Assembly: GCA_964527765.1 (NCBI GenBank)
Contig: CAZGQR010000005.1
Location: 2,402 to 66,401 of the forward strand
DNA from: an uncultured Planctomycetia bacterium
GTDB lineage: Bacteria; Omnitrophota; Gorgyraeia; Tantalellales; Tantalellaceae
Length of the DNA: 64,000 nucleotides
Reading direction: 5' to 3'
Shown here: positions 1-64,000 of the stretch, one piece after another
Layout: the number at the start of each line of letters is the position of its first letter
Position numbering within the stretch: the first letter of the stretch is position 1
Translations under genes and position numbers: made by a program
The notes under the pieces: generated by a model
Databases searched by the model: none
What the model was told of the DNA's origin: nothing
The model's input: only the letters and a program-made list of their open reading frames with translations

Positions 1-123
1 TTCCGGTGAAGATATGGTTCATCCAGGTACATTATCTGCATCAGGAACATAACATCAAATGACATAAGCAGGAACTTGTGATATTATGATATTAACTTTG
101 GGGCTAAAAACGACAGGCAGGCC

Positions 124-1701
124 ATGACCAACCAAAAACTCATAAAATCGACCGGGATCATAGGCTCCGCGACGATCGTCAGCCGTGTGCTGGGATTTAT
201 CCGCGACGTTCTTTTTGCGAGGCTCTTCGGCACCGATATATTCGCCCAAGCCTTTGTAGTGGCGTTTCGCCTGCCGAATATGCTCCGCGACATGGTCGGA
301 GAAGGGGCTACCGACGCGGCTATCGTACCCATTCTTACAGAGTACAGGCACACGCGCACACCGGAAGAATACTGGGAAGTAGCCCGTATAATATTGAATC
401 TGCTGCTGGCCGTGCTTGTAATATTGTCCATAGCGGGGGCTGTTTTTGCCCCGGCGCTGGTAAGGTTGATAGCGCCTGGGTTTTTGCGTTCTCCCGAGAA
501 ATTCGCTACGACCGTGCTTCTTACCCGCGTGATCTTTCCGTATATTCTCCTGCTCGGGATGGTGGCTTACAGTAAGGGAGTCCTTAACTCGTTCCACTAT
601 TTCACGACACCGGCATTTGCGCCGGTGGTGCTGAACACCACTATGATACTGGCGCTTCTGGCGCTGTGTCCTGTTATAGGCATAAAAGGACTGGTTATCG
701 GTGTCATGCTCGGAGGTATCCTTGAAGTGTTGATGCAGGTCCGGCCGCTGAGGGCGAGGGGCTTTAGATTCGAGAAAGGGTTTCGGCTGATGCATCCCGT
801 CGTCAAAAGGATAGGCCGGCTGCTTCTGCCCCGGGCACTCGGCACGGCGGTTTATCAGCTGAGCGTTCTTATTGATACCGTTCTGGCGTCACTGGCCTGG
901 ATAGTGGGCGCCGGCGGAGTGGCCGCGCTGTATTATTCCAACCGGCTCGTGCAGTTGCCTCTGGCTGTTTTCGGCATCTCGCTTGCTACAGCTGCTTTGC
1001 CGAAAATGAGCAGGGAGGCCGCTTCAAATGACATGGGCAGGCTCAAGGACACCATTTCTTTTTCCTTGAGAGCCGTGTTTACGATAATGATACCCGCGGC
1101 AGTGGGATTAATAATACTGGCTGAACAGATCGTGAGGATACTTTTTCAGAGAGGGGAATTCACGGCATATTCCACGGCGATAACGGCGAGCGCGCTGTTT
1201 TTCTACAGTTTCGGACTTTTCGCGTATGCCGGCATCAAGATCCTTGTAAGCACGTATTATTCCATGGGAGATACCCGTACGCCCGTAAGAACAGCCGCTA
1301 TCTCGCTGGTGGTCAATGTCGTGCTTAACCTGATACTGATGTGGCCGCTCAAGGTCGGCGGGCTCGCCCTGGCTACTTCCATAGCGGCCATGACCAATTT
1401 TACGATACTTTACGTTATACTGGTGAAGCGTATAGGGGACATCGGGACAGCCAGGATACTTTCGTCCCTCGCACGCATATGCGCGGCAGCGGCGATAATG
1501 GGCGTGGTCACATTTACCGCCATGCGTTTTTTCCTGCAGGAAGCCGGTCTTTCGACCATCGCCGCCCTCGCAAGGCTTACAGCGACGATCTTCGCCAGCG
1601 GCATCGTCTATCTTATAACGGCGCATCTGGTCGGGGTAGAAGGCACAAGAAAGCTGTGGATGCTGGTCTTTACCGGAAAAAGGAAGAACAATGGTCACTA
1701 A
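124..1701 (+). CDS. murJ: lipid II flippase MurJ (MviN family)
   Basis: 525-aa polytopic membrane ORF. N-terminus (GSATIVSRVLGFIRDVLFARLFG, RLPNMLRDM) matches the MurJ/MviN family. Confidence 0.85.
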   Translation: MTNQKLIKSTGIIGSATIVSRVLGFIRDVLFARLFGTDIFAQAFVVAFRLPNMLRDMVGEGATDAAIVPILTEYRHTRTPEEYWEVARIILNLLLAVLVILSIAGAVFAPALVRLIAPGFLRSPEKFATTVLLTRVIFPYILLLGMVAYSKGVLNSFHYFTTPAFAPVVLNTTMILALLALCPVIGIKGLVIGVMLGGILEVLMQVRPLRARGFRFEKGFRLMHPVVKRIGRLLLPRALGTAVYQLSVLIDTVLASLAWIVGAGGVAALYYSNRLVQLPLAVFGISLATAALPKMSREAASNDMGRLKDTISFSLRAVFTIMIPAAVGLIILAEQIVRILFQRGEFTAYSTAITASALFFYSFGLFAYAGIKILVSTYYSMGDTRTPVRTAAISLVVNVVLNLILMWPLKVGGLALATSIAAMTNFTILYVILVKRIGDIGTARILSSLARICAAAAIMGVVTFTAMRFFLQEAGLSTIAALARLTATIFASGIVYLITAHLVGVEGTRKLWMLVFTGKRKNNGH

Positions 1702-3118
1702 ATACAAAAAATTAACATCCAAGATACAGGCTCTTCCGGATTCGCCCGGCGTGTACAAATTTCTGGATTCCAGGAGTCGGATCATATATGTAGGCAAAGC
1801 TCGGCGCCTCCGAAAGCGGGTAGCGTCTTACTTTCGGGCCGGTCGCGCAAGGGACAGCCGCATGGAACTTCTGGTGGATGAAGTGCGCGACATCAGGTTC
1901 ATCAGGGCTTCCTCCGAAGCGGAAGCGCTTATATATGAGGCCGGGCTTATAAAGGACCACAGCCCCAAGTTCAATATCGAGCTTAAGGATGATAAATCTT
2001 ATCCTTTTCTCAAGCTGACCGTGAATGAAAAATACCCGAGACTTTTTATGACACGCAGAAGGACAGGTGACGGAGCTCTTTATTACGGGCCATACGTCAA
2101 TGTAAAGTTATTGAAGGAAGCGCTGTCCTTTATGAAAAAAGTCTTCCCGCTGAGGAGTTGCCGCACTCTTCATAAGTCTGTCTGTCTTGAATATCACATC
2201 GGTCAGTGTCTCGGGCCGTGCGAGAAAAAAATATCGGCCAAAGAATATAATAACATAGTGAGCCAGCTGAAAAAGTTCCTGGAAGGCCGAAAGGATGATC
2301 TTACCCGCGATCTGCAGAAACAGATGGACCGGTTTTCCCGGGATCGCGAGTACGAGAAAGCCCTTCACGTAAAGAAACGCATTGAAGCTCTCACGGCCGT
2401 GCAGCAACTTCACGACCGCTCGCAGTACCCCGTGTACGGCGAACTTGACGAGCTCAAGAACACACTGGACCTTCCTTCCTTGCCGATGACGATAGAATGT
2501 TTTGACATATCCAATATCAGCGGGCAGCAATCCGTCGGATCCATGGTAAGATTTACCGCCGGCAGGCCGCGCAGATCCGAATACCGGAAGTTCCGCGTGA
2601 AGGGCGTGAGCGGAATAGATGATTATTCCATGATCCGTGAAGTAGTGCGCAGAAGGTACTCCCGCCTTCTCGGTGAAGCAAAATCCTTGCCGGACCTGGT
2701 GCTGATCGACGGCGGCAGGGGTCATCTTTTTGCGGCCAGGGGCGAGCTCAGCGAACTGGGGCTGAATAGTATCGCAGTGGCAAGTATCGCCAAGGAACAT
2801 AACCACCTTTACGCCGTTTCACGCAGGCACCCCATAAGACTTTCGCCGGGGTCCAGATTGTTATTGCTTATCCAGCGAATAAGGGACGAGGCGCACCGTT
2901 TTGCCATAACCTATCACCGGCGGCTAAGACGAACGGAAAAGTTCGATACGGAATTGAGGAAGATAAAAGGGGTCGGGCAAAAAAGAGAGAAGATGCTTCT
3001 TGGGAGATTCGGAAGCATGGATAACGTGCGCAGGGCTTCTGCGGAAGAAATACGGAAATGCGGTATTGATAGGAGGACGGCACAGGCGATCGCGAGATAT
3101 TTTCGCGCTCACGGGTAG
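1691..3118 (+). CDS. uvrC: excinuclease ABC subunit C (compact, 475 aa)
   Basis: GIY-YIG motif (GVYKFLDSRSRIIYVGKARRLRKR), a UVR domain, an RNase H-like endonuclease region and a C-terminal HhH pair (IKGVGQKREKMLL). Overlaps the murJ stop by 11 nt. Confidence 0.8.
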   Translation: MVTKYKKLTSKIQALPDSPGVYKFLDSRSRIIYVGKARRLRKRVASYFRAGRARDSRMELLVDEVRDIRFIRASSEAEALIYEAGLIKDHSPKFNIELKDDKSYPFLKLTVNEKYPRLFMTRRRTGDGALYYGPYVNVKLLKEALSFMKKVFPLRSCRTLHKSVCLEYHIGQCLGPCEKKISAKEYNNIVSQLKKFLEGRKDDLTRDLQKQMDRFSRDREYEKALHVKKRIEALTAVQQLHDRSQYPVYGELDELKNTLDLPSLPMTIECFDISNISGQQSVGSMVRFTAGRPRRSEYRKFRVKGVSGIDDYSMIREVVRRRYSRLLGEAKSLPDLVLIDGGRGHLFAARGELSELGLNSIAVASIAKEHNHLYAVSRRHPIRLSPGSRLLLLIQRIRDEAHRFAITYHRRLRRTEKFDTELRKIKGVGQKREKMLLGRFGSMDNVRRASAEEIRKCGIDRRTAQAIARYFRAHG

Positions 3119-3169
3119 CTCCGGAGCCGGAGATCCGCATCCCGCGGGGTTTTATTTATTGTTCTTATA

Positions 3170-3178
3170 TGTTATAAT
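3170..3178 (+). promoter_or_regulatory. candidate extended -10 (TGTTATAAT) for prfB
   Basis: TGnTATAAT lies 23 nt upstream of the prfB ATG, after a GC hairpin and T-tract downstream of uvrC. No clear -35. Confidence 0.3.
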
Positions 3179-3200
3179 GCCAGCTACGGAGGAAAAATAT

Positions 3201-4302
3201 ATGATAGACGAACTGCGCAGATCAATAAAGGCCCTGGATATCAAGTTCGAAGAACTCAGGGGGTATCTTTGACCTGGCCGAGAAGACCAAAAAGATAAAA
3301 GAACTCGAACAGCAGCTCGCTAGTCCCGAGATATGGAAAAAAGCGGAAAAAGCCGACAGTCTTTCACGGGAACTCCGCGCGCTCAGATCAATAGTCGGGC
3401 CTTACGATGACTTGAAACAGCGGTACGACGCGTTTAAGGAGCTTTCCGAGATAGTAGAAGCGGAAGATATCTCTTCCATCGGCAGCTTGATGGAAGAGAT
3501 GAAAAAGGTCCAGGATGAGATCGATAAACTTGAGTTTAAATGCATCCTGGGTGACGAGGCCGATAGGTGCAATGCCATCGTGAGTATCAATGCCGGCGCC
3601 GGCGGCACGGAATCCTGTGATTGGGCGTCCATGCTGCTGAGGATGTATCTTCGCTGGGCGGAGAACCACGGCCATTCGTCCGAGGTCATCGATCAGCTCC
3701 CCGGCGAAGAAGCCGGAATAAAGAGCGCGACCTTTATCGTCAAGGGCGATTTCGCGTTCGGTTACCTTAAGGCGGAGACCGGCGTTCACCGGCTGGTCCG
3801 CATTTCTCCGTTTGATTCCAACAAGAGACGGCACACATCGTTTGCGTCAGTTGATGTTGTCCCCGATGTGGATAAGAGCATAAAGATCGATATCAATGAG
3901 AGTGATCTCAGGGTGGATACGTATCGTTCTTCGGGCGCCGGAGGCCAGCACGTCAACGTTACGGATTCCGCTGTCCGGATAACGCATCTGCCTACCGGGA
4001 TCATGGTGCAGTGTCAGAAGGAGCGGTCCCAGCACAAGAACAGGACCACGGCCATGAAGATCCTCAGGGCGCGTTTGTACGAGGAAAAAAGACGTCAGCA
4101 GGAAGAAGAGACCCAAAAGGTCCACGGCGACAAAAAGAAGATAGAGTGGGGCAGCCAGATACGTTCATACGTGCTGCATCCCTACAAGATGGTAAAGGAT
4201 CATCGGACCGGGGAACAGACCTCCAGCGCTGAAAAAGTCCTGGACGGGAACCTGGATGATTTCGTAGAGGCATACTTGAAGAAAACAGCGACGAGAAAAT
4301 AA
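3201..4302 (+). CDS. prfB: peptide chain release factor 2, expressed via +1 programmed ribosomal frameshift (frame 0 3201-3269, frame +1 3271-4302)
   Basis: Two track ORFs (3000..3272 and 3412..4302) join through the canonical site AGGGGG-TAT-CTT-TGA-C: SD-like AGGGGG at 3258-3263, CUU at 3267-3269, in-frame UGA at 3270-3272. The downstream frame carries RF2 motifs (SPF, GGQHVNVTDSAVRITHLPTGI). RBS GGAGGA lies upstream of ATG 3201. Confidence 0.85.
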
Positions 4303-4317
4303 CGGGAGCATAAAAGC

Positions 4318-7300
4318 ATGTTCGGTCTTGTGGCGAAACTGTTGAGGGATATTTTCGGGACGCAGAACGAGCGCGAGCTTGCCAAGCTTGCGCCGCTGGT
4401 CCAGAAAATAAACGCTCTTGAAGCGGAGTTTTCTTCGTTTTCGGATGAAGAGCTGAAGGAAAGGGCGGCCCAGGTCAGGAAGAATCTTATCCTCGCGCGC
4501 AAACAAAATAAACCAGAGGAAGAGAAGATCCGCGAACTCGTAGCTTCGTCTACTTCGGACCAGGAGAGGAACAAGCATAAAAGACGCCTGAAAGAAGCAA
4601 AAAACCGGATACTTGACGACAGTATCCCGGAAGTCTTTGCCGCGGTCAGGGAAGCGGCGAAGAGGACGATAGGCCTCAGACATTTCGATGTCCAGCTTCT
4701 CGGCGGTATCGTGCTGCATCAGGGCAGGATCGCGGAGATGGCGACAGGCGAAGGTAAAACGCTCGTTGCTACTCTGCCGGTCTGCCTGAACGCTTTTGCC
4801 GGAGAAAAAGTTCACGTGGTGACGGTAAATGATTACCTCGCAAAAAGGGACCGCGAGTGGATGGGCCCGGTCTATACCTTTCTGGGCCTTTCGGTGGGAG
4901 TCATACAGAATGACATGAGGTCCGAGGAAAGGAAAAATGTTTACGGATGCGATGTCGTTTACGGGACCAACAACGAATTCGGCTTCGATTACCTGAGAGA
5001 TAACATGGTGGCGGATGAGTCCGATGCGGTTCAGGGACACCTCGGGTTTGCCATAGTTGACGAAGTCGACAGTATCCTCGTCGACGAGGCAAGGACGCCA
5101 TTGATAATATCCGGTCCGGTGGAGGATACGAACGAGGCGTATAATCAGATGAGGCCCGTGGTGCAGGAGATCGTCGGCGCGCAGAGAAGGCTCACGGGCG
5201 ATTATATCTCCCGGTTCCGGATCAACCTGCGCGAGGGCAATGAAGAAGAGGCGGGGCGCCTGCTTTATCTTATTCACAAGGCCGATCCGAAGAACCGGGA
5301 ATTTCTGGACATCGTGCTTAAGGACGGGCGCGCGAAATCCCTGTTTGATAAAACACAGGGCCTTCTGGACGGCAAGGTCATGGAGAAGGAACGCAATGAA
5401 CTTCTTGAAGAGCTTTTCTACGTTTTTGACGAAAAATCGCGCGAGGCGACTTTCAGCGCGAAGGGTCAGAAGATGATGCAGGAGAAGTTCAGCATAGAGT
5501 TCATGCTGGAAGATATCGAGGCCAGACTGGCGGAACTGGCGGATGAGGATATACCGGCGGAAGAAAAGATGGCGCGCGAGACGGAACTGGTATCGTCATA
5601 TGCGGACCAGCAAAGGAAGGTAGAGAGCATCAAGCAGCTGCTGAAGGCCTATATATTGTTCCAGAAGGACGTTGATTACGTTATCAAGGATAACAAGATA
5701 GTCATAGTCGATTCCTTTACCGGAAGAATGATGCCGGGACGCCGCTTTTCGGACGGTATCCACGAGGCGATCGAGGCAAAGGAGCGGGTCGAGGTGCAGA
5801 AAGAGAGCCAGACACTCGCGACCGTTACTCTCCAGAATTACTTTCGCATGTACGATAAACTGGCCGGCATGACGGGTACCGCGAAGACCGAGGAAACGGA
5901 GTTCGAGAATATCTACCTGCTGCCCGTCATACAGGTGCCCACCAACCGCCCGTTGATACGGCTAAGCATGGCGGACCGCATATACAAAACAGAAAAAGAG
6001 AAGTTCGACGCGGTCATCGGAGAGATCGCCCAGTGGCACGAGAAGGGAAGGCCCATGCTGGTCGGGACGGTGTCTATAGAAAAATCCGAACAGCTGAGCC
6101 GATTGCTGAACGCGCGCGGGATCAAACACAATGTCCTGAACGCCAAGTACCACGAGAAAGAGGCGCATATAGTCGCGCAGGCGGGCCGGTACGGGGCGGT
6201 TACCATAGCCACCAACATGGCGGGCCGCGGGACGGACATACTTCTCGGGGGCAATCCTGAATATCTTGCGAATGATGCGGTGGAAAAACTGGAGATAGAT
6301 GATCCTGAGGAAAGAAAGAGAACATTTGAAAAATATCTTGGGGAGTTCAAAACCCAGACGCATCAGGAGCGGGGAAAGGTCCTTGAAGCCGGCGGCTTAC
6401 ACGTGATAGGCACGGAAAGACATGAAGCCCGGAGGATAGATAACCAGCTCCGCGGACGGTCCGGCAGGCAGGGCGATCCCGGTTCCAGCAGATTTTATCT
6501 TTCACTGGAGGACGACCTTATGAGGATCTTCGGGTCCGACAGGATAAAAGGCATCATGGACCGCCTGGGCATGGAGGAAGGGGAGGTCATCGAGAACCCG
6601 CTTGTTACGCGCGCCGTGATGACAGCGCAGCGCAGGGTAGAATCCCAGAACTTCGAGATCAGAAAACACCTTCTTAAGTATGACAATGTCATGAACCAGC
6701 AGAGGGAGGTCGTATATAAGAGGCGACGCATGATACTTACGGGCAAGGACCTGAAGGAAGAGTTCTTTGAGTGTCTTTCCGTCGGCCTGGAATCGCTTCT
6801 CGAGAACTGGGAAGAGGCGCCCGAAGCAGATCTTCTCGCGAAAAACGTCATGTATCGTTACGCGGTAAACGTCAAACCCGATTCGCTCGAAGGCAGGTCG
6901 GCGCAGGACGTCATGGAACTTATAAAGGAGATCGCGGAAAAGGGTTATTCCGCAAGAGAGAAATTTCTCGGAGAGGAGAGGATGCGGGAGCTCGAAAAAA
7001 TGGTTATGCTTTCCGCGATAGATTCGAATTGGAAAGAATATCTGAGGGAGATCGACGATCTCAGAGAAGGGATATCCTGGCGGGCGTACGCACAGAAGGA
7101 TCCTCTGATCGAATTTCAGCACGAGGCGTTCCGGATGTTCGCGGATCTTATGATAAAAGTGGATGAACAAACGGCCGAACGGATCATGAAGATCTCCGCC
7201 ATGGAGGAGCAATACAAAAGACAAGTTTTCCGGCCCGAGAAAGAGACTTTCCAGCACAGGGGATATTCCGCCATCGGAACACCCTCGGCCGGTCAGGACG

Positions 7301-7470
7301 ATGTTTATGACAAAGGGCCTGTCAGCGGCCCGGCGGAGATGTTCGCTCCGGAGGAGGGCGGTAAGCCGGAAGAGACATACCGCCGCAGCGCGCCGAAAGT
7401 CGGACGCAACGACCCCTGTCCGTGCGGCAGCGGGAAGAAATACAAGAAGTGTTGTGGCAGGGACGCGTAG
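4318..7470 (+). CDS. secA: preprotein translocase ATPase SecA (long form, 1050 aa)
   Basis: N-terminus [28 protein letters not shown]-like motor motifs ([24 protein letters not shown]), C-terminal zinc-binding tail [14 protein letters not shown]. Confidence 0.95.
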
Positions 7471-7471
7471 C

Positions 7472-8998
7472 ATGAAAGATATCGCACGGAACACATCTCT
7501 CGCCGCTCTGTCAGGGATCCTGGCCTTTCTGGCTTTCCCTCCGTTCGAACTTACCTTCCTGGGATGGATATGTCTTGTCCCGCTCCTGCTCGTCATTAAA
7601 AAAAACAGCTCCGGGCGGAATTTCTGGTACGCGTACCTGTCCGGCGTGGTGTTTTTCGGGTGCCTTTTGTACTGGCTCGTGAACGTGAGCGTGCCCGGCA
7701 TGGTGATACTCGTGGTTATCCTTTCTGTTTTTTACGGGGTTTTCGGGCTTTTGGCAGGATATGTCCTGAAGTATTCCATGGACCTTTTACTATTTCCTTT
7801 CATATGGGTGGTACTGGAGTACATCCGCAGCAATCTATTCACGGGTTTTCCCTGGGGCCTTCTCGGCTACACGCAGTACAGGAACATCAATCTCATCCAG
7901 ATCGCGGATATCACCGGCGCATACGGGATCTCCTTTCTGCTGGTCGTCTTTAACGCGGCAGCATTCGCCTGGATCAGCCGTTCCGGCAGGAAGATCGCCT
8001 ATATGATGGTGGCGCTGCTCTTCATTATAGCGGCGACCTCTTACGGCATGTACCGATTCAACAATTATTATATCTGGGGCAGCCCGCGCATGAGCGTCGT
8101 TCAGGGGAATATCCCCCAGCAGTATAAATGGGACGAGAAGTTCGCTAAAGATATCATAAAAGAATACAGCAGACTGACAAGGGAAGCGGCGGAGGACGAT
8201 CCGGACATGATAATATGGCCCGAAACCGCCTATCCGTACCTTGTCGAGGGAAAGGACAGGCCGGCCGGCCAGATCAGCGCCCTTGCTTCCGAACAGGGGA
8301 TCCCCATACTGACCGGGATCGTATACGCCGAAGGCGGCACTTATTACAACAGCGCCGCGGTCTTTGACGGGAAGGAGGAACTGGCCGATGTTTACAACAA
8401 GGTCCATCTTGTTCCTTTCGGGGAGTACGTTCCGTTCGAAAGGTCCCTGTCTTTTCTGAGGGACTACATAGATAAGCCCATAGGCGATTTTGCGGAAGGC
8501 AAAGAGTATACGCTTTTTCCGGTAAAGTCGGTAAGGTCGTTGACCGCGGCAGACGGATCGATACAGCGCCGGATAAATTTTTACAAGTTCGGCGTTCTGA
8601 TATGCTTCGAGGACATATTCCCGTACATCACGAGAGAATTTGTGCGGAAGGGGGCCAATTTCGTGGTCAACATCACCAACGACGCGTGGTTCGGCGATAC
8701 GGCCGCTCCCAGACAGCATCTGCAGTCATCGGTTTTCAGGGCGGTGGAGAACAGGGTCCCGGTGATACGCGCCGCCAATACCGGTATTTCGTGTTTCGTG
8801 GATTCCACGGGCAAGGTCCTCTCGAGCGTGGAAGCGGAGGGAAAAGAGGTCCTGGTCAGCGGTTTTGCCACGAGCAACGTGGACATATACGCCGGCCGCA
8901 GCGTTTACACGGTGTACGGCGACATCTTCGTGTATTTCTGCGGTTTCATGATGGCCCTTCTTTTTATCATGGAAGGGTTCTTCCTGAAGAAAGAATAA
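7472..8998 (+). CDS. lnt: apolipoprotein N-acyltransferase
   Basis: N-terminal multi-TM region followed by a CN-hydrolase domain (ICFEDIFP, NITNDAWFG). Start ATG at 7472, immediately after the secA stop; the track ORF 7301 start would overlap secA. Confidence 0.8.
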   Translation: MKDIARNTSLAALSGILAFLAFPPFELTFLGWICLVPLLLVIKKNSSGRNFWYAYLSGVVFFGCLLYWLVNVSVPGMVILVVILSVFYGVFGLLAGYVLKYSMDLLLFPFIWVVLEYIRSNLFTGFPWGLLGYTQYRNINLIQIADITGAYGISFLLVVFNAAAFAWISRSGRKIAYMMVALLFIIAATSYGMYRFNNYYIWGSPRMSVVQGNIPQQYKWDEKFAKDIIKEYSRLTREAAEDDPDMIIWPETAYPYLVEGKDRPAGQISALASEQGIPILTGIVYAEGGTYYNSAAVFDGKEELADVYNKVHLVPFGEYVPFERSLSFLRDYIDKPIGDFAEGKEYTLFPVKSVRSLTAADGSIQRRINFYKFGVLICFEDIFPYITREFVRKGANFVVNITNDAWFGDTAAPRQHLQSSVFRAVENRVPVIRAANTGISCFVDSTGKVLSSVEAEGKEVLVSGFATSNVDIYAGRSVYTVYGDIFVYFCGFMMALLFIMEGFFLKKE

Positions 8999-9012
8999 CA
9001 CCCCGGGTAAGA

Positions 9013-10545
9013 TCATACCCACAGGTTCCTGTCCAGGCAACGGTACCCGACCGCCTCCGAGATGTGGTGCGATTCGATCATCTCCGACCCGTCCATGTCC
9101 GCGATCGTACGCGAGATCTTAAGTATCTTATCATAGGCTCTCGCGCTGATGCCAAGTTCAAGGATCGCCGTTTTTAAAAGTTCCTCCGCCTCATTTGACA
9201 GGATGCAAAAATTTTCGGTTTCCCGGGGATTCATATACGCGTTATATGCCGAGTGAGCCGACTTTTCCCTGAATCTTTTTTTCTGGATCTTTTTGCTTTT
9301 GATCACGCGTTTCTTTATAGCCAGGGAGCGTTCCCCGCTTCTTCGTTTTGAGAGCTGCTCGTAATTCAGGCGCGGGACTTCAAGATGAATATCGATCCTG
9401 TCCAATAGAGGCCCGGAGATCTTGGAAAGGTACCGCTGTATCTGGTGAGGAGTGCACTGGCATCTCTTGTGGGGATCCGTAAAGTACCCGCACGGGCACG
9501 GGTTCATGGCGGCTATAAGGATAAAGCGCGAGGGATACTTGAGCGTTCGTTCGACTCTGGCTATGGTGATCTCTCCAGATTCAAGCGGCTGGCGGAGCGT
9601 CTCGAGCACGTCCCGACGGAATTCGGGAAATTCGTCAAGAAAAAGCACTCCGTTATGGGCGAGACTTATTTCACCAGGTACCGGGCGGGATCTGCCGCCA
9701 GCCATGGCCGCGTACGATATCGTGTGATGGGGGCAGCGGACCGGCCGTTCACTTATGAGGCCGTCCGTTTTCAGCCGGCCGGCTATGCTGTAGATATTGG
9801 TCACTTCGAGCGCTTCCTCCGGTGAAAGATCCGGAAGAATAGTGGGGAATCTTTTTGCAAGCATGCTCTTGCCCGAACCGGGCGGTCCCAGCAACAGGAC
9901 GTTATGTCCGCCGCTGGCAGCGACTTCCATGCCTCGCTTAACATGCTCCTGTCCCTTAACGTCTTTAAAATCCAGGTTATCGTGTGATCCTTTTTTTTCA
10001 AGGCTTTTTTCCCGCGGGTTTACGATATCAAGGGTATCCGTTCCCTTGATATGATCGATCACTTTTCGCAGGGTGGGCGTGCCGTAAACGGAGATACCTT
10101 TTACGTTAGCCGCCTCCCGGGCGTTGCTTTCCGGCAGGATAAAAGCCCTGCCTTTTTTCTTCAGGGCTATAGCGATAGGCAGAGCCCCGCGGAAAGGTTT
10201 AAGCCTGCCGTTCAGGGAAAGCTCGCCGCACAGCAAGAGCCCTTCAAGCTCTTCCTGTTTGATCAGCCCCGTCGCGGCGAGAATACCGATCGCGATGGGA
10301 AGATCGAAACCGACGCCCTCTTTCTTTATGTCGGCCGGGGAAAGATTGACGGTTATTTTTCTCTCGGGAAAAATAAAGCCGGAATTCCTGATAGCGGAGC
10401 GGATGCGATCCCGGCTTTCTCTTATGGAGGTGTCGGGAAGGCCGACAACGCAAAAAGAAGGAAGGCCGTTTGAGACATCAACTTCAACATCGATGTGGTA
10501 GGCGTCGATCCCCATGACGCATCCGGAGTTGACTTTTGCTAACAT
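9013..10545 (-). CDS. comM: Mg-chelatase-like AAA+ ATPase ComM/YifB
   Basis: 510 aa with an N-terminal Lon-like domain (GVGFDLPIAIGILAA), Walker A GPPGSGKSM, and a C-terminal ChlI/MCM-like region. Confidence 0.85.
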   Translation of the reverse strand: MLAKVNSGCVMGIDAYHIDVEVDVSNGLPSFCVVGLPDTSIRESRDRIRSAIRNSGFIFPERKITVNLSPADIKKEGVGFDLPIAIGILAATGLIKQEELEGLLLCGELSLNGRLKPFRGALPIAIALKKKGRAFILPESNAREAANVKGISVYGTPTLRKVIDHIKGTDTLDIVNPREKSLEKKGSHDNLDFKDVKGQEHVKRGMEVAASGGHNVLLLGPPGSGKSMLAKRFPTILPDLSPEEALEVTNIYSIAGRLKTDGLISERPVRCPHHTISYAAMAGGRSRPVPGEISLAHNGVLFLDEFPEFRRDVLETLRQPLESGEITIARVERTLKYPSRFILIAAMNPCPCGYFTDPHKRCQCTPHQIQRYLSKISGPLLDRIDIHLEVPRLNYEQLSKRRSGERSLAIKKRVIKSKKIQKKRFREKSAHSAYNAYMNPRETENFCILSNEAEELLKTAILELGISARAYDKILKISRTIADMDGSEMIESHHISEAVGYRCLDRNLWV

Positions 10546-10567
10546 TTGCAGCTCCTTTCCCGGCGGT

Positions 10568-10939
10568 TCAATGTAATTCGATTATATTTTTCACATGATG
10601 TAGTGATCGCAATTTTCCGCGCACGTCCAGCTTGACGGCAATGGCATCAACACGGCACGGCCCGTTGCATAAATCATATCTTTTAAGGTAATATTGGCAG
10701 TTTTTCAAAATGTGTTCCTGTTTTGTTCTGGTTATCGAGGAAAGAGGCGGTCCGAACCTTTCCGATGTCCGCGTTTTGACTTCCAGGAAAATAATGCAGC
10801 CGTTTCGCTCCGCTACCAGGTCGATCTCGCCGAACGGAGCGCGAAAATTCCTGTCCAGGATCGAGAAACCTCTTGAAACGAGAAATCTTTCGGCCATTTT
10901 CTCGCCGAGTTTTCCGGTATGCTGCCGGGACCGCCTCAT
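10568..10939 (-). CDS. yraN: YraN family endonuclease (UPF0102)
   Basis: 123 aa; GEIDLVAERNGCIIFLEVKTR is the typical UPF0102 core. Confidence 0.7.
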   Translation of the reverse strand: MRRSRQHTGKLGEKMAERFLVSRGFSILDRNFRAPFGEIDLVAERNGCIIFLEVKTRTSERFGPPLSSITRTKQEHILKNCQYYLKRYDLCNGPCRVDAIAVKLDVRGKLRSLHHVKNIIELH

Positions 10940-10950
10940 CGTGATCCTCC

Positions 10951-11229
10951 TTATTTTTTTACTGTTTCCTGTTCAGCGTAGCTTTCAAGCACCAGCTCCT
11001 GCAGGCCCTTGCGCATTTCCCTGGAAACGGGATGAAAGGTATCGTACCATTTGCCGTCACGCCCCTGCTGTTGGGGCATGCCCACAAAAAGGCCGTCCTT
11101 ACCCTGCACGACCCTCAGACCCTTTACCAGGAAAGCGTCCAGTATCAGCAGGTCGCAGAACGCTTTTGTCGGGCCTTCGCCTTCCAGCGCGTGGATCCGT
11201 TCAACCTTAACAACCGGTTTACTGTTCAT
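10951..11229 (-). CDS. spoVG: SpoVG family protein
   Basis: 92 aa from the internal ATG at 11229, which has a GGAGGT RBS. The DGKWYDTFHP motif matches SpoVG. The longer track ORF to 11304 lacks an RBS. Confidence 0.75.
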   Translation of the reverse strand: MNSKPVVKVERIHALEGEGPTKAFCDLLILDAFLVKGLRVVQGKDGLFVGMPQQQGRDGKWYDTFHPVSREMRKGLQELVLESYAEQETVKK

Positions 11230-11357
11230 TTTCTTACCTCCTTTTGCTTTAATTTTGAATTTAGAGCCGTTGTCAAAAAGTGCGAGACCTACATTATGAG
11301 ACACTTTTTTTCAGAAATTCTTTCAATTTTTTTTGAGAAAATGGGCTGAAAGGTCGG

Positions 11358-11804
11358 TTATTTTTTGGGATCGAACCGTGAAAGGATCTCGTCGGCTTTA
11401 TCTTTGTCACCGCGTTTCCATGCATCGTGGATCATGATAAGCATTCTTGTGGTCCTGGCGTCGATTATGCATTTTGCGCCCAGGAGCAGAGTTGCCGCCA
11501 GAAATTGCAGGAAATATTTTGGGAACAGGAAAGAGGACGCGAACGCCATTGTTGCCCCTATAAGCCACCGGTTTTTTCCGATCCAGCGAAACACCGTGCT
11601 CGCGATCTCGCCAATGTCGCGTTTATTGATAATATCGTGGGTTTCGGCTATCAGTTTTCGGCATTCCGCGCAGGCAGCAAGGTGTTTTTCTGTTTTGATC
11701 CTCTCTTCTGCCGAAAGAACCCCGCTTATGTATTCGCTTAATATTTCTTCGGATGGGCATATCCTGTTCATGATGGATCTCCTCCTTATCATTATAGACA
11801 ACAA
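11358..11804 (-). CDS. anti-sigma factor, zf-HC2 type with one TM segment
   Basis: HLAACAECRKL H-x3-C-x2-C motif, a hydrophobic helix (WLIGATMAFASSFLF), and position directly downstream of an ECF sigma. True start probably the internal Met near 11771. Confidence 0.55.
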   Translation of the reverse strand: MLSIMIRRRSIMNRICPSEEILSEYISGVLSAEERIKTEKHLAACAECRKLIAETHDIINKRDIGEIASTVFRWIGKNRWLIGATMAFASSFLFPKYFLQFLAATLLLGAKCIIDARTTRMLIMIHDAWKRGDKDKADEILSRFDPKK

Positions 11805-11851
11805 TTCAGCGCTTTTTCTTTCAAGTTTTTTTACATTCCGATATTTTTATA

Positions 11852-12517
11852 TTACATGTCCAGAATGTCCTTAAGGTTCCTTCGGAGCCGGTTCTTTGCC
11901 CTGCTGATCAGTGTCGCGACCGTCCCCTCGGGTATATTCATTATCTCCGCTATATCTTTCTGTTTTTTCCCGTCGTATATATTAAGTTTCAAGGCAAGCT
12001 GCTTTCTGTATCCGAGCTTTGAGATCTCTTTTTTCAGGATGTCTTTAAGTTCGTTCTCTTCCAGTGTTTTTGCGGTATTGAACTTGGGAGAGGGGATCAT
12101 GGAGCCGAGTTTTGTGTCCGGAGATCCGGGGAAAGGGCTTTCGTCCAGGGAAAGCGTGCCCCCGGCCCTGAATACGTGCCTTCTGCAGTAATTACTGGTC
12201 GCGTTAAGCGACACTATAACCAGCCAGCTTTTGAGAGAGACCGTATTTTTCACCCCCGAGAGCTTGCCTTTCTCCCATATTGAAAGGAATATTTCCTGAA
12301 CGATATCGCGGGTCTCGTTTTTCGGAAGATGTCTGCCGAGTTTGTTCAGTTTATATCTGACGCTTCTGGTCACAAGGCCGCCGTAGCGCCTGACGAATTC
12401 GTCCCAGGCGGCCGCGTCCCTGTCAATGCATCCTTGCAGTAGCTCTTTGGCGGTCATAACAGGGATATTATAGGCCATTTTTATCGGAAAATCAAGAAAA
12501 ATTTGATTTTTCATCAA
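11852..12517 (-). CDS. ECF (sigma-70 family) RNA polymerase sigma factor
   Basis: Region 2 (DIVQEIFLSIWEK) and region 4 HTH (QKDIAEIMNIPEGTVATLISRAKNRL). Start is ambiguous: TTG 12517, ATG 12514, or ATG 12457 (MTAKELL). Confidence 0.8.
   Translation of the reverse strand: MMKNQIFLDFPIKMAYNIPVMTAKELLQGCIDRDAAAWDEFVRRYGGLVTRSVRYKLNKLGRHLPKNETRDIVQEIFLSIWEKGKLSGVKNTVSLKSWLVIVSLNATSNYCRRHVFRAGGTLSLDESPFPGSPDTKLGSMIPSPKFNTAKTLEENELKDILKKEISKLGYRKQLALKLNIYDGKKQKDIAEIMNIPEGTVATLISRAKNRLRRNLKDILDM
12467..12495 (-). promoter_or_regulatory. TTGATT-17-TATAAT promoter inside the annotated N-terminal codons of the ECF sigma ORF
   Basis: On the minus strand, TTGATT (12495-12490) and TATAAT (12472-12467) are separated by 17 nt. 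The -10 lies 9 nt upstream of ATG 12457, which suggests a leaderless transcript starting at MTAKELL. Confidence 0.35.
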
Positions 12518-12620
12518 GAAGACATATCCGGTTCACATTTTCCTTGTAGGCGATTTTCTTTTTTAGTATATTAACTTAGATCGTGTGTTTATATTTCTTC
12601 GATCTAACCCGGATAAGGTA

Positions 12621-14351
12621 ATGGATAACAGGGAAATAGCCGCCATATTCTCTCATATCGCCGACGCGCTTGAAATAAAGGGCGAGAACGTGTTCAGGGT
12701 CCGCGCTTACAGGGTCGCATCCCAGAACATCACGGGGCTCTCCCGCGAGCTCGCGGATATATACAAGGAAGACCCCTCAAAGCTGGAGAAGATCCCGGGC
12801 ATCGGCAAGGACCTCAAGGAAAAGATCATCGAGATGATCACCACCTCCGGGCTCAAGTATTACGATGAACTGATGAAAGAATTCCCGCCCGGCTTCCTCG
12901 AGATGTTCGACCTTCCCGGTCTCGGGCCCAAGAAGTTGAAAAAATTAAGGGACGAGCTGGGGATAAAGAACGTGAACGACCTGGAAAAAGCCTGCAAGAA
13001 AGGAAAACTTGAGAGGATCGAAGGCATGGGAAAGAAGACCCAGGAAAAACTTCTGGAGTCGATAGAACACTTCAGGAAACGGGAAGGCCGGATGCTGCTA
13101 TCCGAAGCGGATGCCTGCGCGAACAGGATAGTCGAATACCTTTCGAAGTCCAAGAATTTCAAGAAGATAGAGAAAGCCGGCAGCCTGCGCAGGGGGAGGG
13201 AGACCATAGGAGATCTTGACATACTTACCGTGGCCGGCGACAGCAAAAAAGCCATGGACTATTTCGTGAGCTTCCCCGGTGTTGAGAGCGTGATAGCGAA
13301 AGGCCCCACCAAGTCGAGCGTATCCCTGAAAGGGGGCCCGCAGGTGGACCTCCGGGTAATAGACGCTTCGTGTTTCGGGGCGGCCCTCATGTATTTCACG
13401 GGCTCCAAGCAGCACAATGTGGAGATCCGCAAGATCGCCAAAAGCAGGAAGTACAAGGTGAGCGAATACGGCATGTTTTCCGTATCCCGCGGCAGGGAGA
13501 AGATGGTGGCCGGCAAGACCGAAGAAGAGGTGTACCGCAAACTCGGCATGCAGTGGATCCCTCCGGAACTAAGGGAGTCCCAGGGTGAGATCGAAGCCGC
13601 GATGAAAGGGACTCTTCCCGGGCGGCTTCTGGAGATAAAAGATATAAAGGGAGACCTGCATATACATACTGTTGCGTCTGACGGCAATTTTTCGGCGGAA
13701 GAAATGGCCGCCGCCGCCAAAAAGAAGGGCTATGAATACATGGCCGTGACCGATCATTCCAAGAACGTGCGGATCGCAGGCGGCATGGATGAAAAACGGC
13801 TGCTGAAGGAGATCGAAAAAACAAGAAAGATCGCCAAAAAGATCAAGGGCATAAAAGTGCTCATGGGCGTTGAGGTGGATATACTCGAGGGCGGAAAACT
13901 TGACCTCGAAGATCACGTGCTGAAAGAGCTTGATATCGTGATAGCGGCTGTTCACTCCCGTTTTTCGCTGGATAAGGAAAAACAGACCAGCCGCATCCTG
14001 AAGGGGATGGATAATAAATATGTCAATGTTCTCGCGCACCCGTCCGGCCGGCTCATAACGAGCCGCACCCCGCTCAAGGTCGATTTTGACAAGGTCTTCA
14101 AACACGCATCGGAGAACAATATCTATCTCGAGGTAAATACTCACGGGCAGCGCATGGATCTCAATGACGCACATTGCCGCAGGGCCCGGGAACTGGGCGC
14201 GAAGATCACCGTGAACACCGACGCGCACAGCATCGAACAGCTGGATGAGATGATCTACGGGGTCGTGACCGCCAGGAGGGGCTGGATCGAGAAAAAGGAC
14301 GTGCTTAATACCTACTCTTTTGATAAACTGCTTAAAGCGTTAAAGCGGTAG
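12621..14351 (+). CDS. polX: DNA polymerase X family protein with C-terminal PHP phosphoesterase domain
   Basis: Pol-beta-like HhH and palm motifs (GIGKDLKEKI, GSLRRGRETIGDLDIL) plus a PHP domain (DLHIHTVASDG, VNTDAHS). Confidence 0.85.
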   Translation: MDNREIAAIFSHIADALEIKGENVFRVRAYRVASQNITGLSRELADIYKEDPSKLEKIPGIGKDLKEKIIEMITTSGLKYYDELMKEFPPGFLEMFDLPGLGPKKLKKLRDELGIKNVNDLEKACKKGKLERIEGMGKKTQEKLLESIEHFRKREGRMLLSEADACANRIVEYLSKSKNFKKIEKAGSLRRGRETIGDLDILTVAGDSKKAMDYFVSFPGVESVIAKGPTKSSVSLKGGPQVDLRVIDASCFGAALMYFTGSKQHNVEIRKIAKSRKYKVSEYGMFSVSRGREKMVAGKTEEEVYRKLGMQWIPPELRESQGEIEAAMKGTLPGRLLEIKDIKGDLHIHTVASDGNFSAEEMAAAAKKKGYEYMAVTDHSKNVRIAGGMDEKRLLKEIEKTRKIAKKIKGIKVLMGVEVDILEGGKLDLEDHVLKELDIVIAAVHSRFSLDKEKQTSRILKGMDNKYVNVLAHPSGRLITSRTPLKVDFDKVFKHASENNIYLEVNTHGQRMDLNDAHCRRARELGAKITVNTDAHSIEQLDEMIYGVVTARRGWIEKKDVLNTYSFDKLLKALKR

Positions 14352-14396
14352 AGGGACACTTTCACCCTTAAAAACGGGGACACTTGCGAGGCTAAA

Positions 14397-16385
14397 TTGG
14401 CAAACGGTACAAAAAAAAGGATAGACTGGCTGCGGAAGGAGCTGCGCCGGCACAACGAACTTTATTATGTAAAGGGCAAGCCGGAGATATCGGACAGCCG
14501 GTACGACGAGCTCATGAGGGAGCTTAAGGAGCTGGAAAAAAAGCACCCCCGGTACATGTCGCCGGATTCTCCCACCCAGACCGTGGGAGCGCCTATCCCG
14601 GAGAAGTTCGTGAAGGTCAGGCACCGCTTCCCGATGTTGAGCCTTGAGAGCGTGAGCGATGAAGAAGCGGCGGAGCATTTTGACCGGACATGCGGTAAAG
14701 AGATAGGGACCGCGCCCGAGTACACGTGTGAGCCGAAGCTTGACGGGATCAGCATAGAGCTGGTGTACGAGAACGGCGCCTTTACGTCCGGCTCCACCCG
14801 CGGCGACGGGATAGTCGGGGAGGACGTGACGCTGAATCTCAAGACCATCCCGGACGTGCCCGGGCGCCTCAAAGGAAAAAAGCCCCCGCGGCGCATCGCG
14901 GTGCGCGGGGAAGTCATGATGCACATAAAGGATTTCCGGGAGCTTAACAAGAAACAGGCCGCCGAGGGCAAGGACCTTTTCGCGAATCCCCGCAACGTGG
15001 CCGCCGGATCGATGCGCCAGCTCGACTGGCGGATAACCGGCCAGAGAAAACTGCACGTTTACTGCTACCGCATACTTGATATCTCCGAGGGGATGCCGAA
15101 AAGCCAGACGGAAGCGCTGAAGTTCCTTAAGGAGCTCGGGTTCCGGATATCCCCCAACGCCAGGCACTGTTCCGGCGTGAAGGAGGTGATCGCCTATCAT
15201 CATGATATGGAGAAGAAGCGCGACGATCTTGATTACGAGATAGACGGGGTGGTGGTCAAGGTCGATGATATCGCTTCCCAGGAGAAGCTGGGCAGGCGCA
15301 CCACCAACCCGAGATGGGCGATCGCGTACAAGTTCGAACCGCGCAAGGAGATCACCCGCGTGGAAGATATTACCGTCCAGGTCGGCCGGACGGGGGTCCT
15401 TACGCCCCTGGCGCTTTTGCAGTCGGTCGAGGTCGGCGGGGTGACGGTCTCCCGGGCTACGTTACATAACATGGACCAGATCGCGAAACTGGGCGTGAAG
15501 ATCGGCGATTACGTGAAGGTGGAAAGGGCCGGCGATGTCATCCCGCATATCACGGAGGTCCTCAAGAGGAGACGGACCGGCGGCGAAAAGGAATTCCGCA
15601 TGCCGAAAAAATGCCCGAGCTGCGGGACGCCGATCGAACGGGAAGATGTCTTTTACCGGTGCCCGGCGAGTATCGCGTGCCCGGCCCAGCTCAAGGAGGC
15701 GATGATCCATTACGCCTCTAAGGGAGCCGTTGATATAGACGGGTTTTCGGATAAGACGGTCGAACTGCTGTATGAGAAAGGGCTGATCAAGAGCATAGCG
15801 GACATATATACGCTTAAGCGCGGCGATCTTCTGCGTCTGGAGGGGTGGAAGGAGAGGAAAACGGATAACGTTCTCGGCGCGATAGAGAAAGCGAAGGACG
15901 TGCCCCTGGACAGGTTTGTTTTCGGTCTGGGGATAAGGAATGTGGGAAAGCATATCGCTACCCTTCTGGCGGGCAGATTCGGGACCCTGGAGAATATAAT
16001 GGCCGCCGGCAGGGAGGAGCTCATGGAGATAAACGAAATAGGGCCGGAGATCGCGGAGAGTATCGCTGATTTCTTCAGCAGGAAGAAAAACCTTGATCAG
16101 ATAAAGCAATTGAGGAAGAACGGCGTCGTTGTGCGTGAAAAAAAGAAGACCGGCGGGGGAAAACTCGCAAACAAAAGAATAGTCTTCACGGGGTCCCTTG
16201 AGAGCATGACGCGCTCGGAGGCTAGAAAACTCGTGGAATCCGAGGGCGGGGAAACCCTATCGAGCGTCGGTTCCAGCACGGATCTTGTCGTCGCCGGAGA
16301 GGAAGCCGGGTCAAAGCTTGATAAAGCGAAAAAATTAGGGATAAAGGTCATTACGGAAAGCGAATTCAAAAAACTTGTCAGTTGA
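14397..16385 (+). CDS. ligA: NAD-dependent DNA ligase
   Basis: Adenylation motif KLDGISIEL, Zn-finger Cys cluster (CPSCGTPIERE, CPAQL), HhH repeats and a C-terminal BRCT. Confidence 0.95.
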   Translation: MANGTKKRIDWLRKELRRHNELYYVKGKPEISDSRYDELMRELKELEKKHPRYMSPDSPTQTVGAPIPEKFVKVRHRFPMLSLESVSDEEAAEHFDRTCGKEIGTAPEYTCEPKLDGISIELVYENGAFTSGSTRGDGIVGEDVTLNLKTIPDVPGRLKGKKPPRRIAVRGEVMMHIKDFRELNKKQAAEGKDLFANPRNVAAGSMRQLDWRITGQRKLHVYCYRILDISEGMPKSQTEALKFLKELGFRISPNARHCSGVKEVIAYHHDMEKKRDDLDYEIDGVVVKVDDIASQEKLGRRTTNPRWAIAYKFEPRKEITRVEDITVQVGRTGVLTPLALLQSVEVGGVTVSRATLHNMDQIAKLGVKIGDYVKVERAGDVIPHITEVLKRRRTGGEKEFRMPKKCPSCGTPIEREDVFYRCPASIACPAQLKEAMIHYASKGAVDIDGFSDKTVELLYEKGLIKSIADIYTLKRGDLLRLEGWKERKTDNVLGAIEKAKDVPLDRFVFGLGIRNVGKHIATLLAGRFGTLENIMAAGREELMEINEIGPEIAESIADFFSRKKNLDQIKQLRKNGVVVREKKKTGGGKLANKRIVFTGSLESMTRSEARKLVESEGGETLSSVGSSTDLVVAGEEAGSKLDKAKKLGIKVITESEFKKLVS

Positions 16386-16471
16386 TCCTTCCCGGGTCCA
16401 TCCAAACCTGCGTAACCCCGTATAAATCCACACATTACCGCCGTCCGGAGTAAGCATCGGATTTAATTACA

Positions 16472-16500
16472 TTGACACGGCTTCCCATAATAGATATAAT
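16472..16500 (+). promoter_or_regulatory. consensus sigma70 promoter TTGACA-17-TATAAT upstream of lysS
   Basis: TTGACA at 16472-16477, a 17-nt spacer, TATAAT at 16495-16500. Gives a ~145-nt leader before the lysS ATG. Confidence 0.6.
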
Positions 16501-16645
16501 TTGGGGGTAAAATAATTGTAATATAACGCCAAAATACCCGCCGGTCATGCGGGTAATTCGAGATTGGAAAGGGAGTGGTGTCTCCCGTATTTTCAAGAAG
16601 GGGAGCTTTTATATATTTTACCAAGCTTTTAAAAGGATAATTATC

Positions 16646-18079
16646 ATGGCGGAAGAAAAAAATGAGCTTATTGAGCAACGGTACAAGAACCTGGAAGAGC
16701 TTGAGAAAGAAGGGATAAGCCCTTTTGGCGAAAGTTTTTCCGATGTTCAGAGCATAGAGTCCGTAAAGAATGATTACTCCGAAGGGCGCAAGGTCAGGAT
16801 CGCGGGCAGGATAATGGCCAGAAGAGAACACGGCAAGAGCGCTTTTCTGGACATCAAGGATTCCACGGGCAAGCTGCAGGCATACCTGAGGAAGGACGTC
16901 ATAGGGGATGAGGCTTTCGGCAGACTGAACAACCTGGATATAGGGGATATCATGGGAGTTGACGGCGAGCTTTTCAGGACAAGAACGGGAGAAGATACCG
17001 TAAAGGTGACCGAATATCGCCTCCTGTCCAAGTCTCTTCTGCCCCTTCCCGAAAAGTGGCACGGCCTGAAGGACGTAGAGACCAGGTACCGCCAGAGATA
17101 CGTCGACCTGATAGTCAACGATTCGGCGCGTGAAAAATTCAAGGCCCGTATCGGGCTTATCCGGAATATAAGGGAGGAGCTTGACAGGAGAGGTTTTCTT
17201 GAGGTCGAAACGCCGATGATGCATCCGGTGCCCGGCGGCGCCGCGGGAAAACCTTTCAAGACGCACCACGAAGCGCTGGATATAGACCTGTATCTGAGGA
17301 TCGCCCCGGAAATATACCTTAAGAAACTTCTTGTAGGGGGATTTGAAAAGGTGTTCGAGATAAACCGCTCTTTCCGGAACGAGGGTATCTCCACGAGGCA
17401 CAACCCCGAATTCACCATGCTGGAGGTGTACGAGGCGTATTCCGACTCGAGTGGCATGATGAAACTTACCGAAGAGCTTATCCGTTCCGCGGCAAAGGCC
17501 ATACTCGGCACGGAAACGTTCAGTTACCAGGACAGGAAGGTGGACCTGACGGCCTGGAAAAAGATCTCGTTCGCGGAGCTTATGGAAGATAATTTCGGCA
17601 TCAGGATCGACGATCCGCTGGCCGAATGGGTAAGCAAGCTCAAGGCAAAGGGGATCGAGATAGAGGGCGATACCGTCAGCAAGACGCAGATCATCAATAT
17701 CGTGGGCGAACTTGTCGAACCGAAGACCGAAACGCACCCGGTTTTTGTCGTGGACATGTTCAAGGAACTGAGCCCGCTGGCAAAAGAAAAAAAGGGCGCC
17801 CCCGGGCTGGTCGACAGGTTCGAGCTGTATATCGGAGGGCTTGAGGTGGCTAACGCTTATTCGGAGCTCAACGACCCTATCGATCAGCGCAGGAGGTTCG
17901 AGGAACAGGTCAAGACGGACCCGGATGCGATGGTCGATGATGATTTTATCAGGGCGCTTGAATACGGGATGCCGCCCGCCGGAGGCCTGGGGATAGGGAT
18001 AGACCGGCTTGCCATGATCTTTACGGATTCGGCGAGTATCCGGGAAGTGATCTTCTTTCCCCATATGAGGCCGGAGTAA
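16646..18079 (+). CDS. lysS: lysine--tRNA ligase (class II)
   Basis: Start at MAEEKN with an AAAAGGA RBS. Anticodon-binding OB fold and class II motifs (FRNEGIS, GGLGIGIDRL). The track N-terminal extension to 16547 has no RBS. Confidence 0.9.
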   Translation: MAEEKNELIEQRYKNLEELEKEGISPFGESFSDVQSIESVKNDYSEGRKVRIAGRIMARREHGKSAFLDIKDSTGKLQAYLRKDVIGDEAFGRLNNLDIGDIMGVDGELFRTRTGEDTVKVTEYRLLSKSLLPLPEKWHGLKDVETRYRQRYVDLIVNDSAREKFKARIGLIRNIREELDRRGFLEVETPMMHPVPGGAAGKPFKTHHEALDIDLYLRIAPEIYLKKLLVGGFEKVFEINRSFRNEGISTRHNPEFTMLEVYEAYSDSSGMMKLTEELIRSAAKAILGTETFSYQDRKVDLTAWKKISFAELMEDNFGIRIDDPLAEWVSKLKAKGIEIEGDTVSKTQIINIVGELVEPKTETHPVFVVDMFKELSPLAKEKKGAPGLVDRFELYIGGLEVANAYSELNDPIDQRRRFEEQVKTDPDAMVDDDFIRALEYGMPPAGGLGIGIDRLAMIFTDSASIREVIFFPHMRPE

Positions 18080-18087
18080 ATAGTAGC

Positions 18088-19299
18088 ATGTGGACTTTAT
18101 TTATAAGCATCAAATACTTTTTGACCAGGAGAAAAGAAGGGATGATATCCCTGATAGGGGGCATTTCCGTCCTGGGAGTGGCGCTGGGCGTAGCGTCTCT
18201 TATTATTGTCCTGTCGGTGATGAACGGTTTTGATGCGGAGATCCGGAATAAGATCATCGGGACCTACGCCCACGTGATCGTATCAAGGGAGGGGGGTATA
18301 GTTGATCCCACGGCCATGGTATCGCGTGTCGAGTCCATGCCGGGGGTAAAAAGCGCTTCGCCTTTTGTGACCGGGCAGGCGGCGCTGAGGAAGGGTAATG
18401 CCGTCACGGGCGTCCTCCTGAAGGGGGTAGACGCGGAAAAAGAGTCCGAAGTGAGCGAAGTGATAAAATATGCGGGCTCTGCCGGAACCCGGCTGGGAAA
18501 TAATACCATTGTTCTCGGCAGCGAACTGATGAAGAGCGAGGGCATTTCCGTGGGCGATACCGTGGAGATGATCATGCCGTATTCAGTGGTGGATATGGAA
18601 AAGGCCAGGCTAAAGGTCATAGGAAGTTTTAACTCCGGGCGGTACGATTATGACGCGAATATAGCCGTTATCGGGCTGGGGACCGCGCAGCGGCTTTTCC
18701 GCATGGGAAGCGCGGTGACCGGTATCGGCATACGGGTAAAGGACGAGATGGGAGTGAACGGCTTGAAGACGCGCCTGCAGTCCTCTCTGGGATACCCCTA
18801 TATCGTAAAGAGCTGGATGGATCTCGACCGTAACCTTGTGACCGCGCTTGCGCTGGAGAAAAAGATGATGTTCATCATACTGGCGCTTATAGTCATGGTC
18901 GCCTGTTTCAATATTGCCGGTTCTCTTATAATGATGGTCATGGAGAAGACGAGGGATATCGGTATCCTTAAGGCGATCGGGGCGAATTCCCGCGGGGTAA
19001 GACTTGTTTTCCTGCTGGAGGGGGCCATTGTAGGGCTGCTGGGCATCGCGGTAGGAGGCTTCTCGGGTGTTTTCATAGCGGAGAGGGTCAACGTCGTGGC
19101 TGATTTCGTCGAACAGGTGACCGGGATAACTATCTTTCCCAGCGACGTGTATTATTTCACGGAGATACCGGTCCGGGTGAGTGCGCTGGATGTCAGCATG
19201 ATCATTTCAGTGGCCATGCTCCTGGCGCTGGCTGCCGGGATATATCCGGCATGGAAAGCGTCCCGGCTTGATCCGGTGGAAGCGATAAGGTACGAATAG
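18088..19299 (+). CDS. lolE: lipoprotein-releasing system permease, LolC/LolE (FtsX) family
   Basis: 403 aa: N-terminal TM, a periplasmic domain, then a C-terminal FtsX 3-TM bundle. Followed by an ABC ATPase. Confidence 0.7.
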   Translation: MWTLFISIKYFLTRRKEGMISLIGGISVLGVALGVASLIIVLSVMNGFDAEIRNKIIGTYAHVIVSREGGIVDPTAMVSRVESMPGVKSASPFVTGQAALRKGNAVTGVLLKGVDAEKESEVSEVIKYAGSAGTRLGNNTIVLGSELMKSEGISVGDTVEMIMPYSVVDMEKARLKVIGSFNSGRYDYDANIAVIGLGTAQRLFRMGSAVTGIGIRVKDEMGVNGLKTRLQSSLGYPYIVKSWMDLDRNLVTALALEKKMMFIILALIVMVACFNIAGSLIMMVMEKTRDIGILKAIGANSRGVRLVFLLEGAIVGLLGIAVGGFSGVFIAERVNVVADFVEQVTGITIFPSDVYYFTEIPVRVSALDVSMIISVAMLLALAAGIYPAWKASRLDPVEAIRYE

Positions 19300-19307
19300 G
19301 ACCAAAG

Positions 19308-20039
19308 ATGATAAAAGCCGAAAATATAAGTAAAAGCTTCAGGCAGGGAACAAAAACCGTCGATGCGGTGAAAAAAGCGAAGCTGCAGATCGGTAAAGGC
19401 GAGCGCGTGTATATACACGGCCCTTCGGGGGCGGGAAAGTCCACGCTTCTTCACATGCTCGGGGGCTTGAGCCTTCCAACGGAAGGAAGAGTGACGTTCC
19501 TGGGGAAGGATATATACGGCCGGAGCGACAGGGAAAGAAGCCGGCTGAGGAACAGGAATTTCGGGTTCATTTTCCAGTTCTATCATCTTTTATCCGAGTT
19601 GAGCGTCCTGGAAAATGTGATGCTGCCTTCGATGATAAAAGGCGGGGAGACGGTCGGGAATATCAGGTCGCGGGCCGCCGGGATCCTGGAGACCGTTGGC
19701 ATGGCGGATCGCCTGATGCACAGGCCGTCCCAGCTTTCAGGCGGGGAAGCCCAGAGAACGGCCATAGCCAGGGCGCTGGTGAATTCGCCTGACGCGCTCT
19801 TTTGCGACGAGCCGACCGGCAACCTGGATTCGGAGATGAGCAGAGAGATCTACGCCCTTATCCGCGATATCAGCGAGAAGAGAGGAATGAGCGTGATAGT
19901 GGTCTCGCACCAGGACGTGGACAGGGGATTTTTTCATACTGAATACGCGATGAAAGACGGGGTACTGGAAAGAACGCCGGATGATCCGGCGATGGATAGC
20001 AGGATCAAGATAACAAAAGAGGTGATGGATGGGGCTTAA
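19308..20039 (+). CDS. lolD: lipoprotein-releasing system ATP-binding protein
   Basis: Walker A GPSGAGKST, signature LSGGEAQR, Walker B. Confidence 0.8.
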   Translation: MIKAENISKSFRQGTKTVDAVKKAKLQIGKGERVYIHGPSGAGKSTLLHMLGGLSLPTEGRVTFLGKDIYGRSDRERSRLRNRNFGFIFQFYHLLSELSVLENVMLPSMIKGGETVGNIRSRAAGILETVGMADRLMHRPSQLSGGEAQRTAIARALVNSPDALFCDEPTGNLDSEMSREIYALIRDISEKRGMSVIVVSHQDVDRGFFHTEYAMKDGVLERTPDDPAMDSRIKITKEVMDGA

Positions 20040-20901
20040 GGTTTTTCTTAACGGAAAGTTCATGGACAGCGAAGACGCCAGGATATCCATTTTCGACCAC
20101 GGGCTCCTTTACGGCGACGGCGTATTTGAAGGGATAAGGTCGTATAGCAGAAAAGTGTTCCGGCTCAACGAGCATCTTAACCGTTTGTACGAGAGCGCCG
20201 ACGCCATAAGGCTCGAGATACCCATCAAGAAGGAGGAGTTCAGGGAGGGGATACTCAAGACCCTTAAAATGAACGATCTGGATAACGCGTATATCCGAGC
20301 GGTTGTGACCAGGGGTGTCGGTGATCTTGGCCTGGATCCGCGCAAATGCAAAGACCCGAGCATATTCATTATTACCGATAAGATCGCTCTTTATCCTAAG
20401 GATTTTTACGAGAAAGGGCTGCCCATCGTGATAGCGAAGACGCGGCGGAACCATCCCATCACGGTGGACCCGCGCATAAAATCCCTGAACTATCTGAACA
20501 ACATCCTGGGGAGGATAGACGCCATAGATGCGGGGACCGAGGAAGCGCTCATGCTCAGTCTCGACGGATATGTCGTCGAGTGCACCGGGGATAATATTTT
20601 CATCATCAAGGACCGGCAGCTCCTGACACCGCCGTCCGATCTTGGCGCGCTTGAAGGCGTGACCCAGGACGTCGTGATAGAGCTTGCAAAGAAAAGAGGC
20701 ATCTCCACGGAGTACAAGAAAATGTTCCCCGAAGAGCTCTTTGAGGCAGATGAGTGTTTTCTCACCGGGACAGCGGCCGAGATCGTGCCGGTGATCAAGA
20801 TAAACGGAAAGGAGATCGGCACGGGCAAACCGGGAGAGATCACCAGGCAGCTGCGCCGGGATTACCGGGAACTGACCGGCACGGAAGGGGCCGAGTATTA
20901 A
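20029..20901 (+). CDS. ilvE: class IV aminotransferase (branched-chain amino acid or D-amino-acid aminotransferase)
   Basis: DHGLLYGDGVFEGIRSY and EC/TGDNIF motifs of fold-type IV PLP enzymes; 290 aa. Confidence 0.7.
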   Translation: MGLKVFLNGKFMDSEDARISIFDHGLLYGDGVFEGIRSYSRKVFRLNEHLNRLYESADAIRLEIPIKKEEFREGILKTLKMNDLDNAYIRAVVTRGVGDLGLDPRKCKDPSIFIITDKIALYPKDFYEKGLPIVIAKTRRNHPITVDPRIKSLNYLNNILGRIDAIDAGTEEALMLSLDGYVVECTGDNIFIIKDRQLLTPPSDLGALEGVTQDVVIELAKKRGISTEYKKMFPEELFEADECFLTGTAAEIVPVIKINGKEIGTGKPGEITRQLRRDYRELTGTEGAEY

Positions 20902-20913
20902 AGGGTGCTTGAT

Positions 20914-21435
20914 ATGAAATGCGAAGTTTGCGGAAAACGGGAAGCCACGGTTCATCTGACGGAAGTCATCAACGATAAGGTGACAAAACTCCATCTGTGC
21001 GAACAGTGCGCGAAAGCTAAAAGCGAGGAAATGCAGTCGCATTTCGGGCTGACCGATCTTTTGTCCGGCCTGATGGATTTAGGGCAGGCCGTACCGGGAG
21101 GAAAGATAAAAGAAGGCGTCAGGGTGGAGTGCCCCGTTTGCGGAATGACGTACCATGATTTTCAGAAGACGGGCAGGCTCGGGTGCGGAAAATGCTATGA
21201 GACATTCTCCGGGAACTTAAGCGACCTGTTAAGAAAGATCCACGGGTCGGACAGGCATGTCGGGAAGATGCCCTTCAAGGGAAAAGGAGTGATCAAGGAC
21301 CAGCAGGATATCCAGCGCCTGAAAAACGAACTGAACGGGCTTATTCAGGCGGAAGAGTTCGAAAAGGCCGCTTTGCTCAGGGACAGGATAAAAGAACTGG
21401 AAGAGGGGCTGAAGGACCGGGCTGAAGAATCATGA
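20914..21435 (+). CDS. mcsA: protein-arginine kinase activator McsA
   Basis: N-terminal CxxC pairs (CEVCGK, HLCEQCAKAK) and a C-terminal UVR domain (EEFEKAALLRDRIKELE). ATG at 20914 with an AAGGG RBS. Immediately upstream of mcsB. Confidence 0.7.
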   Translation: MKCEVCGKREATVHLTEVINDKVTKLHLCEQCAKAKSEEMQSHFGLTDLLSGLMDLGQAVPGGKIKEGVRVECPVCGMTYHDFQKTGRLGCGKCYETFSGNLSDLLRKIHGSDRHVGKMPFKGKGVIKDQQDIQRLKNELNGLIQAEEFEKAALLRDRIKELEEGLKDRAEES

Positions 21436-22484
21436 AATTGGACGACCTTATTTATTCCAGAAGCGAGTGGCTCAAGGGAGAAGGGCCGAGGTCGAATATA
21501 GCGATATCGACACGGGTGAGAATAGCCAGGAACGTGGAGGGACATGTATATTTCGACCGCGCCAACAACAAGCAACGCGAGGGAACGCTTAAAGCGGTCG
21601 CTTCGGCAGTAGCAAAAAGCAAGTTTCTCAAAAAAACCCTCTTCCTGAAGATGGAAGATATCTCCGACCTGGACAGGAGATTTTTGGTGGAGCGGCACCT
21701 CATGAGCCAGGAGCACATGCTGGATACCGCGCACAAGGGGCTTGTGATAGAAGAAAAAGAGATCGTAAGCGCCATGCTGAACGAAGAGGACCATCTGAGG
21801 CTCCAGGTGCTGCAGTCGGGATTCAATATCATGGAAGCATGGAGGATCGTGGACGACATAGATACCGAACTGGGAAAATATCTTTCGTTCGATTATTCCA
21901 ACAGGTTCGGATATCTGACATCCTGCCCGACAAATACGGGGACGGGTTTAAGGGCGTCGGTCATGCTTCACCTGTCGGCTTTGGTGATGACCGGCCAGAT
22001 AGAGAATGTGTTCGACGCGATCTCAAAACTGGGGCTTACCATGCGCGGTTTTTACGGGGAAGGCACCGAGGCGCTGGGGGATTTTTTCCAGATCTCCAAC
22101 CAGCTGGCCCTGGGGCACTCCGAAATGGATATACTCGATAACCTGGAAAGGATCATGAACAAGATCATATCGAGCGAGGAAGCCACAAGGGAAAGGCTCC
22201 TCAAGAGGAGGAAGCAGGAGATATCCGACCAGATATGCCGTTCCCACGGGACATTGAAGAGCGCCAGGATAATAACATCGAGCGAGACGATCAGGCTGCT
22301 GTCCGCCGTCCGTCTCGGAGCGGACCTGGGTTTGATAAAGGATATCGATATGGTGGGGATCAACGAGATATTGCTTCTCACGCAGCCGGCGCATCTGCAG
22401 AAGATAAACGGAAGAGAGATCGCCCCTCACGAGCGCGATATAAAACGGGCCGATCTTATACGCGAGAAACTTGAAAAGGATTGA
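21432..22484 (+). CDS. mcsB: protein-arginine kinase McsB (ATP:guanido phosphotransferase)
   Basis: VMLNEEDHLRLQ and GYLTSCPTNTGTGLRASVMLHLSALV are near-identical to the McsB phosphagen-kinase catalytic motifs. ATGA overlap with the mcsA stop. Confidence 0.85.
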   Translation: MKLDDLIYSRSEWLKGEGPRSNIAISTRVRIARNVEGHVYFDRANNKQREGTLKAVASAVAKSKFLKKTLFLKMEDISDLDRRFLVERHLMSQEHMLDTAHKGLVIEEKEIVSAMLNEEDHLRLQVLQSGFNIMEAWRIVDDIDTELGKYLSFDYSNRFGYLTSCPTNTGTGLRASVMLHLSALVMTGQIENVFDAISKLGLTMRGFYGEGTEALGDFFQISNQLALGHSEMDILDNLERIMNKIISSEEATRERLLKRRKQEISDQICRSHGTLKSARIITSSETIRLLSAVRLGADLGLIKDIDMVGINEILLLTQPAHLQKINGREIAPHERDIKRADLIREKLEKD

Positions 22485-22501
22485 GAAATCGGGAGGAAAA
22501 G

Positions 22502-24976
22502 ATGCCAGCATTCAACAGGTTTACGGAACGGGCAAGAAAGGTGATCCTTTTGGCAAAGGAAGAGGCAAAGAGGTTCAACCACGATTATATCGGGACCGAA
22601 CATATATTACTGGGACTGGTCAAGGAAGGGGAAGGCGTCGCGGCGGCAGTACTGACCAGCCTGGGACTGGAAGCGGAAAATATACGTCTGGAAGTGGAAA
22701 AACTTGTCCAGCCGGGTCCGGCCAGGATAATGGGAGACGACATACCTTTTACCCCGAGGGCCAAGAAGGTCATTGAGCTTTCCATGGACGAGGCGCGCAG
22801 CCTCGGCCACAATTACATAGGCACCGAGCATCTCCTGCTGGGGCTTATCCGCGAAGGGGAAGGCGTAGCGAGTCAGGTGCTCTTGAATGTAGGGCTGGAC
22901 CTGAAAAGCGTGCGGGAAGAAGTGCTGAACCTCCTGGGTTCGTCCGTTCCCGGATATGCCGTCGGGCCCGGAGGGGTCAAGGCCAAAAAGAAGACCAAGA
23001 CCCCTGCGCTGGATTCCTTCGGAAGGGATCTTACCGAAATGGCGCGCCAGGACGAGCTTGATCCCGTTATAGGCAGGGAGAAGGAGATCCAGCGCGTGGT
23101 CCAGATACTGAGCCGCCGGAAAAAGAACAATCCCGTTCTGATCGGTGAAGCAGGCGTGGGAAAGACCGCTATCGTCGAAGGGCTGGCCCAAAAGATCATT
23201 TTCGGCGATATTCCCGAGTCGCTTAAGGGGAAAAGAGTGCTCATACTGGACCTGGCGATGATGATCGCCGGCACGAAATACCGGGGGCAGTTCGAGGAGC
23301 GCATAAAGGCCGTCATGAAAGAGATAAAAGATACCCCTGAGATCATTGTTTTTATCGATGAGATACACACACTGGTAGGCGCCGGGGGAGCGGAGGGGGC
23401 CATAGATGCTTCTAACATCCTGAAGCCTTCCCTGCAGCGCGGGGATATCCAGTGCATAGGCGCCACGACCCTTGATGAATACCGTAAAAATATCGAAAAA
23501 GACCCCGCGCTGGAAAGACGGTTCCAGCCGGTGACAGTCGAGCCGCCTACCGTCAAGGAGACCATCGAGATATTGAAGGGGCTCAGGGACAAGTACGAAG
23601 CTCACCACAAGGTGAAGTTCTCGGACAAGGCCCTGGAAGCCGCGGCGAAGCTGTCGGACCAGTATATCAGCGGACGGTTCCTGCCGGATAAGGCGATCGA
23701 CCTGATAGATGAAGCGGGATCGAAATCCAAGCTGTCCACGATGATGATGCCGAAAGAGCTCAAGGATATAGAAAAGATGATAGAGGAGTTCAAGCGCGAA
23801 AAAGAAGCAGCCGTCAAGAACCAGGATTTCGAGATGGCCGCCCGGTTCAGGGACTCCGAACGGAAAACCAGGCGGGAACTGGAGAAGAAACAGCAGGAAT
23901 GGAAAAGCGGACAGGTGCACCAGGAGATCGAGGTCAGTGATGAGGATATCGCGACGATAGTCTCCGACTGGACCGGGATACCGCTTGTAAAGGTCGAAGA
24001 GGGAGAATCGGAAAAATATCTCAAGCTTGAAGAGAGCCTGAAGACGCGGGTCGTGGGTCAGGACGAGGCGATAAGCGCGATAGCGCACGCGGTCCGCAGG
24101 TCGCGCGCCGGCGTAAAAGCTCCGAACCGCCCGATAGGGACGTTTATTTTTATGGGGCCGACCGGCGTGGGGAAAACCCTGCTGGGACAGAAACTCGCGG
24201 AGATCATGTTCGGGGACGCGGACGCGATCATCCAGATCGACATGTCGGAGTATATGGAGAAGTTCAACGTTTCCAGGCTTGTCGGTGCCCCTCCGGGGTA
24301 TGTCGGCTATGAAGAGGGCGGGCAGCTGACCGAAAAGGTCAGGAGAAGGCCTTACGCGGTGGTGCTTCTGGACGAGATCGAAAAAGCCCATCCGGATGTC
24401 TTCAACATCCTGCTGCAGCTTCTGGATGAAGGGCGTCTTACGGATTCATACGGCAGGAAGGTAAGCTTCAAGAATACCGTACTTATCATGACGTCCAATA
24501 TCGGGGCGAATCTGCTGAAAAAGACGGGGGCTATCGGATTCAAGACCCAGAAGGAAGAGGAGACGTACAAGGAGATGAAGGAACGGCTGCTGGAAGCCGT
24601 CAAGAAAACGTTCAAGCCCGAGTTTCTTAACAGGGTGGATGAGACCATCGTTTTCAGGCCTCTCAACAGGGACGACCTGAAACAGATCGTGGAGATAGAG
24701 TCCAGGGAGGTGCAGGAGAGACTGAGAGAGAAGAACATCGAGATAACGCTCGACAAAAAAGCGAAGGATTTTCTTATTGACAAAGGATTTGATAAGATCT
24801 TCGGGGCGCGCCCGCTCAAAAGGACCATACAGCGGTATCTGGAAAATCCCCTGGCCGAGGAGATATTGGCCGGTTCGTTCAAGACCGGGGCCAAGGTCAC
24901 GATAACATATTCCAAGGCAAAGGACGGGCTGGAATTCATAAGATCTTCGGGCAAGTCCGTAAAGAAGAAGAGTTAG
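22502..24976 (+). CDS. clpC: ATP-dependent Clp protease ATP-binding subunit ClpC
   Basis: Tandem Clp-N repeats, two AAA+ modules (GEAGVGKTAIVEGLA, GPTGVGKT), a UVR-like linker. Start MPAFN with a GGGAGG RBS. Confidence 0.9.
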   Translation: MPAFNRFTERARKVILLAKEEAKRFNHDYIGTEHILLGLVKEGEGVAAAVLTSLGLEAENIRLEVEKLVQPGPARIMGDDIPFTPRAKKVIELSMDEARSLGHNYIGTEHLLLGLIREGEGVASQVLLNVGLDLKSVREEVLNLLGSSVPGYAVGPGGVKAKKKTKTPALDSFGRDLTEMARQDELDPVIGREKEIQRVVQILSRRKKNNPVLIGEAGVGKTAIVEGLAQKIIFGDIPESLKGKRVLILDLAMMIAGTKYRGQFEERIKAVMKEIKDTPEIIVFIDEIHTLVGAGGAEGAIDASNILKPSLQRGDIQCIGATTLDEYRKNIEKDPALERRFQPVTVEPPTVKETIEILKGLRDKYEAHHKVKFSDKALEAAAKLSDQYISGRFLPDKAIDLIDEAGSKSKLSTMMMPKELKDIEKMIEEFKREKEAAVKNQDFEMAARFRDSERKTRRELEKKQQEWKSGQVHQEIEVSDEDIATIVSDWTGIPLVKVEEGESEKYLKLEESLKTRVVGQDEAISAIAHAVRRSRAGVKAPNRPIGTFIFMGPTGVGKTLLGQKLAEIMFGDADAIIQIDMSEYMEKFNVSRLVGAPPGYVGYEEGGQLTEKVRRRPYAVVLLDEIEKAHPDVFNILLQLLDEGRLTDSYGRKVSFKNTVLIMTSNIGANLLKKTGAIGFKTQKEEETYKEMKERLLEAVKKTFKPEFLNRVDETIVFRPLNRDDLKQIVEIESREVQERLREKNIEITLDKKAKDFLIDKGFDKIFGARPLKRTIQRYLENPLAEEILAGSFKTGAKVTITYSKAKDGLEFIRSSGKSVKKKS

Positions 24977-24998
24977 CGGAAGTAATTCAATAACCGGC

Positions 24999-26510
24999 AT
25001 GAGAGGATATATTTACTGGCACAGAAAGAAGCGGCTTTTAGCCGTGGCGCTGATCCTGGCGGTCTTCTGTTTTTTCAGTTTTCACAGGTCACACTGGGTG
25101 AAACAGTTCGCGGAAGACAAGGTCACGGAATTCATGGGAGAGAGGCTGACCGTAACGATCGGGAGCCTCACCGGCGGCATATTCAGGGACATGATACTGC
25201 AGAACGTGGCATTTTCCTCGGAGGGAGCAGGCGGGAAAGGGAAGGTCTTCCGGCTGGAAAGGATGGAAATATCCTATCGGATATGGGAAGTCATCATGGA
25301 GAAACTGGGCCTGGCTTCCGGCAAAGAAAGTTCGCTGAAATATGTGGGAATGTATTTCAGCGGGGAAAATCCCTTTGTGCAGGGTTTTGTCAAGCTGTAC
25401 AGGTATCCCGGAAGGGTCGAGATATTCGGGCATATATCGCCTGTATTGTTCGGAGGAGAAACAAAAAAAGGAATAAAGGGGGTTTTTCTCAAACGCGAAG
25501 ACGGCAAGTACGATTGTAAGCTTTTGTGGGACGGGAGCGTGGACATCACGGGCATACTGGATCCCTCCGGCCGGGCGATAGAGCTCGGATTCACTCCCCT
25601 ATCACAGAAAAAAGGCATCGTGAAGATCTTTGCGTCCATAGATGAAAAAGGAGAACTTCAGGCCTATTCCCGGCTGGATAAGGTAAATGTGTTCGGAACT
25701 GAGGTCATTGGGGACCTGTGGCTGTCTTACAGGGACGAGGTAATGCCGCTATTTTCGTTCAGTGCCGAGAACCTGGTTGTAAATAAACAGCCGTTCTGGG
25801 ATTTCGCGATCAAGGGCGGGGTCTCTTCCGCGGAAAAGGTCATCTTTCTTGACGACGTCAGATGGGGCGAAGGCCTCAGGCTGACGGGAAATGTCGGAAC
25901 GAGCGACCCTTATCCTGCCAGGCTGCAACTGACGATCAGGAATGTGGAGCTGGGAGAACTGGCCGGGATGCTGGGGGATGCGAAGGCGTCCCTTGCCGGC
26001 AAAGCCGAAGGGGAAATAAATTTTGACGGCCCCATAAAAACGGCCAGGATAAAAGGCAGGCTTTACATAGGCGAAGGAGTAATGGGTGAAATGGACTTTC
26101 GCTCGATGTTCGCGACGCTGAAAGGTACTCTGCCCGTGGTCCAAGTGGCCGATTCCCGGGTCATAAAAGAGGGCGGTCATATCATAGTGAGCGGTCATAT
26201 GGATTTCAGCAAGTTGCGGGATAACGGAGAGTTCGAGGACCTGGTCTTTGAAACTGACAACAGGGTCGCTGTCTGGGAAGACTGGCAGATATCCAAAGAG
26301 GAAAAATTCGGCGTGATCGAAGCCAGAAAAAACAGGATGACGTTGAGCACTTCCATGGAAGATAACAGTCTGCAGAAGAAGCCCGATGAAGAAGACCCCG
26401 CGCACAAAGAACTGGGATTCAAGTATAAGATCGATACCGCTAACAGTTTGAAGCTCGAGCTGGAAGAGGAAAAGGATTTTTTAGGACTGGAACATAAAAT
26501 AGAATTTTGA
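24999..26510 (+). CDS. hypothetical membrane-anchored protein (N-terminal signal anchor, beta-rich periplasmic region)
   Basis: 503 aa with a single N-terminal hydrophobic segment (LLAVALILAVFCFF) and no recognisable catalytic motifs. Lies directly upstream of mlaEFD. Possibly an AsmA-like or lipid-transfer accessory protein. Confidence 0.45.
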   Translation: MRGYIYWHRKKRLLAVALILAVFCFFSFHRSHWVKQFAEDKVTEFMGERLTVTIGSLTGGIFRDMILQNVAFSSEGAGGKGKVFRLERMEISYRIWEVIMEKLGLASGKESSLKYVGMYFSGENPFVQGFVKLYRYPGRVEIFGHISPVLFGGETKKGIKGVFLKREDGKYDCKLLWDGSVDITGILDPSGRAIELGFTPLSQKKGIVKIFASIDEKGELQAYSRLDKVNVFGTEVIGDLWLSYRDEVMPLFSFSAENLVVNKQPFWDFAIKGGVSSAEKVIFLDDVRWGEGLRLTGNVGTSDPYPARLQLTIRNVELGELAGMLGDAKASLAGKAEGEINFDGPIKTARIKGRLYIGEGVMGEMDFRSMFATLKGTLPVVQVADSRVIKEGGHIIVSGHMDFSKLRDNGEFEDLVFETDNRVAVWEDWQISKEEKFGVIEARKNRMTLSTSMEDNSLQKKPDEEDPAHKELGFKYKIDTANSLKLELEEEKDFLGLEHKIEF

Positions 26511-26516
26511 GGAGAT

Positions 26517-27326
26517 ATGAAACTTGAACTGATCATAACTTTTGTGAAGGGAATGTTTATTTACGCCGGGAACCGGATCGTAAGGTTTTTCACTTATATC
26601 GGCGGACTGGTAATACTTTTGGTAAAGACCGTCTTCTGGGTGTTTATTCCGCCGTTGAGAAAATGGCAGATCCTGGAACAGATGAGCAGGATCGGCGTCG
26701 CCAGTTTTCCGATAATATTCCTGATAAGCCTTTTCACGGGCGTGGTCCTTGCCCTGCAGAGCGCTTACCAGATGCAGAAAGTGGCTGCGGAGATGTACAT
26801 CGCCTCGCTTGTAGCGCTTTCACTCACACGCGAGCTGGGGCCGGTCCTGACGGCTCTCATCGTTGCCGGGCGCTGCGGCGCCGCGATAACCGCGGAGCTC
26901 GGGACCATGACGGTGACGGAGCAGGTGGAAGCCCTGGAGACGCTGTCCGCCAACCCGGTGCATTACCTGGTGGTTCCCAGGTTTATCGCGCTCCTGGTGA
27001 TGGTGCCGCTTTTGACCATCTTTGCGGACTTTTTCGGGATGGTCGGGGGGTATCTGATAGGCGTGGGAAAGCTGAACATAACCCACGCCATGTATATGAA
27101 GATGACGTTCGAGCCTCTTGCCCTGAAGGATGTCACGACGGGGCTCATCAAGAGCATTTCTTTCGCGGTGATCATATGCGTGATATCCTGCTTCGAGGGC
27201 ATAAACTCGGAAGGGGGAGCCGAGGGGGTCGGCAGGGCGACGACGTCCAGTGTCGTCAGGAGTTTCATATTGATCATCGTGGCCGACTGTTTTTTCACGG
27301 CGCTTTTTTACTTTATTTTGAGATAA
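26517..27326 (+). CDS. mlaE: phospholipid ABC transporter permease MlaE
   Basis: 269-aa multi-TM protein of the MlaE/YrbE family, followed by an ABC ATPase and an MCE protein. Confidence 0.8.
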   Translation: MKLELIITFVKGMFIYAGNRIVRFFTYIGGLVILLVKTVFWVFIPPLRKWQILEQMSRIGVASFPIIFLISLFTGVVLALQSAYQMQKVAAEMYIASLVALSLTRELGPVLTALIVAGRCGAAITAELGTMTVTEQVEALETLSANPVHYLVVPRFIALLVMVPLLTIFADFFGMVGGYLIGVGKLNITHAMYMKMTFEPLALKDVTTGLIKSISFAVIICVISCFEGINSEGGAEGVGRATTSSVVRSFILIIVADCFFTALFYFILR

Positions 27327-27341
27327 AAGGATGTTTTTATC

Positions 27342-28097
27342 ATGATAGAACTAAAGCATGTGCACAAGTCGTTTAACGGCCACGAGGTCCTTAAGGACAT
27401 GAACCTGACGATCAATACCGGTGAATCGATGGTGATCATCGGCCGTTCCGGATGCGGGAAAAGCGTTTCGCTAAAGCATATCATAGGATTAATGAGGCCG
27501 GATTCCGGCAGCGTGATAATCGACGGAACGGACATTACCGGGCTTAACTCCAGGGAACTTAACAGGATCCGGATGAATTTCGGCATGCTTTTTCAGGGAG
27601 CGGCTCTTTTTGATTCCCTGAACGTGCTGGAGAATGTGGGCTTCAGACTTTTTGAATACACGAACATGTCCCTGGAGGAAATAAAGCGGCGCGTGGCCGA
27701 ATGTCTCGAAAAGGTGGGCTTGAGAGGCGTGGAGCGCTTAAAACCGGCGGAACTCTCGGGCGGCATGAAAAAAAGGGTAGGCCTGGCCAGGGCGATAAGC
27801 ATGTCCCCGCAGATCATATTGTTTGATGAACCGACGACGGGCGTTGACCCCATAATGGGGGATATCATAAACGAACTTATACGGTATCTGCACAACACCC
27901 TTAAAGTCACTTCCATAACCGTGACACATGACATGAAAAGCGCCTATAAGATCGCTGACCGGATCGCGATGCTATATGACAAGCGCATAATCGAAATAGG
28001 GACACCGGATGAGATAAAGAATTCCGAGAACCCTATCGTAAAGCAGTTCGTAAGCGGCAGCGCGATAGGGCCCATAACCAGGGATACCGTGGAATAG
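27342..28097 (+). CDS. mlaF: phospholipid ABC transporter ATP-binding protein MlaF
   Basis: Walker A GRSGCGKS, LSGGMKKR signature, Walker B ILFDEPTTGVD. Confidence 0.8.
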   Translation: MIELKHVHKSFNGHEVLKDMNLTINTGESMVIIGRSGCGKSVSLKHIIGLMRPDSGSVIIDGTDITGLNSRELNRIRMNFGMLFQGAALFDSLNVLENVGFRLFEYTNMSLEEIKRRVAECLEKVGLRGVERLKPAELSGGMKKRVGLARAISMSPQIILFDEPTTGVDPIMGDIINELIRYLHNTLKVTSITVTHDMKSAYKIADRIAMLYDKRIIEIGTPDEIKNSENPIVKQFVSGSAIGPITRDTVE

Positions 28098-28177
28098 AGA
28101 AAAGTTTCGGGCTGCGCGCCGGCGGCGCGGACCCGGAGCTTGTATTTGGCAAGCATTATAAAACAAGGAGAGGATCT

Positions 28178-28915
28178 ATGTTCAGGGACGAGAAACTTGA
28201 GATGAAGGTAGGGCTGTTCATCGGGATAGGTATTTTCCTGATGTTTTTTATCGTCTTTTCGATAAGCGATTTATACCTCTGGAAGAAGGGGTATGATATC
28301 CGCGTGATATTTGATTTTGTGAACGGGATAACCGAGGATGCTCCCGTCAGGCTGGCGGGCGTCCATGTCGGCGAGGTCAAGGATATAAAGATCTATTACG
28401 ATAAGGAGGCTGCCAGGACACGCGTCAAGCTGTACGTGTGGATCGGCGGCGACACCAGGATCGAGGAGGATGCCGTTGCCAGGATAAATACTCTGGGGTT
28501 GTTGGGAGAGCAGTATCTTGAGATATCCCCGGGGACATCGGACAGATTTCTTAAGTCCGACGATATTATCATCGGAAAGAATCCTATAAACGTCGGCCAG
28601 CAGATGGAGGGAATGAGCGAGCTCGTACAGTCCGCCAAGAGGATATTCCAGACCGCCGAGAAAGGGGAGGGGACGCTGGGAAAACTTTTGGTGGATGATA
28701 CCCTGTATAACGACCTTGCGACCATTTTCGGCAGGCTGAAGGACGGAGAGGGGACGATAGGGAAACTTCTCGTGGAAGAAAAGGTGTATGATGATCTGGA
28801 GGATTTTGTGAGCGATATCAAGGCGCATCCATGGAAGCTTTTAAGCAAACCCTCAAGGCGCGAGCGCAAAACCGACAAAGAAGAGAAACGCGGCGCGGGC
28901 ATCGAGCCGCGCTGA
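28178..28915 (+). CDS. mlaD: MCE-domain substrate-binding protein MlaD
   Basis: N-terminal TM, MCE domain (VRLAGVHVGEVKDI), and C-terminal coiled repeats (GEGTLGKLLVDD twice). Confidence 0.75.
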   Translation: MFRDEKLEMKVGLFIGIGIFLMFFIVFSISDLYLWKKGYDIRVIFDFVNGITEDAPVRLAGVHVGEVKDIKIYYDKEAARTRVKLYVWIGGDTRIEEDAVARINTLGLLGEQYLEISPGTSDRFLKSDDIIIGKNPINVGQQMEGMSELVQSAKRIFQTAEKGEGTLGKLLVDDTLYNDLATIFGRLKDGEGTIGKLLVEEKVYDDLEDFVSDIKAHPWKLLSKPSRRERKTDKEEKRGAGIEPR

Positions 28916-28978
28916 CGCATGATTTGATAAAGGTTTTTTATTTTATTGGTTTAACGGGCAGAAAGGAAGTGGATTATT

Positions 28979-30046
28979 ATGACAGTGAAGCTAATAAGGG
29001 TCTTTTTTCTGGTCTTGAGCACGACCTGCGGGTATTATATATGGCTTTTGTTGCCGAACCTGACCAGGGAAACGGCACCGGTCGGTGCCGGTATAGGGTT
29101 TGCCGCCGGACTGTTCCTGATCTGGCTGGAAGTAAAATTAAAAAGCGTATCCCTGCGTAACCTTTCGGCGGCTGCGTTCGGGCTCGTGTTCGGTTTTTTC
29201 ATGGCGTGGATGATAACCCTGATAATGAAGCTGTTCCCCATGGATGAGATGTTCTATCATGTTTTCCAGGTCGTATTTACTCTGGTTTTCTGTTACCTCG
29301 GCATGGTCATAGCCCTGAAGGGCAAAGACGAGTTCAATCTCGTAATACCGTACGTGCGTTTTTCGCGGGAAGACCGGAGAGATCAGCTGTTCCTGCTGGA
29401 TACCAGCGTTATTATAGACGGCAGGATAGCCGGCATATGCGAGACGGGCTTTCTGGAGGGGAAGATCGTGATCCCCCGTTTCGTGTTGCAGGAATTGCAG
29501 CAGATCGCGGACAGCCCGGATGACGCGAAACGCACCAGGGGACGCAGGGGGCTGGACATGCTGGACAGGCTTAAGAAGATCCAGGGGACGGAAGTAATAA
29601 TACATGAAGAGAGGCTTTCCGAGATCAAGGAAGTGGATGCCAAGCTCGTCCGCCTGGCCAAGATCCTCGACTGCCGCGTACTTACGAACGATTTCAATCT
29701 TAACAAGGTCGCCAAAATTGAAGGGGTCGGCGTACTGAATATCAATGATCTCGCAAATGCCATGCGCCCGGTAGTGTTTCCCGGAGAACATATGAACGTC
29801 CATATAAAGAAGGAAGGCAAGGAGAGGAACCAGGGCGTCGCATTCATGGATGACGGGACCATGATCGTCGTCGAGAACAGCCGGAAATTTATCGGGAGGA
29901 GCGTGAACATCTCCGTTACGAGCGTGCTGCAGACATCGGCCGGCAGGATGATATTTGCCAATCTGATGGAAAAACCCGAACAGAGAAAACAGGAACATCC
30001 GCACAGACGTCAGGATCCGGGTCAGGCGGGGAGAGATAAACGATAG
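28979..30046 (+). CDS. membrane PIN and TRAM domain protein (YacL-like)
   Basis: Four N-terminal TM helices, a PIN domain (LLDTSVIIDGRI, VLTNDFNLNK), and a C-terminal TRAM-like beta domain. Confidence 0.65.
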   Translation: MTVKLIRVFFLVLSTTCGYYIWLLLPNLTRETAPVGAGIGFAAGLFLIWLEVKLKSVSLRNLSAAAFGLVFGFFMAWMITLIMKLFPMDEMFYHVFQVVFTLVFCYLGMVIALKGKDEFNLVIPYVRFSREDRRDQLFLLDTSVIIDGRIAGICETGFLEGKIVIPRFVLQELQQIADSPDDAKRTRGRRGLDMLDRLKKIQGTEVIIHEERLSEIKEVDAKLVRLAKILDCRVLTNDFNLNKVAKIEGVGVLNINDLANAMRPVVFPGEHMNVHIKKEGKERNQGVAFMDDGTMIVVENSRKFIGRSVNISVTSVLQTSAGRMIFANLMEKPEQRKQEHPHRRQDPGQAGRDKR

Positions 30047-30071
30047 CCGCATCGGTAATGGATTTAATGTC

Positions 30072-30545
30072 ATGAAGATCGGAATGGGTTTCGACATACA
30101 CAGACTGGCTGAAAACAGGCCCATGGTGCTGGGAGGCGTTGACGTGCCCGGCCCCAGGGGGCCCGAGGGGCATTCCGACGGGGACGTGCTCCTTCATGCC
30201 ATCTGCGACGCGATACTGGGGGCTCTGGGTAAGGGGGACATCGGCATGAGGTTCCCCGACACGGACCCCAGGTATAAGGGCATTTCCAGCAGGGAACTTT
30301 TGCGGGACGTGGCGGGCCTCATGGACAGCGAAGGGTTCAGGGTCGGCAGCCTGGACTGCACGGTAATAGCGGAAGAGCCGAAATTAGGGCCTTATCGCGA
30401 GAAAATAACCCGCGCGATCAGCGATATCCTCAAGACTTCTCCGGAGGCCGTGAACGTGAAAGGAAAAACAGCTGAAAGGCTGGGCGTTATCGGTGAAGGA
30501 AAAGCCATGGCGGCCTATGCCGTTGTACTGCTGGACGAGAAATAA
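30072..30545 (+). CDS. ispF: 2-C-methyl-D-erythritol 2,4-cyclodiphosphate synthase
   Basis: MKIGMGFDIHRL, HSDGDVLLHAICDAILGA; 157 aa. Confidence 0.9.
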   Translation: MKIGMGFDIHRLAENRPMVLGGVDVPGPRGPEGHSDGDVLLHAICDAILGALGKGDIGMRFPDTDPRYKGISSRELLRDVAGLMDSEGFRVGSLDCTVIAEEPKLGPYREKITRAISDILKTSPEAVNVKGKTAERLGVIGEGKAMAAYAVVLLDEK

Positions 30546-30575
30546 GTTCAACGTAAAACAGTATAAGGAGAGAAA

Positions 30576-31301
30576 ATGGTAAATTTACTGTGCGTGATCA
30601 TAGTTCTTCTATTCCTGGCGGTTGTTTATTACCTGCACATGCGGATCTTTTTTGCCGATGAGATAAAAGCGGCCATGGAAAGAGACCCCGCGGCGACAAG
30701 TCACGCTGAGGTCATCTTTACGTATTCCGGACTGCACGCCCTGGTGTTTTATAAGGTGACGCACGCGCTCAGAAAATGGCGCGTTCCGTTCCTGCCGCGG
30801 TTTTTATCCCAGCTGGGCAAATGGATGACCGGGATCGAGATACACCCCGGCGCCACCATAGGTAAGGGACTTTTCATAGATCACGGGATGGGGGTCGTTA
30901 TAGGCGAGACGAGCGTTATCGGCGATAACGTGACGCTGTTCCAGGGCGTGACCCTCGGCGGGACAGGAAAAGAAAAGGGCAAGCGGCATCCGACGCTCGG
31001 GGATAACGTGGTGGCAGGCGCCGGAGCGAAGATACTCGGCAATATCACCGTGGGGAACAACACGCTGATAGGGGCTAATGCGGTGGTTATCCGCGATATC
31101 CCGGACGATTCGACCGTGGTCGGGGTTCCGGGGCGCGTGGCGAAAAAACGCGGGAAACGCCTTCCGGGAGGCGTCAATCTCGATCATACCTCACTGCCGG
31201 ATCCGATCCAGCAGGCCCTGGAAAGATTGCAGCATGAAATAGACCATATCGAAACCGAGATCGGGGAATATCGCGAGAGAAAAGAAGGCGGAACAGGGTG
31301 A
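30576..31301 (+). CDS. cysE: serine O-acetyltransferase
   Basis: Left-handed beta-helix hexapeptide repeats ([30 protein letters not shown]) and an ERDPAA N-terminal motif. A strong AAGGAGA RBS sits at 30576, but the first 21 aa are hydrophobic; an alternative start is 30639. Confidence 0.75.
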
Positions 31302-32782
31302 TAACCCTATACAATACGCTGACAAGGCGGAAAGAGGAATTCAAACCCCTGGAAGAGGGCAAGGTCAGGATGTATGTCTGCGGGCCGACCGTTTATGACG
31401 TGCCCCACATAGGGCATGCCCGCAGCGCTTACAGCTTTGAAATTATCAGGAAATATCTGGAATATACCGGGTTCGATGTCTATTTCGTGAGAAACGTAAC
31501 GGATATTGACGACAAGATCATCAATAAAGCCATCAGCGAGCTCGAGGAGATCGGCGGGACCATATCCGCCAGCCGGCTGAAGGAAAGGGTGAGCGAAGTG
31601 GCGGTGCGCTACCTTGATATCTATCATCATCAGATGGATATACTCGGGATACGTCCTCCCTCGGCCGAACCGAAGGCCACCGAAAATATACCGGAAATGA
31701 TAAAGTTCATAGGGACGCTGGTGGAAAGGGGGTACGGATATGCCGTCGGCGGGAACGTGTATTTCAGCGTGGAAAAATTCGCTGAATACGGAAAACTGTC
31801 CAATCGGAACAAGGACGAGATGCTGCACGGTGTCCGTATCGGGCCCGACGAAAAAAAACGCTATCCTCTTGATTTTGCCTTATGGAAAGAAGCGAAGCCC
31901 GAGGAACCTTTCTGGAAAAGCCCCTGGGGTAACGGACGGCCCGGCTGGCATATAGAATGTTCCGTTATGAGCACGAAACTTCTCGGCGCGCAGTTCGACA
32001 TACACGGCGGAGGCCTTGACCTTATTTTCCCGCACCACGAGAACGAGATAGCCCAGGCGGAAGCGGCAACAGGGAAGCCCTTCGCAAATTACTGGATACA
32101 TAACGGCCTGCTGACCGTGGGCGGCGAAAAGATGGCGAAATCCCTCGGCAATTATATCACGGTTTCCGATTTTCTGGAGAAATACAGGGACCCGGACCTG
32201 TTGAAGATGGCTTTTTTGAACAGCCATTATCGCAGCCCCATGGATTGCGGCGATGAGAAGATGGAGGAGGCCGGGCGGTCCAAAGAGCGTATCATGATCT
32301 TTTTCGATAAGGCGGACAGGATAGCGCGCGAGCATTCGGACCGGGAACAGGAAGACGGGGAGGAGCTTGATGCCGGCGCGGTCGAAAAAGCGCAGGAGAT
32401 CGTAAATACCCTGCATGAGAAATTCAACGAGGTCATGGATGATGATTTTAACACTCCCGTGGCGTTATCCATTATATTTGAAGCTGTCGGGATCGGGAAT
32501 GAATATCTGGCCGATACCGGTATTTCGCTGGCTGAAAAAGCCCACATGACCGGTGCCGTAAAAAACTACATCTTGAGATTCGCTGATGTTCTCGGCCTGA
32601 CGCTGAGTCCCGCCAAACTTGACAAGAAAGAGATCAAGGAGATAGAGCGGTTGATCGCCGAGAGAGAGGACGCCAGGAAGAGAAAAGACTACGCCGCTTC
32701 GGATAAGATACGCCGTGACCTTGCGGGGCGGGGCGTGGTCGTGGAAGATACGCCGGGGGGACCCGTATGGCGCAAAAGCTGA
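31298..32782 (+). CDS. cysS: cysteine--tRNA ligase
   Basis: HIGH (PHIGHARS) and KMSKS-like (KMAKSLGN) motifs, plus a Zn-binding Cys. ATGA overlap with cysE. Confidence 0.9.
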
Positions 32783-33420
32783 AGAGGGGCCTTTTTGTGA
32801 CGTTCGAAGGACCTGAGGGAAGCGGTAAAAGCACGCATTCACAGCGGCTTGCCGGGGAGCTTATGTCCGACGGATACGATGTTGTGCATACCGCGGAGCC
32901 CGGCGGCACTCCGCTCGGGCGCGGGATAAGGGATATGCTTCTCGAGAAGCAAGATGTCCGGCTTGGCAGCCGGGCGGAACTTTTTCTTTTCGAAGCGGAC
33001 AGGGCCCAGCACGTTGAAGAGGCCATCACCCCTGCCCTTGAAGCGCGAAAGATAGTCCTGTGCGACCGTTTCAACACGGCTACGTTCGCTTATCAGGGAT
33101 ACGGGCTGGGGATGGACATGGACTTTGTCGAGAGAATAGATGAGGCGGCTACCGGAGGCCTTCAGCCGGACCTTACGATCCTGATGGATGTGGACGTGGA
33201 GACCGGACTGGCGCGGGCGGGCGCCGAGCATCCGGCTGACAGGATGGAAAAGAGGAACATACGGTTCCATAAAAAGGTCCGTCAGGGATATCTTGATCTC
33301 GCAAAGAGGTCCCCGGACAGGATCAAGGTCGTGAAGGTAAGGGAAAAAATAGACGAAACGTACAGTTTTGTAAAGGAAGAGGTTTATGCTCTTATTGAGC
33401 GATATAAGAGGGCAGAATAA
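32767..33420 (+). CDS. tmk: thymidylate kinase
   Basis: P-loop FEGPEGSGKST, DRF motif; 217 aa. Confidence 0.85.
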   Translation: MAQKLKRGLFVTFEGPEGSGKSTHSQRLAGELMSDGYDVVHTAEPGGTPLGRGIRDMLLEKQDVRLGSRAELFLFEADRAQHVEEAITPALEARKIVLCDRFNTATFAYQGYGLGMDMDFVERIDEAATGGLQPDLTILMDVDVETGLARAGAEHPADRMEKRNIRFHKKVRQGYLDLAKRSPDRIKVVKVREKIDETYSFVKEEVYALIERYKRAE

Positions 33421-34414
33421 CGCGGTCAGATATCTTACGAAGAGCATCTCCTCGTCCAGGACGGCTTCCAGTTATCTTTTCTCCGGCCCGGAGGGAGTGG
33501 GCCGTGCTTCCGCGGCAAAAGCTTTTGTCATGACGCTCATCTGCCCTAACAGGGTCCGGGCAGATGACGAAGTCCACCGAAGTCAAACAACACAAAATGG
33601 TTTGACGAAGGTGGGGCCATGCGGACGGTGCTCGGCCTGCTGCAGGGTAAATGCCCTCCAGCACCCGGATGTCACCTGGATAAAACCGCAGAATACCGGC
33701 AACATAAGGATCGACGAGATACGCGCGGTCAGGGATACCTTGAACCTGAAGCCTTACGAAGCGCCGGTCAGCGCGTGTGTGATAGAAGACGCTCATATGA
33801 TGACCCAGGAAGCGTCCAACGCGCTTTTAAAGGTCCTTGAGGAACCTCCGGGGAGTTCCCTGCTGATCCTTATAACGAGCAAAAGGGAACTGTTGCTCGA
33901 GACCGTGGTCTCCAGATGCACGGAAGTGAGGTTTCATCCCCTGTCCGTTTCCGATACCAGAAGCATTATCATGGGCAGTCTGAAGGATATCGGGGAAGAA
34001 GACGCGCATTTTCTTTCCTATTTTTCGCAAGGATCCCCCGGCAAGGCCCTGGCGATGATCGACGAGGGCGTCCTGGAACGGAAGAATGATCTTGTCGCCC
34101 TGCTCGATAGCATCGTGAAGGAAAAGGATCCGTCCTGTCTTAATTGGACAAAAGAGAGCAAGGACCTTCTTCTTGAAGACCTGGAGATGCTGATCATGTT
34201 CTTTCGCGATATAGCGCTGGGAAAAGAGGCCCTGGAAGAAAAGGTCCTGGATAAGGATATAATCGATACGGAGATGTACGATTTTTTCAAAAAATACCCG
34301 ATAGAAAAGATATACGATGTAGTAGGGCGTCTTATAAACATGAAACTTGCCCTGGCGGGCAATGTCAACCCGAAACTTATCGCCCAGGCCTTGCCGGGGT
34401 GCTTGAGATATTGA
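33386..34414 (+). CDS. holB: DNA polymerase III delta-prime subunit
   Basis: AAA+ clamp-loader fold with a degenerate Walker A (GPEGVGRAS), a Zn module (CGRCSACC), and an SRC-like motif. Follows tmk as in many genomes. Confidence 0.7.
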   Translation: MLLLSDIRGQNNAVRYLTKSISSSRTASSYLFSGPEGVGRASAAKAFVMTLICPNRVRADDEVHRSQTTQNGLTKVGPCGRCSACCRVNALQHPDVTWIKPQNTGNIRIDEIRAVRDTLNLKPYEAPVSACVIEDAHMMTQEASNALLKVLEEPPGSSLLILITSKRELLLETVVSRCTEVRFHPLSVSDTRSIIMGSLKDIGEEDAHFLSYFSQGSPGKALAMIDEGVLERKNDLVALLDSIVKEKDPSCLNWTKESKDLLLEDLEMLIMFFRDIALGKEALEEKVLDKDIIDTEMYDFFKKYPIEKIYDVVGRLINMKLALAGNVNPKLIAQALPGCLRY

Positions 34415-34429
34415 AGGCGGAGATGAACG

Positions 34430-35230
34430 ATGCATGAAGTGGTCCAGGTCCAGTTAAGAACGGCGGGTGAAATAAGGTATTTTCTTACCGGCGGTATGAA
34501 GTTCGACGTGGGGACCAAGGTCATAGTGGAGGCCGACCGCGGCCTTGAGTACGGGGAGATAATATCCCCGATAGAAAAGGTGACCGACATCAGCTTCGGC
34601 GAGAAACCCTTACGCAAGATAATCAGGAAAGCCAATCCCTGGGACGAGAAACAGATCGCCAAAAACAAGGCCAAGACAAAGGACCTGATGAAGGTCTGCG
34701 AGAGGAAGATCCGGGAACATAACCTTCCCATGAAGCTCGTGGATGCCGAGTATTCCTTCGACAGGGCCAAGATCGTTTTTTATTTCACTTCCGAAGCCAG
34801 GGTGGATTTCCGGAACCTGGTAAGGGACCTGGCCAGTATCTTCCGGGTGCGCATAGAACTGAGGCAGATCGGAGTGAGGGACGAGGCGAGGATGCTGGGC
34901 GGCCACGGGCCCTGCGGGAGAAAACTCTGCTGTATGTCTTTTCTGAAAGATTTCGATCCCGTTACGATAAAAATGGCCAAGGTCCAGAATCTTCCGCTCA
35001 ATCCCTCGAAGATATCGGGACTGTGCGGAAGGCTCATGTGCTGCCTCGGGTATGAGTACCTCAGTTACAAGGAAAGTTCGAAAGGATTACCTAAGATCGG
35101 TAAGGAGATCAGGACCGATCACGGCAGGGGAAAGGTCATCGGGGTCAATCCGCTGAAGAGGACCGTTACCGTGGATCTTGGCGAAGGCAAGATCAGGGAC
35201 ATAAAGATAGAGGAGGCGACGACGCATTAA
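34430..35230 (+). CDS. ricT: PSP1 C-terminal domain protein (RicT/YaaT family)
   Basis: PSP1 domain with a Cys cluster (CGRKLCCMSFL, CGRLMCCLGYE). holB-yaaT adjacency as in Firmicutes. Confidence 0.75.
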   Translation: MHEVVQVQLRTAGEIRYFLTGGMKFDVGTKVIVEADRGLEYGEIISPIEKVTDISFGEKPLRKIIRKANPWDEKQIAKNKAKTKDLMKVCERKIREHNLPMKLVDAEYSFDRAKIVFYFTSEARVDFRNLVRDLASIFRVRIELRQIGVRDEARMLGGHGPCGRKLCCMSFLKDFDPVTIKMAKVQNLPLNPSKISGLCGRLMCCLGYEYLSYKESSKGLPKIGKEIRTDHGRGKVIGVNPLKRTVTVDLGEGKIRDIKIEEATTH

Positions 35231-35234
35231 GGTC

Positions 35235-36833
35235 ATGGGTAAATTTTATATCACCACACCCATATATTACGTGAACGCGAGCCCGCACATCGGCCACGCT
35301 TATACGCAGGTCGCCGTTGACGCCATCGCCAGGTATCACAAAATGCTGGGCGAGGATGTTTTTTTCCTTACCGGCACCGATGAGCACGGCGAAAAGATAG
35401 AGGAAGCATGCGTGAAGGCCGGATTCGGCGAGGGGAAGGAAAAAGAGTTTGTTGATACGATAGTCCCCAGGTTCAAGGAAGCCTGGAAAGTGCTGGACAT
35501 AGATTACGACGAATTCATCCGCACGACCGACGAAGAGCACGAAAAGGTCGTCCAGGAATTCCTGAGCAGGATGCATGAAAAAGGCGATATCTATCAGGGG
35601 GAATACGACGGGTGGTTCTGCACCCCGTGCGAGACCTTCTGGACCGATACCCAGGCGGAGGGCGGGATATGCCCCGAGTGCAAGCGCCCCGTGGACAGGA
35701 TAAAGGAAAAGAACTATTTCTTCAGGATGAAGGAGCGCAAGAAATGGCTCATAGACTACATCGATAAGCATCCGGAATTCATAATGCCGGAGTTCAGAAA
35801 GAACGAGGTCCTCGGGTTCCTGAGGGAAGAGCTGAACGATCTCTGCATATCGCGCCCAAAGGAAAGGATGGCCTGGGGGATCGAGATGCCCTTTGATAAG
35901 GACTACGTTGTCTATGTCTGGTTCGAGGCTCTTATAAACTACATTTCAGGGCCCAAGAAACACAAGAGATTCGACAAGTTATGGCCCGCCGATTTCCACG
36001 TGATCGCCAAGGATATACTGAGACATCACGCGGTCTACTGGCCGATAATGCTTAAGAGCATGGACATGCCCCTGCCCAGGACCATCTTTGCCCACGGCTG
36101 GTGGAAGATGGGCCAGGAGAAGATGTCCAAGTCCAAAGGCAATATCGTCGACCCCATAGAACTGAAAGAGAGATACGGGGTCGACCCCATCCGCTATTTT
36201 CTATTGAAAGCCGTGATCTTCGGGAGTGACGGAGTTTTCAGCGAAGATGCCTTTGTCACCATGTATAACAGTGATCTGGCCAACGACCTGGGGAACCTCT
36301 TGAACAGGACGCTTACCATGGTTGAGAAATATTTTGACGGCGTATCTCCTTCGGCTTCCCCGGAGAAAGCGGCTGAAGAACAAAGAACACGGAGCATTAA
36401 TAACATCATTGTTAACGTTGCGAATCTGCTTCCGAAGGTAAAAGAAGAGTACATATGCAACCCGAAGCTTGAATTAAAAGAGGCATTGGAGCATATCATG
36501 ATCGTCGTTGGGAAAGCCAATAAATATATCGAGGAGTCCGCCCCCTGGGAATACTCCAAGAAAGGGGATATGGAATCCATAAAACTTATAATTGCGGATC
36601 TTTTGGAAGTGTTAAGGACCGTTTCCATAGCGCTTTTTCCGTTCATACCGCGGGCAGCCCGCAAGATGTGGGAACAGCTCGGGCTGGGGGATATCGACAA
36701 AGAGCTCGCGAAGGATGAACTTAGAAAAGAGCTGACCGAGTTTACCGAGGAAGAATTTGTGGACTGGAAGAGAAGATTTCCCGCCGGCACGAAGGTCGCC
36801 AAGGGCGAACCGCTGTTCCCGCGGATCCAGTAA
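35235..36833 (+). CDS. metG: methionine--tRNA ligase (short form)
   Basis: HIGH (PHIGHAYT) and KMSKS motifs, CxxC Zn knuckles (CTPCETF, CPECKRP). Confidence 0.9.
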   Translation: MGKFYITTPIYYVNASPHIGHAYTQVAVDAIARYHKMLGEDVFFLTGTDEHGEKIEEACVKAGFGEGKEKEFVDTIVPRFKEAWKVLDIDYDEFIRTTDEEHEKVVQEFLSRMHEKGDIYQGEYDGWFCTPCETFWTDTQAEGGICPECKRPVDRIKEKNYFFRMKERKKWLIDYIDKHPEFIMPEFRKNEVLGFLREELNDLCISRPKERMAWGIEMPFDKDYVVYVWFEALINYISGPKKHKRFDKLWPADFHVIAKDILRHHAVYWPIMLKSMDMPLPRTIFAHGWWKMGQEKMSKSKGNIVDPIELKERYGVDPIRYFLLKAVIFGSDGVFSEDAFVTMYNSDLANDLGNLLNRTLTMVEKYFDGVSPSASPEKAAEEQRTRSINNIIVNVANLLPKVKEEYICNPKLELKEALEHIMIVVGKANKYIEESAPWEYSKKGDMESIKLIIADLLEVLRTVSIALFPFIPRAARKMWEQLGLGDIDKELAKDELRKELTEFTEEEFVDWKRRFPAGTKVAKGEPLFPRIQ

Positions 36834-36860
36834 AAGTGTGCGCGGTAAAATGAAATAAGC

Positions 36861-37006
36861 GGCAGCCTTGGGGTATTTCTACCAGAAGCTTGTAAACCCT
36901 TAAGAACTTTTTAATGTTGCTCAATAGTTATTTTTGCAAGTTCGGACACGCGGTGTGAAAGTTCGGGTTTTTGTACAAGCTTCTGTGCGAAAACCCCAAA
37001 GCTGCC
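36861..37006. repeat. 146-bp imperfect palindrome / highly structured element (candidate ncRNA or MITE)
   Basis: Arm 36861-36899 pairs with arm 36965-37006 (~32 of 40 positions). An inner extension GAACTTT/AAAGTTC and two small internal hairpins lie in the 65-nt AT-rich centre. Located between metG and ogt. Confidence 0.5.
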
Positions 37007-37036
37007 TTTTACATAAACTGCAGGAACTTAATTTTC

Positions 37037-37354
37037 ATGACAAACAAAGAGATTTGCCGCGGTAAAATAAAAAACGCTTCCGGTCTTACAAGATTCCAGA
37101 AAAAGGTGCTGCTCGCGGTGCTGGAGATCCCCCGGGGCGAGGTGCGTTCTTATGCCTGGGTGGCCGATAAGACCGGTTCCCCCGGGGCCTCGCGGGCCGT
37201 AGGGCAGGCTCTGGCGGCTAATCCTTATGCGCCCGAAGTGCCCTGTCACAGGGTCATCTCTTCCGACGGATCGATCGGAGGATACTCAAAAGGACCGGCC
37301 AGGAAGCGGCGATTGCTCCAAAAAGAAGGAGTTGTGATAAGAAAGTGCGACTGA
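37037..37354 (+). CDS. ogt: methylated-DNA--protein-cysteine methyltransferase, DNA-binding domain only (short Ogt/MGMT)
   Basis: 106 aa with the PCHRV active-site motif and a winged-helix region. The start is chosen downstream of the palindrome. Confidence 0.65.
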   Translation: MTNKEICRGKIKNASGLTRFQKKVLLAVLEIPRGEVRSYAWVADKTGSPGASRAVGQALAANPYAPEVPCHRVISSDGSIGGYSKGPARKRRLLQKEGVVIRKCD

Positions 37355-38721
37355 TAGATACCCATTGCCATCTGGACTTTCCGGATTATAAGGATGACCT
37401 GGGCGATGTCCTGAAAAGGGCCGAGGGTGCCGGAGTGGTGCGGATGATCTCCCCCGGTACGGATGTCGCCAGCAGCGAAAAAGCCGCCGGGATAGCCGCA
37501 AAATACAGTGCCGTGTACGCCGCGGTCGGCGCGCATCCGCACGGTGCGGACAAGGCCGGTGAGCCGGACCTCGCGCGCCTTCGGGGCATGGCCGTCTCGA
37601 ATGATAAGATCGTGGCCATAGGCGAGGTGGGACTGGATTATTATAAGAAATATTCGAAGGTCGAGAACCAGAGATCGCTTTTCCGAAGCTGCCTGGGGAT
37701 CGCAAAAGAGCTTGACCTGCCGGTGATACTGCATAACCGCGACGCCGGGGAGGACCTGCTGCGTATTCTCGAGGAAACAGCGCCCGTTCCGGCAAAAGGC
37801 GCCGTTCATTGCTTTTCGGCGGATGCTGCGGTTCTCCGCGAGGTTTTGACGCTCGGGCTGCATGTTTCGTTCGCGGGCAACATAACGTTCGAGAAGGCCG
37901 CGGGCCTTCGTGACGTGGTGAAGCGGGTGCCGCCGGACCGGCTGCTTCTGGAGACGGACTCGCCGTATATCACGCCGGTGCCGTTCAGGGGTCAAAGGAA
38001 CGAGCCGGCATATGTCCGTTATCTTCTGGATATCTATGCGGCCGCGTACGGACTGTCCCCGGAGGACATAGCAAGGATCACCACGCATAACGCGAACAGG
38101 CTTTTTTGCCTGGGGATAGAAGAAAAGGGCGCGGTAGCGTATCCTATAAGGGATTCGCTGTATCTCAATATCACCAACAGGTGCACGAACAGGTGCACGT
38201 TCTGCACCCGTCAATATTCCAATTACGTAAAAGGACACAACCTTAAACTGGATGCTGAACCCACTGCGCGGGAGATAATAGATGCCATGGGGGATATATC
38301 CGCCTATAAGGAAGTGGTGTTTTGCGGTTACGGTGAACCGACGCTGCGCCTGGGGGCCGTTAAAAAGGTCGCCGCTTACGTGAAACAAAAGGGCGGTAAA
38401 GTAAGGTTGACGACCAACGGGGAAGGTGATCTTATCAACGGACGGTCCATAGCCGCCGAACTGAAGGGTCTCGTTGACAGGGTCTCGATCAGCCTGAACG
38501 CGCCGGACGCGAAGACCTATGACCGTCTCTGCCGGCCGGTTTTCGGAGGGGATGCGTATGGCGCGGTACTGGACTTTGCCCGCGAGTGCGGGGATAAAGG
38601 CATGGAAATGGAAATAACGTGCCTGGATATCGTCGGGGAGGAGGGTGTCCGGGGGTGCCGCCGGATAGCGGAAAAAGCGGGCGCAAAATTCCGGTTAAGG
38701 CACATGGATGTGGTCGGATAA
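37345..38721 (+). CDS. TatD-family metal-dependent hydrolase fused to a C-terminal radical SAM domain
   Basis: N-terminal ~255 aa: TatD motifs (IDTHCHLDF, GEVGLDYY, LETDSPY). C-terminal ~200 aa: CTNRCTFC (C-x3-C-x2-C) radical SAM core plus GYGEPTL glycine-rich SAM-binding motif. Confidence 0.75.
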   Translation: MRLIDTHCHLDFPDYKDDLGDVLKRAEGAGVVRMISPGTDVASSEKAAGIAAKYSAVYAAVGAHPHGADKAGEPDLARLRGMAVSNDKIVAIGEVGLDYYKKYSKVENQRSLFRSCLGIAKELDLPVILHNRDAGEDLLRILEETAPVPAKGAVHCFSADAAVLREVLTLGLHVSFAGNITFEKAAGLRDVVKRVPPDRLLLETDSPYITPVPFRGQRNEPAYVRYLLDIYAAAYGLSPEDIARITTHNANRLFCLGIEEKGAVAYPIRDSLYLNITNRCTNRCTFCTRQYSNYVKGHNLKLDAEPTAREIIDAMGDISAYKEVVFCGYGEPTLRLGAVKKVAAYVKQKGGKVRLTTNGEGDLINGRSIAAELKGLVDRVSISLNAPDAKTYDRLCRPVFGGDAYGAVLDFARECGDKGMEMEITCLDIVGEEGVRGCRRIAEKAGAKFRLRHMDVVG

Positions 38722-38737
38722 ACGGTGAAACGGTCTA

Positions 38738-39823
38738 ATGGGAAAACTTTTTGACGTTATACGAGAAAACAAGCTTTATACGGTCCTTTTTGTCTTTATC
38801 CTCCTGATAAATGCTCTGATCTTTGCGGACTGGATGGCCGAAAGGTCGGCGAGGAGCCGGGAGGCGGTAATCCGGGAAAAGGCGGAAGAAGGACCGGCCG
38901 AGCCGGAGAAGAAGCTCTTCGACGAGAAGGATATAAAGGCGAGACAGGAAAAGCTGGAAAGCCTTGCCGTTGAGAAGCCTCTATTGTACCTGTTCCTGGG
39001 GCTCCTTAACATGCTGATACTTTTCGTGATATTTGTGGGCCTGCTCCTGGACGCGTATTTTCTTGCGCGCTGGCTGCGGAAAAAACCGCTCAGGATACGG
39101 CTTGTGCGGCCGGAAAGCCCCCGCTGGGATATCGCCGATGTCGTGCGCGTGTCGCTGATATTCATGTCTTTCGGATACATATTCGTTATCCTGCAGGCTT
39201 TCGTGGCGGAGTTCTTCCCCATCCTTTATAACGAGAATTTCCGCATGGTCTTTAATACGGCCGCGATAAACGTGGTGGGCATCAGCGTTATACTGTATTT
39301 TGTCGTCGGGAAATACGGACAGACCGCGGATGCGCTGGGCCTTACTTCCAGAGAATTCCGGAGCGGCGTTTTTTACGCCGTCGTCGGGTATATAGCGCTG
39401 ATCCCGGTCTTTCTGGCGATAATGACGGCGACCGTTTTCGTGACGAAACTGGTAAAATACCGCCCCCCCGTGCAGCCTATCGTGCAGGTCTTCATGGAGG
39501 AAAAGCAAACGGGGATCCTCTGGCTTTCCGCGCTTTTCGCGGCCGTTTTCGGCCCGATCGCGGAAGAGATCTTTTTCAGGGGGTTCATGTACAGGGCCAT
39601 CAGGGGAAGATTCGGCATGCTCTCCGGCATGCTGGTCACTTCCGCGGTATTCGCTTTTCTGCATACGCATATCGTGGGTTTTTTGCCTATAATGGCGCTT
39701 GGCCTTTTGCTGGCATATCTTTATGAAAAGACGGGGTCGCTTGTCGCCCCGATATCCGTGCATATCATGCATAATGTCGGAATGGTAATACTGGTATTTC
39801 TTGTGAGGTATATCGGGGCATAA
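38738..39823 (+). CDS. CPBP family intramembrane glutamic endopeptidase (CAAX protease/Abi domain)
   Basis: EEIFFRGFMYRAI, FAFLHTH and HIMHN motifs of the CPBP/Abi family. Multi-TM with a charged N-terminal loop. Confidence 0.75.
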   Translation: MGKLFDVIRENKLYTVLFVFILLINALIFADWMAERSARSREAVIREKAEEGPAEPEKKLFDEKDIKARQEKLESLAVEKPLLYLFLGLLNMLILFVIFVGLLLDAYFLARWLRKKPLRIRLVRPESPRWDIADVVRVSLIFMSFGYIFVILQAFVAEFFPILYNENFRMVFNTAAINVVGISVILYFVVGKYGQTADALGLTSREFRSGVFYAVVGYIALIPVFLAIMTATVFVTKLVKYRPPVQPIVQVFMEEKQTGILWLSALFAAVFGPIAEEIFFRGFMYRAIRGRFGMLSGMLVTSAVFAFLHTHIVGFLPIMALGLLLAYLYEKTGSLVAPISVHIMHNVGMVILVFLVRYIGA

Positions 39824-39840
39824 AACCGGGGGGCGGGAAC

Positions 39841-40890
39841 ATGGCTTACGAGACGATACGGTGGAGAAATGACAGAGTAGAGCTTATCGACCAGAGGCTT
39901 CTTCCGGGGAAAGTGCGTTACGTGCCGTGCACGACGGACAGGGACATACACGCGGCGATAAAGACGATGAAGATAAGAGGCGCCCCGGCGATAGGGATAG
40001 CCGCCGCTTACGGGGCGTATCTGGGCGTGCGCAGGAGCCGGGCAAAGGATTTCGTGGGATTCAAAAAAGAACTGGACAGGGCAATGAAATACCTGGCCGG
40101 GTCACGGCCGACGGCAAGGAACCTTTTTTGGGCGCTGGAAGAAGTAGATGCCCTCGTAAAAAATAACAGGAACAGGCCTGTCGGGGAACTGAAACGCATG
40201 ATCCTCGGCAAGGCCCGCGCGATACTTGAGGAAGACAAGAAAATATGCCGTTCGATAGGAAATCGCGGAGGGAGGCTGATCAAAAAGGGTTCCGGCGTCC
40301 TGACGCATTGCAACGCGGGGGGCCTGGCGACCGGCGGGTACGGCACGGCTCTTGGGGTGATCTTCTCCGCCGGAAGGAAGATCAGAATGGTATACGTCGA
40401 TGAAACGCGCCCCGTTCTGCAGGGAGCGCGCCTGACGGTGTGGGAACTCATGCAAAGGAAGGTCCCCGCGACGCTTATATGCGATAACATGGCAGCTTCG
40501 CTTATGGCTAAAAGAGAGATCGATGCGGTCATAGTGGGCGCCGACCGGATCGCGGCTAACGGGGACACCGCCAACAAGATCGGGACGTATAACGTCGCTA
40601 TCCTGGCCGATCACCATAATATCCCGTTTTATGTCGCGGCGCCGGTCTCGACGTTCGATCTTTCGATCCCGCGGGGCGAGAGCATTCCGATAGAAGAGCG
40701 CTCGCATGAAGAGGTAAAAAAGATCGGCGGCAGGTATATAACCCCGAGGAACGTGAAAGTGAAGAATCCCGCTTTTGACGTCACGCCCGCCGGGCTGATC
40801 ACGGCGATCATCACGGAGCGCGGGATTATAAGGAAACCGAATAAGCAGAAGATCGCGAGAAAAGTGAAGGGTGGGGCAGGTCTGCTGTAG
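39841..40890 (+). CDS. mtnA: S-methyl-5-thioribose-1-phosphate isomerase (eIF-2B alpha/beta/delta-like family)
   Basis: MKIRGAPAIGIAAAYG, TGADRIAANGDTANKIGTY. The last 7 codons are contributed by hairpin repeat copy A. Confidence 0.75.
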   Translation: MAYETIRWRNDRVELIDQRLLPGKVRYVPCTTDRDIHAAIKTMKIRGAPAIGIAAAYGAYLGVRRSRAKDFVGFKKELDRAMKYLAGSRPTARNLFWALEEVDALVKNNRNRPVGELKRMILGKARAILEEDKKICRSIGNRGGRLIKKGSGVLTHCNAGGLATGGYGTALGVIFSAGRKIRMVYVDETRPVLQGARLTVWELMQRKVPATLICDNMAASLMAKREIDAVIVGADRIAANGDTANKIGTYNVAILADHHNIPFYVAAPVSTFDLSIPRGESIPIEERSHEEVKKIGGRYITPRNVKVKNPAFDVTPAGLITAIITERGIIRKPNKQKIARKVKGGAGLL

Positions 40891-40930
40891 TAGCACAGGG
40901 TCGGGAATAGACCAGCCCCATTTATTTTTA
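40871..40930 (+). repeat. hairpin repeat family copy A (stem GGGGCAGGTCT/AGACCAGCCCC, T-rich tail)
   Basis: Stem 40873-40883 pairs with 40909-40919 (one mismatch). Conserved loop ...GTAGTAGCA...GGTCGGGAATA. T-tract runs into the thiL ATG. Confidence 0.6.
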
Positions 40931-41841
40931 TGAAAGAACTTGAACTGGTTGAATATATTCGCAAACGTGCCGGCAGGCCCGGCAAGGGCGTGAAGATCGG
41001 GATAGGCGACGATTGCGCCGTGCTCGAGTACGATGCGAAACATTATCTTCTCTGGGCTACCGACATGCTCGTGGAAGGGACACATTTTCGCCTTAAAGGA
41101 ACGCCGTACAGGAAGATCGGCCGCAAGGCCGTCGCGGTCAATATAAGCGATATCGCCGCCATGGGAGGATTGCCCAGGCATGTCACAGTGGCCATGGGCA
41201 TTCCGGGCGGGATGGCCGGTTCCGCCGTCCGCGGCATCTATGACGGCATATTCGGCATATGTAAAGATCACGGCATCAAGGTCATCGGGGGTGATATTAA
41301 CCGGTCCGGCAGGCTCATAGTCGATGTTTCCATCATGGGGCTCGTCGAAAAAGAACGGCTGATAAAGCGCAGCGGCGCCAGGGAAAAAGACCTTGTGCTG
41401 ATCACGGGTCCCGTCAGGAGCGGAAAAAAAGAACACCTGGATTTCGCGCCGCGGCTGAAGGAAGCGCGGTTCCTTTCCCGGCGCTGTAAAATAAATTCCA
41501 TGATAGATACCTCGGACGGGATCGCCCTGGATATGGGGCGGATATGCTCTGAAAGCGGCGTGGGATGCAGATTGTATGAAGGAGCTATCCCGCTTTCAAA
41601 GGGGCTCACGCTCGAAGAAGCTCTTTATTCCGGGGAAAGTTTTGAACTATTGTTCACCATGGGGGTGAAGGAGGCAAGGAAACTGTTTTTGAAGAGAAGA
41701 TCGTTCCTGCCTCAGGCAGGGGGTCGGGAATGTGAATATTTTGTTATCGGGGAGATCACGCCGAAGAAGAACGGCCTTTGCCTTATAAGGAAAGAGGGAC
41801 GTGCGGGCGCGTTGAAGATGACGGGGTTCAGACACCTGTGA
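40930..41841 (+). CDS. thiL: thiamine-monophosphate kinase
   Basis: AIR-synthase-related fold, DDCAVL, GGDIN motifs; 303 aa. Confidence 0.8.
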   Translation: MKELELVEYIRKRAGRPGKGVKIGIGDDCAVLEYDAKHYLLWATDMLVEGTHFRLKGTPYRKIGRKAVAVNISDIAAMGGLPRHVTVAMGIPGGMAGSAVRGIYDGIFGICKDHGIKVIGGDINRSGRLIVDVSIMGLVEKERLIKRSGAREKDLVLITGPVRSGKKEHLDFAPRLKEARFLSRRCKINSMIDTSDGIALDMGRICSESGVGCRLYEGAIPLSKGLTLEEALYSGESFELLFTMGVKEARKLFLKRRSFLPQAGGRECEYFVIGEITPKKNGLCLIRKEGRAGALKMTGFRHL

Positions 41842-41842
41842 A

Positions 41843-41948
41843 AGGCGGGACAGGTCTGCGGCGGTAGACGTTGCTGAAAGGCGGGACAGGTTTACTGTGG
41901 TAGCATAGTCCCGGGAATAAACCTGTCCCTGTATTTTTATTTTTAAGC
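41843..41948 (+). repeat. hairpin repeat family copy B (truncated 5' half plus complete copy)
   Basis: The 5' half AAAGGCGGGACAGGTCT (41843-41857) is followed by a complete copy: stem GGGACAGGTTT (41883-41893) pairs with AAACCTGTCCC (41919-41929), with a C-to-T/G-to-A covarying pair. T-tract runs into the tsaE ATG. Confidence 0.6.
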
Positions 41949-42425
41949 ATGAAAAGCATAACAACTAATTCTCCGGAAGGAACGATGGAAATTGCGTCTC
42001 ACCTGGCGAAGAACCTCCGTGAGGGCGATTTTATAGCTCTTCTGGGGGAACTGGGGACCGGCAAGACCATGTTCGTAAAAGGACTGGCCGAGGGGCTGGG
42101 GATCGAGGGCCATCTTTATGTTAATAGCCCTTCATTCGTCGTGATGAGAGAATACCGCGGGAAGAAGGACCTTTATCATTTTGACGTTTTCAGGCTTGAT
42201 CTGAAAAGTTTTTGCGAGACCCTGGATTATGAGAAATATTTTTACGGCAGCGGCATTACCGTCGTTGAATGGGCGGATAAGATAAAGGATATCCTGCCCG
42301 AGGATTACCTGGAGATCGGGATAGAATTCAGCGATCATACGGAGAGAAAGTTCACCTTTCGCGCGGTCGGCGCGAGGGCAAAAGAGATCCTGAGGGGAAT
42401 GAAAGGCGGGACAGGTCTACAGTAG
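41949..42425 (+). CDS. tsaE: tRNA threonylcarbamoyladenosine biosynthesis protein TsaE
   Basis: P-loop GELGTGKT, 158 aa. The C-terminal KGGTGLQ is encoded by hairpin repeat copy C. Confidence 0.8.
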   Translation: MKSITTNSPEGTMEIASHLAKNLREGDFIALLGELGTGKTMFVKGLAEGLGIEGHLYVNSPSFVVMREYRGKKDLYHFDVFRLDLKSFCETLDYEKYFYGSGITVVEWADKIKDILPEDYLEIGIEFSDHTERKFTFRAVGARAKEILRGMKGGTGLQ

Positions 42426-42476
42426 TAATGTAAGGTCGGGAATAGACCTGTCCCTATATTTTAATTTTTGTAGTAC
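42402..42476 (+). repeat. hairpin repeat family copy C
   Basis: Stem GGGACAGGTCT (42408-42418) pairs perfectly with AGACCTGTCCC (42444-42454). Same loop motif. T-rich tail 42455-42476 runs into the tsaB ATG. Confidence 0.6.
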
Positions 42477-43160
42477 ATGAAGATACTTGCGCTCGATACA
42501 TCGACGAAATTTCTGAGCATCGCGTGCCTTGAAGACGACAGCGTAAAAGCCGCGTTCCATGAGGACGTCGGTATACGGCACAGCGAAGTTCTTATCGACG
42601 CCTTGAGGGAAACGTCAGGTTCTCTCGGCTGGTCCATGGGAGAAATAGGCCTGATATGCACAGGCCTTGGGCCGGGATCCTTCACGGGGGTGCGCATAGG
42701 GGTCGCCACGGTCAAGGGCCTGGCTGCGGTCCTTCGCAATAAAGTGGTAGGCGTTCCCAGCATGGATGCCATTGTCATGGAGGCGCCGCCGGGACGGGAA
42801 CTGGCAGCTCCTTTTCTTGATGCGCGTAAAGGGAAGGTATACGCGTGCGTTTATGACCGTTCAGGCGGGGAAGCCAGAAGGATCACCGATTATCTTCTGA
42901 CGACGGTTGATGAATTTTTAGACGGCCTGAAAGAGAAGGTGTTCCTGTTCGGAGATGCGGTCACGAAGTATAAGGAAAAACTGGACAACTGTTCACTGGC
43001 GGAGTATGCTGAAAATATAGACTGGTATCCGAGAGCCGCTCATATAGGGCGCATCGGGTTCAGGAAAGCTCTGACGGCAACGGATGATCCTGAAGCCCTT
43101 GAGCCGTTGTATCTGCACGCGAAAGAATGCCAGATCCAAAAAAGAGGCAAAGCGGTATGA
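42477..43160 (+). CDS. tsaB: tRNA t6A biosynthesis protein TsaB (YeaZ)
   Basis: N-terminal MKILALDTST, ASKH fold, no metal-binding HxxH. Partner of tsaE. Confidence 0.8.
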   Translation: MKILALDTSTKFLSIACLEDDSVKAAFHEDVGIRHSEVLIDALRETSGSLGWSMGEIGLICTGLGPGSFTGVRIGVATVKGLAAVLRNKVVGVPSMDAIVMEAPPGRELAAPFLDARKGKVYACVYDRSGGEARRITDYLLTTVDEFLDGLKEKVFLFGDAVTKYKEKLDNCSLAEYAENIDWYPRAAHIGRIGFRKALTATDDPEALEPLYLHAKECQIQKRGKAV

Positions 43161-44284
43161 ATGACACGAAATACAGGCCGACATGGGCGGAAATAGACCT
43201 GGACGCCGTGAGGTATAACCTGGGGTGCATACGCGGGCTTGTTGACGAAAAGGTGGCGATCATGGCCGTGGTAAAAGCGAATGCCTACGGCCACGGGATC
43301 GACCGTGTCAGCCGGGTCATGGTCGAAGAAGGGGTCGATTATCTCGGAGTAGCCACGGTCGATGAGGCTTTGAATTTGCGCCGGTCCGGCATTGACACGC
43401 CCATACTTGTTCTGGGTTCAGTGCTCGAGCAGGAAGCGAAAGCCGCCGTGGAGCATGACATTACCCTGACGCTGTGCGATCCGGGCCTTCTGGAGGTGCT
43501 CGCGAACATAGCAAAACGGGCAAAAGCGCGTCCCAGGGTCCATATCAAGGTGGATACGGGCATGGGGCGGATCGGGGTGTGGCATGAAGAGGCGCTCGGC
43601 TTTGTCAGGGAAGTCTTCTCGAGAAAAAAAATAGAGGCAGAAGGAGTGTATACGCATTTTTCTTCGGCCGGCCGCGATAAGATGGTGACACGCTTGCAGA
43701 TAGGTTCTTTCGAGAAGGTATTGAAAGATATGGAAAGTCACGGGTTCGACGTGAAATATAAGCATGCGGCCAACAGTATAGCCGTGGTCGACTGGAAAAG
43801 GTCACACCTGAACCTGGTCAGGCCGGGCATTCTCCTTTACGGGGTGTATCCCAAAGAAGATTTTCGCAGGAATTTCGACTTGAAACCGGTCATGAACCTG
43901 AAAACCAGGATAGTACATCTTAAGGACGCCCCTCCGGGGAGGGCAATAAGTTACGGAAGGACCTACATAACCCAGAAACGGACGAAGATCGCTACCATAC
44001 CGATCGGGTACGCCGACGGCTACGGCCGGATACTGTCCAATAAAGCAGAAGCCCTGCTTAACGGGGAGTATGTCAGGGTTGTCGGCATGGTGACAATGGA
44101 CCAGACCCTCCTGGACGTAGGGCATGTCAAAGATGTGATGGTGGGGGATGAGGTCGTCTTGATAGGCAGACAGGGGAGATCAGAGATCCTTATCGAGAAG
44201 ATAGCAAAACTTGCCGGAACCATTCCTTATGAGATCTTATCCGCAATAACAGACAGGGTCCCCCGCGTTTATAAGGGCGGATGA
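43157..44284 (+). CDS. alr: alanine racemase
   Basis: PLP-lysine motif AVVKANAYGHG and a C-terminal beta domain. ATGA overlap with the tsaB stop. Confidence 0.85.
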   Translation: MNDTKYRPTWAEIDLDAVRYNLGCIRGLVDEKVAIMAVVKANAYGHGIDRVSRVMVEEGVDYLGVATVDEALNLRRSGIDTPILVLGSVLEQEAKAAVEHDITLTLCDPGLLEVLANIAKRAKARPRVHIKVDTGMGRIGVWHEEALGFVREVFSRKKIEAEGVYTHFSSAGRDKMVTRLQIGSFEKVLKDMESHGFDVKYKHAANSIAVVDWKRSHLNLVRPGILLYGVYPKEDFRRNFDLKPVMNLKTRIVHLKDAPPGRAISYGRTYITQKRTKIATIPIGYADGYGRILSNKAEALLNGEYVRVVGMVTMDQTLLDVGHVKDVMVGDEVVLIGRQGRSEILIEKIAKLAGTIPYEILSAITDRVPRVYKGG

Positions 44285-44400
44285 CCTCATTCAAACCCGC
44301 AAAACTGAAAGTAAAACGGACAAAAATGTGTCTATAGTATCAGGTCCCGGGGATCAAGTATGCGGGATTTTCAGAGAGATCAGGACATAAAACCGGAATC

Positions 44401-44428
44401 TTGACAAAGGTTTTTGTTGTGTTATACT
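44401..44428 (+). promoter_or_regulatory. candidate sigma70 promoter TTGACA-16-TATACT for the ilvBHC-leuA operon
   Basis: TTGACA at 44401-44406 and TATACT at 44423-44428, in an AT-rich 224-bp intergenic region ~80 nt upstream of ilvB. Confidence 0.35.
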
Positions 44429-44508
44429 TATTAAACGCATTTGGTATAACTGTTTGTGTATATGTTATAGGAAATGAATATTATTTTATGGCATAAAGGG
44501 GAAGTAAA

Positions 44509-46203
44509 ATGGCAAAACTTACCGGCGCAGAAATATTGATAAAAAGCTTGCACGAAGAGGGGGTTACTCACATTTTCGGGTATCCGGGCGGATCGGTAAT
44601 ACCTCTAACTGACAAGCTGTATGCCAATAAGGGGCTGAAGTTCTATCTAACGCGTCACGAACAGGGGGCTGCCCATGCGGCCGACGGGTACGCCCGCGCT
44701 ACCGGGAAGGTCGGCGTGTGCATGGCTACGTCGGGTCCGGGTGCGACCAATCTTGTCACAGGGATAGCGACAGCTTACATGGATTCGATCCCCATGGTCG
44801 CCATTACGGGGCAGGTCAAGTGCACTCTTATAGGCAACGATGCATTCCAGGAAGCTGATATGATCGGCATCTCGCGCTCTATTACCAAACACAACTATCT
44901 CGTGAGGGATGTAAGGGAACTGGCAAAAGTGGTCAAGGAAGCGTTCCATATCGCCAGGACAGGCAGGCCGGGCCCGGTGCTTATAGATCTGCCGGTGGAC
45001 GTCCAGCTTCAGTCGGCTGAATTCAAATATCCCAAGACCGTGGATATGAGGGGCTACAAGCCTACCTACAAGGGGCATGTGGGCCAGATAAAGAAAATAG
45101 CCAAGGCGATAGCGAAAAGCAAGAAACCCCTGATCTACGCGGGAGGAGGGGTGATCCTCTCGGGGGCCGACAAGGAACTTACCGCGTTCGCGAGAAAAAC
45201 CGACATCCCCGTGACGACAACAATGATGGGACTGGGCGGATTTCCCGAAGATGATCCGTTGAGCCTCGGCATGCTCGGCATGCACGGAACGGCATATGCC
45301 AATCATGCCGTGCAGGCGTCGGACCTGATCATAGCGGTAGGCGCCAGGTTTGATGACAGGGTCACCGGCAGGATCGATGATTTTGCCCCGAACGCCGTTA
45401 TAGCCCATATCGATATCGATCCGGCCAGTGTAAGCAAAAACGTGCCTGTTGATATTCCCGTCATCGGAGATGCGAAAGATATCCTGAAAAAGCTGATAGA
45501 GCTTATTGGAAAGCAGGACCATCCCGAGTGGCACAAGACGATCGCCAAGTGGAAGAGAGAGCTGCCGCTCAAATATAAAGACGATAATAAGCTGAGGCCC
45601 CAGTATGTGGTCGAACAGATCTACGAGCTGACCAAAGGTAAGGATGTGATCATCTCGACGGAAGTCGGGCAGAACCAGATGTGGGCGGCGCAGCATTTCA
45701 CGTACACCAAACCCAGGACCTGGCTTTCAAGCGGAGGCCTGGGGACGATGGGATACGGATTTCCGGCGGCCATAGGCGCTCAGGTCGGCAGGCCCGAAGC
45801 GATAGTTTTTGATATAGCGGGCGACGGGAGCATCCAGATGAATATCCAGGAACTCGCGACCGCCGTCATGGAAAAAATTCCCGTAAAAGTGATAATTTTG
45901 AATAACGGTTATCTCGGCATGGTGCGCCAGTGGCAGGAACTATTTTATAATAAACGTTATGCTTTTACAGTACTGGCCAAGAACAGCTCTACCGTATGCC
46001 CGGATTTCGTGAAACTTGCGGAAAGTTACGGTGCAAAGGGCATAAGGGTAACCAGGAAGGCCGACGTGAAAAAAGCCATCAAGGACGCCCTGAAGGAAAA
46101 GGGCCCGGTCATCGTGGACTGCGTGATCGAAAGAGAGGAGAACGTGTTCCCCATGGTCCCGGCCGGGGAATCCATCAGCAACATGCTTCATGGATTGGCC
46201 TGA
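44509..46203 (+). CDS. ilvB: acetolactate synthase large subunit (biosynthetic)
   Basis: ThDP enzyme: [21 protein letters not shown] ThDP-binding motif; 564 aa. Confidence 0.9.
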
Positions 46204-46238
46204 TCATTTTTAAGAGACACATAATGGAGGGAAATAAT

Positions 46239-46724
46239 ATGTCAAAATTCGTTATAGCGGCTTTAGTGGAGAACAAGTTCGGGGTCCTGGCCAGGATCGC
46301 GGGTCTTTTTTCGGCCCGCGGGTTCAACATAGACTCACTGGCCGTCGGAGAGACCGAAAATCCCGATATTTCGCGCATGACGATAGTAGTGGAAGCCGAT
46401 GAGAAGATACTGGAGCAGGTCAAAAAACAGCTGAATAAACTCATCGACGTGATAAGGGTGCAGGACCTTACCGGCGGCGAATATCTTGACAGGGAACTCA
46501 TACTCATAAAGGTCAAGGCGGAGAGCGCCAGGATCCGGGAGAAGGTGGTCCAGATCGTCGATTCCACCGGGGCTGAAATAATAGATATAGGGAAAAAATC
46601 CCTTACCGTGGAGGAATCGGGGGACGAACACAGGATAAAAGCCCTTGTAGAGCTTTTGCGTCCTTATGAGATCATCGAGATCGTAAGGACAGGTAAGATC
46701 GCGATACAGTCGGATAAATCGTGA
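46239..46724 (+). CDS. ilvH: acetolactate synthase small (regulatory) subunit
   Basis: ACT domain (ALVENKFGVLARIAGLFSARGFNIDSLAV) plus the C-terminal ALS-ss domain. GGAGGG RBS. Confidence 0.85.
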   Translation: MSKFVIAALVENKFGVLARIAGLFSARGFNIDSLAVGETENPDISRMTIVVEADEKILEQVKKQLNKLIDVIRVQDLTGGEYLDRELILIKVKAESARIREKVVQIVDSTGAEIIDIGKKSLTVEESGDEHRIKALVELLRPYEIIEIVRTGKIAIQSDKS

Positions 46725-46748
46725 CGGAGATATAAAAGGAGGAAGGCG

Positions 46749-47735
46749 ATGGCAAAGATGTATTATGATAAAGATGCCGATCTGAACGTGATCAAAGGAT
46801 CAAAAGTAGCCATCATCGGATACGGCATACAGGGGCGCGGACAGGCCCTGAACCTGAGAGACAGCGGGATCGATGTTCTTGTGAGCGAACTGGAAGGGAC
46901 GCCTAACTACGAACAGGCCAGGAAAGACGGGTTTGATGTCGTTTCCGCGGAAGAAGCGGCGAAACAGGCCGACATCATCCAGATATTGACCCAGGACCAC
47001 GTGCAGGCCGCGGTCTATAAAAAAGCGATCGAAAAAAATCTGAAAGAAGGCGGCGCGATCATGTTTTCGCACGGGTTTAACATACATTTCAGACAGATAG
47101 TCCCGCCGAAAAATGTTGACGTTTTCATGGTGGCGCCGAAAGGGCCCGGAGCGCTGGTAAGGGAGATGTACCAGCAGGGCAAAGGGGTTCCGTGCCTTAT
47201 CGCGGTGTTCCAGGATTTTACGGGTAAGGCCAGGGACAGGGCCCTGGCTTACGCCAAGGCCATAGGCGGGACAAGGGCCGGCGTTATCGAGACCACGTTC
47301 AAGGAAGAGACCGAGACGGATCTTTTCGGTGAACAGTCGGTGCTCTGCGGCGGCACTTCGGAGCTGATAAAAGCCGGTTTTGATACGCTCGTCGAAGCGG
47401 GGTATCAACCGGAGATCGCATATTTCGAGTGCCTCCACGAGCTTAAACTTATCACGGACCTTATTTATAAATACGGGATCTACGGCATGCGCAAAAGAGT
47501 CTCGGATACGGCGGAATATGGCGATATCACCAGGGGCAAAAGGATCATCAACAGCAGGACGCGCAGGGAGATGAAAAAGATCCTGCGCGAGGTCCAGTCC
47601 GGCAAGTTCGCGAAGGAGTGGATCAAGGAGAACAGGAAAGGCCGTCCGAATTATAACAGGATGACCGAAGAGGAAAGACAGCACAGGATCGAGAAGATCG
47701 GTGAAGAGCTTCGCGGCATGATGCCGTGGCTCTAA
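46749..47735 (+). CDS. ilvC: ketol-acid reductoisomerase
   Basis: Rossmann motif [10 protein letters not shown] and KARI catalytic domain; 328 aa (class I). Confidence 0.9.
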
Positions 47736-47755
47736 TAGTTAAAAGGAGCGGTAAC

Positions 47756-49291
47756 ATGAAGGACAGGGTGCTTATTTTTGATACGACATTGAGGGACGGG
47801 GAGCAGACGCCCGGAGCGAGCCTGACCATCAATGAAAAACTCAAGATAGCTTTTCAATTGGAGAAACTCGGAGTGGATATCATAGAAGCGGGATTTCCGC
47901 GCACGAGCCCCGGAGACCTTGAGGCGGTAAGGACCGTTTCGAAGCATATCAGAAAGTGCGTGATCTGCGGTCTTGCAAGGGCCACCCAGAAGGATATCGA
48001 CGACGCTTACGCGGCGCTTAAAAAGGCCAAGAGACCCAGGATACATGTTTTTCTTGCCACCTCCAAGATACATATGAAATACAAATTGAGAAAAGCCAAG
48101 GATGAAATATTAAAGACATCAGTAGAGGCGGTAAAATACGCGAGGAAGAAGCTTCCCGATGTGGAGTTCTCGCCCGAAGACGCCTCCCGCACGGAACCGG
48201 CTTTTCTTGCCCGCGTCGTGGAGGCCGTTATAGACGCCGGCGCCGGAACGGTCAATATCCCGGATACCGTAGGGTATGCCGTTCCGCAGGAATTCGGACA
48301 GACCATAAGGAACCTCACGGAAAAAGTGCCCAACATACACAAAGCGGTCATAAGCGTCCACTGCCACAACGATCTGGGGCTCGGCGTGAGTAATTCGCTG
48401 GCCGCCGTCTTGAACGGCGCCCGTCAGGTAGAATGCACCGTTAACGGGCTTGGTGAAAGGGCCGGGAACGCGGCCCTGGAGGAGATCATCATGGCCCTGC
48501 GGATGCGGAAAGACATGTTCGGCGGGCTGGCGACGGGCATCAGGACCAGAGAGCTGTACAGGACCAGCAAGCTGGTCAGTAAATTGACCGGCATTCCCGT
48601 CCAGCCCAACAAGGCCATTATCGGGGAAAATGCGTTCAGCCATGAATCCGGGATCCACCAGGACGGCGTGATGAAGAAAAGAGTCACTTACGAGATCATC
48701 AAGCCTCAGGATGTCGGGTTCAAAGGCAGCAGGATAGTTCTCGGGAAACTTTCCGGCAGGCACGCTTTTTCCGAAAGACTGAAAAAGCTCGGGTACTCCC
48801 TTTCGGACAAGGAGCTGAACCAGGCGTTCAAGCGCTTCAAGATACTGGCCGACAAGAAACCCAAGATATTCGATGAGGATATCGCGACGATCGTGGAAGA
48901 CGAACTTGCGACGATACCCCAGAGGTATAAACTCCTCAATTTTGAAGTAACAAGCGGCAACAGGATCAAGCCGCTGGCGAAGGTGGAACTTGAAGAGGAC
49001 AAGAAAACGATAAGCGCGAGCGCCACAGGTGACGGCCCGATAGACGCATGTTTCAAGACCATAGACAGGGCCATCAAGATGAAAGGCAGACTTGTGGACT
49101 ACAAGGTCAATGCCGTTACCAGCGGGAAAGACGCTCTCGGGGAAGCCAATGTCAAGGTCGCGTTCAGGGATGACGTGGTAACGGGCAGAGGCTCGAGCAC
49201 GGATGTCATAGAGGCGAGCGTCCGGGCTTATGTGAACGCGGTCAATCGCCTTTCTTTGAGAAGGAAAAAGTTGAAGAAAAAGGGCAAGTAA
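47756..49291 (+). CDS. leuA: 2-isopropylmalate synthase (or citramalate synthase)
   Basis: DRE-TIM motif FDTTLRDGEQ, HCHNDLGL, and a C-terminal LeuA-dimer regulatory domain. Start MKDRV. Confidence 0.8.
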   Translation: MKDRVLIFDTTLRDGEQTPGASLTINEKLKIAFQLEKLGVDIIEAGFPRTSPGDLEAVRTVSKHIRKCVICGLARATQKDIDDAYAALKKAKRPRIHVFLATSKIHMKYKLRKAKDEILKTSVEAVKYARKKLPDVEFSPEDASRTEPAFLARVVEAVIDAGAGTVNIPDTVGYAVPQEFGQTIRNLTEKVPNIHKAVISVHCHNDLGLGVSNSLAAVLNGARQVECTVNGLGERAGNAALEEIIMALRMRKDMFGGLATGIRTRELYRTSKLVSKLTGIPVQPNKAIIGENAFSHESGIHQDGVMKKRVTYEIIKPQDVGFKGSRIVLGKLSGRHAFSERLKKLGYSLSDKELNQAFKRFKILADKKPKIFDEDIATIVEDELATIPQRYKLLNFEVTSGNRIKPLAKVELEEDKKTISASATGDGPIDACFKTIDRAIKMKGRLVDYKVNAVTSGKDALGEANVKVAFRDDVVTGRGSSTDVIEASVRAYVNAVNRLSLRRKKLKKKGK

Positions 49292-49319
49292 TTCTGCCGC
49301 GCCCTTTTTATGGAATATT

Positions 49320-50231
49320 ATGACAAATGATACGCATAGCAGGAAAACATATGGCCTTCTGGGAAAGAATATAAGCTATTCTTTATCTCCCGTCATGCAT
49401 AATGCCGCTTTCAGGCATTTCGGTATTTCCGCCAAGTATGAACTTTTCGATATAAAAGAAAAAGACCTTGAGAGTTTTTTTCAAAAGCGTGTTTTGGGCG
49501 GCAAAATGAACGGTTTCAATGTAACTATCCCGTATAAGATGACGGTTTGTGACATGCTTAAAACGCGCGAGGATTGTGTTCTTGATGAGACGGCGGGCAG
49601 CCTGGGAGCGGTAAATACCGTCAAAGTCGAGGAGGAGGGGCTCCGGGGATTTAATACCGACAGCAGAGGTTTCCGCGAAGCCGTGTCAGAGGAGATCGCT
49701 CCGGGGCTTAAGGCTTTAGCGGACAAGAAAGTTTTTGTCCTGGGCGCCGGAGGGGCAAGCCGCGCGGCCTGCTTTTCTCTGGCATCATCCGAGCCGGCCC
49801 CGAAAAAAATATTCGTCTTTGATATAGACGGGACAAAACTTTCCTCAATGGTGGATTTTTTTGAAAGCTGTTTCGGCGCGGGCATATTGACGGGTGTCAC
49901 GGAGGGGGATATACCGCGCAAGCTGAGCGAAAGCGTTCTTTTGATAAATGCCACGCCTCTGGGCACAAGGAAAGGAGATCCTTTGCCCGTCCGGCCCGAT
50001 CTTCTTCATGAAAATATTATGGTATACGATCTTGTTTATGCAAGAGAGACGGAGCTGGTAAAGGAAGCAACAAAAAAGGGCCTCAAAGCGACAGGCGGTC
50101 TTGGCATGCTTGTCAACCAGGCTGCGCTGGCTTTTGATATATGGTCCGTTGAGAATTTCTATCTGGGGGATATAAAAGAGATCATGAAGAAAGCGGCCCT
50201 GGAGGAACTGGAAAGGCGCGGAAGGGCATAG
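49320..50231 (+). CDS. aroE: shikimate dehydrogenase
   Basis: YGLLGKNISYSLSPVMHN substrate motif and GAGGASRA NADP-binding motif. Confidence 0.8.
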   Translation: MTNDTHSRKTYGLLGKNISYSLSPVMHNAAFRHFGISAKYELFDIKEKDLESFFQKRVLGGKMNGFNVTIPYKMTVCDMLKTREDCVLDETAGSLGAVNTVKVEEEGLRGFNTDSRGFREAVSEEIAPGLKALADKKVFVLGAGGASRAACFSLASSEPAPKKIFVFDIDGTKLSSMVDFFESCFGAGILTGVTEGDIPRKLSESVLLINATPLGTRKGDPLPVRPDLLHENIMVYDLVYARETELVKEATKKGLKATGGLGMLVNQAALAFDIWSVENFYLGDIKEIMKKAALEELERRGRA

Positions 50232-50999
50232 ATGGAATATCTGCTTGTCTTTATTTTCGGAGCGGTTATCGGCAGTTTTTTGAACGTGTGTATTTACAGG
50301 ATACCTCTGGGGAAATCCATTGTCCGGCCGCGTTCTTTCTGCCCTTTTTGCGAGCATACCATCGGATGGTTTGACAATATACCTCTGGTGAGTTTTTTGC
50401 TTTTAAGGGGCAAGTGCCGTTATTGCAAACGCCCCATACCGCTGAGATATTTTGTGGTGGAACTTCTGACGGCGCTCAGCGGAGCAGGGCTTCTGTTTTA
50501 TTTTTCGCTGAGCATCCAGTTTTTTATTTACTGGCTGTTCACGTGCATTCTTATAACCGTGGCGGTCACGGATATAGAGAACAGGGAGATACCGGATGTT
50601 ATCAGCATCCCGGGCATATTTATCGGTGTGATCCTGATGACGGTTTTCAGGCTGGACGCTTCGGACGCGTATATCAGATCATTCCTGAATTCATGTCTGG
50701 GTATCCTGGCGGGGGCGGGCAGCATGTTCCTGCTGGGCTTTTTCGGCGAGCTGATATTCCGGAAAGAGGCCCTCGGCGGCGGGGATGTGAAGTTGATGGG
50801 CATGATAGGGGCTTTTCTGGGGTGGAAACTTGTCCTTTTGGCATTTTTCCTGGCCCCGATATTGGGCTCCGGTATAGGCATATTCATGAAGATCAGGTTC
50901 AGGAAGGAAGTGATCGCTTACGGTCCGTATCTGTCGGTCAGCGCGCTGGTCAGCCTGCTGTACGGGCACAGGATCCTGGATTACATATTCGGTCTTTAG
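50232..50999 (+). CDS. pilD: type IV prepilin peptidase (A24 family)
   Basis: N-terminal Zn tetracysteine (CPFC...CRYC), followed by an 8-TM peptidase A24 domain with catalytic Asp residues. Confidence 0.8.
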   Translation: MEYLLVFIFGAVIGSFLNVCIYRIPLGKSIVRPRSFCPFCEHTIGWFDNIPLVSFLLLRGKCRYCKRPIPLRYFVVELLTALSGAGLLFYFSLSIQFFIYWLFTCILITVAVTDIENREIPDVISIPGIFIGVILMTVFRLDASDAYIRSFLNSCLGILAGAGSMFLLGFFGELIFRKEALGGGDVKLMGMIGAFLGWKLVLLAFFLAPILGSGIGIFMKIRFRKEVIAYGPYLSVSALVSLLYGHRILDYIFGL

Positions 51000-51037
51000 T
51001 TCATATTCTTATGATGTAGAGAGGAAAGGAGCCAGAG

Positions 51038-52162
51038 ATGTTGAGATACATGACGGCAGGCGAGTCGCACGGGAAGGGCATAATGGCGATTCTGGACGGC
51101 GTGCCTGCGGGTCTTGCGCTGGATGAGCAGTTCGTTAATAAAGAACTGGCCCGCAGGATGGTGGGATACGGCAGGGGCGGACGGATGAACATCGAAAAGG
51201 ACGAAGTCGATATTATAGCCGGATGCCTTAAAGGAGTGACCATAGGCAGTCCTGTCGGCATGATGATCCGTAACAAGGATTATAATATCGATAAGCTTCC
51301 GGAGGTGAAATGTCCCAGGCCCGGACACGCGGACCTGGCGGGCCTTCAGAAATATGGCATGAAAGACGCCAGGGGGGTCCTTGAAAGAGCAAGCGCGCGC
51401 GAAACAGCGGCCCGTGTGGCTGCAGGCGCTGTGGCAAAACTCATGCTGGGGGAGTTCGGCGTGAGGATATTAAGCCACGTTACCATGATCGGCGGGGTCA
51501 GCGCGCAGACAGAAGGACTTTCATTCGATAAGCTATGGGAGCTTTCCGAGGCCTCCGACCTGAGATGCGCGGATCGGGAAGCGGCAAAGCGCATGCGCGG
51601 GGAAATAGACAAAGCCGCCGAGGCGGGAGACACGCTCGGCGGGTCTTTTGAAGTGGTGGCTGACAATGTCCCTCCGGGGCTCGGCAGTTACGCGCAATGG
51701 GACAGGAGAATGGACGGCGCTCTGGCTCGCGCGGTCATGTCCGTTCCGGCCGTCAAAGCGGTCTCTATCGGCGGCGGCGTGGAATGCGCCGGCAGAAAAG
51801 GATCCGAAACCCATGATGTGATAACGTACGATACGCGCGAAAAAGCCTTTGCCAGACCTTCGAATAATGCCGGGGGGACCGAAGGCGGAGTGACGAACGG
51901 GATGCCGGTAGTCGTAAGGGGTTTCATGAAACCCATTGCCACGCTTGGCACCCCCCTGAAGTCGGTCGATATCGGCACCAAGCGCGAAAGCGCAGCCGCG
52001 AGGGAACGCGCTGACGTTACGGCCGTGCCTGCCTGCGGGGTTGTCGCCGAGACAGCGGTGGCGATCGAGATCGCATCGGCTTTTCTGGAGAAATTCGGCA
52101 GCGATTCCATGGCGGACATACGGCGGGGCTACAAGGCGTACATGGAACGCCTCAGGGGTTAG
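51038..52162 (+). CDS. aroC: chorismate synthase
   Basis: GESHG, GRSSARETAARVAAG-like motif; 374 aa. Confidence 0.9.
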   Translation: MLRYMTAGESHGKGIMAILDGVPAGLALDEQFVNKELARRMVGYGRGGRMNIEKDEVDIIAGCLKGVTIGSPVGMMIRNKDYNIDKLPEVKCPRPGHADLAGLQKYGMKDARGVLERASARETAARVAAGAVAKLMLGEFGVRILSHVTMIGGVSAQTEGLSFDKLWELSEASDLRCADREAAKRMRGEIDKAAEAGDTLGGSFEVVADNVPPGLGSYAQWDRRMDGALARAVMSVPAVKAVSIGGGVECAGRKGSETHDVITYDTREKAFARPSNNAGGTEGGVTNGMPVVVRGFMKPIATLGTPLKSVDIGTKRESAAARERADVTAVPACGVVAETAVAIEIASAFLEKFGSDSMADIRRGYKAYMERLRG

Positions 52163-52165
52163 GGT

Positions 52166-52693
52166 ATGAAGAATATCGTACTTGTAGGGTTCATGGGAAC
52201 GGGAAAAACGGTCGTGGCCAGGAAACTGGCCGATGACATGGGAAAGAAGTATGTCAGCACCGATCAGTTGATAGAGATGCGCGAAAAAAAGGCCATCAGG
52301 GATATATTCCGGGAGGAAGGCGAGCCGTATTTCAGAAAAGTCGAGAAAGAGATCGTAAAGGAGGTAAGTGAAAAAAAGGATCAGGTCGTGGATGCCGGCG
52401 GCGGGATCGTTCTGGACACTGAGAACGTGGAGAACCTGAAAAGAAGCGGAATAATGATCTGTCTCTGGGCGGATCCCCCGGCTATCTACGAGCGGACGAA
52501 AAAACAGCCGGCCAAAAGGCCTCTTCTTAATGTTGATGACCCCCGCAAACGCATCAGGGAGCTGGTGGAGCACCGGCGTTCTTTTTACGAGAAGGCGGAT
52601 CATCACGTTGATACTACGGATCTTGATGTGGCCGGTGTAGTTGAACAAATAAAAAGGATCATAAATGAAAAAGAAAAAAAGTCTGAGCAGTAA
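52166..52693 (+). CDS. aroK: shikimate kinase
   Basis: P-loop GFMGTGKT and a LID region; 175 aa. Confidence 0.85.
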   Translation: MKNIVLVGFMGTGKTVVARKLADDMGKKYVSTDQLIEMREKKAIRDIFREEGEPYFRKVEKEIVKEVSEKKDQVVDAGGGIVLDTENVENLKRSGIMICLWADPPAIYERTKKQPAKRPLLNVDDPRKRIRELVEHRRSFYEKADHHVDTTDLDVAGVVEQIKRIINEKEKKSEQ

Positions 52694-53696
52694 GGGAAAA
52701 ACGGATAAGAGCGTTTTTTTCGGCAGGATATTGTTGAAAAAATTGCTCCGGAACATTGATGCTTCCGTGATGGTAACGGATAGCAGGGGACGCGTGGTCT
52801 TTGTAAATGAAAAATATACCGACTTTTTCCGTATTCCGAAAAAAGATATCATGCAGAAATACTGGATTAAGAAGATCATACCCGAATCCGGACGCCGCGC
52901 GGTTAAAAAGATATTCAACGACATAAAAAATAAGAAGGTTCTTACCCGGTTCGACGCCCCGGTTTCAACGGGACGAAGACCGGAAAAGTGCCTTTGCTGG
53001 ATAGGTGTCCCCTTAAAGGAAAAACGGTCTTATTTCTACATGTTCATGGGCAGAGAGGTAAGGTGCCGCTCGAAAAGCGCGGTTAAGGTTCATGCTTCTA
53101 CCCCGAAGGCGCTGGACAGGTCTTACAGGGAGGTCATTGAGACGCTTTTTACGGCTTCGAAGATCAGCGAGCCCGGCACCGCGGAGCACGCCCTCCGCGT
53201 TATGTCGTTCGCCATTGCCCTGGCCAGGGAACTGAAGATCAGCAAGAGGAGAATAGAAACGCTGAAAATAGCCTGCCTTCTTCATGACCTCGGAAAACTG
53301 GTAGTGGACGAGAACATCCTGTTCAAAAAAGGCAAATTGAACAAGAAGGAATTTGACCAGATCAAAAAACATCCGCATTGGGGATCCGAAGTGATCAGTC
53401 TTGTTTATTTTCTGCGCGATATAATACCTATCATGGCCAACCATCACGAGAATTACGACGGCAGCGGCTATCCCACGGGGGTCAAAGGCGAGGACATACC
53501 GCTGGAAGCGAGAATATTGAGCGTGGCGGATGTTTATGAGGCATTGACCGCGGACCGTCCGTACCGAAAAGGCTTTTCCCCGGAAGAGGCGATCACCATA
53601 ATGGAAGGTGAAAAAGGGCAAAAACTGGATCCGAAGCTTACGGATGTCTTCCTTGATATGGTGAAGAAAGGAAAGTTCAAGGGAGTAAAATATTGA
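52665..53696 (+). CDS. PAS-like sensor fused to HD-GYP phosphodiesterase domain
   Basis: The C-terminus has HD (LLHDLGK), HHENYDGSGYP and a conserved DxYxALTxxRxY-like motif. The N-terminal ~130 aa is PAS-like. Overlaps the aroK 3' end by 29 nt. Confidence 0.7.
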   Translation: MKKKKSLSSKGKTDKSVFFGRILLKKLLRNIDASVMVTDSRGRVVFVNEKYTDFFRIPKKDIMQKYWIKKIIPESGRRAVKKIFNDIKNKKVLTRFDAPVSTGRRPEKCLCWIGVPLKEKRSYFYMFMGREVRCRSKSAVKVHASTPKALDRSYREVIETLFTASKISEPGTAEHALRVMSFAIALARELKISKRRIETLKIACLLHDLGKLVVDENILFKKGKLNKKEFDQIKKHPHWGSEVISLVYFLRDIIPIMANHHENYDGSGYPTGVKGEDIPLEARILSVADVYEALTADRPYRKGFSPEEAITIMEGEKGQKLDPKLTDVFLDMVKKGKFKGVKY

Positions 53697-54814
53697 ACAA
53701 AACATGCCGTGATATCATAGCCCTGAATCTTGTCCGGGGACTTGGCCCGCGAAAGGTCATATCTCTCCTGGAGAAGGTCCGTGATACGGAGGAGATATTC
53801 TGCATGCCGGATTCCCGGCTGGTCGGGATCGCAGGAGGGCGTTCCGATTGGGTCGGTGAGATGAGATCGATCAGGAGTTCCGGAAAATATGCCGAAGAAA
53901 TAGCGTATATCGAACAAGAAGGGATAGACGTTTTATGCTACAGGGACAGGGCTTATCCGGAACCGTTGAGGAATATATATGACCCGCCGCCGGTCCTTTA
54001 TTGCAAGGGAGATCTGAACCGGCGTGATGCAGGTGCAGTGGCTATAGTGGGAGCCAGAAGATGTTCGGCATACGGGCTCCGGATGGCGGAACGGCTTGCG
54101 TTCGATCTTGTTAAGAAAGGAGTAACGGTCATAAGCGGTATGGCCAGGGGTATAGATTCCGCGGCGCACAGAGGCGCCTTAAAAGCCGGGGGACGGACGA
54201 TAGCGGTCATGGGGAGCGGGTTTCGGCATATATATCCGTCAGGGTCCGGGAAGCTTATGCGGACCATATCCGCAAGCGGCGCGGTCCTTACGGAATACCC
54301 ATCCGATACCCGGCCTTCTAAGGGGAGTTTTCCCAGGCGGAACAGGATCATAAGCGGCATGGCCGGGGGAGTCGTGGTCGTGGAAGCCGCCCAAAAAAGC
54401 GGCGCCATGATAACAGTGGATCTGGCGCTTCAGCAGGGCAAGGAAGTATTCGCGGTCCCCGGGCGTATTGATTTTCATACATCGAGCGGGACCAACCTGC
54501 TCATACAGAACGGCGCAAAATTGGTGACAAACGCGGATGATATACTCGAGGAACTTGATCTGTGGAGGCACGGCAGGCCCGCTGGCGGAGAACAGGAAGG
54601 GAGGAACGCCGGGGCGTGCGAGCTGGACGAGACCGACCGCGTGGTCTTGAGAACGCTGGAGAAGATGCCCCCGGTCCATGTTGACGAGATTTCCGAGAGG
54701 ACGGGAATAGATCCGAAGGTATTGCCGGAAGCCCTGCTCAGGCTGGAGGTCAAAGGCCTGGTAAAGGCGCTGGCAGGCAGAAATTATGCGCTCGGTCGGT
54801 GCGCGCGCAATTAG
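53693..54814 (+). CDS. dprA: DNA processing protein DprA (Smf)
   Basis: Rossmann-like DprA core (IVGARRCSAYG, SGMARGIDSAAH) and a C-terminal winged helix. Confidence 0.8.
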   Translation: MNKTCRDIIALNLVRGLGPRKVISLLEKVRDTEEIFCMPDSRLVGIAGGRSDWVGEMRSIRSSGKYAEEIAYIEQEGIDVLCYRDRAYPEPLRNIYDPPPVLYCKGDLNRRDAGAVAIVGARRCSAYGLRMAERLAFDLVKKGVTVISGMARGIDSAAHRGALKAGGRTIAVMGSGFRHIYPSGSGKLMRTISASGAVLTEYPSDTRPSKGSFPRRNRIISGMAGGVVVVEAAQKSGAMITVDLALQQGKEVFAVPGRIDFHTSSGTNLLIQNGAKLVTNADDILEELDLWRHGRPAGGEQEGRNAGACELDETDRVVLRTLEKMPPVHVDEISERTGIDPKVLPEALLRLEVKGLVKALAGRNYALGRCARN

Positions 54815-54840
54815 ATATAAGTCAGGAAGGAGCAAGTTTT

Positions 54841-56907
54841 ATGCCGGCTAGGAAAAAGAAAACTTCAAAAAGCGGTTCCGCGGGAACGAAGTTTCTGGTG
54901 ATCGTCGAGTCACCGGCGAAATCAAAGACCATAAACAAGATCATGGGAAAAGATTATGAGGTTCTTCCCAGCATGGGGCATATTGTCGACCTGCCCGAAG
55001 ATAAAATGGGCATCGATATCGAGAACGGTTTTAAGCCTGAATACACCGTCATGAAAGGACGTAAAAAATATCTGACCAACTTGAAAAAAGCAGCAAAAGA
55101 CGCGGAAGCGATATATCTGGCGGCTGACCCCGACAGGGAAGGAGAAGCCATATGCTGGCACATCAAAAACCAGCTTGCGAAGGGCAAGGATAATATATAC
55201 AGGGTGAGTTTTGAAGAGATCACCGGTAAGGCGGTAAAAGACGCTTTTGAACATCCCCGCTCGCTGGATATGAACAAAGTGAACGCCCAGCAGGCAAGAA
55301 GGATCATGGACAGGATAGTGGGCTATTCCCTGAGCCCGCTTTTATGGAAGAAGATCACACGGGGATTGAGCGCCGGCCGGGTGCAGTCCGTAGCGGTCAA
55401 GCTGATAATCGAAAGAGAAGAGGACATAAGGAAGTTCAGATCACAGGAATACTGGAGCGTGGATGCCGTCCTCAGGAAAAAGGGCGGTGCCTCCGGGAAA
55501 AAAGCGGATACCTTCAGGGCCAAACTGCTGAAACATAAGGGGGAAAAGGTCCATATTCCGGATAAAAGGAGCGCCGAAGGAATAGTTTCCGACCTAAAGA
55601 AAGAAGAATTTGTCGTCGGCGACATCAGCCGGAAAGAGAAAAAGAGCTACCCGCGTTCGCCTTACACCACTTCAGTCCTGCAGCAGGATGCGTTCAATAA
55701 GCTGAATTTCTCCGCCAGTAAGACAATGAGGATAGCACAGGGACTTTATGAAGGCGTTGAGCTCGGCGAGGAAGGAAGTGTGGGGTTGATCACTTACATG
55801 CGCACGGATTCGGTCCGGATATCGAACGATTCCCTGAAGGAAGTGCGTCAGTATATTCTGGATAAGTACGGGGAGAAATACTGTCCGCCGTCACCGCCGA
55901 AGTACAAGTCCGGGAAGAGGGCCCAGGAAGCCCATGAGGCGATCCGCCCGACGCTTCCTCTGCGGCCTCCGGAGGACGTGACTTCTTATCTTTCTTCCGA
56001 CGAACTCAAGCTGTACAAGCTGATATGGAAGAGATTCGTTTCCAGCCAGATGCAGAGCGCGCTTTTCTCCGTCCTGACGGTGAATATCAATGCCGGTCCT
56101 TACAGGTTCCGGGCGGGCGGCGGCCAGCTTGTTTTTGACGGGTTTTTGCGTCTTTACAGAGAGGACAGCACGCGTGAAGAGGAAATAAGCGAAATGCCGC
56201 CCCTTGAGAAAGGAGAGGCCCTTGATACCCTGGAAATAATCCCCGAGCAGCACTTTACCAAGCCGCCACCGCGTTATTCGGACGCGTCCCTGGTCAAGGT
56301 CCTTGAAGAGAAGGGCATAGGAAGGCCGTCGACCTATGCGCCTATCATTCGAACGATCATAAGCCGGAATTATATCAAAAGGGTGAGCAGGAATCTGCAT
56401 CCCACGGAACTCGGGGAGCTGGTAAACAAGCTTCTTATCGAGAATTTCCCCAATATAATCAACGACGAGTTCACTGCGAAAATGGAAAACGAACTGGACG
56501 GGGTCGAGGACGGAAAAATAAAATGGGTCACCGTTATCAAGGATTTCTATACTCCTTTTTCAAAGAAACTTGAAGAGGCCAGGGAACGGATGAGCAGCGT
56601 TAAGCGCCAGGTCATAGAAACGGATCAGGTATGCGAAAAATGCGGAAGGCCCATGGTCATTAAATGGGGCCGCCGCGGACGTTTCCTGAGCTGTTCCGGG
56701 TTCCCCGCCTGCAAGAACGCCAAGTCCATAACGACCGGGATAAAGTGTCCGATGGAGGGATGTGACGGGGAGCTTGTCGAACGTAAATCTGCCAGGGGGA
56801 TGTTTTACGGGTGCACCAATTATCCCAAATGCACCTATGTGACGAAAAAACTTCCGCAGGAAACCGGGGACTCCGGGGGTAAAGAGGGCCAGGTAGAAGA
56901 GGAATGA
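54841..56907 (+). CDS. topA: DNA topoisomerase I
   Basis: Toprim (LVIVESPAKSKTI), catalytic Tyr region (GLITYMRTDS), C-terminal Zn ribbons (CEKCGRP, CPMEGCDG). ATG 54841 chosen; the track GTG 54799 overlaps dprA. Confidence 0.9.
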   Translation: MPARKKKTSKSGSAGTKFLVIVESPAKSKTINKIMGKDYEVLPSMGHIVDLPEDKMGIDIENGFKPEYTVMKGRKKYLTNLKKAAKDAEAIYLAADPDREGEAICWHIKNQLAKGKDNIYRVSFEEITGKAVKDAFEHPRSLDMNKVNAQQARRIMDRIVGYSLSPLLWKKITRGLSAGRVQSVAVKLIIEREEDIRKFRSQEYWSVDAVLRKKGGASGKKADTFRAKLLKHKGEKVHIPDKRSAEGIVSDLKKEEFVVGDISRKEKKSYPRSPYTTSVLQQDAFNKLNFSASKTMRIAQGLYEGVELGEEGSVGLITYMRTDSVRISNDSLKEVRQYILDKYGEKYCPPSPPKYKSGKRAQEAHEAIRPTLPLRPPEDVTSYLSSDELKLYKLIWKRFVSSQMQSALFSVLTVNINAGPYRFRAGGGQLVFDGFLRLYREDSTREEEISEMPPLEKGEALDTLEIIPEQHFTKPPPRYSDASLVKVLEEKGIGRPSTYAPIIRTIISRNYIKRVSRNLHPTELGELVNKLLIENFPNIINDEFTAKMENELDGVEDGKIKWVTVIKDFYTPFSKKLEEARERMSSVKRQVIETDQVCEKCGRPMVIKWGRRGRFLSCSGFPACKNAKSITTGIKCPMEGCDGELVERKSARGMFYGCTNYPKCTYVTKKLPQETGDSGGKEGQVEEE

Positions 56908-57782
56908 TGATGGAACGGTTCATAGAAAAATTTTCCAAATATCTGACCGTCGAGAAAAATTACTCGGAACATACCTTGCGCAGCTACAGGTCCGACCTCA
57001 AAGAGCTGGCGGACTTTCTGAAGAACAAGGACCCCAAGAACATAAATCATCTTGACCTGAGACGTTTCCTGGCGGAGCTCAGGAGGAAAACTCGCTCCAA
57101 GCGCACGATCGTCAGGAAGCTCGGCGCGATACGGTCCTTTTTCCGCTTTCTTTCCAGGGAAAAGCACATAAAGACCAATCCCGCGGACAGCGTGTTTACT
57201 CCAAAGATGGACAAGAAACTCCCGGAATTCCTCGATCTGGAAAACACGCTGAAACTGGTCACGGCTCCGCCGCTGGACAATATCCTGGGGCTCCGGGACA
57301 GAGCGCTTCTTGAGGTTTTGTATTCCACGGGGATACGCGTTAGCGAGCTGGTAGGCCTGAACGAGGAAAATGTGGACCTGATAGGCGGAATGGTCAAGGT
57401 CAGGGGAAAAGGCAAAAAGGAAAGGATAGCTCTCCTGGGCAGCGAGGGCCAGCGAGCGATCCGGAATTATGTGAAGGAAAAACATTCAAGGATCCCCGGC
57501 GTGTCCGGAGCGCTTTTTATCAACAAACGCGGAACGCGGCTTTCCGACAGAAGCGTCAGGAGGATCATAGGTAAATATGTCAGACAGTGCAGTATAGAAC
57601 AGAAGATATCCCCCCATTCAATCCGGCATTCTTTCGCGACGCATTTGCTTGATAACGGGGCCGACCTGAGAAGCGTACAGGAACTGCTGGGTCATAAGAA
57701 TCTATCGACGACGCAAATTTATACGCATCTTGGTTCGCAGCGTATCAGGGAAATATATTCCAAGGCGCATCCCCGTGCATGA
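56904..57782 (+). CDS. xerC: tyrosine recombinase XerC/XerD
   Basis: N-terminal SAM-like core-binding domain and a catalytic R..HxxR..Y block (HSIRHSFATHLL, TQIYTHL). Confidence 0.8.
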   Translation: MMMERFIEKFSKYLTVEKNYSEHTLRSYRSDLKELADFLKNKDPKNINHLDLRRFLAELRRKTRSKRTIVRKLGAIRSFFRFLSREKHIKTNPADSVFTPKMDKKLPEFLDLENTLKLVTAPPLDNILGLRDRALLEVLYSTGIRVSELVGLNEENVDLIGGMVKVRGKGKKERIALLGSEGQRAIRNYVKEKHSRIPGVSGALFINKRGTRLSDRSVRRIIGKYVRQCSIEQKISPHSIRHSFATHLLDNGADLRSVQELLGHKNLSTTQIYTHLGSQRIREIYSKAHPRA

Positions 57783-57803
57783 TCTATTAGGACAGGGTTT
57801 GAT

Positions 57804-59072
57804 ATGAGGTTATTATACGATTTATTCTTTTTGGTCTTCAGTGTCCTGTATTTTCCGTATCTCCTGGTGAAAGGCAAGGCGCACAGGGACTTTTTGCAGA
57901 AATTCGGGTTTTTACCGAAGAGCGTGACATCTCTTACCGGTTCCGTGTGGATACACGCCGTGAGCGTCGGGGAGGCCGTACTGGCGGCAAAATTATCCGC
58001 CGGGCTCAAGAAACGGTTCCCGGACGTTCCGGTCATTGTTTCAACGACCACGCAGACAGGCAATGATATGATACACAAATCCGGGAAAGGCATCCTTGAC
58101 GCCGTTTTCTATTATCCGCTGGATATGAGCCATATCGTCTCCCGTGTCGTGAAGCTTTTGAGACCGCGCTTGTATGTGATGATAGAAACAGAATTGTGGC
58201 CGAACCTTCTGGAGGAGCTTCATTCCAGAAGTGTCCCGGTCGTGCTTGTGAACGGAAGGATATCGGATGCCTCTTTTACCAATTACAGAAAGATAGGGTT
58301 TGTTACCAGGCGTATTCTCGGGTGCATCGGGTGCTTTTGCATGCAGTCGGAGAGAGATGCGGTAAAGATAAAGCGGCTGGGCGCCCCGGCCGAGAAGGTA
58401 TTCGTTACGGGGAACATGAAATTTGACGAGGGTGAAACCCCTGCCGGGACTTCGGGTCTCAGCAGGGAATACCTGGGGTTCGGCAAGGACGATAAGATCA
58501 TTGTGGCAGGAAGCACCCATTTTCCCGAGGAGAGGTCGATAATCGACGTTTATAAAAATTTAAAGAGAGAACAGGGCGATCTGAGGCTTATCCTGGCTCC
58601 CAGGCATGTGGAAAGGGTGGACGCCGTAAGGACGTATGTTGAAAGATCCGGACTGAGCTATAACTATTTTTCAGACATTCTCGGGAAGGATAAGGCGCCT
58701 CCCGCCGGGTGCGACATCCTTCTGGTGGATACCATAGGGCATCTCAAGGATCTTTACGGCATCGCGACCGTGGTCTTTATAGGAGGGAGCCTCGTCAGGA
58801 AGGGAGGCCAGAACCCCATAGAGGCGGCGCGGTGGGGGAAGGCCGTTGTTTTCGGGCCGCACATGTCCAATTTCCGGGAAGTGGCCGATGTATTTCTGGA
58901 GAATGAAGCGGCGGTGCGCGTAAAGGATGTCCCCCAGTTTGAAAGGGAATTGAAGAAGCTTCTGAGCGATCCGGGCAGAAAGGACCGAATGGCCAGAAGC
59001 GCCCGGGAAGTCATAGAACGGAACTCGGGCGCTATCGGCAGAACGGTGGAAAAGATAGAGCAATATATATGA
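57804..59072 (+). CDS. waaA: 3-deoxy-D-manno-octulosonic acid (Kdo) transferase
   Basis: N-terminal membrane anchor, VWIHAVSVGE motif, GT-B fold of the Kdo transferase family. Confidence 0.85.
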   Translation: MRLLYDLFFLVFSVLYFPYLLVKGKAHRDFLQKFGFLPKSVTSLTGSVWIHAVSVGEAVLAAKLSAGLKKRFPDVPVIVSTTTQTGNDMIHKSGKGILDAVFYYPLDMSHIVSRVVKLLRPRLYVMIETELWPNLLEELHSRSVPVVLVNGRISDASFTNYRKIGFVTRRILGCIGCFCMQSERDAVKIKRLGAPAEKVFVTGNMKFDEGETPAGTSGLSREYLGFGKDDKIIVAGSTHFPEERSIIDVYKNLKREQGDLRLILAPRHVERVDAVRTYVERSGLSYNYFSDILGKDKAPPAGCDILLVDTIGHLKDLYGIATVVFIGGSLVRKGGQNPIEAARWGKAVVFGPHMSNFREVADVFLENEAAVRVKDVPQFERELKKLLSDPGRKDRMARSAREVIERNSGAIGRTVEKIEQYI

Positions 59073-60118
59073 TGTCATTCAGACAGTACATACTTTCGCT
59101 TATGAAGGATGAGCGCAACGGTTTTGCGGACGTTATCGTGAAAGGCGTTCTTCGCTTCCTGTCCTGGATATACGCGGCGGCGATAAGGACCGTGGACTGG
59201 GGATACCGGTCGGGGCTCAGGAAGAGATACAAGGCGCCCGTGCCCGTTATCAGCGTCGGCAATGTAACCCTGGGAGGGACCGGGAAAACGCCCTTTACGA
59301 TATTCCTGGCGGACCATTTTTTAAGCGCCGGCAGGCATCCTGCGGTGCTCATAAGGGGATACGGTGAGGATGAAAGCAGGATGCTCAGGGACGAGTTGCC
59401 GGATGTCCCCGTTTTTGCCGGACAGGACAGGGTAAAAAGCGCCGCTTGCGCCGCGGAAAACGGAAGAGATGTCCTTATTCTTGATGACGGGTTCCAGCAC
59501 AGGCGGATAAGCAGGAACCTTGACATACTGCTCGTGGACAGTGTTTCGCTTTTCGGCAACGGCTCCCTGGTGCCGCGCGGGGTATTGAGAGAGCCGTTCT
59601 CGTCCTTGAAAAGAGCGGATATTTTCGTGCTGACAAAAGCCGACAGGATCGACGAGAAGTGCAAAAAAGATATTATCCGGAAACTAAGGGAAACCGCCGG
59701 CGAAAAGCCCATTGTCGTGGCCCGGCACAGCCCTTCTTTTCTGACGGATGTCACGGGAGGGGCGTATTCGGCGGACAGCCTTCGCGGGAAAAAGGTCGTT
59801 CTTGTCAGCGGCATAGTGGATCCGGATTATTTCGCTCTTCTGGTCGAGAAAAAAGGCGCGACGATCGTGTCACGGCGCGATTATCCCGACCACCATCGTT
59901 ACGCGCGCAAGGACATAAGCAGTATTTCACGCGAATGCGCTGAAAAAAAAGCCGAAGCGATAATCACCACCGGTAAGGATTATGTGAAGATCAAGGAACT
60001 GGACATTTCAGTCATAGAGGACAGATTATTTGTCCTGAACATCGTGATGGATATCGTGGAAGGAAAGGAGCGTCTCATTGCTGGACTTGATAGCGTCGCT
60101 GTTCGTCAGGGCAGTTAA
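59069..60118 (+). CDS. lpxK: tetraacyldisaccharide 4'-kinase
   Basis: P-loop [16 protein letters not shown] overlap with waaA. Confidence 0.85.
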   Translation: MMSFRQYILSLMKDERNGFADVIVKGVLRFLSWIYAAAIRTVDWGYRSGLRKRYKAPVPVISVGNVTLGGTGKTPFTIFLADHFLSAGRHPAVLIRGYGEDESRMLRDELPDVPVFAGQDRVKSAACAAENGRDVLILDDGFQHRRISRNLDILLVDSVSLFGNGSLVPRGVLREPFSSLKRADIFVLTKADRIDEKCKKDIIRKLRETAGEKPIVVARHSPSFLTDVTGGAYSADSLRGKKVVLVSGIVDPDYFALLVEKKGATIVSRRDYPDHHRYARKDISSISRECAEKKAEAIITTGKDYVKIKELDISVIEDRLFVLNIVMDIVEGKERLIAGLDSVAVRQGS

Positions 60119-62021
60119 CATATTTTTTCATGTAATGCCTATCCGGTTCAATCTGTGGCTGGGGAGACGTTTCGGCGCGATGGTATATGCCTTGAGCGGC
60201 AAGAGAGGCAGGATCACCTATGCCAATCTGAAAGCCGCTTTTCAGGGGGAAAAGACGCCGGGCGAGATCAGGCGCATCACGAAAGGCGTATACAGGAACG
60301 CGTCCCAGACTTTCGCCGAGATCCTCTCCATGACAAAATTCGATAAGCGGTATATAGACAAATACGTCGTTGTGCGCAACAGGGAGCGCCTGAAAGAAGG
60401 ATCGAAAAATCCGAAAGGGATGATACTCATTTCCGCCCATTTCGGCAACTGGGAATTAAGCACGGTGACCAGCGTTATGATCGGATTTCCGTTACACCTG
60501 TTCGTAAGGGAGCAGAAGATGAAACGCCTTGACGAACTTTTGAATATGTTGCGGGAATCGAAGGGCAGCATCGTTATCCGTAAAGGCGCCGACGCCAAGA
60601 ACATATTCCGCGTCCTGCACCGCGGCAAAAGCGTGGGTATACTCGCGGATCAAAATGCCGGGCCGAACGGAGAACTCCTGGATTTTTTCGGACGCCCGGC
60701 ATCGACAGCCAAGGGGCCTTACAGGTTTGCCCAGAAAAGCGGCGCATGGATACTGCCGGCATTCATCCATAGAGTAAAAGGGCCTTATCACGAGATCGTA
60801 GTGGAGAAGCCGATGGTCATAAAAAAGGGTGAGGACGTGACGCCTTACATGCGGGAGTATAACCGCCTTCTCGAGAAACACATCAGGGCATATCCGGACC
60901 AGTGGCTGTGGATGCATAAGAGGTGGAAGATGACGCCGGTAAAAAAGGTCATGGTGCTGGATGACGGAAAGAAAGGGCATTTAAGGCAATCCCTTGCGGT
61001 GGTCAAACAGCTGAAACGCTACCGGGAAGAGGAAGGATATTCCCAGGATCAGACAGAAGTGGATATTGTCGGGATCCGGTTCAAGAATAAGATAACCAAG
61101 GCGATATTCAACTTCCTGGTCCCGTTTTTCTCGTTCAGCTGGCAGGGGCGTCTCGGATGCCTGAGGATGGCCCTGGACCGGAGGAGTTATGATACCGCGG
61201 TCAGCCGTTACGCGGACGTTATCGTAAGCTGCGGTTCGACGTTATCCGGCGTGAACAGAGTGTTGAAAGAGGAGAATCACGCCCGAAACGTGACGGTACT
61301 GGCCCCGGGTCTTTTAAACCGTAGAAAATTCGACCTTGTTATACTTCCCAGGCACGATTTTTCCGGCGGACGCCCCGGGGATAATGTTGTCATAACGGAT
61401 CTGGCGCCCAATCTTATTCAGGGGAATGAGATCGCCTCTTTCAAAAAAGAGATGGAACAGACGGGCGGACTCAAGGCGATGAAAAAGCCTTGCGTGGGAC
61501 TGCTCGTCGGCGGGGACAATCCTTATTTTGTTTTTGGGGAGAAGCTGACGCGGTCGGTCCTGGATGGGGCAAGAGCTGCATGTGAACGGCTGGACGGCTG
61601 CCTGTATGCGACCACCTCGCGCAGAACGCCGGACATCGCGGAAAAGATATTATCCGAAGCGCTCGGAAGCTATCCGAGGTGCGTGAAATTCGTTTCCGGC
61701 AGAAATGATAGTGACGAACACACCGTTGAAAAAATACTCGCGGTAAGCGATATAATACTTGTCTCGGGGGAAAGCATCTCGATGGTCTCGGAGGCTATTT
61801 CCTCGGGCAAACCGGTCCTTGTTTTTATGCCGGGAAAGAGAAAAGCGCGCCATACAAAATATGAACGGTTTGTGGAAAATCTCGAGCAGCAGGGATATCT
61901 CAGGCGCGTAAAACCCGAAGAAATTTCCGGCGAAGCGGTGCGCGCCGCCGGGCGCAAGACCGGGATCCGCCCGGCAGACGATAACAAACGAATACGCGAT
62001 AAGATGTACAAGTTATTTTGA
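60078..62021 (+). CDS. lpxL: lipid A late acyltransferase (LpxL/HtrB family) fused to a C-terminal ELM1/DUF1022-like GT-B domain
   Basis: N-terminal ~290 aa: LpxL family HX4D-like motif (ISAHFGNWE) and acyltransferase fold. C-terminal ~350 aa resembles ELM1/DUF1022 proteins often found beside lipid A genes. Confidence 0.6.
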   Translation: MLDLIASLFVRAVNIFFHVMPIRFNLWLGRRFGAMVYALSGKRGRITYANLKAAFQGEKTPGEIRRITKGVYRNASQTFAEILSMTKFDKRYIDKYVVVRNRERLKEGSKNPKGMILISAHFGNWELSTVTSVMIGFPLHLFVREQKMKRLDELLNMLRESKGSIVIRKGADAKNIFRVLHRGKSVGILADQNAGPNGELLDFFGRPASTAKGPYRFAQKSGAWILPAFIHRVKGPYHEIVVEKPMVIKKGEDVTPYMREYNRLLEKHIRAYPDQWLWMHKRWKMTPVKKVMVLDDGKKGHLRQSLAVVKQLKRYREEEGYSQDQTEVDIVGIRFKNKITKAIFNFLVPFFSFSWQGRLGCLRMALDRRSYDTAVSRYADVIVSCGSTLSGVNRVLKEENHARNVTVLAPGLLNRRKFDLVILPRHDFSGGRPGDNVVITDLAPNLIQGNEIASFKKEMEQTGGLKAMKKPCVGLLVGGDNPYFVFGEKLTRSVLDGARAACERLDGCLYATTSRRTPDIAEKILSEALGSYPRCVKFVSGRNDSDEHTVEKILAVSDIILVSGESISMVSEAISSGKPVLVFMPGKRKARHTKYERFVENLEQQGYLRRVKPEEISGEAVRAAGRKTGIRPADDNKRIRDKMYKLF

Positions 62022-62049
62022 TTTTTAACGTTACGTTTTTACCTTTATC

Positions 62050-64000
62050 ATGAACATTCTGCAACTGGTTCCCGGACTTGACGTTGGAGGGGTGGAAAAA
62101 GGCACTGTCGAAGTGGCCCGTTACCTGACCCTCAACGGACATAAGGCGGTAGTGGTCTCCGGCGGCGGGGATTTTGAAAAAAATCTTGCCGCCGTCGGCG
62201 TCCGTCACTATGTTTTACCCATAGGCCGCAAGGATCCGTTCAGCATGGTTTACTGTTACTTCGCCCTCAAGAAGATCATCAGTAGGGAAAATATCGATAT
62301 CGTGCATGCAAGAAGCAGGATACCTGCGCTTACGGGATACTTCGCGGCAAGGGCCACGCACAGGACTTTCATGACCACGGCGCACGGGCAGTACAAGAAG
62401 CATCTTATCAGCAGGGTGATGGGATGGGGAAAAGTGGTCATTACCGCCAATGAGACGATGGCGAGATACATGAAGGAGAATTTCGGTGTCCCGCTCAGGA
62501 AGATAACCATTATACCGAGAGGGGTGGACCTGAAGAAGTTTTCATTCATTCCCCCCTCTGAAAGAGAGAGAAAGACTTTTCGAGTGGGAATGATATGCAG
62601 GTTCACGCCCGTGAAGGGACATTTGGATTTTCTAAAGGCCGCGGCGTATGTTTCAAGAAAGATGCATAATATCGAGATCATCCTGATGGGAGACAGGGCT
62701 TCCGCCAAAGAAGAATACATGAAAAAGATAGAGCTGACGATACGCCGCCTCATGATAGGCAATATTGTCAAGTTCAAAAGCAGCAGTGAAGACGTTTCAG
62801 AGGTAATGAAGCAGATGGACGTTCTTGTTTCGGCAAACAGGGAGCAGGAAGCCTTCGGCCGCTCGGTCATAGAGGCTCAGGCAAGAGGAGTGCCCGTTGT
62901 CGCCACGAGGGTGGGGGGAGTGGTGGAGAATATAGCCGATGGAGTGACGGGCCTCTTGTGTGAGCCGATGGACCCTTCGGGTATGGCTGATAAGATCCTG
63001 CGTTACGCGGAAGACCGGGAACTGGCACAAAAAGTGGCTACAGAAGCAAGAAAACGCATAGAAAAGGACTATTCGCTGGACAGAGTGATGAAAATGACGC
63101 TTAAGACGTATTCCAGCGTCCTCAGCCGGAAAAATATCGTTGTTTTTAAGATGAGCTCGCTCGGCGATATCATCCTCAGCGTGCCGTCAATTCGCGCTCT
63201 CAGGGAAAGGTTCCGGGACGCGAATATCAAGGTGCTCGTCGATGTCAATTTCCGGGAGGTGCTGGACAATTGTCCTTACATAGATGAGATTATTACCTGT
63301 GACTTTCATGGGAGGGACGGGGGCCTTGGGTTTTTTCGGCTTGGAGGGAGATTGCGAGCTGAGGATTTTGATGTCTCCGTGGACCTTCAGAATAACCGCA
63401 AGAGTCATCTGCTGGCTTTTCTGGGCGCCGTCACGGAAAGGTACGGATACGACAACGGCAAGTTGAGTTTTCTTCTTAACCGCAAGATCAGTCTTCCGGC
63501 CGGGCCTGTGGACCCGGTAAAGCACCAGGCGGGCGTTATGGGGCTCGTGGGGATAACGACCCTGGAACGCCGTCTTGAATTGTGGCCGGGGGAAGACGGA
63601 GACGCATGGGCGAAGAAATTTTTGGAAAGTAACTGGCTGAAAAAAGATCAGAAGCTGATCGCCATCAGCCTGTCAGCAAGCAGGAGATGGAAAACAAAGA
63701 ACTGGCCGATGTCGGCCATGCTGGAACTGGCGGAGATGCTTGCCAGGAAACACGGCATGCGGATCGTTCTTCTTGGAACGGATGACGACAAGCCGGATGC
63801 CGTGGAATTCAAGAAAAAGACGGAGGCAAAACCGATCGATGCTGTAGGAAAAACCAGCATTTCCCGGTTGATCGGCCTCATCAAGCGCTGTGACGCGCTT
63901 GTTACCGGTGATAGCGCTCCGATGCATATTGCCGCGGCCGTAGGGACACCGTTTGTTGCCATTTTTGGGCCGACCGACCCCGAACGGCATCTACCCCCGG
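62050..64000 (+). CDS. GT4-family glycosyltransferase fused to a GT9 LPS heptosyltransferase-like domain (3' end beyond window)
   Basis: Open frame from ATG ~62050 to the window end with no stop, so absent from the ORF track. N-terminal ~355 aa is a GT4/GT1 domain (E..E motif region FGRSVIEAQARGVPVVATRVGG). From ~63130 a GT9 ADP-heptose:LPS heptosyltransferase domain starts (KMSSLGDIILSVPSIRALRERF...GDSAPMHIAAAVGTPFVAIFGPTDP). Confidence 0.6.
   Translation, partial: MNILQLVPGLDVGGVEKGTVEVARYLTLNGHKAVVVSGGGDFEKNLAAVGVRHYVLPIGRKDPFSMVYCYFALKKIISRENIDIVHARSRIPALTGYFAARATHRTFMTTAHGQYKKHLISRVMGWGKVVITANETMARYMKENFGVPLRKITIIPRGVDLKKFSFIPPSERERKTFRVGMICRFTPVKGHLDFLKAAAYVSRKMHNIEIILMGDRASAKEEYMKKIELTIRRLMIGNIVKFKSSSEDVSEVMKQMDVLVSANREQEAFGRSVIEAQARGVPVVATRVGGVVENIADGVTGLLCEPMDPSGMADKILRYAEDRELAQKVATEARKRIEKDYSLDRVMKMTLKTYSSVLSRKNIVVFKMSSLGDIILSVPSIRALRERFRDANIKVLVDVNFREVLDNCPYIDEIITCDFHGRDGGLGFFRLGGRLRAEDFDVSVDLQNNRKSHLLAFLGAVTERYGYDNGKLSFLLNRKISLPAGPVDPVKHQAGVMGLVGITTLERRLELWPGEDGDAWAKKFLESNWLKKDQKLIAISLSASRRWKTKNWPMSAMLELAEMLARKHGMRIVLLGTDDDKPDAVEFKKKTEAKPIDAVGKTSISRLIGLIKRCDALVTGDSAPMHIAAAVGTPFVAIFGPTDPERHLPP

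Follow-up and report, generated by a model that had tools for sequence, protein, structure and literature searches.

The window, the whole 64,000-nucleotide stretch of DNA analysed here, carries on its plus strand a single reading frame in which a TatD-family domain is followed by a radical SAM domain (Table 1). This frame has zero internal stops, and the JGI gene call agrees with it, giving the same 458-aa product. It belongs to a run of genes on one strand in the order tmk, holB, PSP1 (yaaT), metG, MGMT-like gene, tatD::rSAM, CPBP protease, mtnA, thiL, tsaE and tsaB. The sequence-only reading of this DNA had assigned the gene to the syntenic metG-tatD position, and the holB-PSP1-metG-tatD order holds, except that an MGMT-like ORF stands between metG and the fusion gene. 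The overlap of this ORF with the fusion start suggests translational coupling of the two, although the MGMT-like neighbour is confined to a few closest relatives and falls outside the conserved module. No plus-strand terminator-like site flanks the fusion gene, and scans with Rfam and for tRNAs gave no matches in the rest of the window.

Table 1. Features of the fusion gene and its upstream neighbours, with positions in the window
Feature	Position	Strand	Evidence or remark
metG, 532 aa, conserved upstream neighbour	35235..36833	+	ORF and synteny
MGMT-like gene (PF01035, PCHRV active-site motif), 10-nt overlap with fusion start	37037..37354	+	Lineage-specific
Ribosome-binding site AAGGAG	37326..37331	+	13 nt 5' of GTG; direct sequence reading
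TatD and radical SAM fusion gene	37345..38721	+	458 aa, GTG start, TAA stop
TatD domain, HxH Group II / YcfH type (aa 4-254)	37354..38106	+	Pfam, NCBIfam, conserved residues
Linker (aa 255-263, ~10 aa), ordered	38107..38133	+	pLDDT about 89-91 in the full-length model
TIGR04038 minimal radical SAM domain (aa 264-454)	38134..38706	+	NCBIfam, alignment, model
Perfect 12-nt x2 direct repeat AACAGGTGCACG, encodes NRCT-NRCT	38176..38199	+	Sequence check
[4Fe-4S] motif CX3CX2C = CTNRCTFC (aa 280-287; C280, C284, C287)	38182..38205	+	Canonical spacing in 371/372 homologues
SAM-binding motif, GGE type, FCGYGEP (aa 326-332)	38320..38340	+	G328, G330, E331 invariant; C327 97% conserved

Each half of the product scores above the curated cut-offs for its family. 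Pfam assigns aa 4-254 to TatD_DNase (PF01026; E 2e-82, 276.8 bits against a cut-off of 27) and aa 274-425 to Radical_SAM (PF04055; E 1e-18, 68.2 bits against 29.5). Among the NCBIfam models, TIGR00010 (YchF/TatD family DNA exonuclease) reaches 266.5 bits against a cut-off of 206, and TIGR04038, a model of the subfamily_domain type, reaches 239 bits against 129.7, with model positions 2-191 of 192 aligned to aa 264-454. The claim, made earlier from the letters, that the two domains are fused in one frame is borne out by these scores together with the uninterrupted frame; neither a frameshift between the halves nor a failure of the C-terminal half in radical SAM HMM searches was found.

The TatD half carries the HxH motif, here DTHCHL, by which Group II TatD proteins are defined (PMC10085689), and it also contains a match to PF04909 (amidohydrolase). 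Its metal-site residues H7, H9, E94, H130, H155 and D205 are invariant in 52 fused homologues. The N-terminal 258 aa align over their full length, with E of 1e-50 to 1e-53, to the solved YcfH-type enzymes of S. aureus (6l25/2gzx), E. coli (YcfH, 1yix) and T. maritima (1j6o). Nucleases of this YcfH/YabD type (TIGR00010) have the HxH motif, all metal ligands and the holB/metG setting in common with the fusion but, unlike it, those characterised so far consist of one domain, ~260 aa long, and have no radical SAM partner. E. coli YcfH acts in vitro as a 3'-exonuclease on ssDNA and as an AP-endonuclease on dsDNA (PMC10085689), and an E. coli triple mutant in tatD, yjjV and ycfH shows H2O2 sensitivity (PMC10085689; PMC4176340).

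The radical SAM half is a one-cluster minimal core of ~195 aa. Both motifs pointed out from the sequence, CTNRCTFC and a SAM motif of the GYGEP type, are present, at aa 280-287 and 326-332. In an alignment of 40 diverse sequences, free-standing as well as fused, the invariant positions (fusion numbering) include, among others, Y273, N275, C280, C284, F286 and C287, F286 being the aromatic residue before the third Cys of the cluster motif; G328, G330, E331, T357, G359, S383 and R452 are invariant as well. The domain is basic (pI 8.75), and several of its Arg and Lys residues are conserved family-wide. Conservation of the cluster, SAM-binding and TatD metal-ligand residues suggests that both catalytic centres of the fusion are intact.

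An AlphaFold model of the radical SAM domain (pLDDT 95, pTM 0.90) was compared with solved structures by Foldseek, which recognised a partial (beta/alpha) TIM-barrel core with probability 1.00 to the NifB, PFL-activating enzyme (PFL-AE) and viperin cores. The matches as a whole (NifB, PFL-AE, viperin, TYW1, BlsE and LipA) have TMq of about 0.6-0.73 at 11-20% identity and seem to reflect the generic radical SAM core, without offering a clue to the substrate. PFL-AE (3c8f), NifB and viperin share the partial barrel at TMq 0.70-0.73, and PFL-AE has the same unusually small size, yet identity to the window domain is 14-20% with no family-level sequence match, and the window domain lacks an auxiliary-cluster domain. 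No close solved relative of this half was found, the best sequence match being CteB (E 0.003). Likewise, neither the profiles nor the 40-sequence alignment revealed a SPASM/twitch region or a second conserved Cys cluster. We rejected a SPASM/twitch maturase because the matches cover the core only and the domain stops at ~195 aa. An auxiliary Fe-S cluster was dismissed on similar grounds: the extra cysteines C327, C396, C415, C426 and C438 are not invariant, and in the predicted secondary structure they are scattered over strand ends and outer helices.

The family to which this half belongs is TIGR04038 (tatD_link_rSAM; InterPro IPR023821), which spans the C-terminal 191 aa of the fusion end to end and shares with it the motifs TNRCxNxCxFC and VFCGYGEP and the association with tatD. 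We see no substantive difference between the window protein and this family, of which it is a fused member. The full family name is "TatD family nuclease-associated radical SAM protein", and the model type, subfamily_domain, means that the domain is expected within longer proteins; IPR023821 has also been called the "TatD-associated rSAM family" (bioRxiv 10.1101/2024.11.19.624229). The statement in the sequence-only reading that a radical SAM family is usually encoded next to tatD was accurate, the family being named for that association and its relatives being fused or adjacent. The fused architecture itself is already known, curated and widespread, even though the source databases label the fused proteins by their TatD half alone, as 'TatD family hydrolase' or 'YchF/TatD family DNA exonuclease'. 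Consequently, the further suggestion that the fusion speaks for a functional partnership is supported, but it is not a fresh clue, as this is the commonest architecture of the curated family. A search of the available literature by family names and accessions found no functional paper on TIGR04038 or IPR023821.

Other families are more distant. The sister family TIGR04100 (rSAM_pair_X) also comprises small radical SAM proteins of comparable length, and its model aligns with the domain from end to end, but at 212 bits, below the cut-off of 262, the window protein is not a member. A role in defence was rejected as well, the matches being weak and at the superfamily level and the setting being one of housekeeping genes. 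The anti-phage TatD protein QatD scores 85.9 with NF041926, against a cut-off of 230, and 77.5 bits with the PADLOC QatD model, and prokaryotic viperin (pVip) scores 32.6 with NF038283, against a cut-off of 180, with only the N-terminal core of the ~280-aa viperin model covered.

To see how widely the two domains are joined, we looked at both the whole protein and its radical SAM domain. The whole-protein search returned more than 7,800 matches; its best 120 clusters share 51-82% identity with it and, a few shortened or longer entries aside, measure 455-468 aa, and every one has both Pfam domains. The named members of these 120 clusters belong to Candidatus Omnitrophota, Ca. Omnitrophus magneticus among them. 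HMMER with the radical SAM domain alone, against clusters at 50% identity, gave 273 at E<1e-30 and 863 at E<1e-10. Among the best 150 of these clusters, 77 are fused (at least 430 aa; 73 of the 77 with an N-terminal DxHxH), 44 are free-standing proteins of 185-220 aa and 27 are of intermediate length, many of them N-terminally truncated fused genes; the other 2 fall short of 185 aa.

With each GTDB species represented by a single genome, a scan located the radical SAM domain in at least 598 genomes, and the best 80 of these loci were classified by tblastn and reading frame. This survey of relatives, which the sequence-only reading had called for, showed the two domains fused at 69 of the 80 loci, in more than 10 phyla, and as separate tatD and radical SAM genes at 7. 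Fused carriers include Omnitrophota, Planctomycetota (including Ca. Loosdrechtia), Nitrospirota/Thermodesulfovibrionia, Nitrospinota, Desulfuromonadales/Geobacter/Trichlorobacter thiogenes, Acidobacteriota, Zixibacteria, Firestonebacteria, Edwardsbacteria, Verrucomicrobiota and one Bacteroidetes MAG. At the seven split loci, six of them Clostridia-type and one from Elusimicrobia, the radical SAM gene lies 18-60 nt 3' of tatD; at the remaining 4, no tatD immediately adjoins it. Four additional free-standing genes were placed, three directly 3' of tatD and the fourth with tatD 3.2 kb upstream, so that the radical SAM gene is immediately 3' of tatD in 10 of the 15 non-fused cases combined. The gaps between split pairs span 18-79 nt overall, and one Omnitrophota MAG has the split form. 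Another free-standing radical SAM gene is unlinked to tatD and adjoins a rhodanese gene. A rough NJ tree built from the radical SAM domains, without support values, puts most split Firmicutes forms together and nests one split pair among fused forms, which hints that fusion or fission may have occurred more than once. Cultured carriers exist for both arrangements, Trichlorobacter thiogenes for the fused and Caldicoprobacter algeriensis for the split.

Given that adjacent tatD and radical SAM genes with gaps of 18-79 nt are known in some lineages, a sequencing or assembly frameshift could in principle have joined two such neighbours. Against this, an identical copy of the 458-aa protein is present on 7 contigs (100% identical to P0001), and the two occurrences displayed come from metagenome samples 3300018080 and 3300017963. 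More than 120 Omnitrophota clusters keep both length and architecture, and most of the 80 loci are fused. Linker length is conserved too: 69-72 residues separate the TatD ETDSP from the radical SAM YxNxT in 167 of 180 fused proteins, cross-phylum representatives included. A structure prediction of the fusion, also proposed in the sequence-only reading, gave a full-length AlphaFold (AF2) model with a pLDDT of 93.9 and a pTM of 0.82, in which the linker is confidently modelled and ordered; these values argue for a defined arrangement of the two domains. Contig copies, fusion across phyla and linker conservation exclude the artefact, to which we give next to no chance. The gene almost certainly encodes a genuine single polypeptide, in which a YcfH/YabD-type TatD, at the holB-yaaT-metG-tatD position, is joined through a short linker of fixed length to a TIGR04038 radical SAM domain.

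When the ORFs neighbouring 83 loci were clustered, the recurrent upstream genes were metG (at least 33 loci), PSP1 (21) and holB (12). No recurrent downstream gene, and no third conserved partner, emerged from the clustering of these 83 loci. The TatD-radical SAM pair is therefore self-contained, residing at a housekeeping tatD position. Fused or in an operon, the two domains are coupled in nearly all carriers, and the linker is fixed; genomically, this speaks strongly for one common substrate, and we infer that a single substrate is shared by both.

We propose, tentatively, a model where the two domains work one after the other on a single nucleic-acid substrate, most probably damaged DNA. 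Reductive cleavage of SAM by the radical SAM domain would give a 5'-deoxyadenosyl radical, and this radical would abstract hydrogen from a lesion, in a sugar or a base, that is refractory to hydrolytic enzymes; the TatD domain would then cut or trim the phosphodiester backbone. We favour this model because of the nuclease activities of YcfH, the PFL-AE-sized core, the basic composition of the radical SAM domain and the lack of a further partner gene. PFL-AE itself acts on a macromolecule, and we take radical SAM cores as small as this to be typical of enzymes with macromolecular substrates. YcfH structures are the nearest to the TatD half, the H2O2 sensitivity of the triple mutant agrees with a role in repair of damage, and an O6-alkylguanine-transferase-like gene overlaps the fusion start in the closest Omnitrophota. 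However, only a few close relatives have this neighbour, a basic charge carries little weight, and metG, PSP1 and holB would fit housekeeping in translation or replication equally well. A conceptual precedent for the damaged-DNA model is spore photoproduct lyase, a radical SAM enzyme that acts directly on a DNA lesion. At ~340 aa it is larger than the window domain, it is to our knowledge not linked to TatD, and it is absent among the sequence and structure matches listed for the fusion protein.

The same gene neighbourhood could be read as pointing to RNA. In that case the pair would serve RNA metabolism tied to translation; the radical SAM domain might, for example, modify or repair nucleotides of tRNA or rRNA, with TatD trimming 3' ends or deacylating aminoacyl-tRNA. 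Radical SAM enzymes that modify tRNA or rRNA are numerous, and a cyanobacterial TatD homologue, Dtd3, deacylates D-aminoacyl-tRNA. The tRNA-modifying enzyme TYW1 is among the structural matches, and metG is immediately upstream at no fewer than 33 of the 83 loci, with PSP1 at 21. In addition, E. coli TatD degrades RNA too (PMC10085689), and human TATDN2 is an RNA 3' exonuclease (PMC10711561). Yet the metG-tatD synteny occurs also without a radical SAM partner and so says nothing specific about the radical SAM domain, TYW1 matches no better than NifB, PFL-AE or viperin do, and Pfam finds no tRNA-binding domain (TRAM, THUMP or PUA) in the fusion. We consider an RNA or tRNA substrate plausible but unlikely. 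It is also conceivable that the substrate of the radical SAM domain is TatD itself, which it would modify post-translationally as an activase or maturase, or regulate as a [4Fe-4S]/SAM-sensing switch that gates the nuclease according to redox or SAM status. PFL-AE, of similar size, is the second-best structural match, the short fixed linker and high pTM would imply an intimate, fixed contact, and the authors of PMC10085689 state that TatD nuclease activities probably need regulation. Nevertheless, YcfH-type TatDs are active without a radical SAM partner in most bacteria (PMC10085689), and some radical SAM genes are unlinked to tatD. The GGE and core residues are fully conserved at about 40% identity, which would favour turnover catalysis over sensing, and a non-exhaustive look identified no invariant Gly or target motif specific to rSAM-linked TatDs. 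Modification or regulation of TatD thus strikes us as rather improbable.

Small-molecule or nucleotide metabolism would place both domains on a pathway, with a viperin-like radical SAM transformation whose product or by-product is hydrolysed by the TatD domain with its amidohydrolase fold. Sequence matches to the viperin family exist but are weak (NF038283, E 4e-8; pVip, E 3e-10), and the score of 32.6 does not exceed those for MoaA, AhbD and NirJ, a likeness at superfamily level; the structural matches to viperin have TMq of about 0.7. The PF04909 match is in keeping with the place of TatD within the amidohydrolase superfamily, although the characterised YcfH-type enzymes are nucleases (PMC10085689). 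Two genes downstream in Omnitrophota lies mtnA (IF-2B family, methylthioribose/5-deoxyribose salvage type), but this synteny is restricted to Omnitrophota-type loci (7 loci and L084). A metabolic role of this kind seems to us decidedly improbable.

Returning to the damaged-DNA model, it is tempting to ask what kind of lesion might call for both activities. Possible targets, to be reversed or excised, are lesions refractory to base excision repair, such as sugar-base cross-links or blocked 3' ends. That the fusion represents a hitherto undescribed kind of enzyme for repairing or processing nucleic acids, coupling 5'-deoxyadenosyl-radical chemistry to a hydrolytic nuclease, is a bolder claim and we hold it to be unlikely. 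If it were true, it would provide a second radical SAM paradigm in DNA repair, after spore photoproduct lyase, as well as a physiological role for YcfH/YabD-type TatD proteins. Interest in the locus would rise only if the coupling of radical SAM and nuclease proved to be new repair chemistry; by itself, the window adds one more Omnitrophota member to a known family and no new lead. What the survey contributes is that the fusion is the majority architecture in more than 10 phyla, that it has no conserved third partner and that cultured carriers are available.

One smaller feature of the gene concerns the cluster motif. The sequence-only reading had noted a perfect 12-nt tandem repeat over the first two cluster cysteines, at 38178-38201; the repeat is real, but it lies 2 nt upstream of that position (Table 1) and has no special meaning. 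TRF reports 2.3 copies at 38172-38199. The encoded NRCT-NRCT falls within TNRCTNRCxFC and so within the family-consensus peptide (I/L/V)TNRC(T/S)N(R/x)Cx(F)C, and in relatives with the NRCT-NRCT peptide the two halves differ at 0-4 nt. The repeat is not a product of insertion or slippage, because its two copies supply C280 and C284. Recent slippage, duplication or a phase-variable element were accordingly rejected, given the consensus peptide, the canonical spacing in nearly all homologues and the need for both copies. A conserved, internally repetitive motif combined with local codon choice makes the perfect 12-nt repeat incidental.

The small MGMT-like gene upstream of the TatD-rSAM fusion gene encodes a protein without an N-terminal domain, PF01035 being its sole domain, and retains the PCHRV active-site cysteine. 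Its 3' end overlaps the GTG start of the fusion gene by 10 nt, which suggests that the two genes are translationally coupled. Among the 80 best loci, drawn from at least 598 genomes with the rSAM domain, only those of the closest relatives (L001, L002, L004, L005 and L007, the last from Ca. Omnitrophus magneticus) have an MGMT-like gene that separates metG from the fusion gene.

On the 3' side, Omnitrophota-type loci carry an mtnA-type gene one or two genes beyond the rSAM gene, its product being of the methylthioribose-1-phosphate or 5-deoxyribose-1-phosphate isomerase type. This neighbour could be tied to salvage of 5'-deoxyadenosine, the radical SAM by-product, or its position could be coincidental synteny.

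Five extra cysteines of the rSAM half are kept in 85-100% of fused Omnitrophota homologues, and C327, whose position is immediately N-terminal to the GGE motif, shows 97% conservation across the whole family. No auxiliary cluster is obvious from these five, their positions being too scattered. C327 or C426 could be active-site thiols, such as hydrogen-atom donors.

Features in and around the fusion gene (window positions unless a locus is named)
Feature	Position	Strand	Remark
MGMT-like gene	37037-37354	+	PF01035
Antisense ORF	37246-38388	-	380 aa; covers most of fusion gene
C327	38323-38325		extra cysteine, rSAM half
C396	38530-38532		extra cysteine, rSAM half
C415	38587-38589		extra cysteine, rSAM half
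C426	38620-38622		extra cysteine, rSAM half
C438	38656-38658		extra cysteine, rSAM half
mtnA-type IF-2B family isomerase gene	39841-40890	+	3' of fusion gene
mtnA-type IF-2B family isomerase gene	L084 5706-6758		downstream of rSAM gene

The antisense ORF, having no independent support, is most likely a shadow of the coding strand. Across the whole 64-kb window (1-64000) there are no tRNA genes and no matches to Rfam families at gathering threshold.

Within Omnitrophota, a single MAG (Omnitrophica, GCA_026387155.1; L084 3233-4603) has a split arrangement, with a TatD of 236 aa and an rSAM protein of 200 aa encoded 58 nt apart. The apparent split is either a genuine fission or an assembly frameshift. 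Where the CPBP protease gene would be expected, this locus has a DUF362/ferredoxin-like gene instead, and mtnA-thiL-tsaE-tsaB follows downstream, as in the window.

A free-standing TIGR04038-like rSAM gene occurs on a 4.9-Mb chromosome (GCA_942493335.1; L003 6001-6594; product P0233, 53% identity). Because it is unlinked to tatD and sits between PAS histidine kinase and rhodanese genes, the TatD association of TIGR04038-like rSAM proteins is not absolute.

Follow-up and report, generated by a model that had tools for sequence, protein, structure and literature searches.

The window, as we call the whole 64,000-nt stretch of DNA analysed here, comes from a member of the Omnitrophota and contains a string of consecutive housekeeping genes, mtnA, thiL, tsaE and tsaB, whose junctions harbour three full copies and one 5' half-unit of a hairpin-plus-T-tract repeat of about 70 nt (Table 1). 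The identities of MtnA, ThiL and TsaE given in a preliminary description of the locus hold, and TsaB could be identified as well. The three complete copies and the truncated one reported there were likewise recovered by a repeat finder, which assigned them to one family. A covariance model built from five copies gave 85-92 bits and E-values of 2e-25 to 2.5e-23 for the window copies. Omnitrophota are uncultured, small-genome bacteria, and to our knowledge their non-coding DNA is essentially undescribed.

Table 1. Repeat copies, their parts and the neighbouring genes (positions in the window; the third column gives the interval reported by the repeat finder).
Feature	Position	Repeat finder	Strand	Remarks
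mtnA, S-methyl-5-thioribose-1-phosphate isomerase	39841..40890		+	C-terminal KGGAGLL encoded by copy A
Copy A (C-subfamily)	40865..40929	40865-40934	+	begins TGAAGGGT
Copy A hairpin	40873-40919		+	arms GGGGCAGGTCT / AGACCAGCCCC, one A.A mismatch
Copy A tail	adjoins thiL ATG at 40930		+	ATTTATTTTT
thiL, thiamine-phosphate kinase	40930..41841		+
5' half-unit, 36 nt	41839..41874	41839-41867 (29-nt 5' fragment)	+	TGAAAGGCGGGACAGGTCTGCGGCGGTAGACGTTGC; contains the stop codon of thiL (TGA)
Copy B (T-subfamily)	41875..41948	41875-41944	+	hairpin 41883-41929, arms GGGACAGGTTTA / TAAACCTGTCCC
Copy B tail	adjoins tsaE ATG at 41949		+	TGTATTTTTATTTTTAAGC
tsaE	41949..42425		+	C-terminal KGGTGLQ from copy C, replacing the native ...EQL* end seen in L004
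Copy C (C-subfamily)	42400..42476	42400-42469	+	hairpin 42408-42454, perfect 12 bp
Copy C tail	adjoins tsaB ATG at 42477		+	TATATTTTAATTTTTGTAGTAC
tsaB	42477..43160		+	downstream of copy C; no Shine-Dalgarno-like motif after the U-rich tail
Possible decayed 5'-arm remnant, cysE 3' end	31282..31301		+	AAGGCGGAACAGG, a 12/13 match to the element 13-mer

The element opens with TGAA and 4-5 further nucleotides, followed by an arm of 11-12 nt (GGGACAGGTYT), a spacer of 23-25 nt with GTAG and CGGGAATA, the inverted arm and an A/T-rich tail (ATATTTTTAT), and the unit as a whole supplies stop codons in all three frames together with its own U-tract. The stem, originally given as 11 bp, is a perfect 12 bp in copies B and C (GGGACAGGT[C/T]TA / TA[G/A]ACCTGTCCC, with 23-nt loops), while copy A differs by its mismatch and by a second compensatory pair that had been missed. 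Stems contain 6-7 GC pairs among their 11-12 bp and are followed by 6 U in the first 8 nt; folding energies range from -21.5 to -25.0 kcal/mol (z -2.3 to -3.4). The next ATG lies 10, 19 and 22 nt past the stem, in agreement with the earlier statement that a T-rich tail runs straight into the following gene. When the window was scanned for hairpins with a T-tract, B and C alone were returned from intergenic DNA, copy A being overlooked because of its mismatch.

Sequence similarity is not confined to the paired regions. The copies are 68-87% identical over 70 nt, including the loop, the 5' flank TGAAAGGC and the tail, and the exact 13-mer AAGGCGGGACAGG occurs three times in the window, where by our own estimate about 0.08 occurrences are expected by chance even with up to one mismatch. 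It is therefore extremely improbable that we are dealing with three independent intrinsic terminators that are similar merely by chance or convergence: a GC-rich stem with a T-run is indeed typical of terminators, but the identity extends outside the stem and the E-values of the model lie near 1e-23, so that this explanation is effectively refuted.

The stem is maintained by paired changes. Among 15 copies 91.7% of the cells in the stem are paired, both sides have changed in 5 of the 12 pairs, and none of 500 shuffles reached the observed score. The compensatory C>T/G>A exchange noted in copy B is real, the pair of columns 18 and 46 being CG in three copies and UA in three. It had been taken as a sign of selection on the structure, but it does not represent independent events: the GGTTT/AAACC state is the mark of one subfamily, shared by B, the copy at cysE in the closest relative (L004) and the copy in L014.

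Within the loop, 5-6 of the 6 copies preserve CGGGAAT and G(T/C)AG, adjacent positions being variable. GTAG itself is exact in four of the six, with GTAA in C and GCAG in the L004 cysE copy; 6 nt separate it from the 5' arm, so that it is part of the loop and does not flank the stem. This pattern could be read as that of a structured cis-acting RNA, in which a protein or RNase would bind to the loop (GTAG ... CGGGAATA), for instance in processing, stability or translational coupling, while the stem serves only as scaffold. The reappearance of GTAG in the loops of the L008 and L010 families fits such a role, as do downstream genes that start right after the U-rich tail and have no Shine-Dalgarno motif. 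We find this explanation quite improbable, since the loop sequences are otherwise not conserved between the window, L008 and L010 families and since the inverted copies in L010 (see below) cannot present the same RNA. A putative inner hairpin in the loop comprises only 2-3 bp in a register that differs in copy C, and is not robust; an alternative, "T-loop-like" GGTC/GACC pairing was rejected, being absent in B and in the L014 copy. Rfam yielded no match at gathering score over the 64 kb and only noise at E-values up to 10 over positions 40800-42520. ARAGORN detected neither tRNA nor tmRNA.

The insertions reach into the adjacent reading frames. The 5' arm and loop of copy A hold the last seven codons of mtnA and its TAG stop (40888-40890), and the TAG of tsaE (42423-42425) lies inside the loop of copy C; the unrelated proteins accordingly end in ...KGGAGLL* and ...KGGTGLQ*, a shared tail that had already been recognised. 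A stretch at the 3' end of cysE, which gives CysE the tail KEGGTG* and is followed by cysS beginning at an overlapping GTGA, is possibly a decayed remnant of the element's 5' arm. We make this assignment with little confidence, since comparable G-rich 13-mers are also present within genes, and further near-matches within cysE and a CPBP gene were rejected as ordinary coding sequence.

With filters switched off, the covariance model found no other copy in the 64-kb window, and an extra 10 kb upstream of the window, on a 352.9-kb contig of the same organism, contained none either. The density in this genome is consequently 3.5 copies per 74 kb, all inside 1.6 kb, and these 74 kb give no sign of high-copy dispersal. 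Beyond the window the model matched two sites in L004 and the copy in L001/L014 (E-values of 1e-22 to 1e-25 including the window copies), which amounts to two copies in 12.6 kb of L004 and one in 21 kb of L014. The search for further copies suggested in the preliminary description thus failed in 74 kb of the genome itself and succeeded at other junctions in its relatives. A strict pattern scan proved too stringent, as it misses the L004 copies: it returned one true extra copy in the genome collection (L001) and, in the metagenome collection, the same copy again (L002) together with L003, which we regard as a chance palindrome because it is a perfect hairpin over its full length and differs in architecture. 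Tetranucleotide and GC comparison at most leans toward L014 and the window belonging to different species.

Comparison of orthologous junctions in syntenic Omnitrophota contigs provides insight into the turnover of the element. In L004 thiL and tsaE overlap as CACTTATGAAGAGC, and a 4-nt overlap of the ATGA type is likewise found in L007 and L009, so that the window carries 111 extra bases (half-unit plus copy B) relative to three empty sites. The closest relative also has no hairpin in its tsaE|tsaB spacer, which is occupied in the window. Conversely, L004 possesses a full copy at cysE|cysS, where the genes overlap in the window. Only copy A has an orthologous counterpart in L004 (mtnA|thiL, 9937-10005). 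This comparison shows that junctions of co-directional genes have both acquired and lost the element, and its interpretation as a repeat family inserted at such junctions is borne out by the empty orthologous sites, by copies at other junctions in other genomes and by a dense sister family.

The copies fall into two subfamilies, one with A and C, the other with B, and these subfamilies are old. B is 87% identical to the cysE copy of L004 and only 76-80% identical to A and C, and for this reason the three are not simple local duplicates.

The sister family in L010 has the same layout and comprises eight copies in 21 kb, four in each orientation. It includes tandem half-units of 46 nt, which end in ..TGC before the next TGAA and share their architecture with the 36-nt half-unit of the window. 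From arm to arm the L010 copies measure 47-48 nt, compared with 47 nt for the window family and 45 nt for an intermediate copy in L008. Conservation of the tail extends to the minus-oriented L010 copies, and the tail must therefore be considered part of the element.

An alternative to spread of a mobile repeat is selection by the host, with the hairpins acting as intercistronic terminators or attenuators that tune mtnA, thiL, tsaE and tsaB and having multiplied solely through infrequent local duplication or gene conversion. The five independent window-type sites all share the direction of transcription and each has a U-tract; this orientation could mean selection for host function rather than selfish spread. 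The GGGACA-type hairpin at mtnA|thiL, present with covarying arms in four diverged genomes (window, L004, L008, L010), looks like a useful structure that has been retained vertically. In L009 and L007 the same junctions bear unrelated hairpin families, again as hairpin, T-run and ATG. The low density in the window genome and the position of B and C as the only strong intergenic hairpins with T-tract in the window also suit this alternative, and the GC-rich stem leads directly into a U-tract as in intrinsic terminators. We nevertheless consider it rather unlikely. In the dense L010 family half of the copies are inverted, and their T-run precedes the hairpin, so they cannot terminate sense transcription. 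Relatives do without B and C, with overlapping genes in their place, and B resembles its neighbours less than it does a copy from a different genome and junction. One copy (L014) lies in the serS leader, 3' of a conserved promoter-like block, where an efficient terminator should not be tolerated, a point that also weighs against the reading favoured below. Canonical intrinsic terminators have loops of about 3-8 nt, far below the 23-25 nt found here, and none of the copies was picked up by a scan for consensus terminators. Moreover, rather than marking the end of a transcription unit, the copies are situated inside a conserved co-directional string. A sigma-70-type promoter (TTGACA-17-TATACT) is conserved before ilvB in four genomes of the lineage, but a promoter scan revealed no promoter-like site downstream of any copy. 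The earlier argument that full termination would break the operon is reasonable in view of this result and of the 4-nt thiL/tsaE overlap in three relatives.

We therefore favour, as the probable reading, a small, low-copy, non-coding palindromic repeat specific to one clade of Omnitrophota, which has been copied into co-directional junctions and probably acts there as a leaky terminator and/or a 3'-protecting hairpin. It would have spread by copy-and-paste into nearby junctions. The thiL|tsaE site reads TGAA, 107 nt and TGAA where the relatives overlap, and TGAA, which is also the start of ATGAAR genes, would be compatible with duplication of a 4-bp target as well as with template switching mediated by microhomology. 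Its presence on both sides means that the upstream TGA stop and the downstream ATGAA start both survive. The presumed duplication is clean at this one site only and was not consistently seen at tsaE|tsaB, at cysE|cysS or at the L010 copies.

Once transcribed inside the polycistronic mRNA, the unit would fold into a hairpin of -21 to -25 kcal/mol followed by its U-tract. Termination would occur mainly when the 5' arm is free of ribosomes. In mtnA and tsaE, with their stop codon in the loop, a terminating ribosome would melt the stem. The essential downstream genes (tsaE, tsaB and alr) would still be expressed by read-through and presumably translated from the U-rich leader, which has no Shine-Dalgarno motif. 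Given the element's own U-tract, a leaky terminator seems at least as likely as the mRNA-stabilising or protein-binding roles suggested previously.

It is conceivable, if unlikely, that the element is more specialised than this, namely a self-contained "junction cassette" that targets the ATGA/TGAA stop/start overlaps of co-transcribed genes and inserts via TGAA duplication, by which the stop before it and the start after it would be preserved. Such a cassette would bring along three-frame stops, a terminator hairpin that ribosomes can melt and a U-rich leader that lacks a Shine-Dalgarno motif, and its way of copying itself would produce the tandem 5' half-units as by-products. If true, it would constitute a mobile element adapted to operons, turning translationally coupled pairs into separately tunable genes.

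On our preferred reading of a clade-specific repeat, conserved and tightly packed strings of housekeeping genes have been repeatedly invaded by the small hairpin repeats of this family and its sister families, which rewrite protein C-termini (MtnA, TsaE and probably CysE) and separate formerly translationally coupled genes. The family is a caveat for annotation, where spurious C-terminal extensions and split operons may result, and it might be used as a marker for strains or lineages. It also offers a natural test case for the tolerance of terminator-like hairpins upstream of essential genes.

Though not described before, the repeat family is of a fairly ordinary, REP/MITE-like type and represents no new kind of system; a literature search on Omnitrophica and REP found no matching paper. 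MIRUs, which are co-oriented with genes, share the element's intercistronic position in operons. As summarised in PMC3184786 (after Supply et al. 1997), they are 40-100-bp intercistronic units forming tandem VNTR arrays, with small ORFs that couple translation, and in the features given there their ends overlap flanking stop and start codons and tandem units are possible, as in our element. The latter is instead dominated by a strong hairpin and U-tract, is tandem only in its 5' half, has no MIRU-type internal ORF linking stop to start and shows no sequence relation. Compared by description, SPRITEs (2011, PMC3049150; 30 per genome) are similar in being small, interspersed and low in copy number, in having a long stem that leads into a U-rich tract and in lying near the 3' ends of CDSs, although no relation in sequence is to be expected; for neither element have a transposase or a target duplication been established, and both are suspected co-opted terminators. 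SPRITEs, however, are AT-rich, have a duplex of 18 bp and are enriched between convergent genes, whereas the window element sits between tightly packed co-directional genes, overlaps the last codons of the upstream ORF and has a conserved 23-25-nt loop and tandem half-units.

The REP/MITE-like identity proposed in the preliminary description stands in part for MITEs and not for REPs in the strict sense. Like MITEs in general, e.g., Correia and RUP (reviewed in PMC3184786 and PMC10969869), the element is non-coding, shorter than 200 bp and equipped with inverted arms; its several copies show presence/absence polymorphism and donate stop codons and C-terminal residues. Its arms are, however, sub-terminal, since conserved unit sequence reaches 8 nt beyond the 5' arm on one side and at least 10 nt (10-23 nt) beyond the 3' arm on the other, its length of about 70 nt is at the lower limit of size, and it is not known to have a parent IS. 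The 74 kb of this genome yielded no transposase with matching ends; a single transposase was seen nearby, of the IS481 type (rve; L021, 3863-5035). Integron attC sites, CRISPR and dif-like sites were rejected, as there is no GTTRRRY core, the spacings of 36, 525 and 1010 nt separate whole genes, and synteny is conserved. For the window type, viral contigs yielded a single stem match (L012), which is at chance level and has an unrelated loop, and for the L010-type pattern they yielded none.

REPs are palindromes of 20-40 bp with an unpaired GTAG/CGTC tag at one end, usually in hundreds of copies (Di Nocera et al. 2013, PMC3733652), and as REPINs they are mobilised by RAYT (Bertels and Rainey 2011, PMC3337134). 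Both they and the window element are extragenic palindromes mostly 3' of coding regions and between unidirectional genes, lineage-specific with subfamilies, provided with a conserved GTAG tetramer and credited with roles in termination and mRNA stabilisation. In contrast to REPs, the window element has a hairpin span of 47 nt within its full unit, GTAG inside a large loop, arms of only 11-12 nt that are not themselves palindromic, and a low density. The hairpin family of L009 (GTAGCCGGGGCTT..GCCCCGGCTAC) fits the REP definition much better.

The hairpin repeats at the ends of mtnA, thiL and tsaE belong to a genuine family of low-copy palindromic repeats that had not been described before; the family was inserted into an operon-like string of genes, to which it donates stop codons and C-terminal residues. 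Direct reading of positions 40500-42800 yields three full units (copies A, B and C) and one 5' fragment, a repeat finder places all four in a single group, and a covariance model scores the window copies at 85-92 bits (E ~1e-23 to 1e-25), which bears out the three complete copies and one truncated copy of the preliminary description. With filters off, the model has no additional match within the 64-kb window, and no further copies occur in the 10 kb upstream provided by a 352.9-kb ENA contig that also carries the window's MurJ. Every unit forms a hairpin with a stem of 11-12 bp and a loop of 23-25 nt (-21.5 to -25 kcal/mol), close to the 11-bp stem and ~25-nt loop first described; an A.A mismatch in the stem of copy A had been overlooked. 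NCBIfam confirms the identities of mtnA, thiL and tsaE and also identifies TsaB and Alr, and translation confirms the KGG(A/T)GL(L/Q) tail shared by MtnA (KGGAGLL-stop) and TsaE (KGGTGLQ-stop).

Coordinates of the repeat copies and of other features in the window and in relatives' contigs
Feature	Contig	Positions	Sequence
Copy A, mtnA-thiL	window	40865-40934	TGAAGGGTGGGGCAGGTCTGCTGTAGTAGCACAGGGTCGGGAATAGACCAGCCCCATTTATTTTTATG
Half-unit (36-nt 5' fragment)	window	41839-41874	TGAAAGGCGGGACAGGTCTGCGGCGGTAGACGTTGC
Copy B, thiL-tsaE	window	41875-41948	TGAAAGGCGGGACAGGTTTACTGTGGTAGCATAGTCCCGGGAATAAACCTGTCCCTGTATTTTTATTTTTAAGCATG
Copy C, tsaE-tsaB	window	42400-42476	TGAAAGGCGGGACAGGTCTACAGTAGTAATGTAAGGTCGGGAATAGACCTGTCCCTATATTTTAATTTTTGTAGTACATG
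cysE 3' end, possible remnant	window	31282-31301	AAGGCGGAACAGGgTGA
ThiL insertion	window	41707-41735	SFLPQAGGRECE
alr-ilvB spacer	window	44285-44508	
TatD-radical SAM ORF	window	37345-38721	
Sister-family copies	L010 (JAYEOV010000059)	2780-2860, 5350-5470, 7250-7500, 8620-8740, 9860-10025, 11640-11765, 12470-12550, 18460-18580	
GTAG-tagged palindromes	L009	~5665-5700, 6040-6066, 9955-9985, 11360-11390, 13338-13368	
rtcB-serS spacer, conserved promoter-like block	L014; L018; L019	9871-10000; 183-343; 9920-10000	TTGCAT-17-TATAAT
Heptamer arrays	L008	3439-3589, 6284-6336, 7714-7812, 10898-10930, 13236-13437, 17165-17361	
Heptamer arrays	L010	9828-9860, 10985-11109, 12433-12470	
Heptamer arrays	L011	6086-6187	
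IS481-type transposase (rve)	L021	3863-5035	

ThiL homologues place the window within Omnitrophota, and a JGI contig differs from it at 5 of 7397 positions. Seven relatives share the gene order, which permits a comparison junction by junction. Between thiL and tsaE the genes overlap by ATGA in the closest relative (L004, ThiL 76% identical; CACTTATGAAGAGCATAAC) and in L007 and L009, whereas the window reads CACCTG-TGAA-[107 nt]-TGAA-AAGCATAAC, that is, a 111-nt insertion relative to L004 composed of the half-unit and copy B with TGAA at both bounds. Between tsaE and tsaB the closest relative has a hairpin-free 47-nt spacer and a TsaE ending in EQL-stop, a native end that copy C has replaced in the window. 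L004 carries an orthologous copy between mtnA and thiL (MtnA tail KGGTGLLR-stop) and a further one between cysE and cysS, genes which overlap in the window. The window's CysE ends in KEGGTG-stop, encoded on AAGGCGGAACAGG, with a 12/13 match to the 5' arm of the element; as L004 has a full copy at this junction, the cysE end is possibly, though with low confidence, a decayed remnant.

The rtcB-serS spacer of a MAG titled Planctomycetia (L014, CAYPCX010000004.1) holds a sixth copy, just 3' of a promoter-like block and after ACGGCATG. The block is conserved in two relatives without the element, so this copy is in the serS leader. L018 has an unrelated long palindrome (GTCATCCCGG...CCGGGATGAC) at the same insertion point, and the L019 spacer contains neither. 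The SerRS of the L014 MAG shares 79-85% identity with proteins labelled Candidatus Omnitrophota or Makaraimicrobium, so the title "uncultured Planctomycetia bacterium" probably misplaces the organism.

Other repeats occupy the same places. L009 has five copies of a classic GTAG...CTAC palindrome (GTAGCCGGGGCTTnnGnCCCGGCTAC plus a T-run), including at mtnA-thiL and tsaE-tsaB, and L007, L011 and L018 have other hairpin families, unrelated to the window element, at the same junctions, so these junctions are hot spots for hairpin repeats. Intergenic gaps of relatives also hold tandem heptamer arrays (GACAGAA, CTGAAAC/GGTTTCA, GTCGCAG, GATAACC, TGATGGG), some followed by an inverted complement array; the arrays of L008, L010 and L011 do not occur in the window. 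The window's ThiL has a lineage-specific 5-residue insertion (S-----RRQKYG in five relatives), whose DNA comprises a CCTGCC/GGCAGG palindrome and then GGGGTCGGGAATG, similar to the loop motif GGGTCGGGAATA; this insertion could be a fragment of the element kept in frame, or it could be due to chance. The same organism (contig L021) also has an IS481-type transposase (rve) gene some 6 kb upstream of where the window begins; it adjoins a nucleotidyltransferase/HEPN pair and shows no evident link with the hairpin repeats.

The family extends to more distant forms in relatives. L008 has a copy at mtnA-thiL (GGGGACACGTCTG...CAGACGTGTCCCC), and L010 has eight copies of TGAAGTTCCGGGGACACGCCTGTTGTAGGCGCC...GCATGTCCCCGGAATATATTTTTAT in 21 kb, four per orientation, with all minus-oriented copies upstream of the plus-oriented ones. 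L010 also has tandem 46-nt 5' half-units (up to four consecutive), an architecture that the window's 36-nt "truncated copy" fits. Its unusually long intergenic gaps are filled by several other repeat families. Fifteen aligned copies have a common layout of TGAA, GGGACA arm, GTAG in the loop, TGTCCC arm and ATATTTTTAT tail, with an arm-to-arm span of 45-48 nt; the stem is 91.7% paired, 5/12 pairs are compensatory, and 0/500 shuffles reach the score. Retention of the A/T tail in inverted copies indicates that it is part of the element.

The compensatory C>T/G>A pair of copy B had been taken as a sign of selection on the structure. Among the six copies, changes on both sides occur at two stem pairs (12-52 and 18-46), and the stem change in B is real, but this C-G to U-A change recurs in the L004 cysE copy and in the L014 copy. 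Identity of B to the L004 cysE copy reaches 87%, against only 76-80% to A and C, and copy C is nearest to the L004 mtnA copy (85%). The change is thus the mark of an old subfamily and not of independent events, and B was not copied from its neighbours.

Only 10-22 nt separate the hairpins from the ATG of the following gene, and this ATG has no Shine-Dalgarno motif. Sigma-70-type promoters exist in the lineage (TTGACA-17-TATACT before ilvB, kept in four genomes), and none follows any window copy, in line with the earlier argument that full terminators would break an apparent operon and leave no room for promoters. The genes tsaE and tsaB (t6A tRNA-modification complex) and alr (alanine racemase) are essential, so the copies can only terminate transcription in part. 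Since the stop codons of mtnA and tsaE lie inside the hairpin loop, a terminating ribosome would cover the 5' arm. The copies would thus most plausibly act as leaky terminators sensitive to translation, or as hairpins that protect 3' ends.

No matching Rfam family, tRNA or published description was found for the element. SPRITE (PMC3049150) is nearest in form, and MIRU (PMC3184786) share its intercistronic, ORF-overlapping position. The proposed REP/MITE-like insertion at gene 3' ends holds in part for MITE features: insertion polymorphism is present, but the inverted arms lie inside the ends of the unit, and TGAA on both sides, a possible target duplication, is clean at thiL-tsaE alone. The 20-40 bp size and flanking GTAG tag of REP (PMC3733652) are both absent from the window element.

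Two further observations concern neighbouring genes. The alr-ilvB spacer has two promoter-like blocks (AAAAARTGTCTATARTA and CTTGACAA-17-TGTGTTATACT) conserved in the window, L009, L007 and L010, and then a conserved leader (TAGGAAAT.AATATTA) before ilvB, which may represent a small transcript or leader regulation. One ORF joins a TatD-family nuclease to a "TatD-associated radical SAM" domain (TIGR00010 + TIGR04038), a fusion kept in all relatives.
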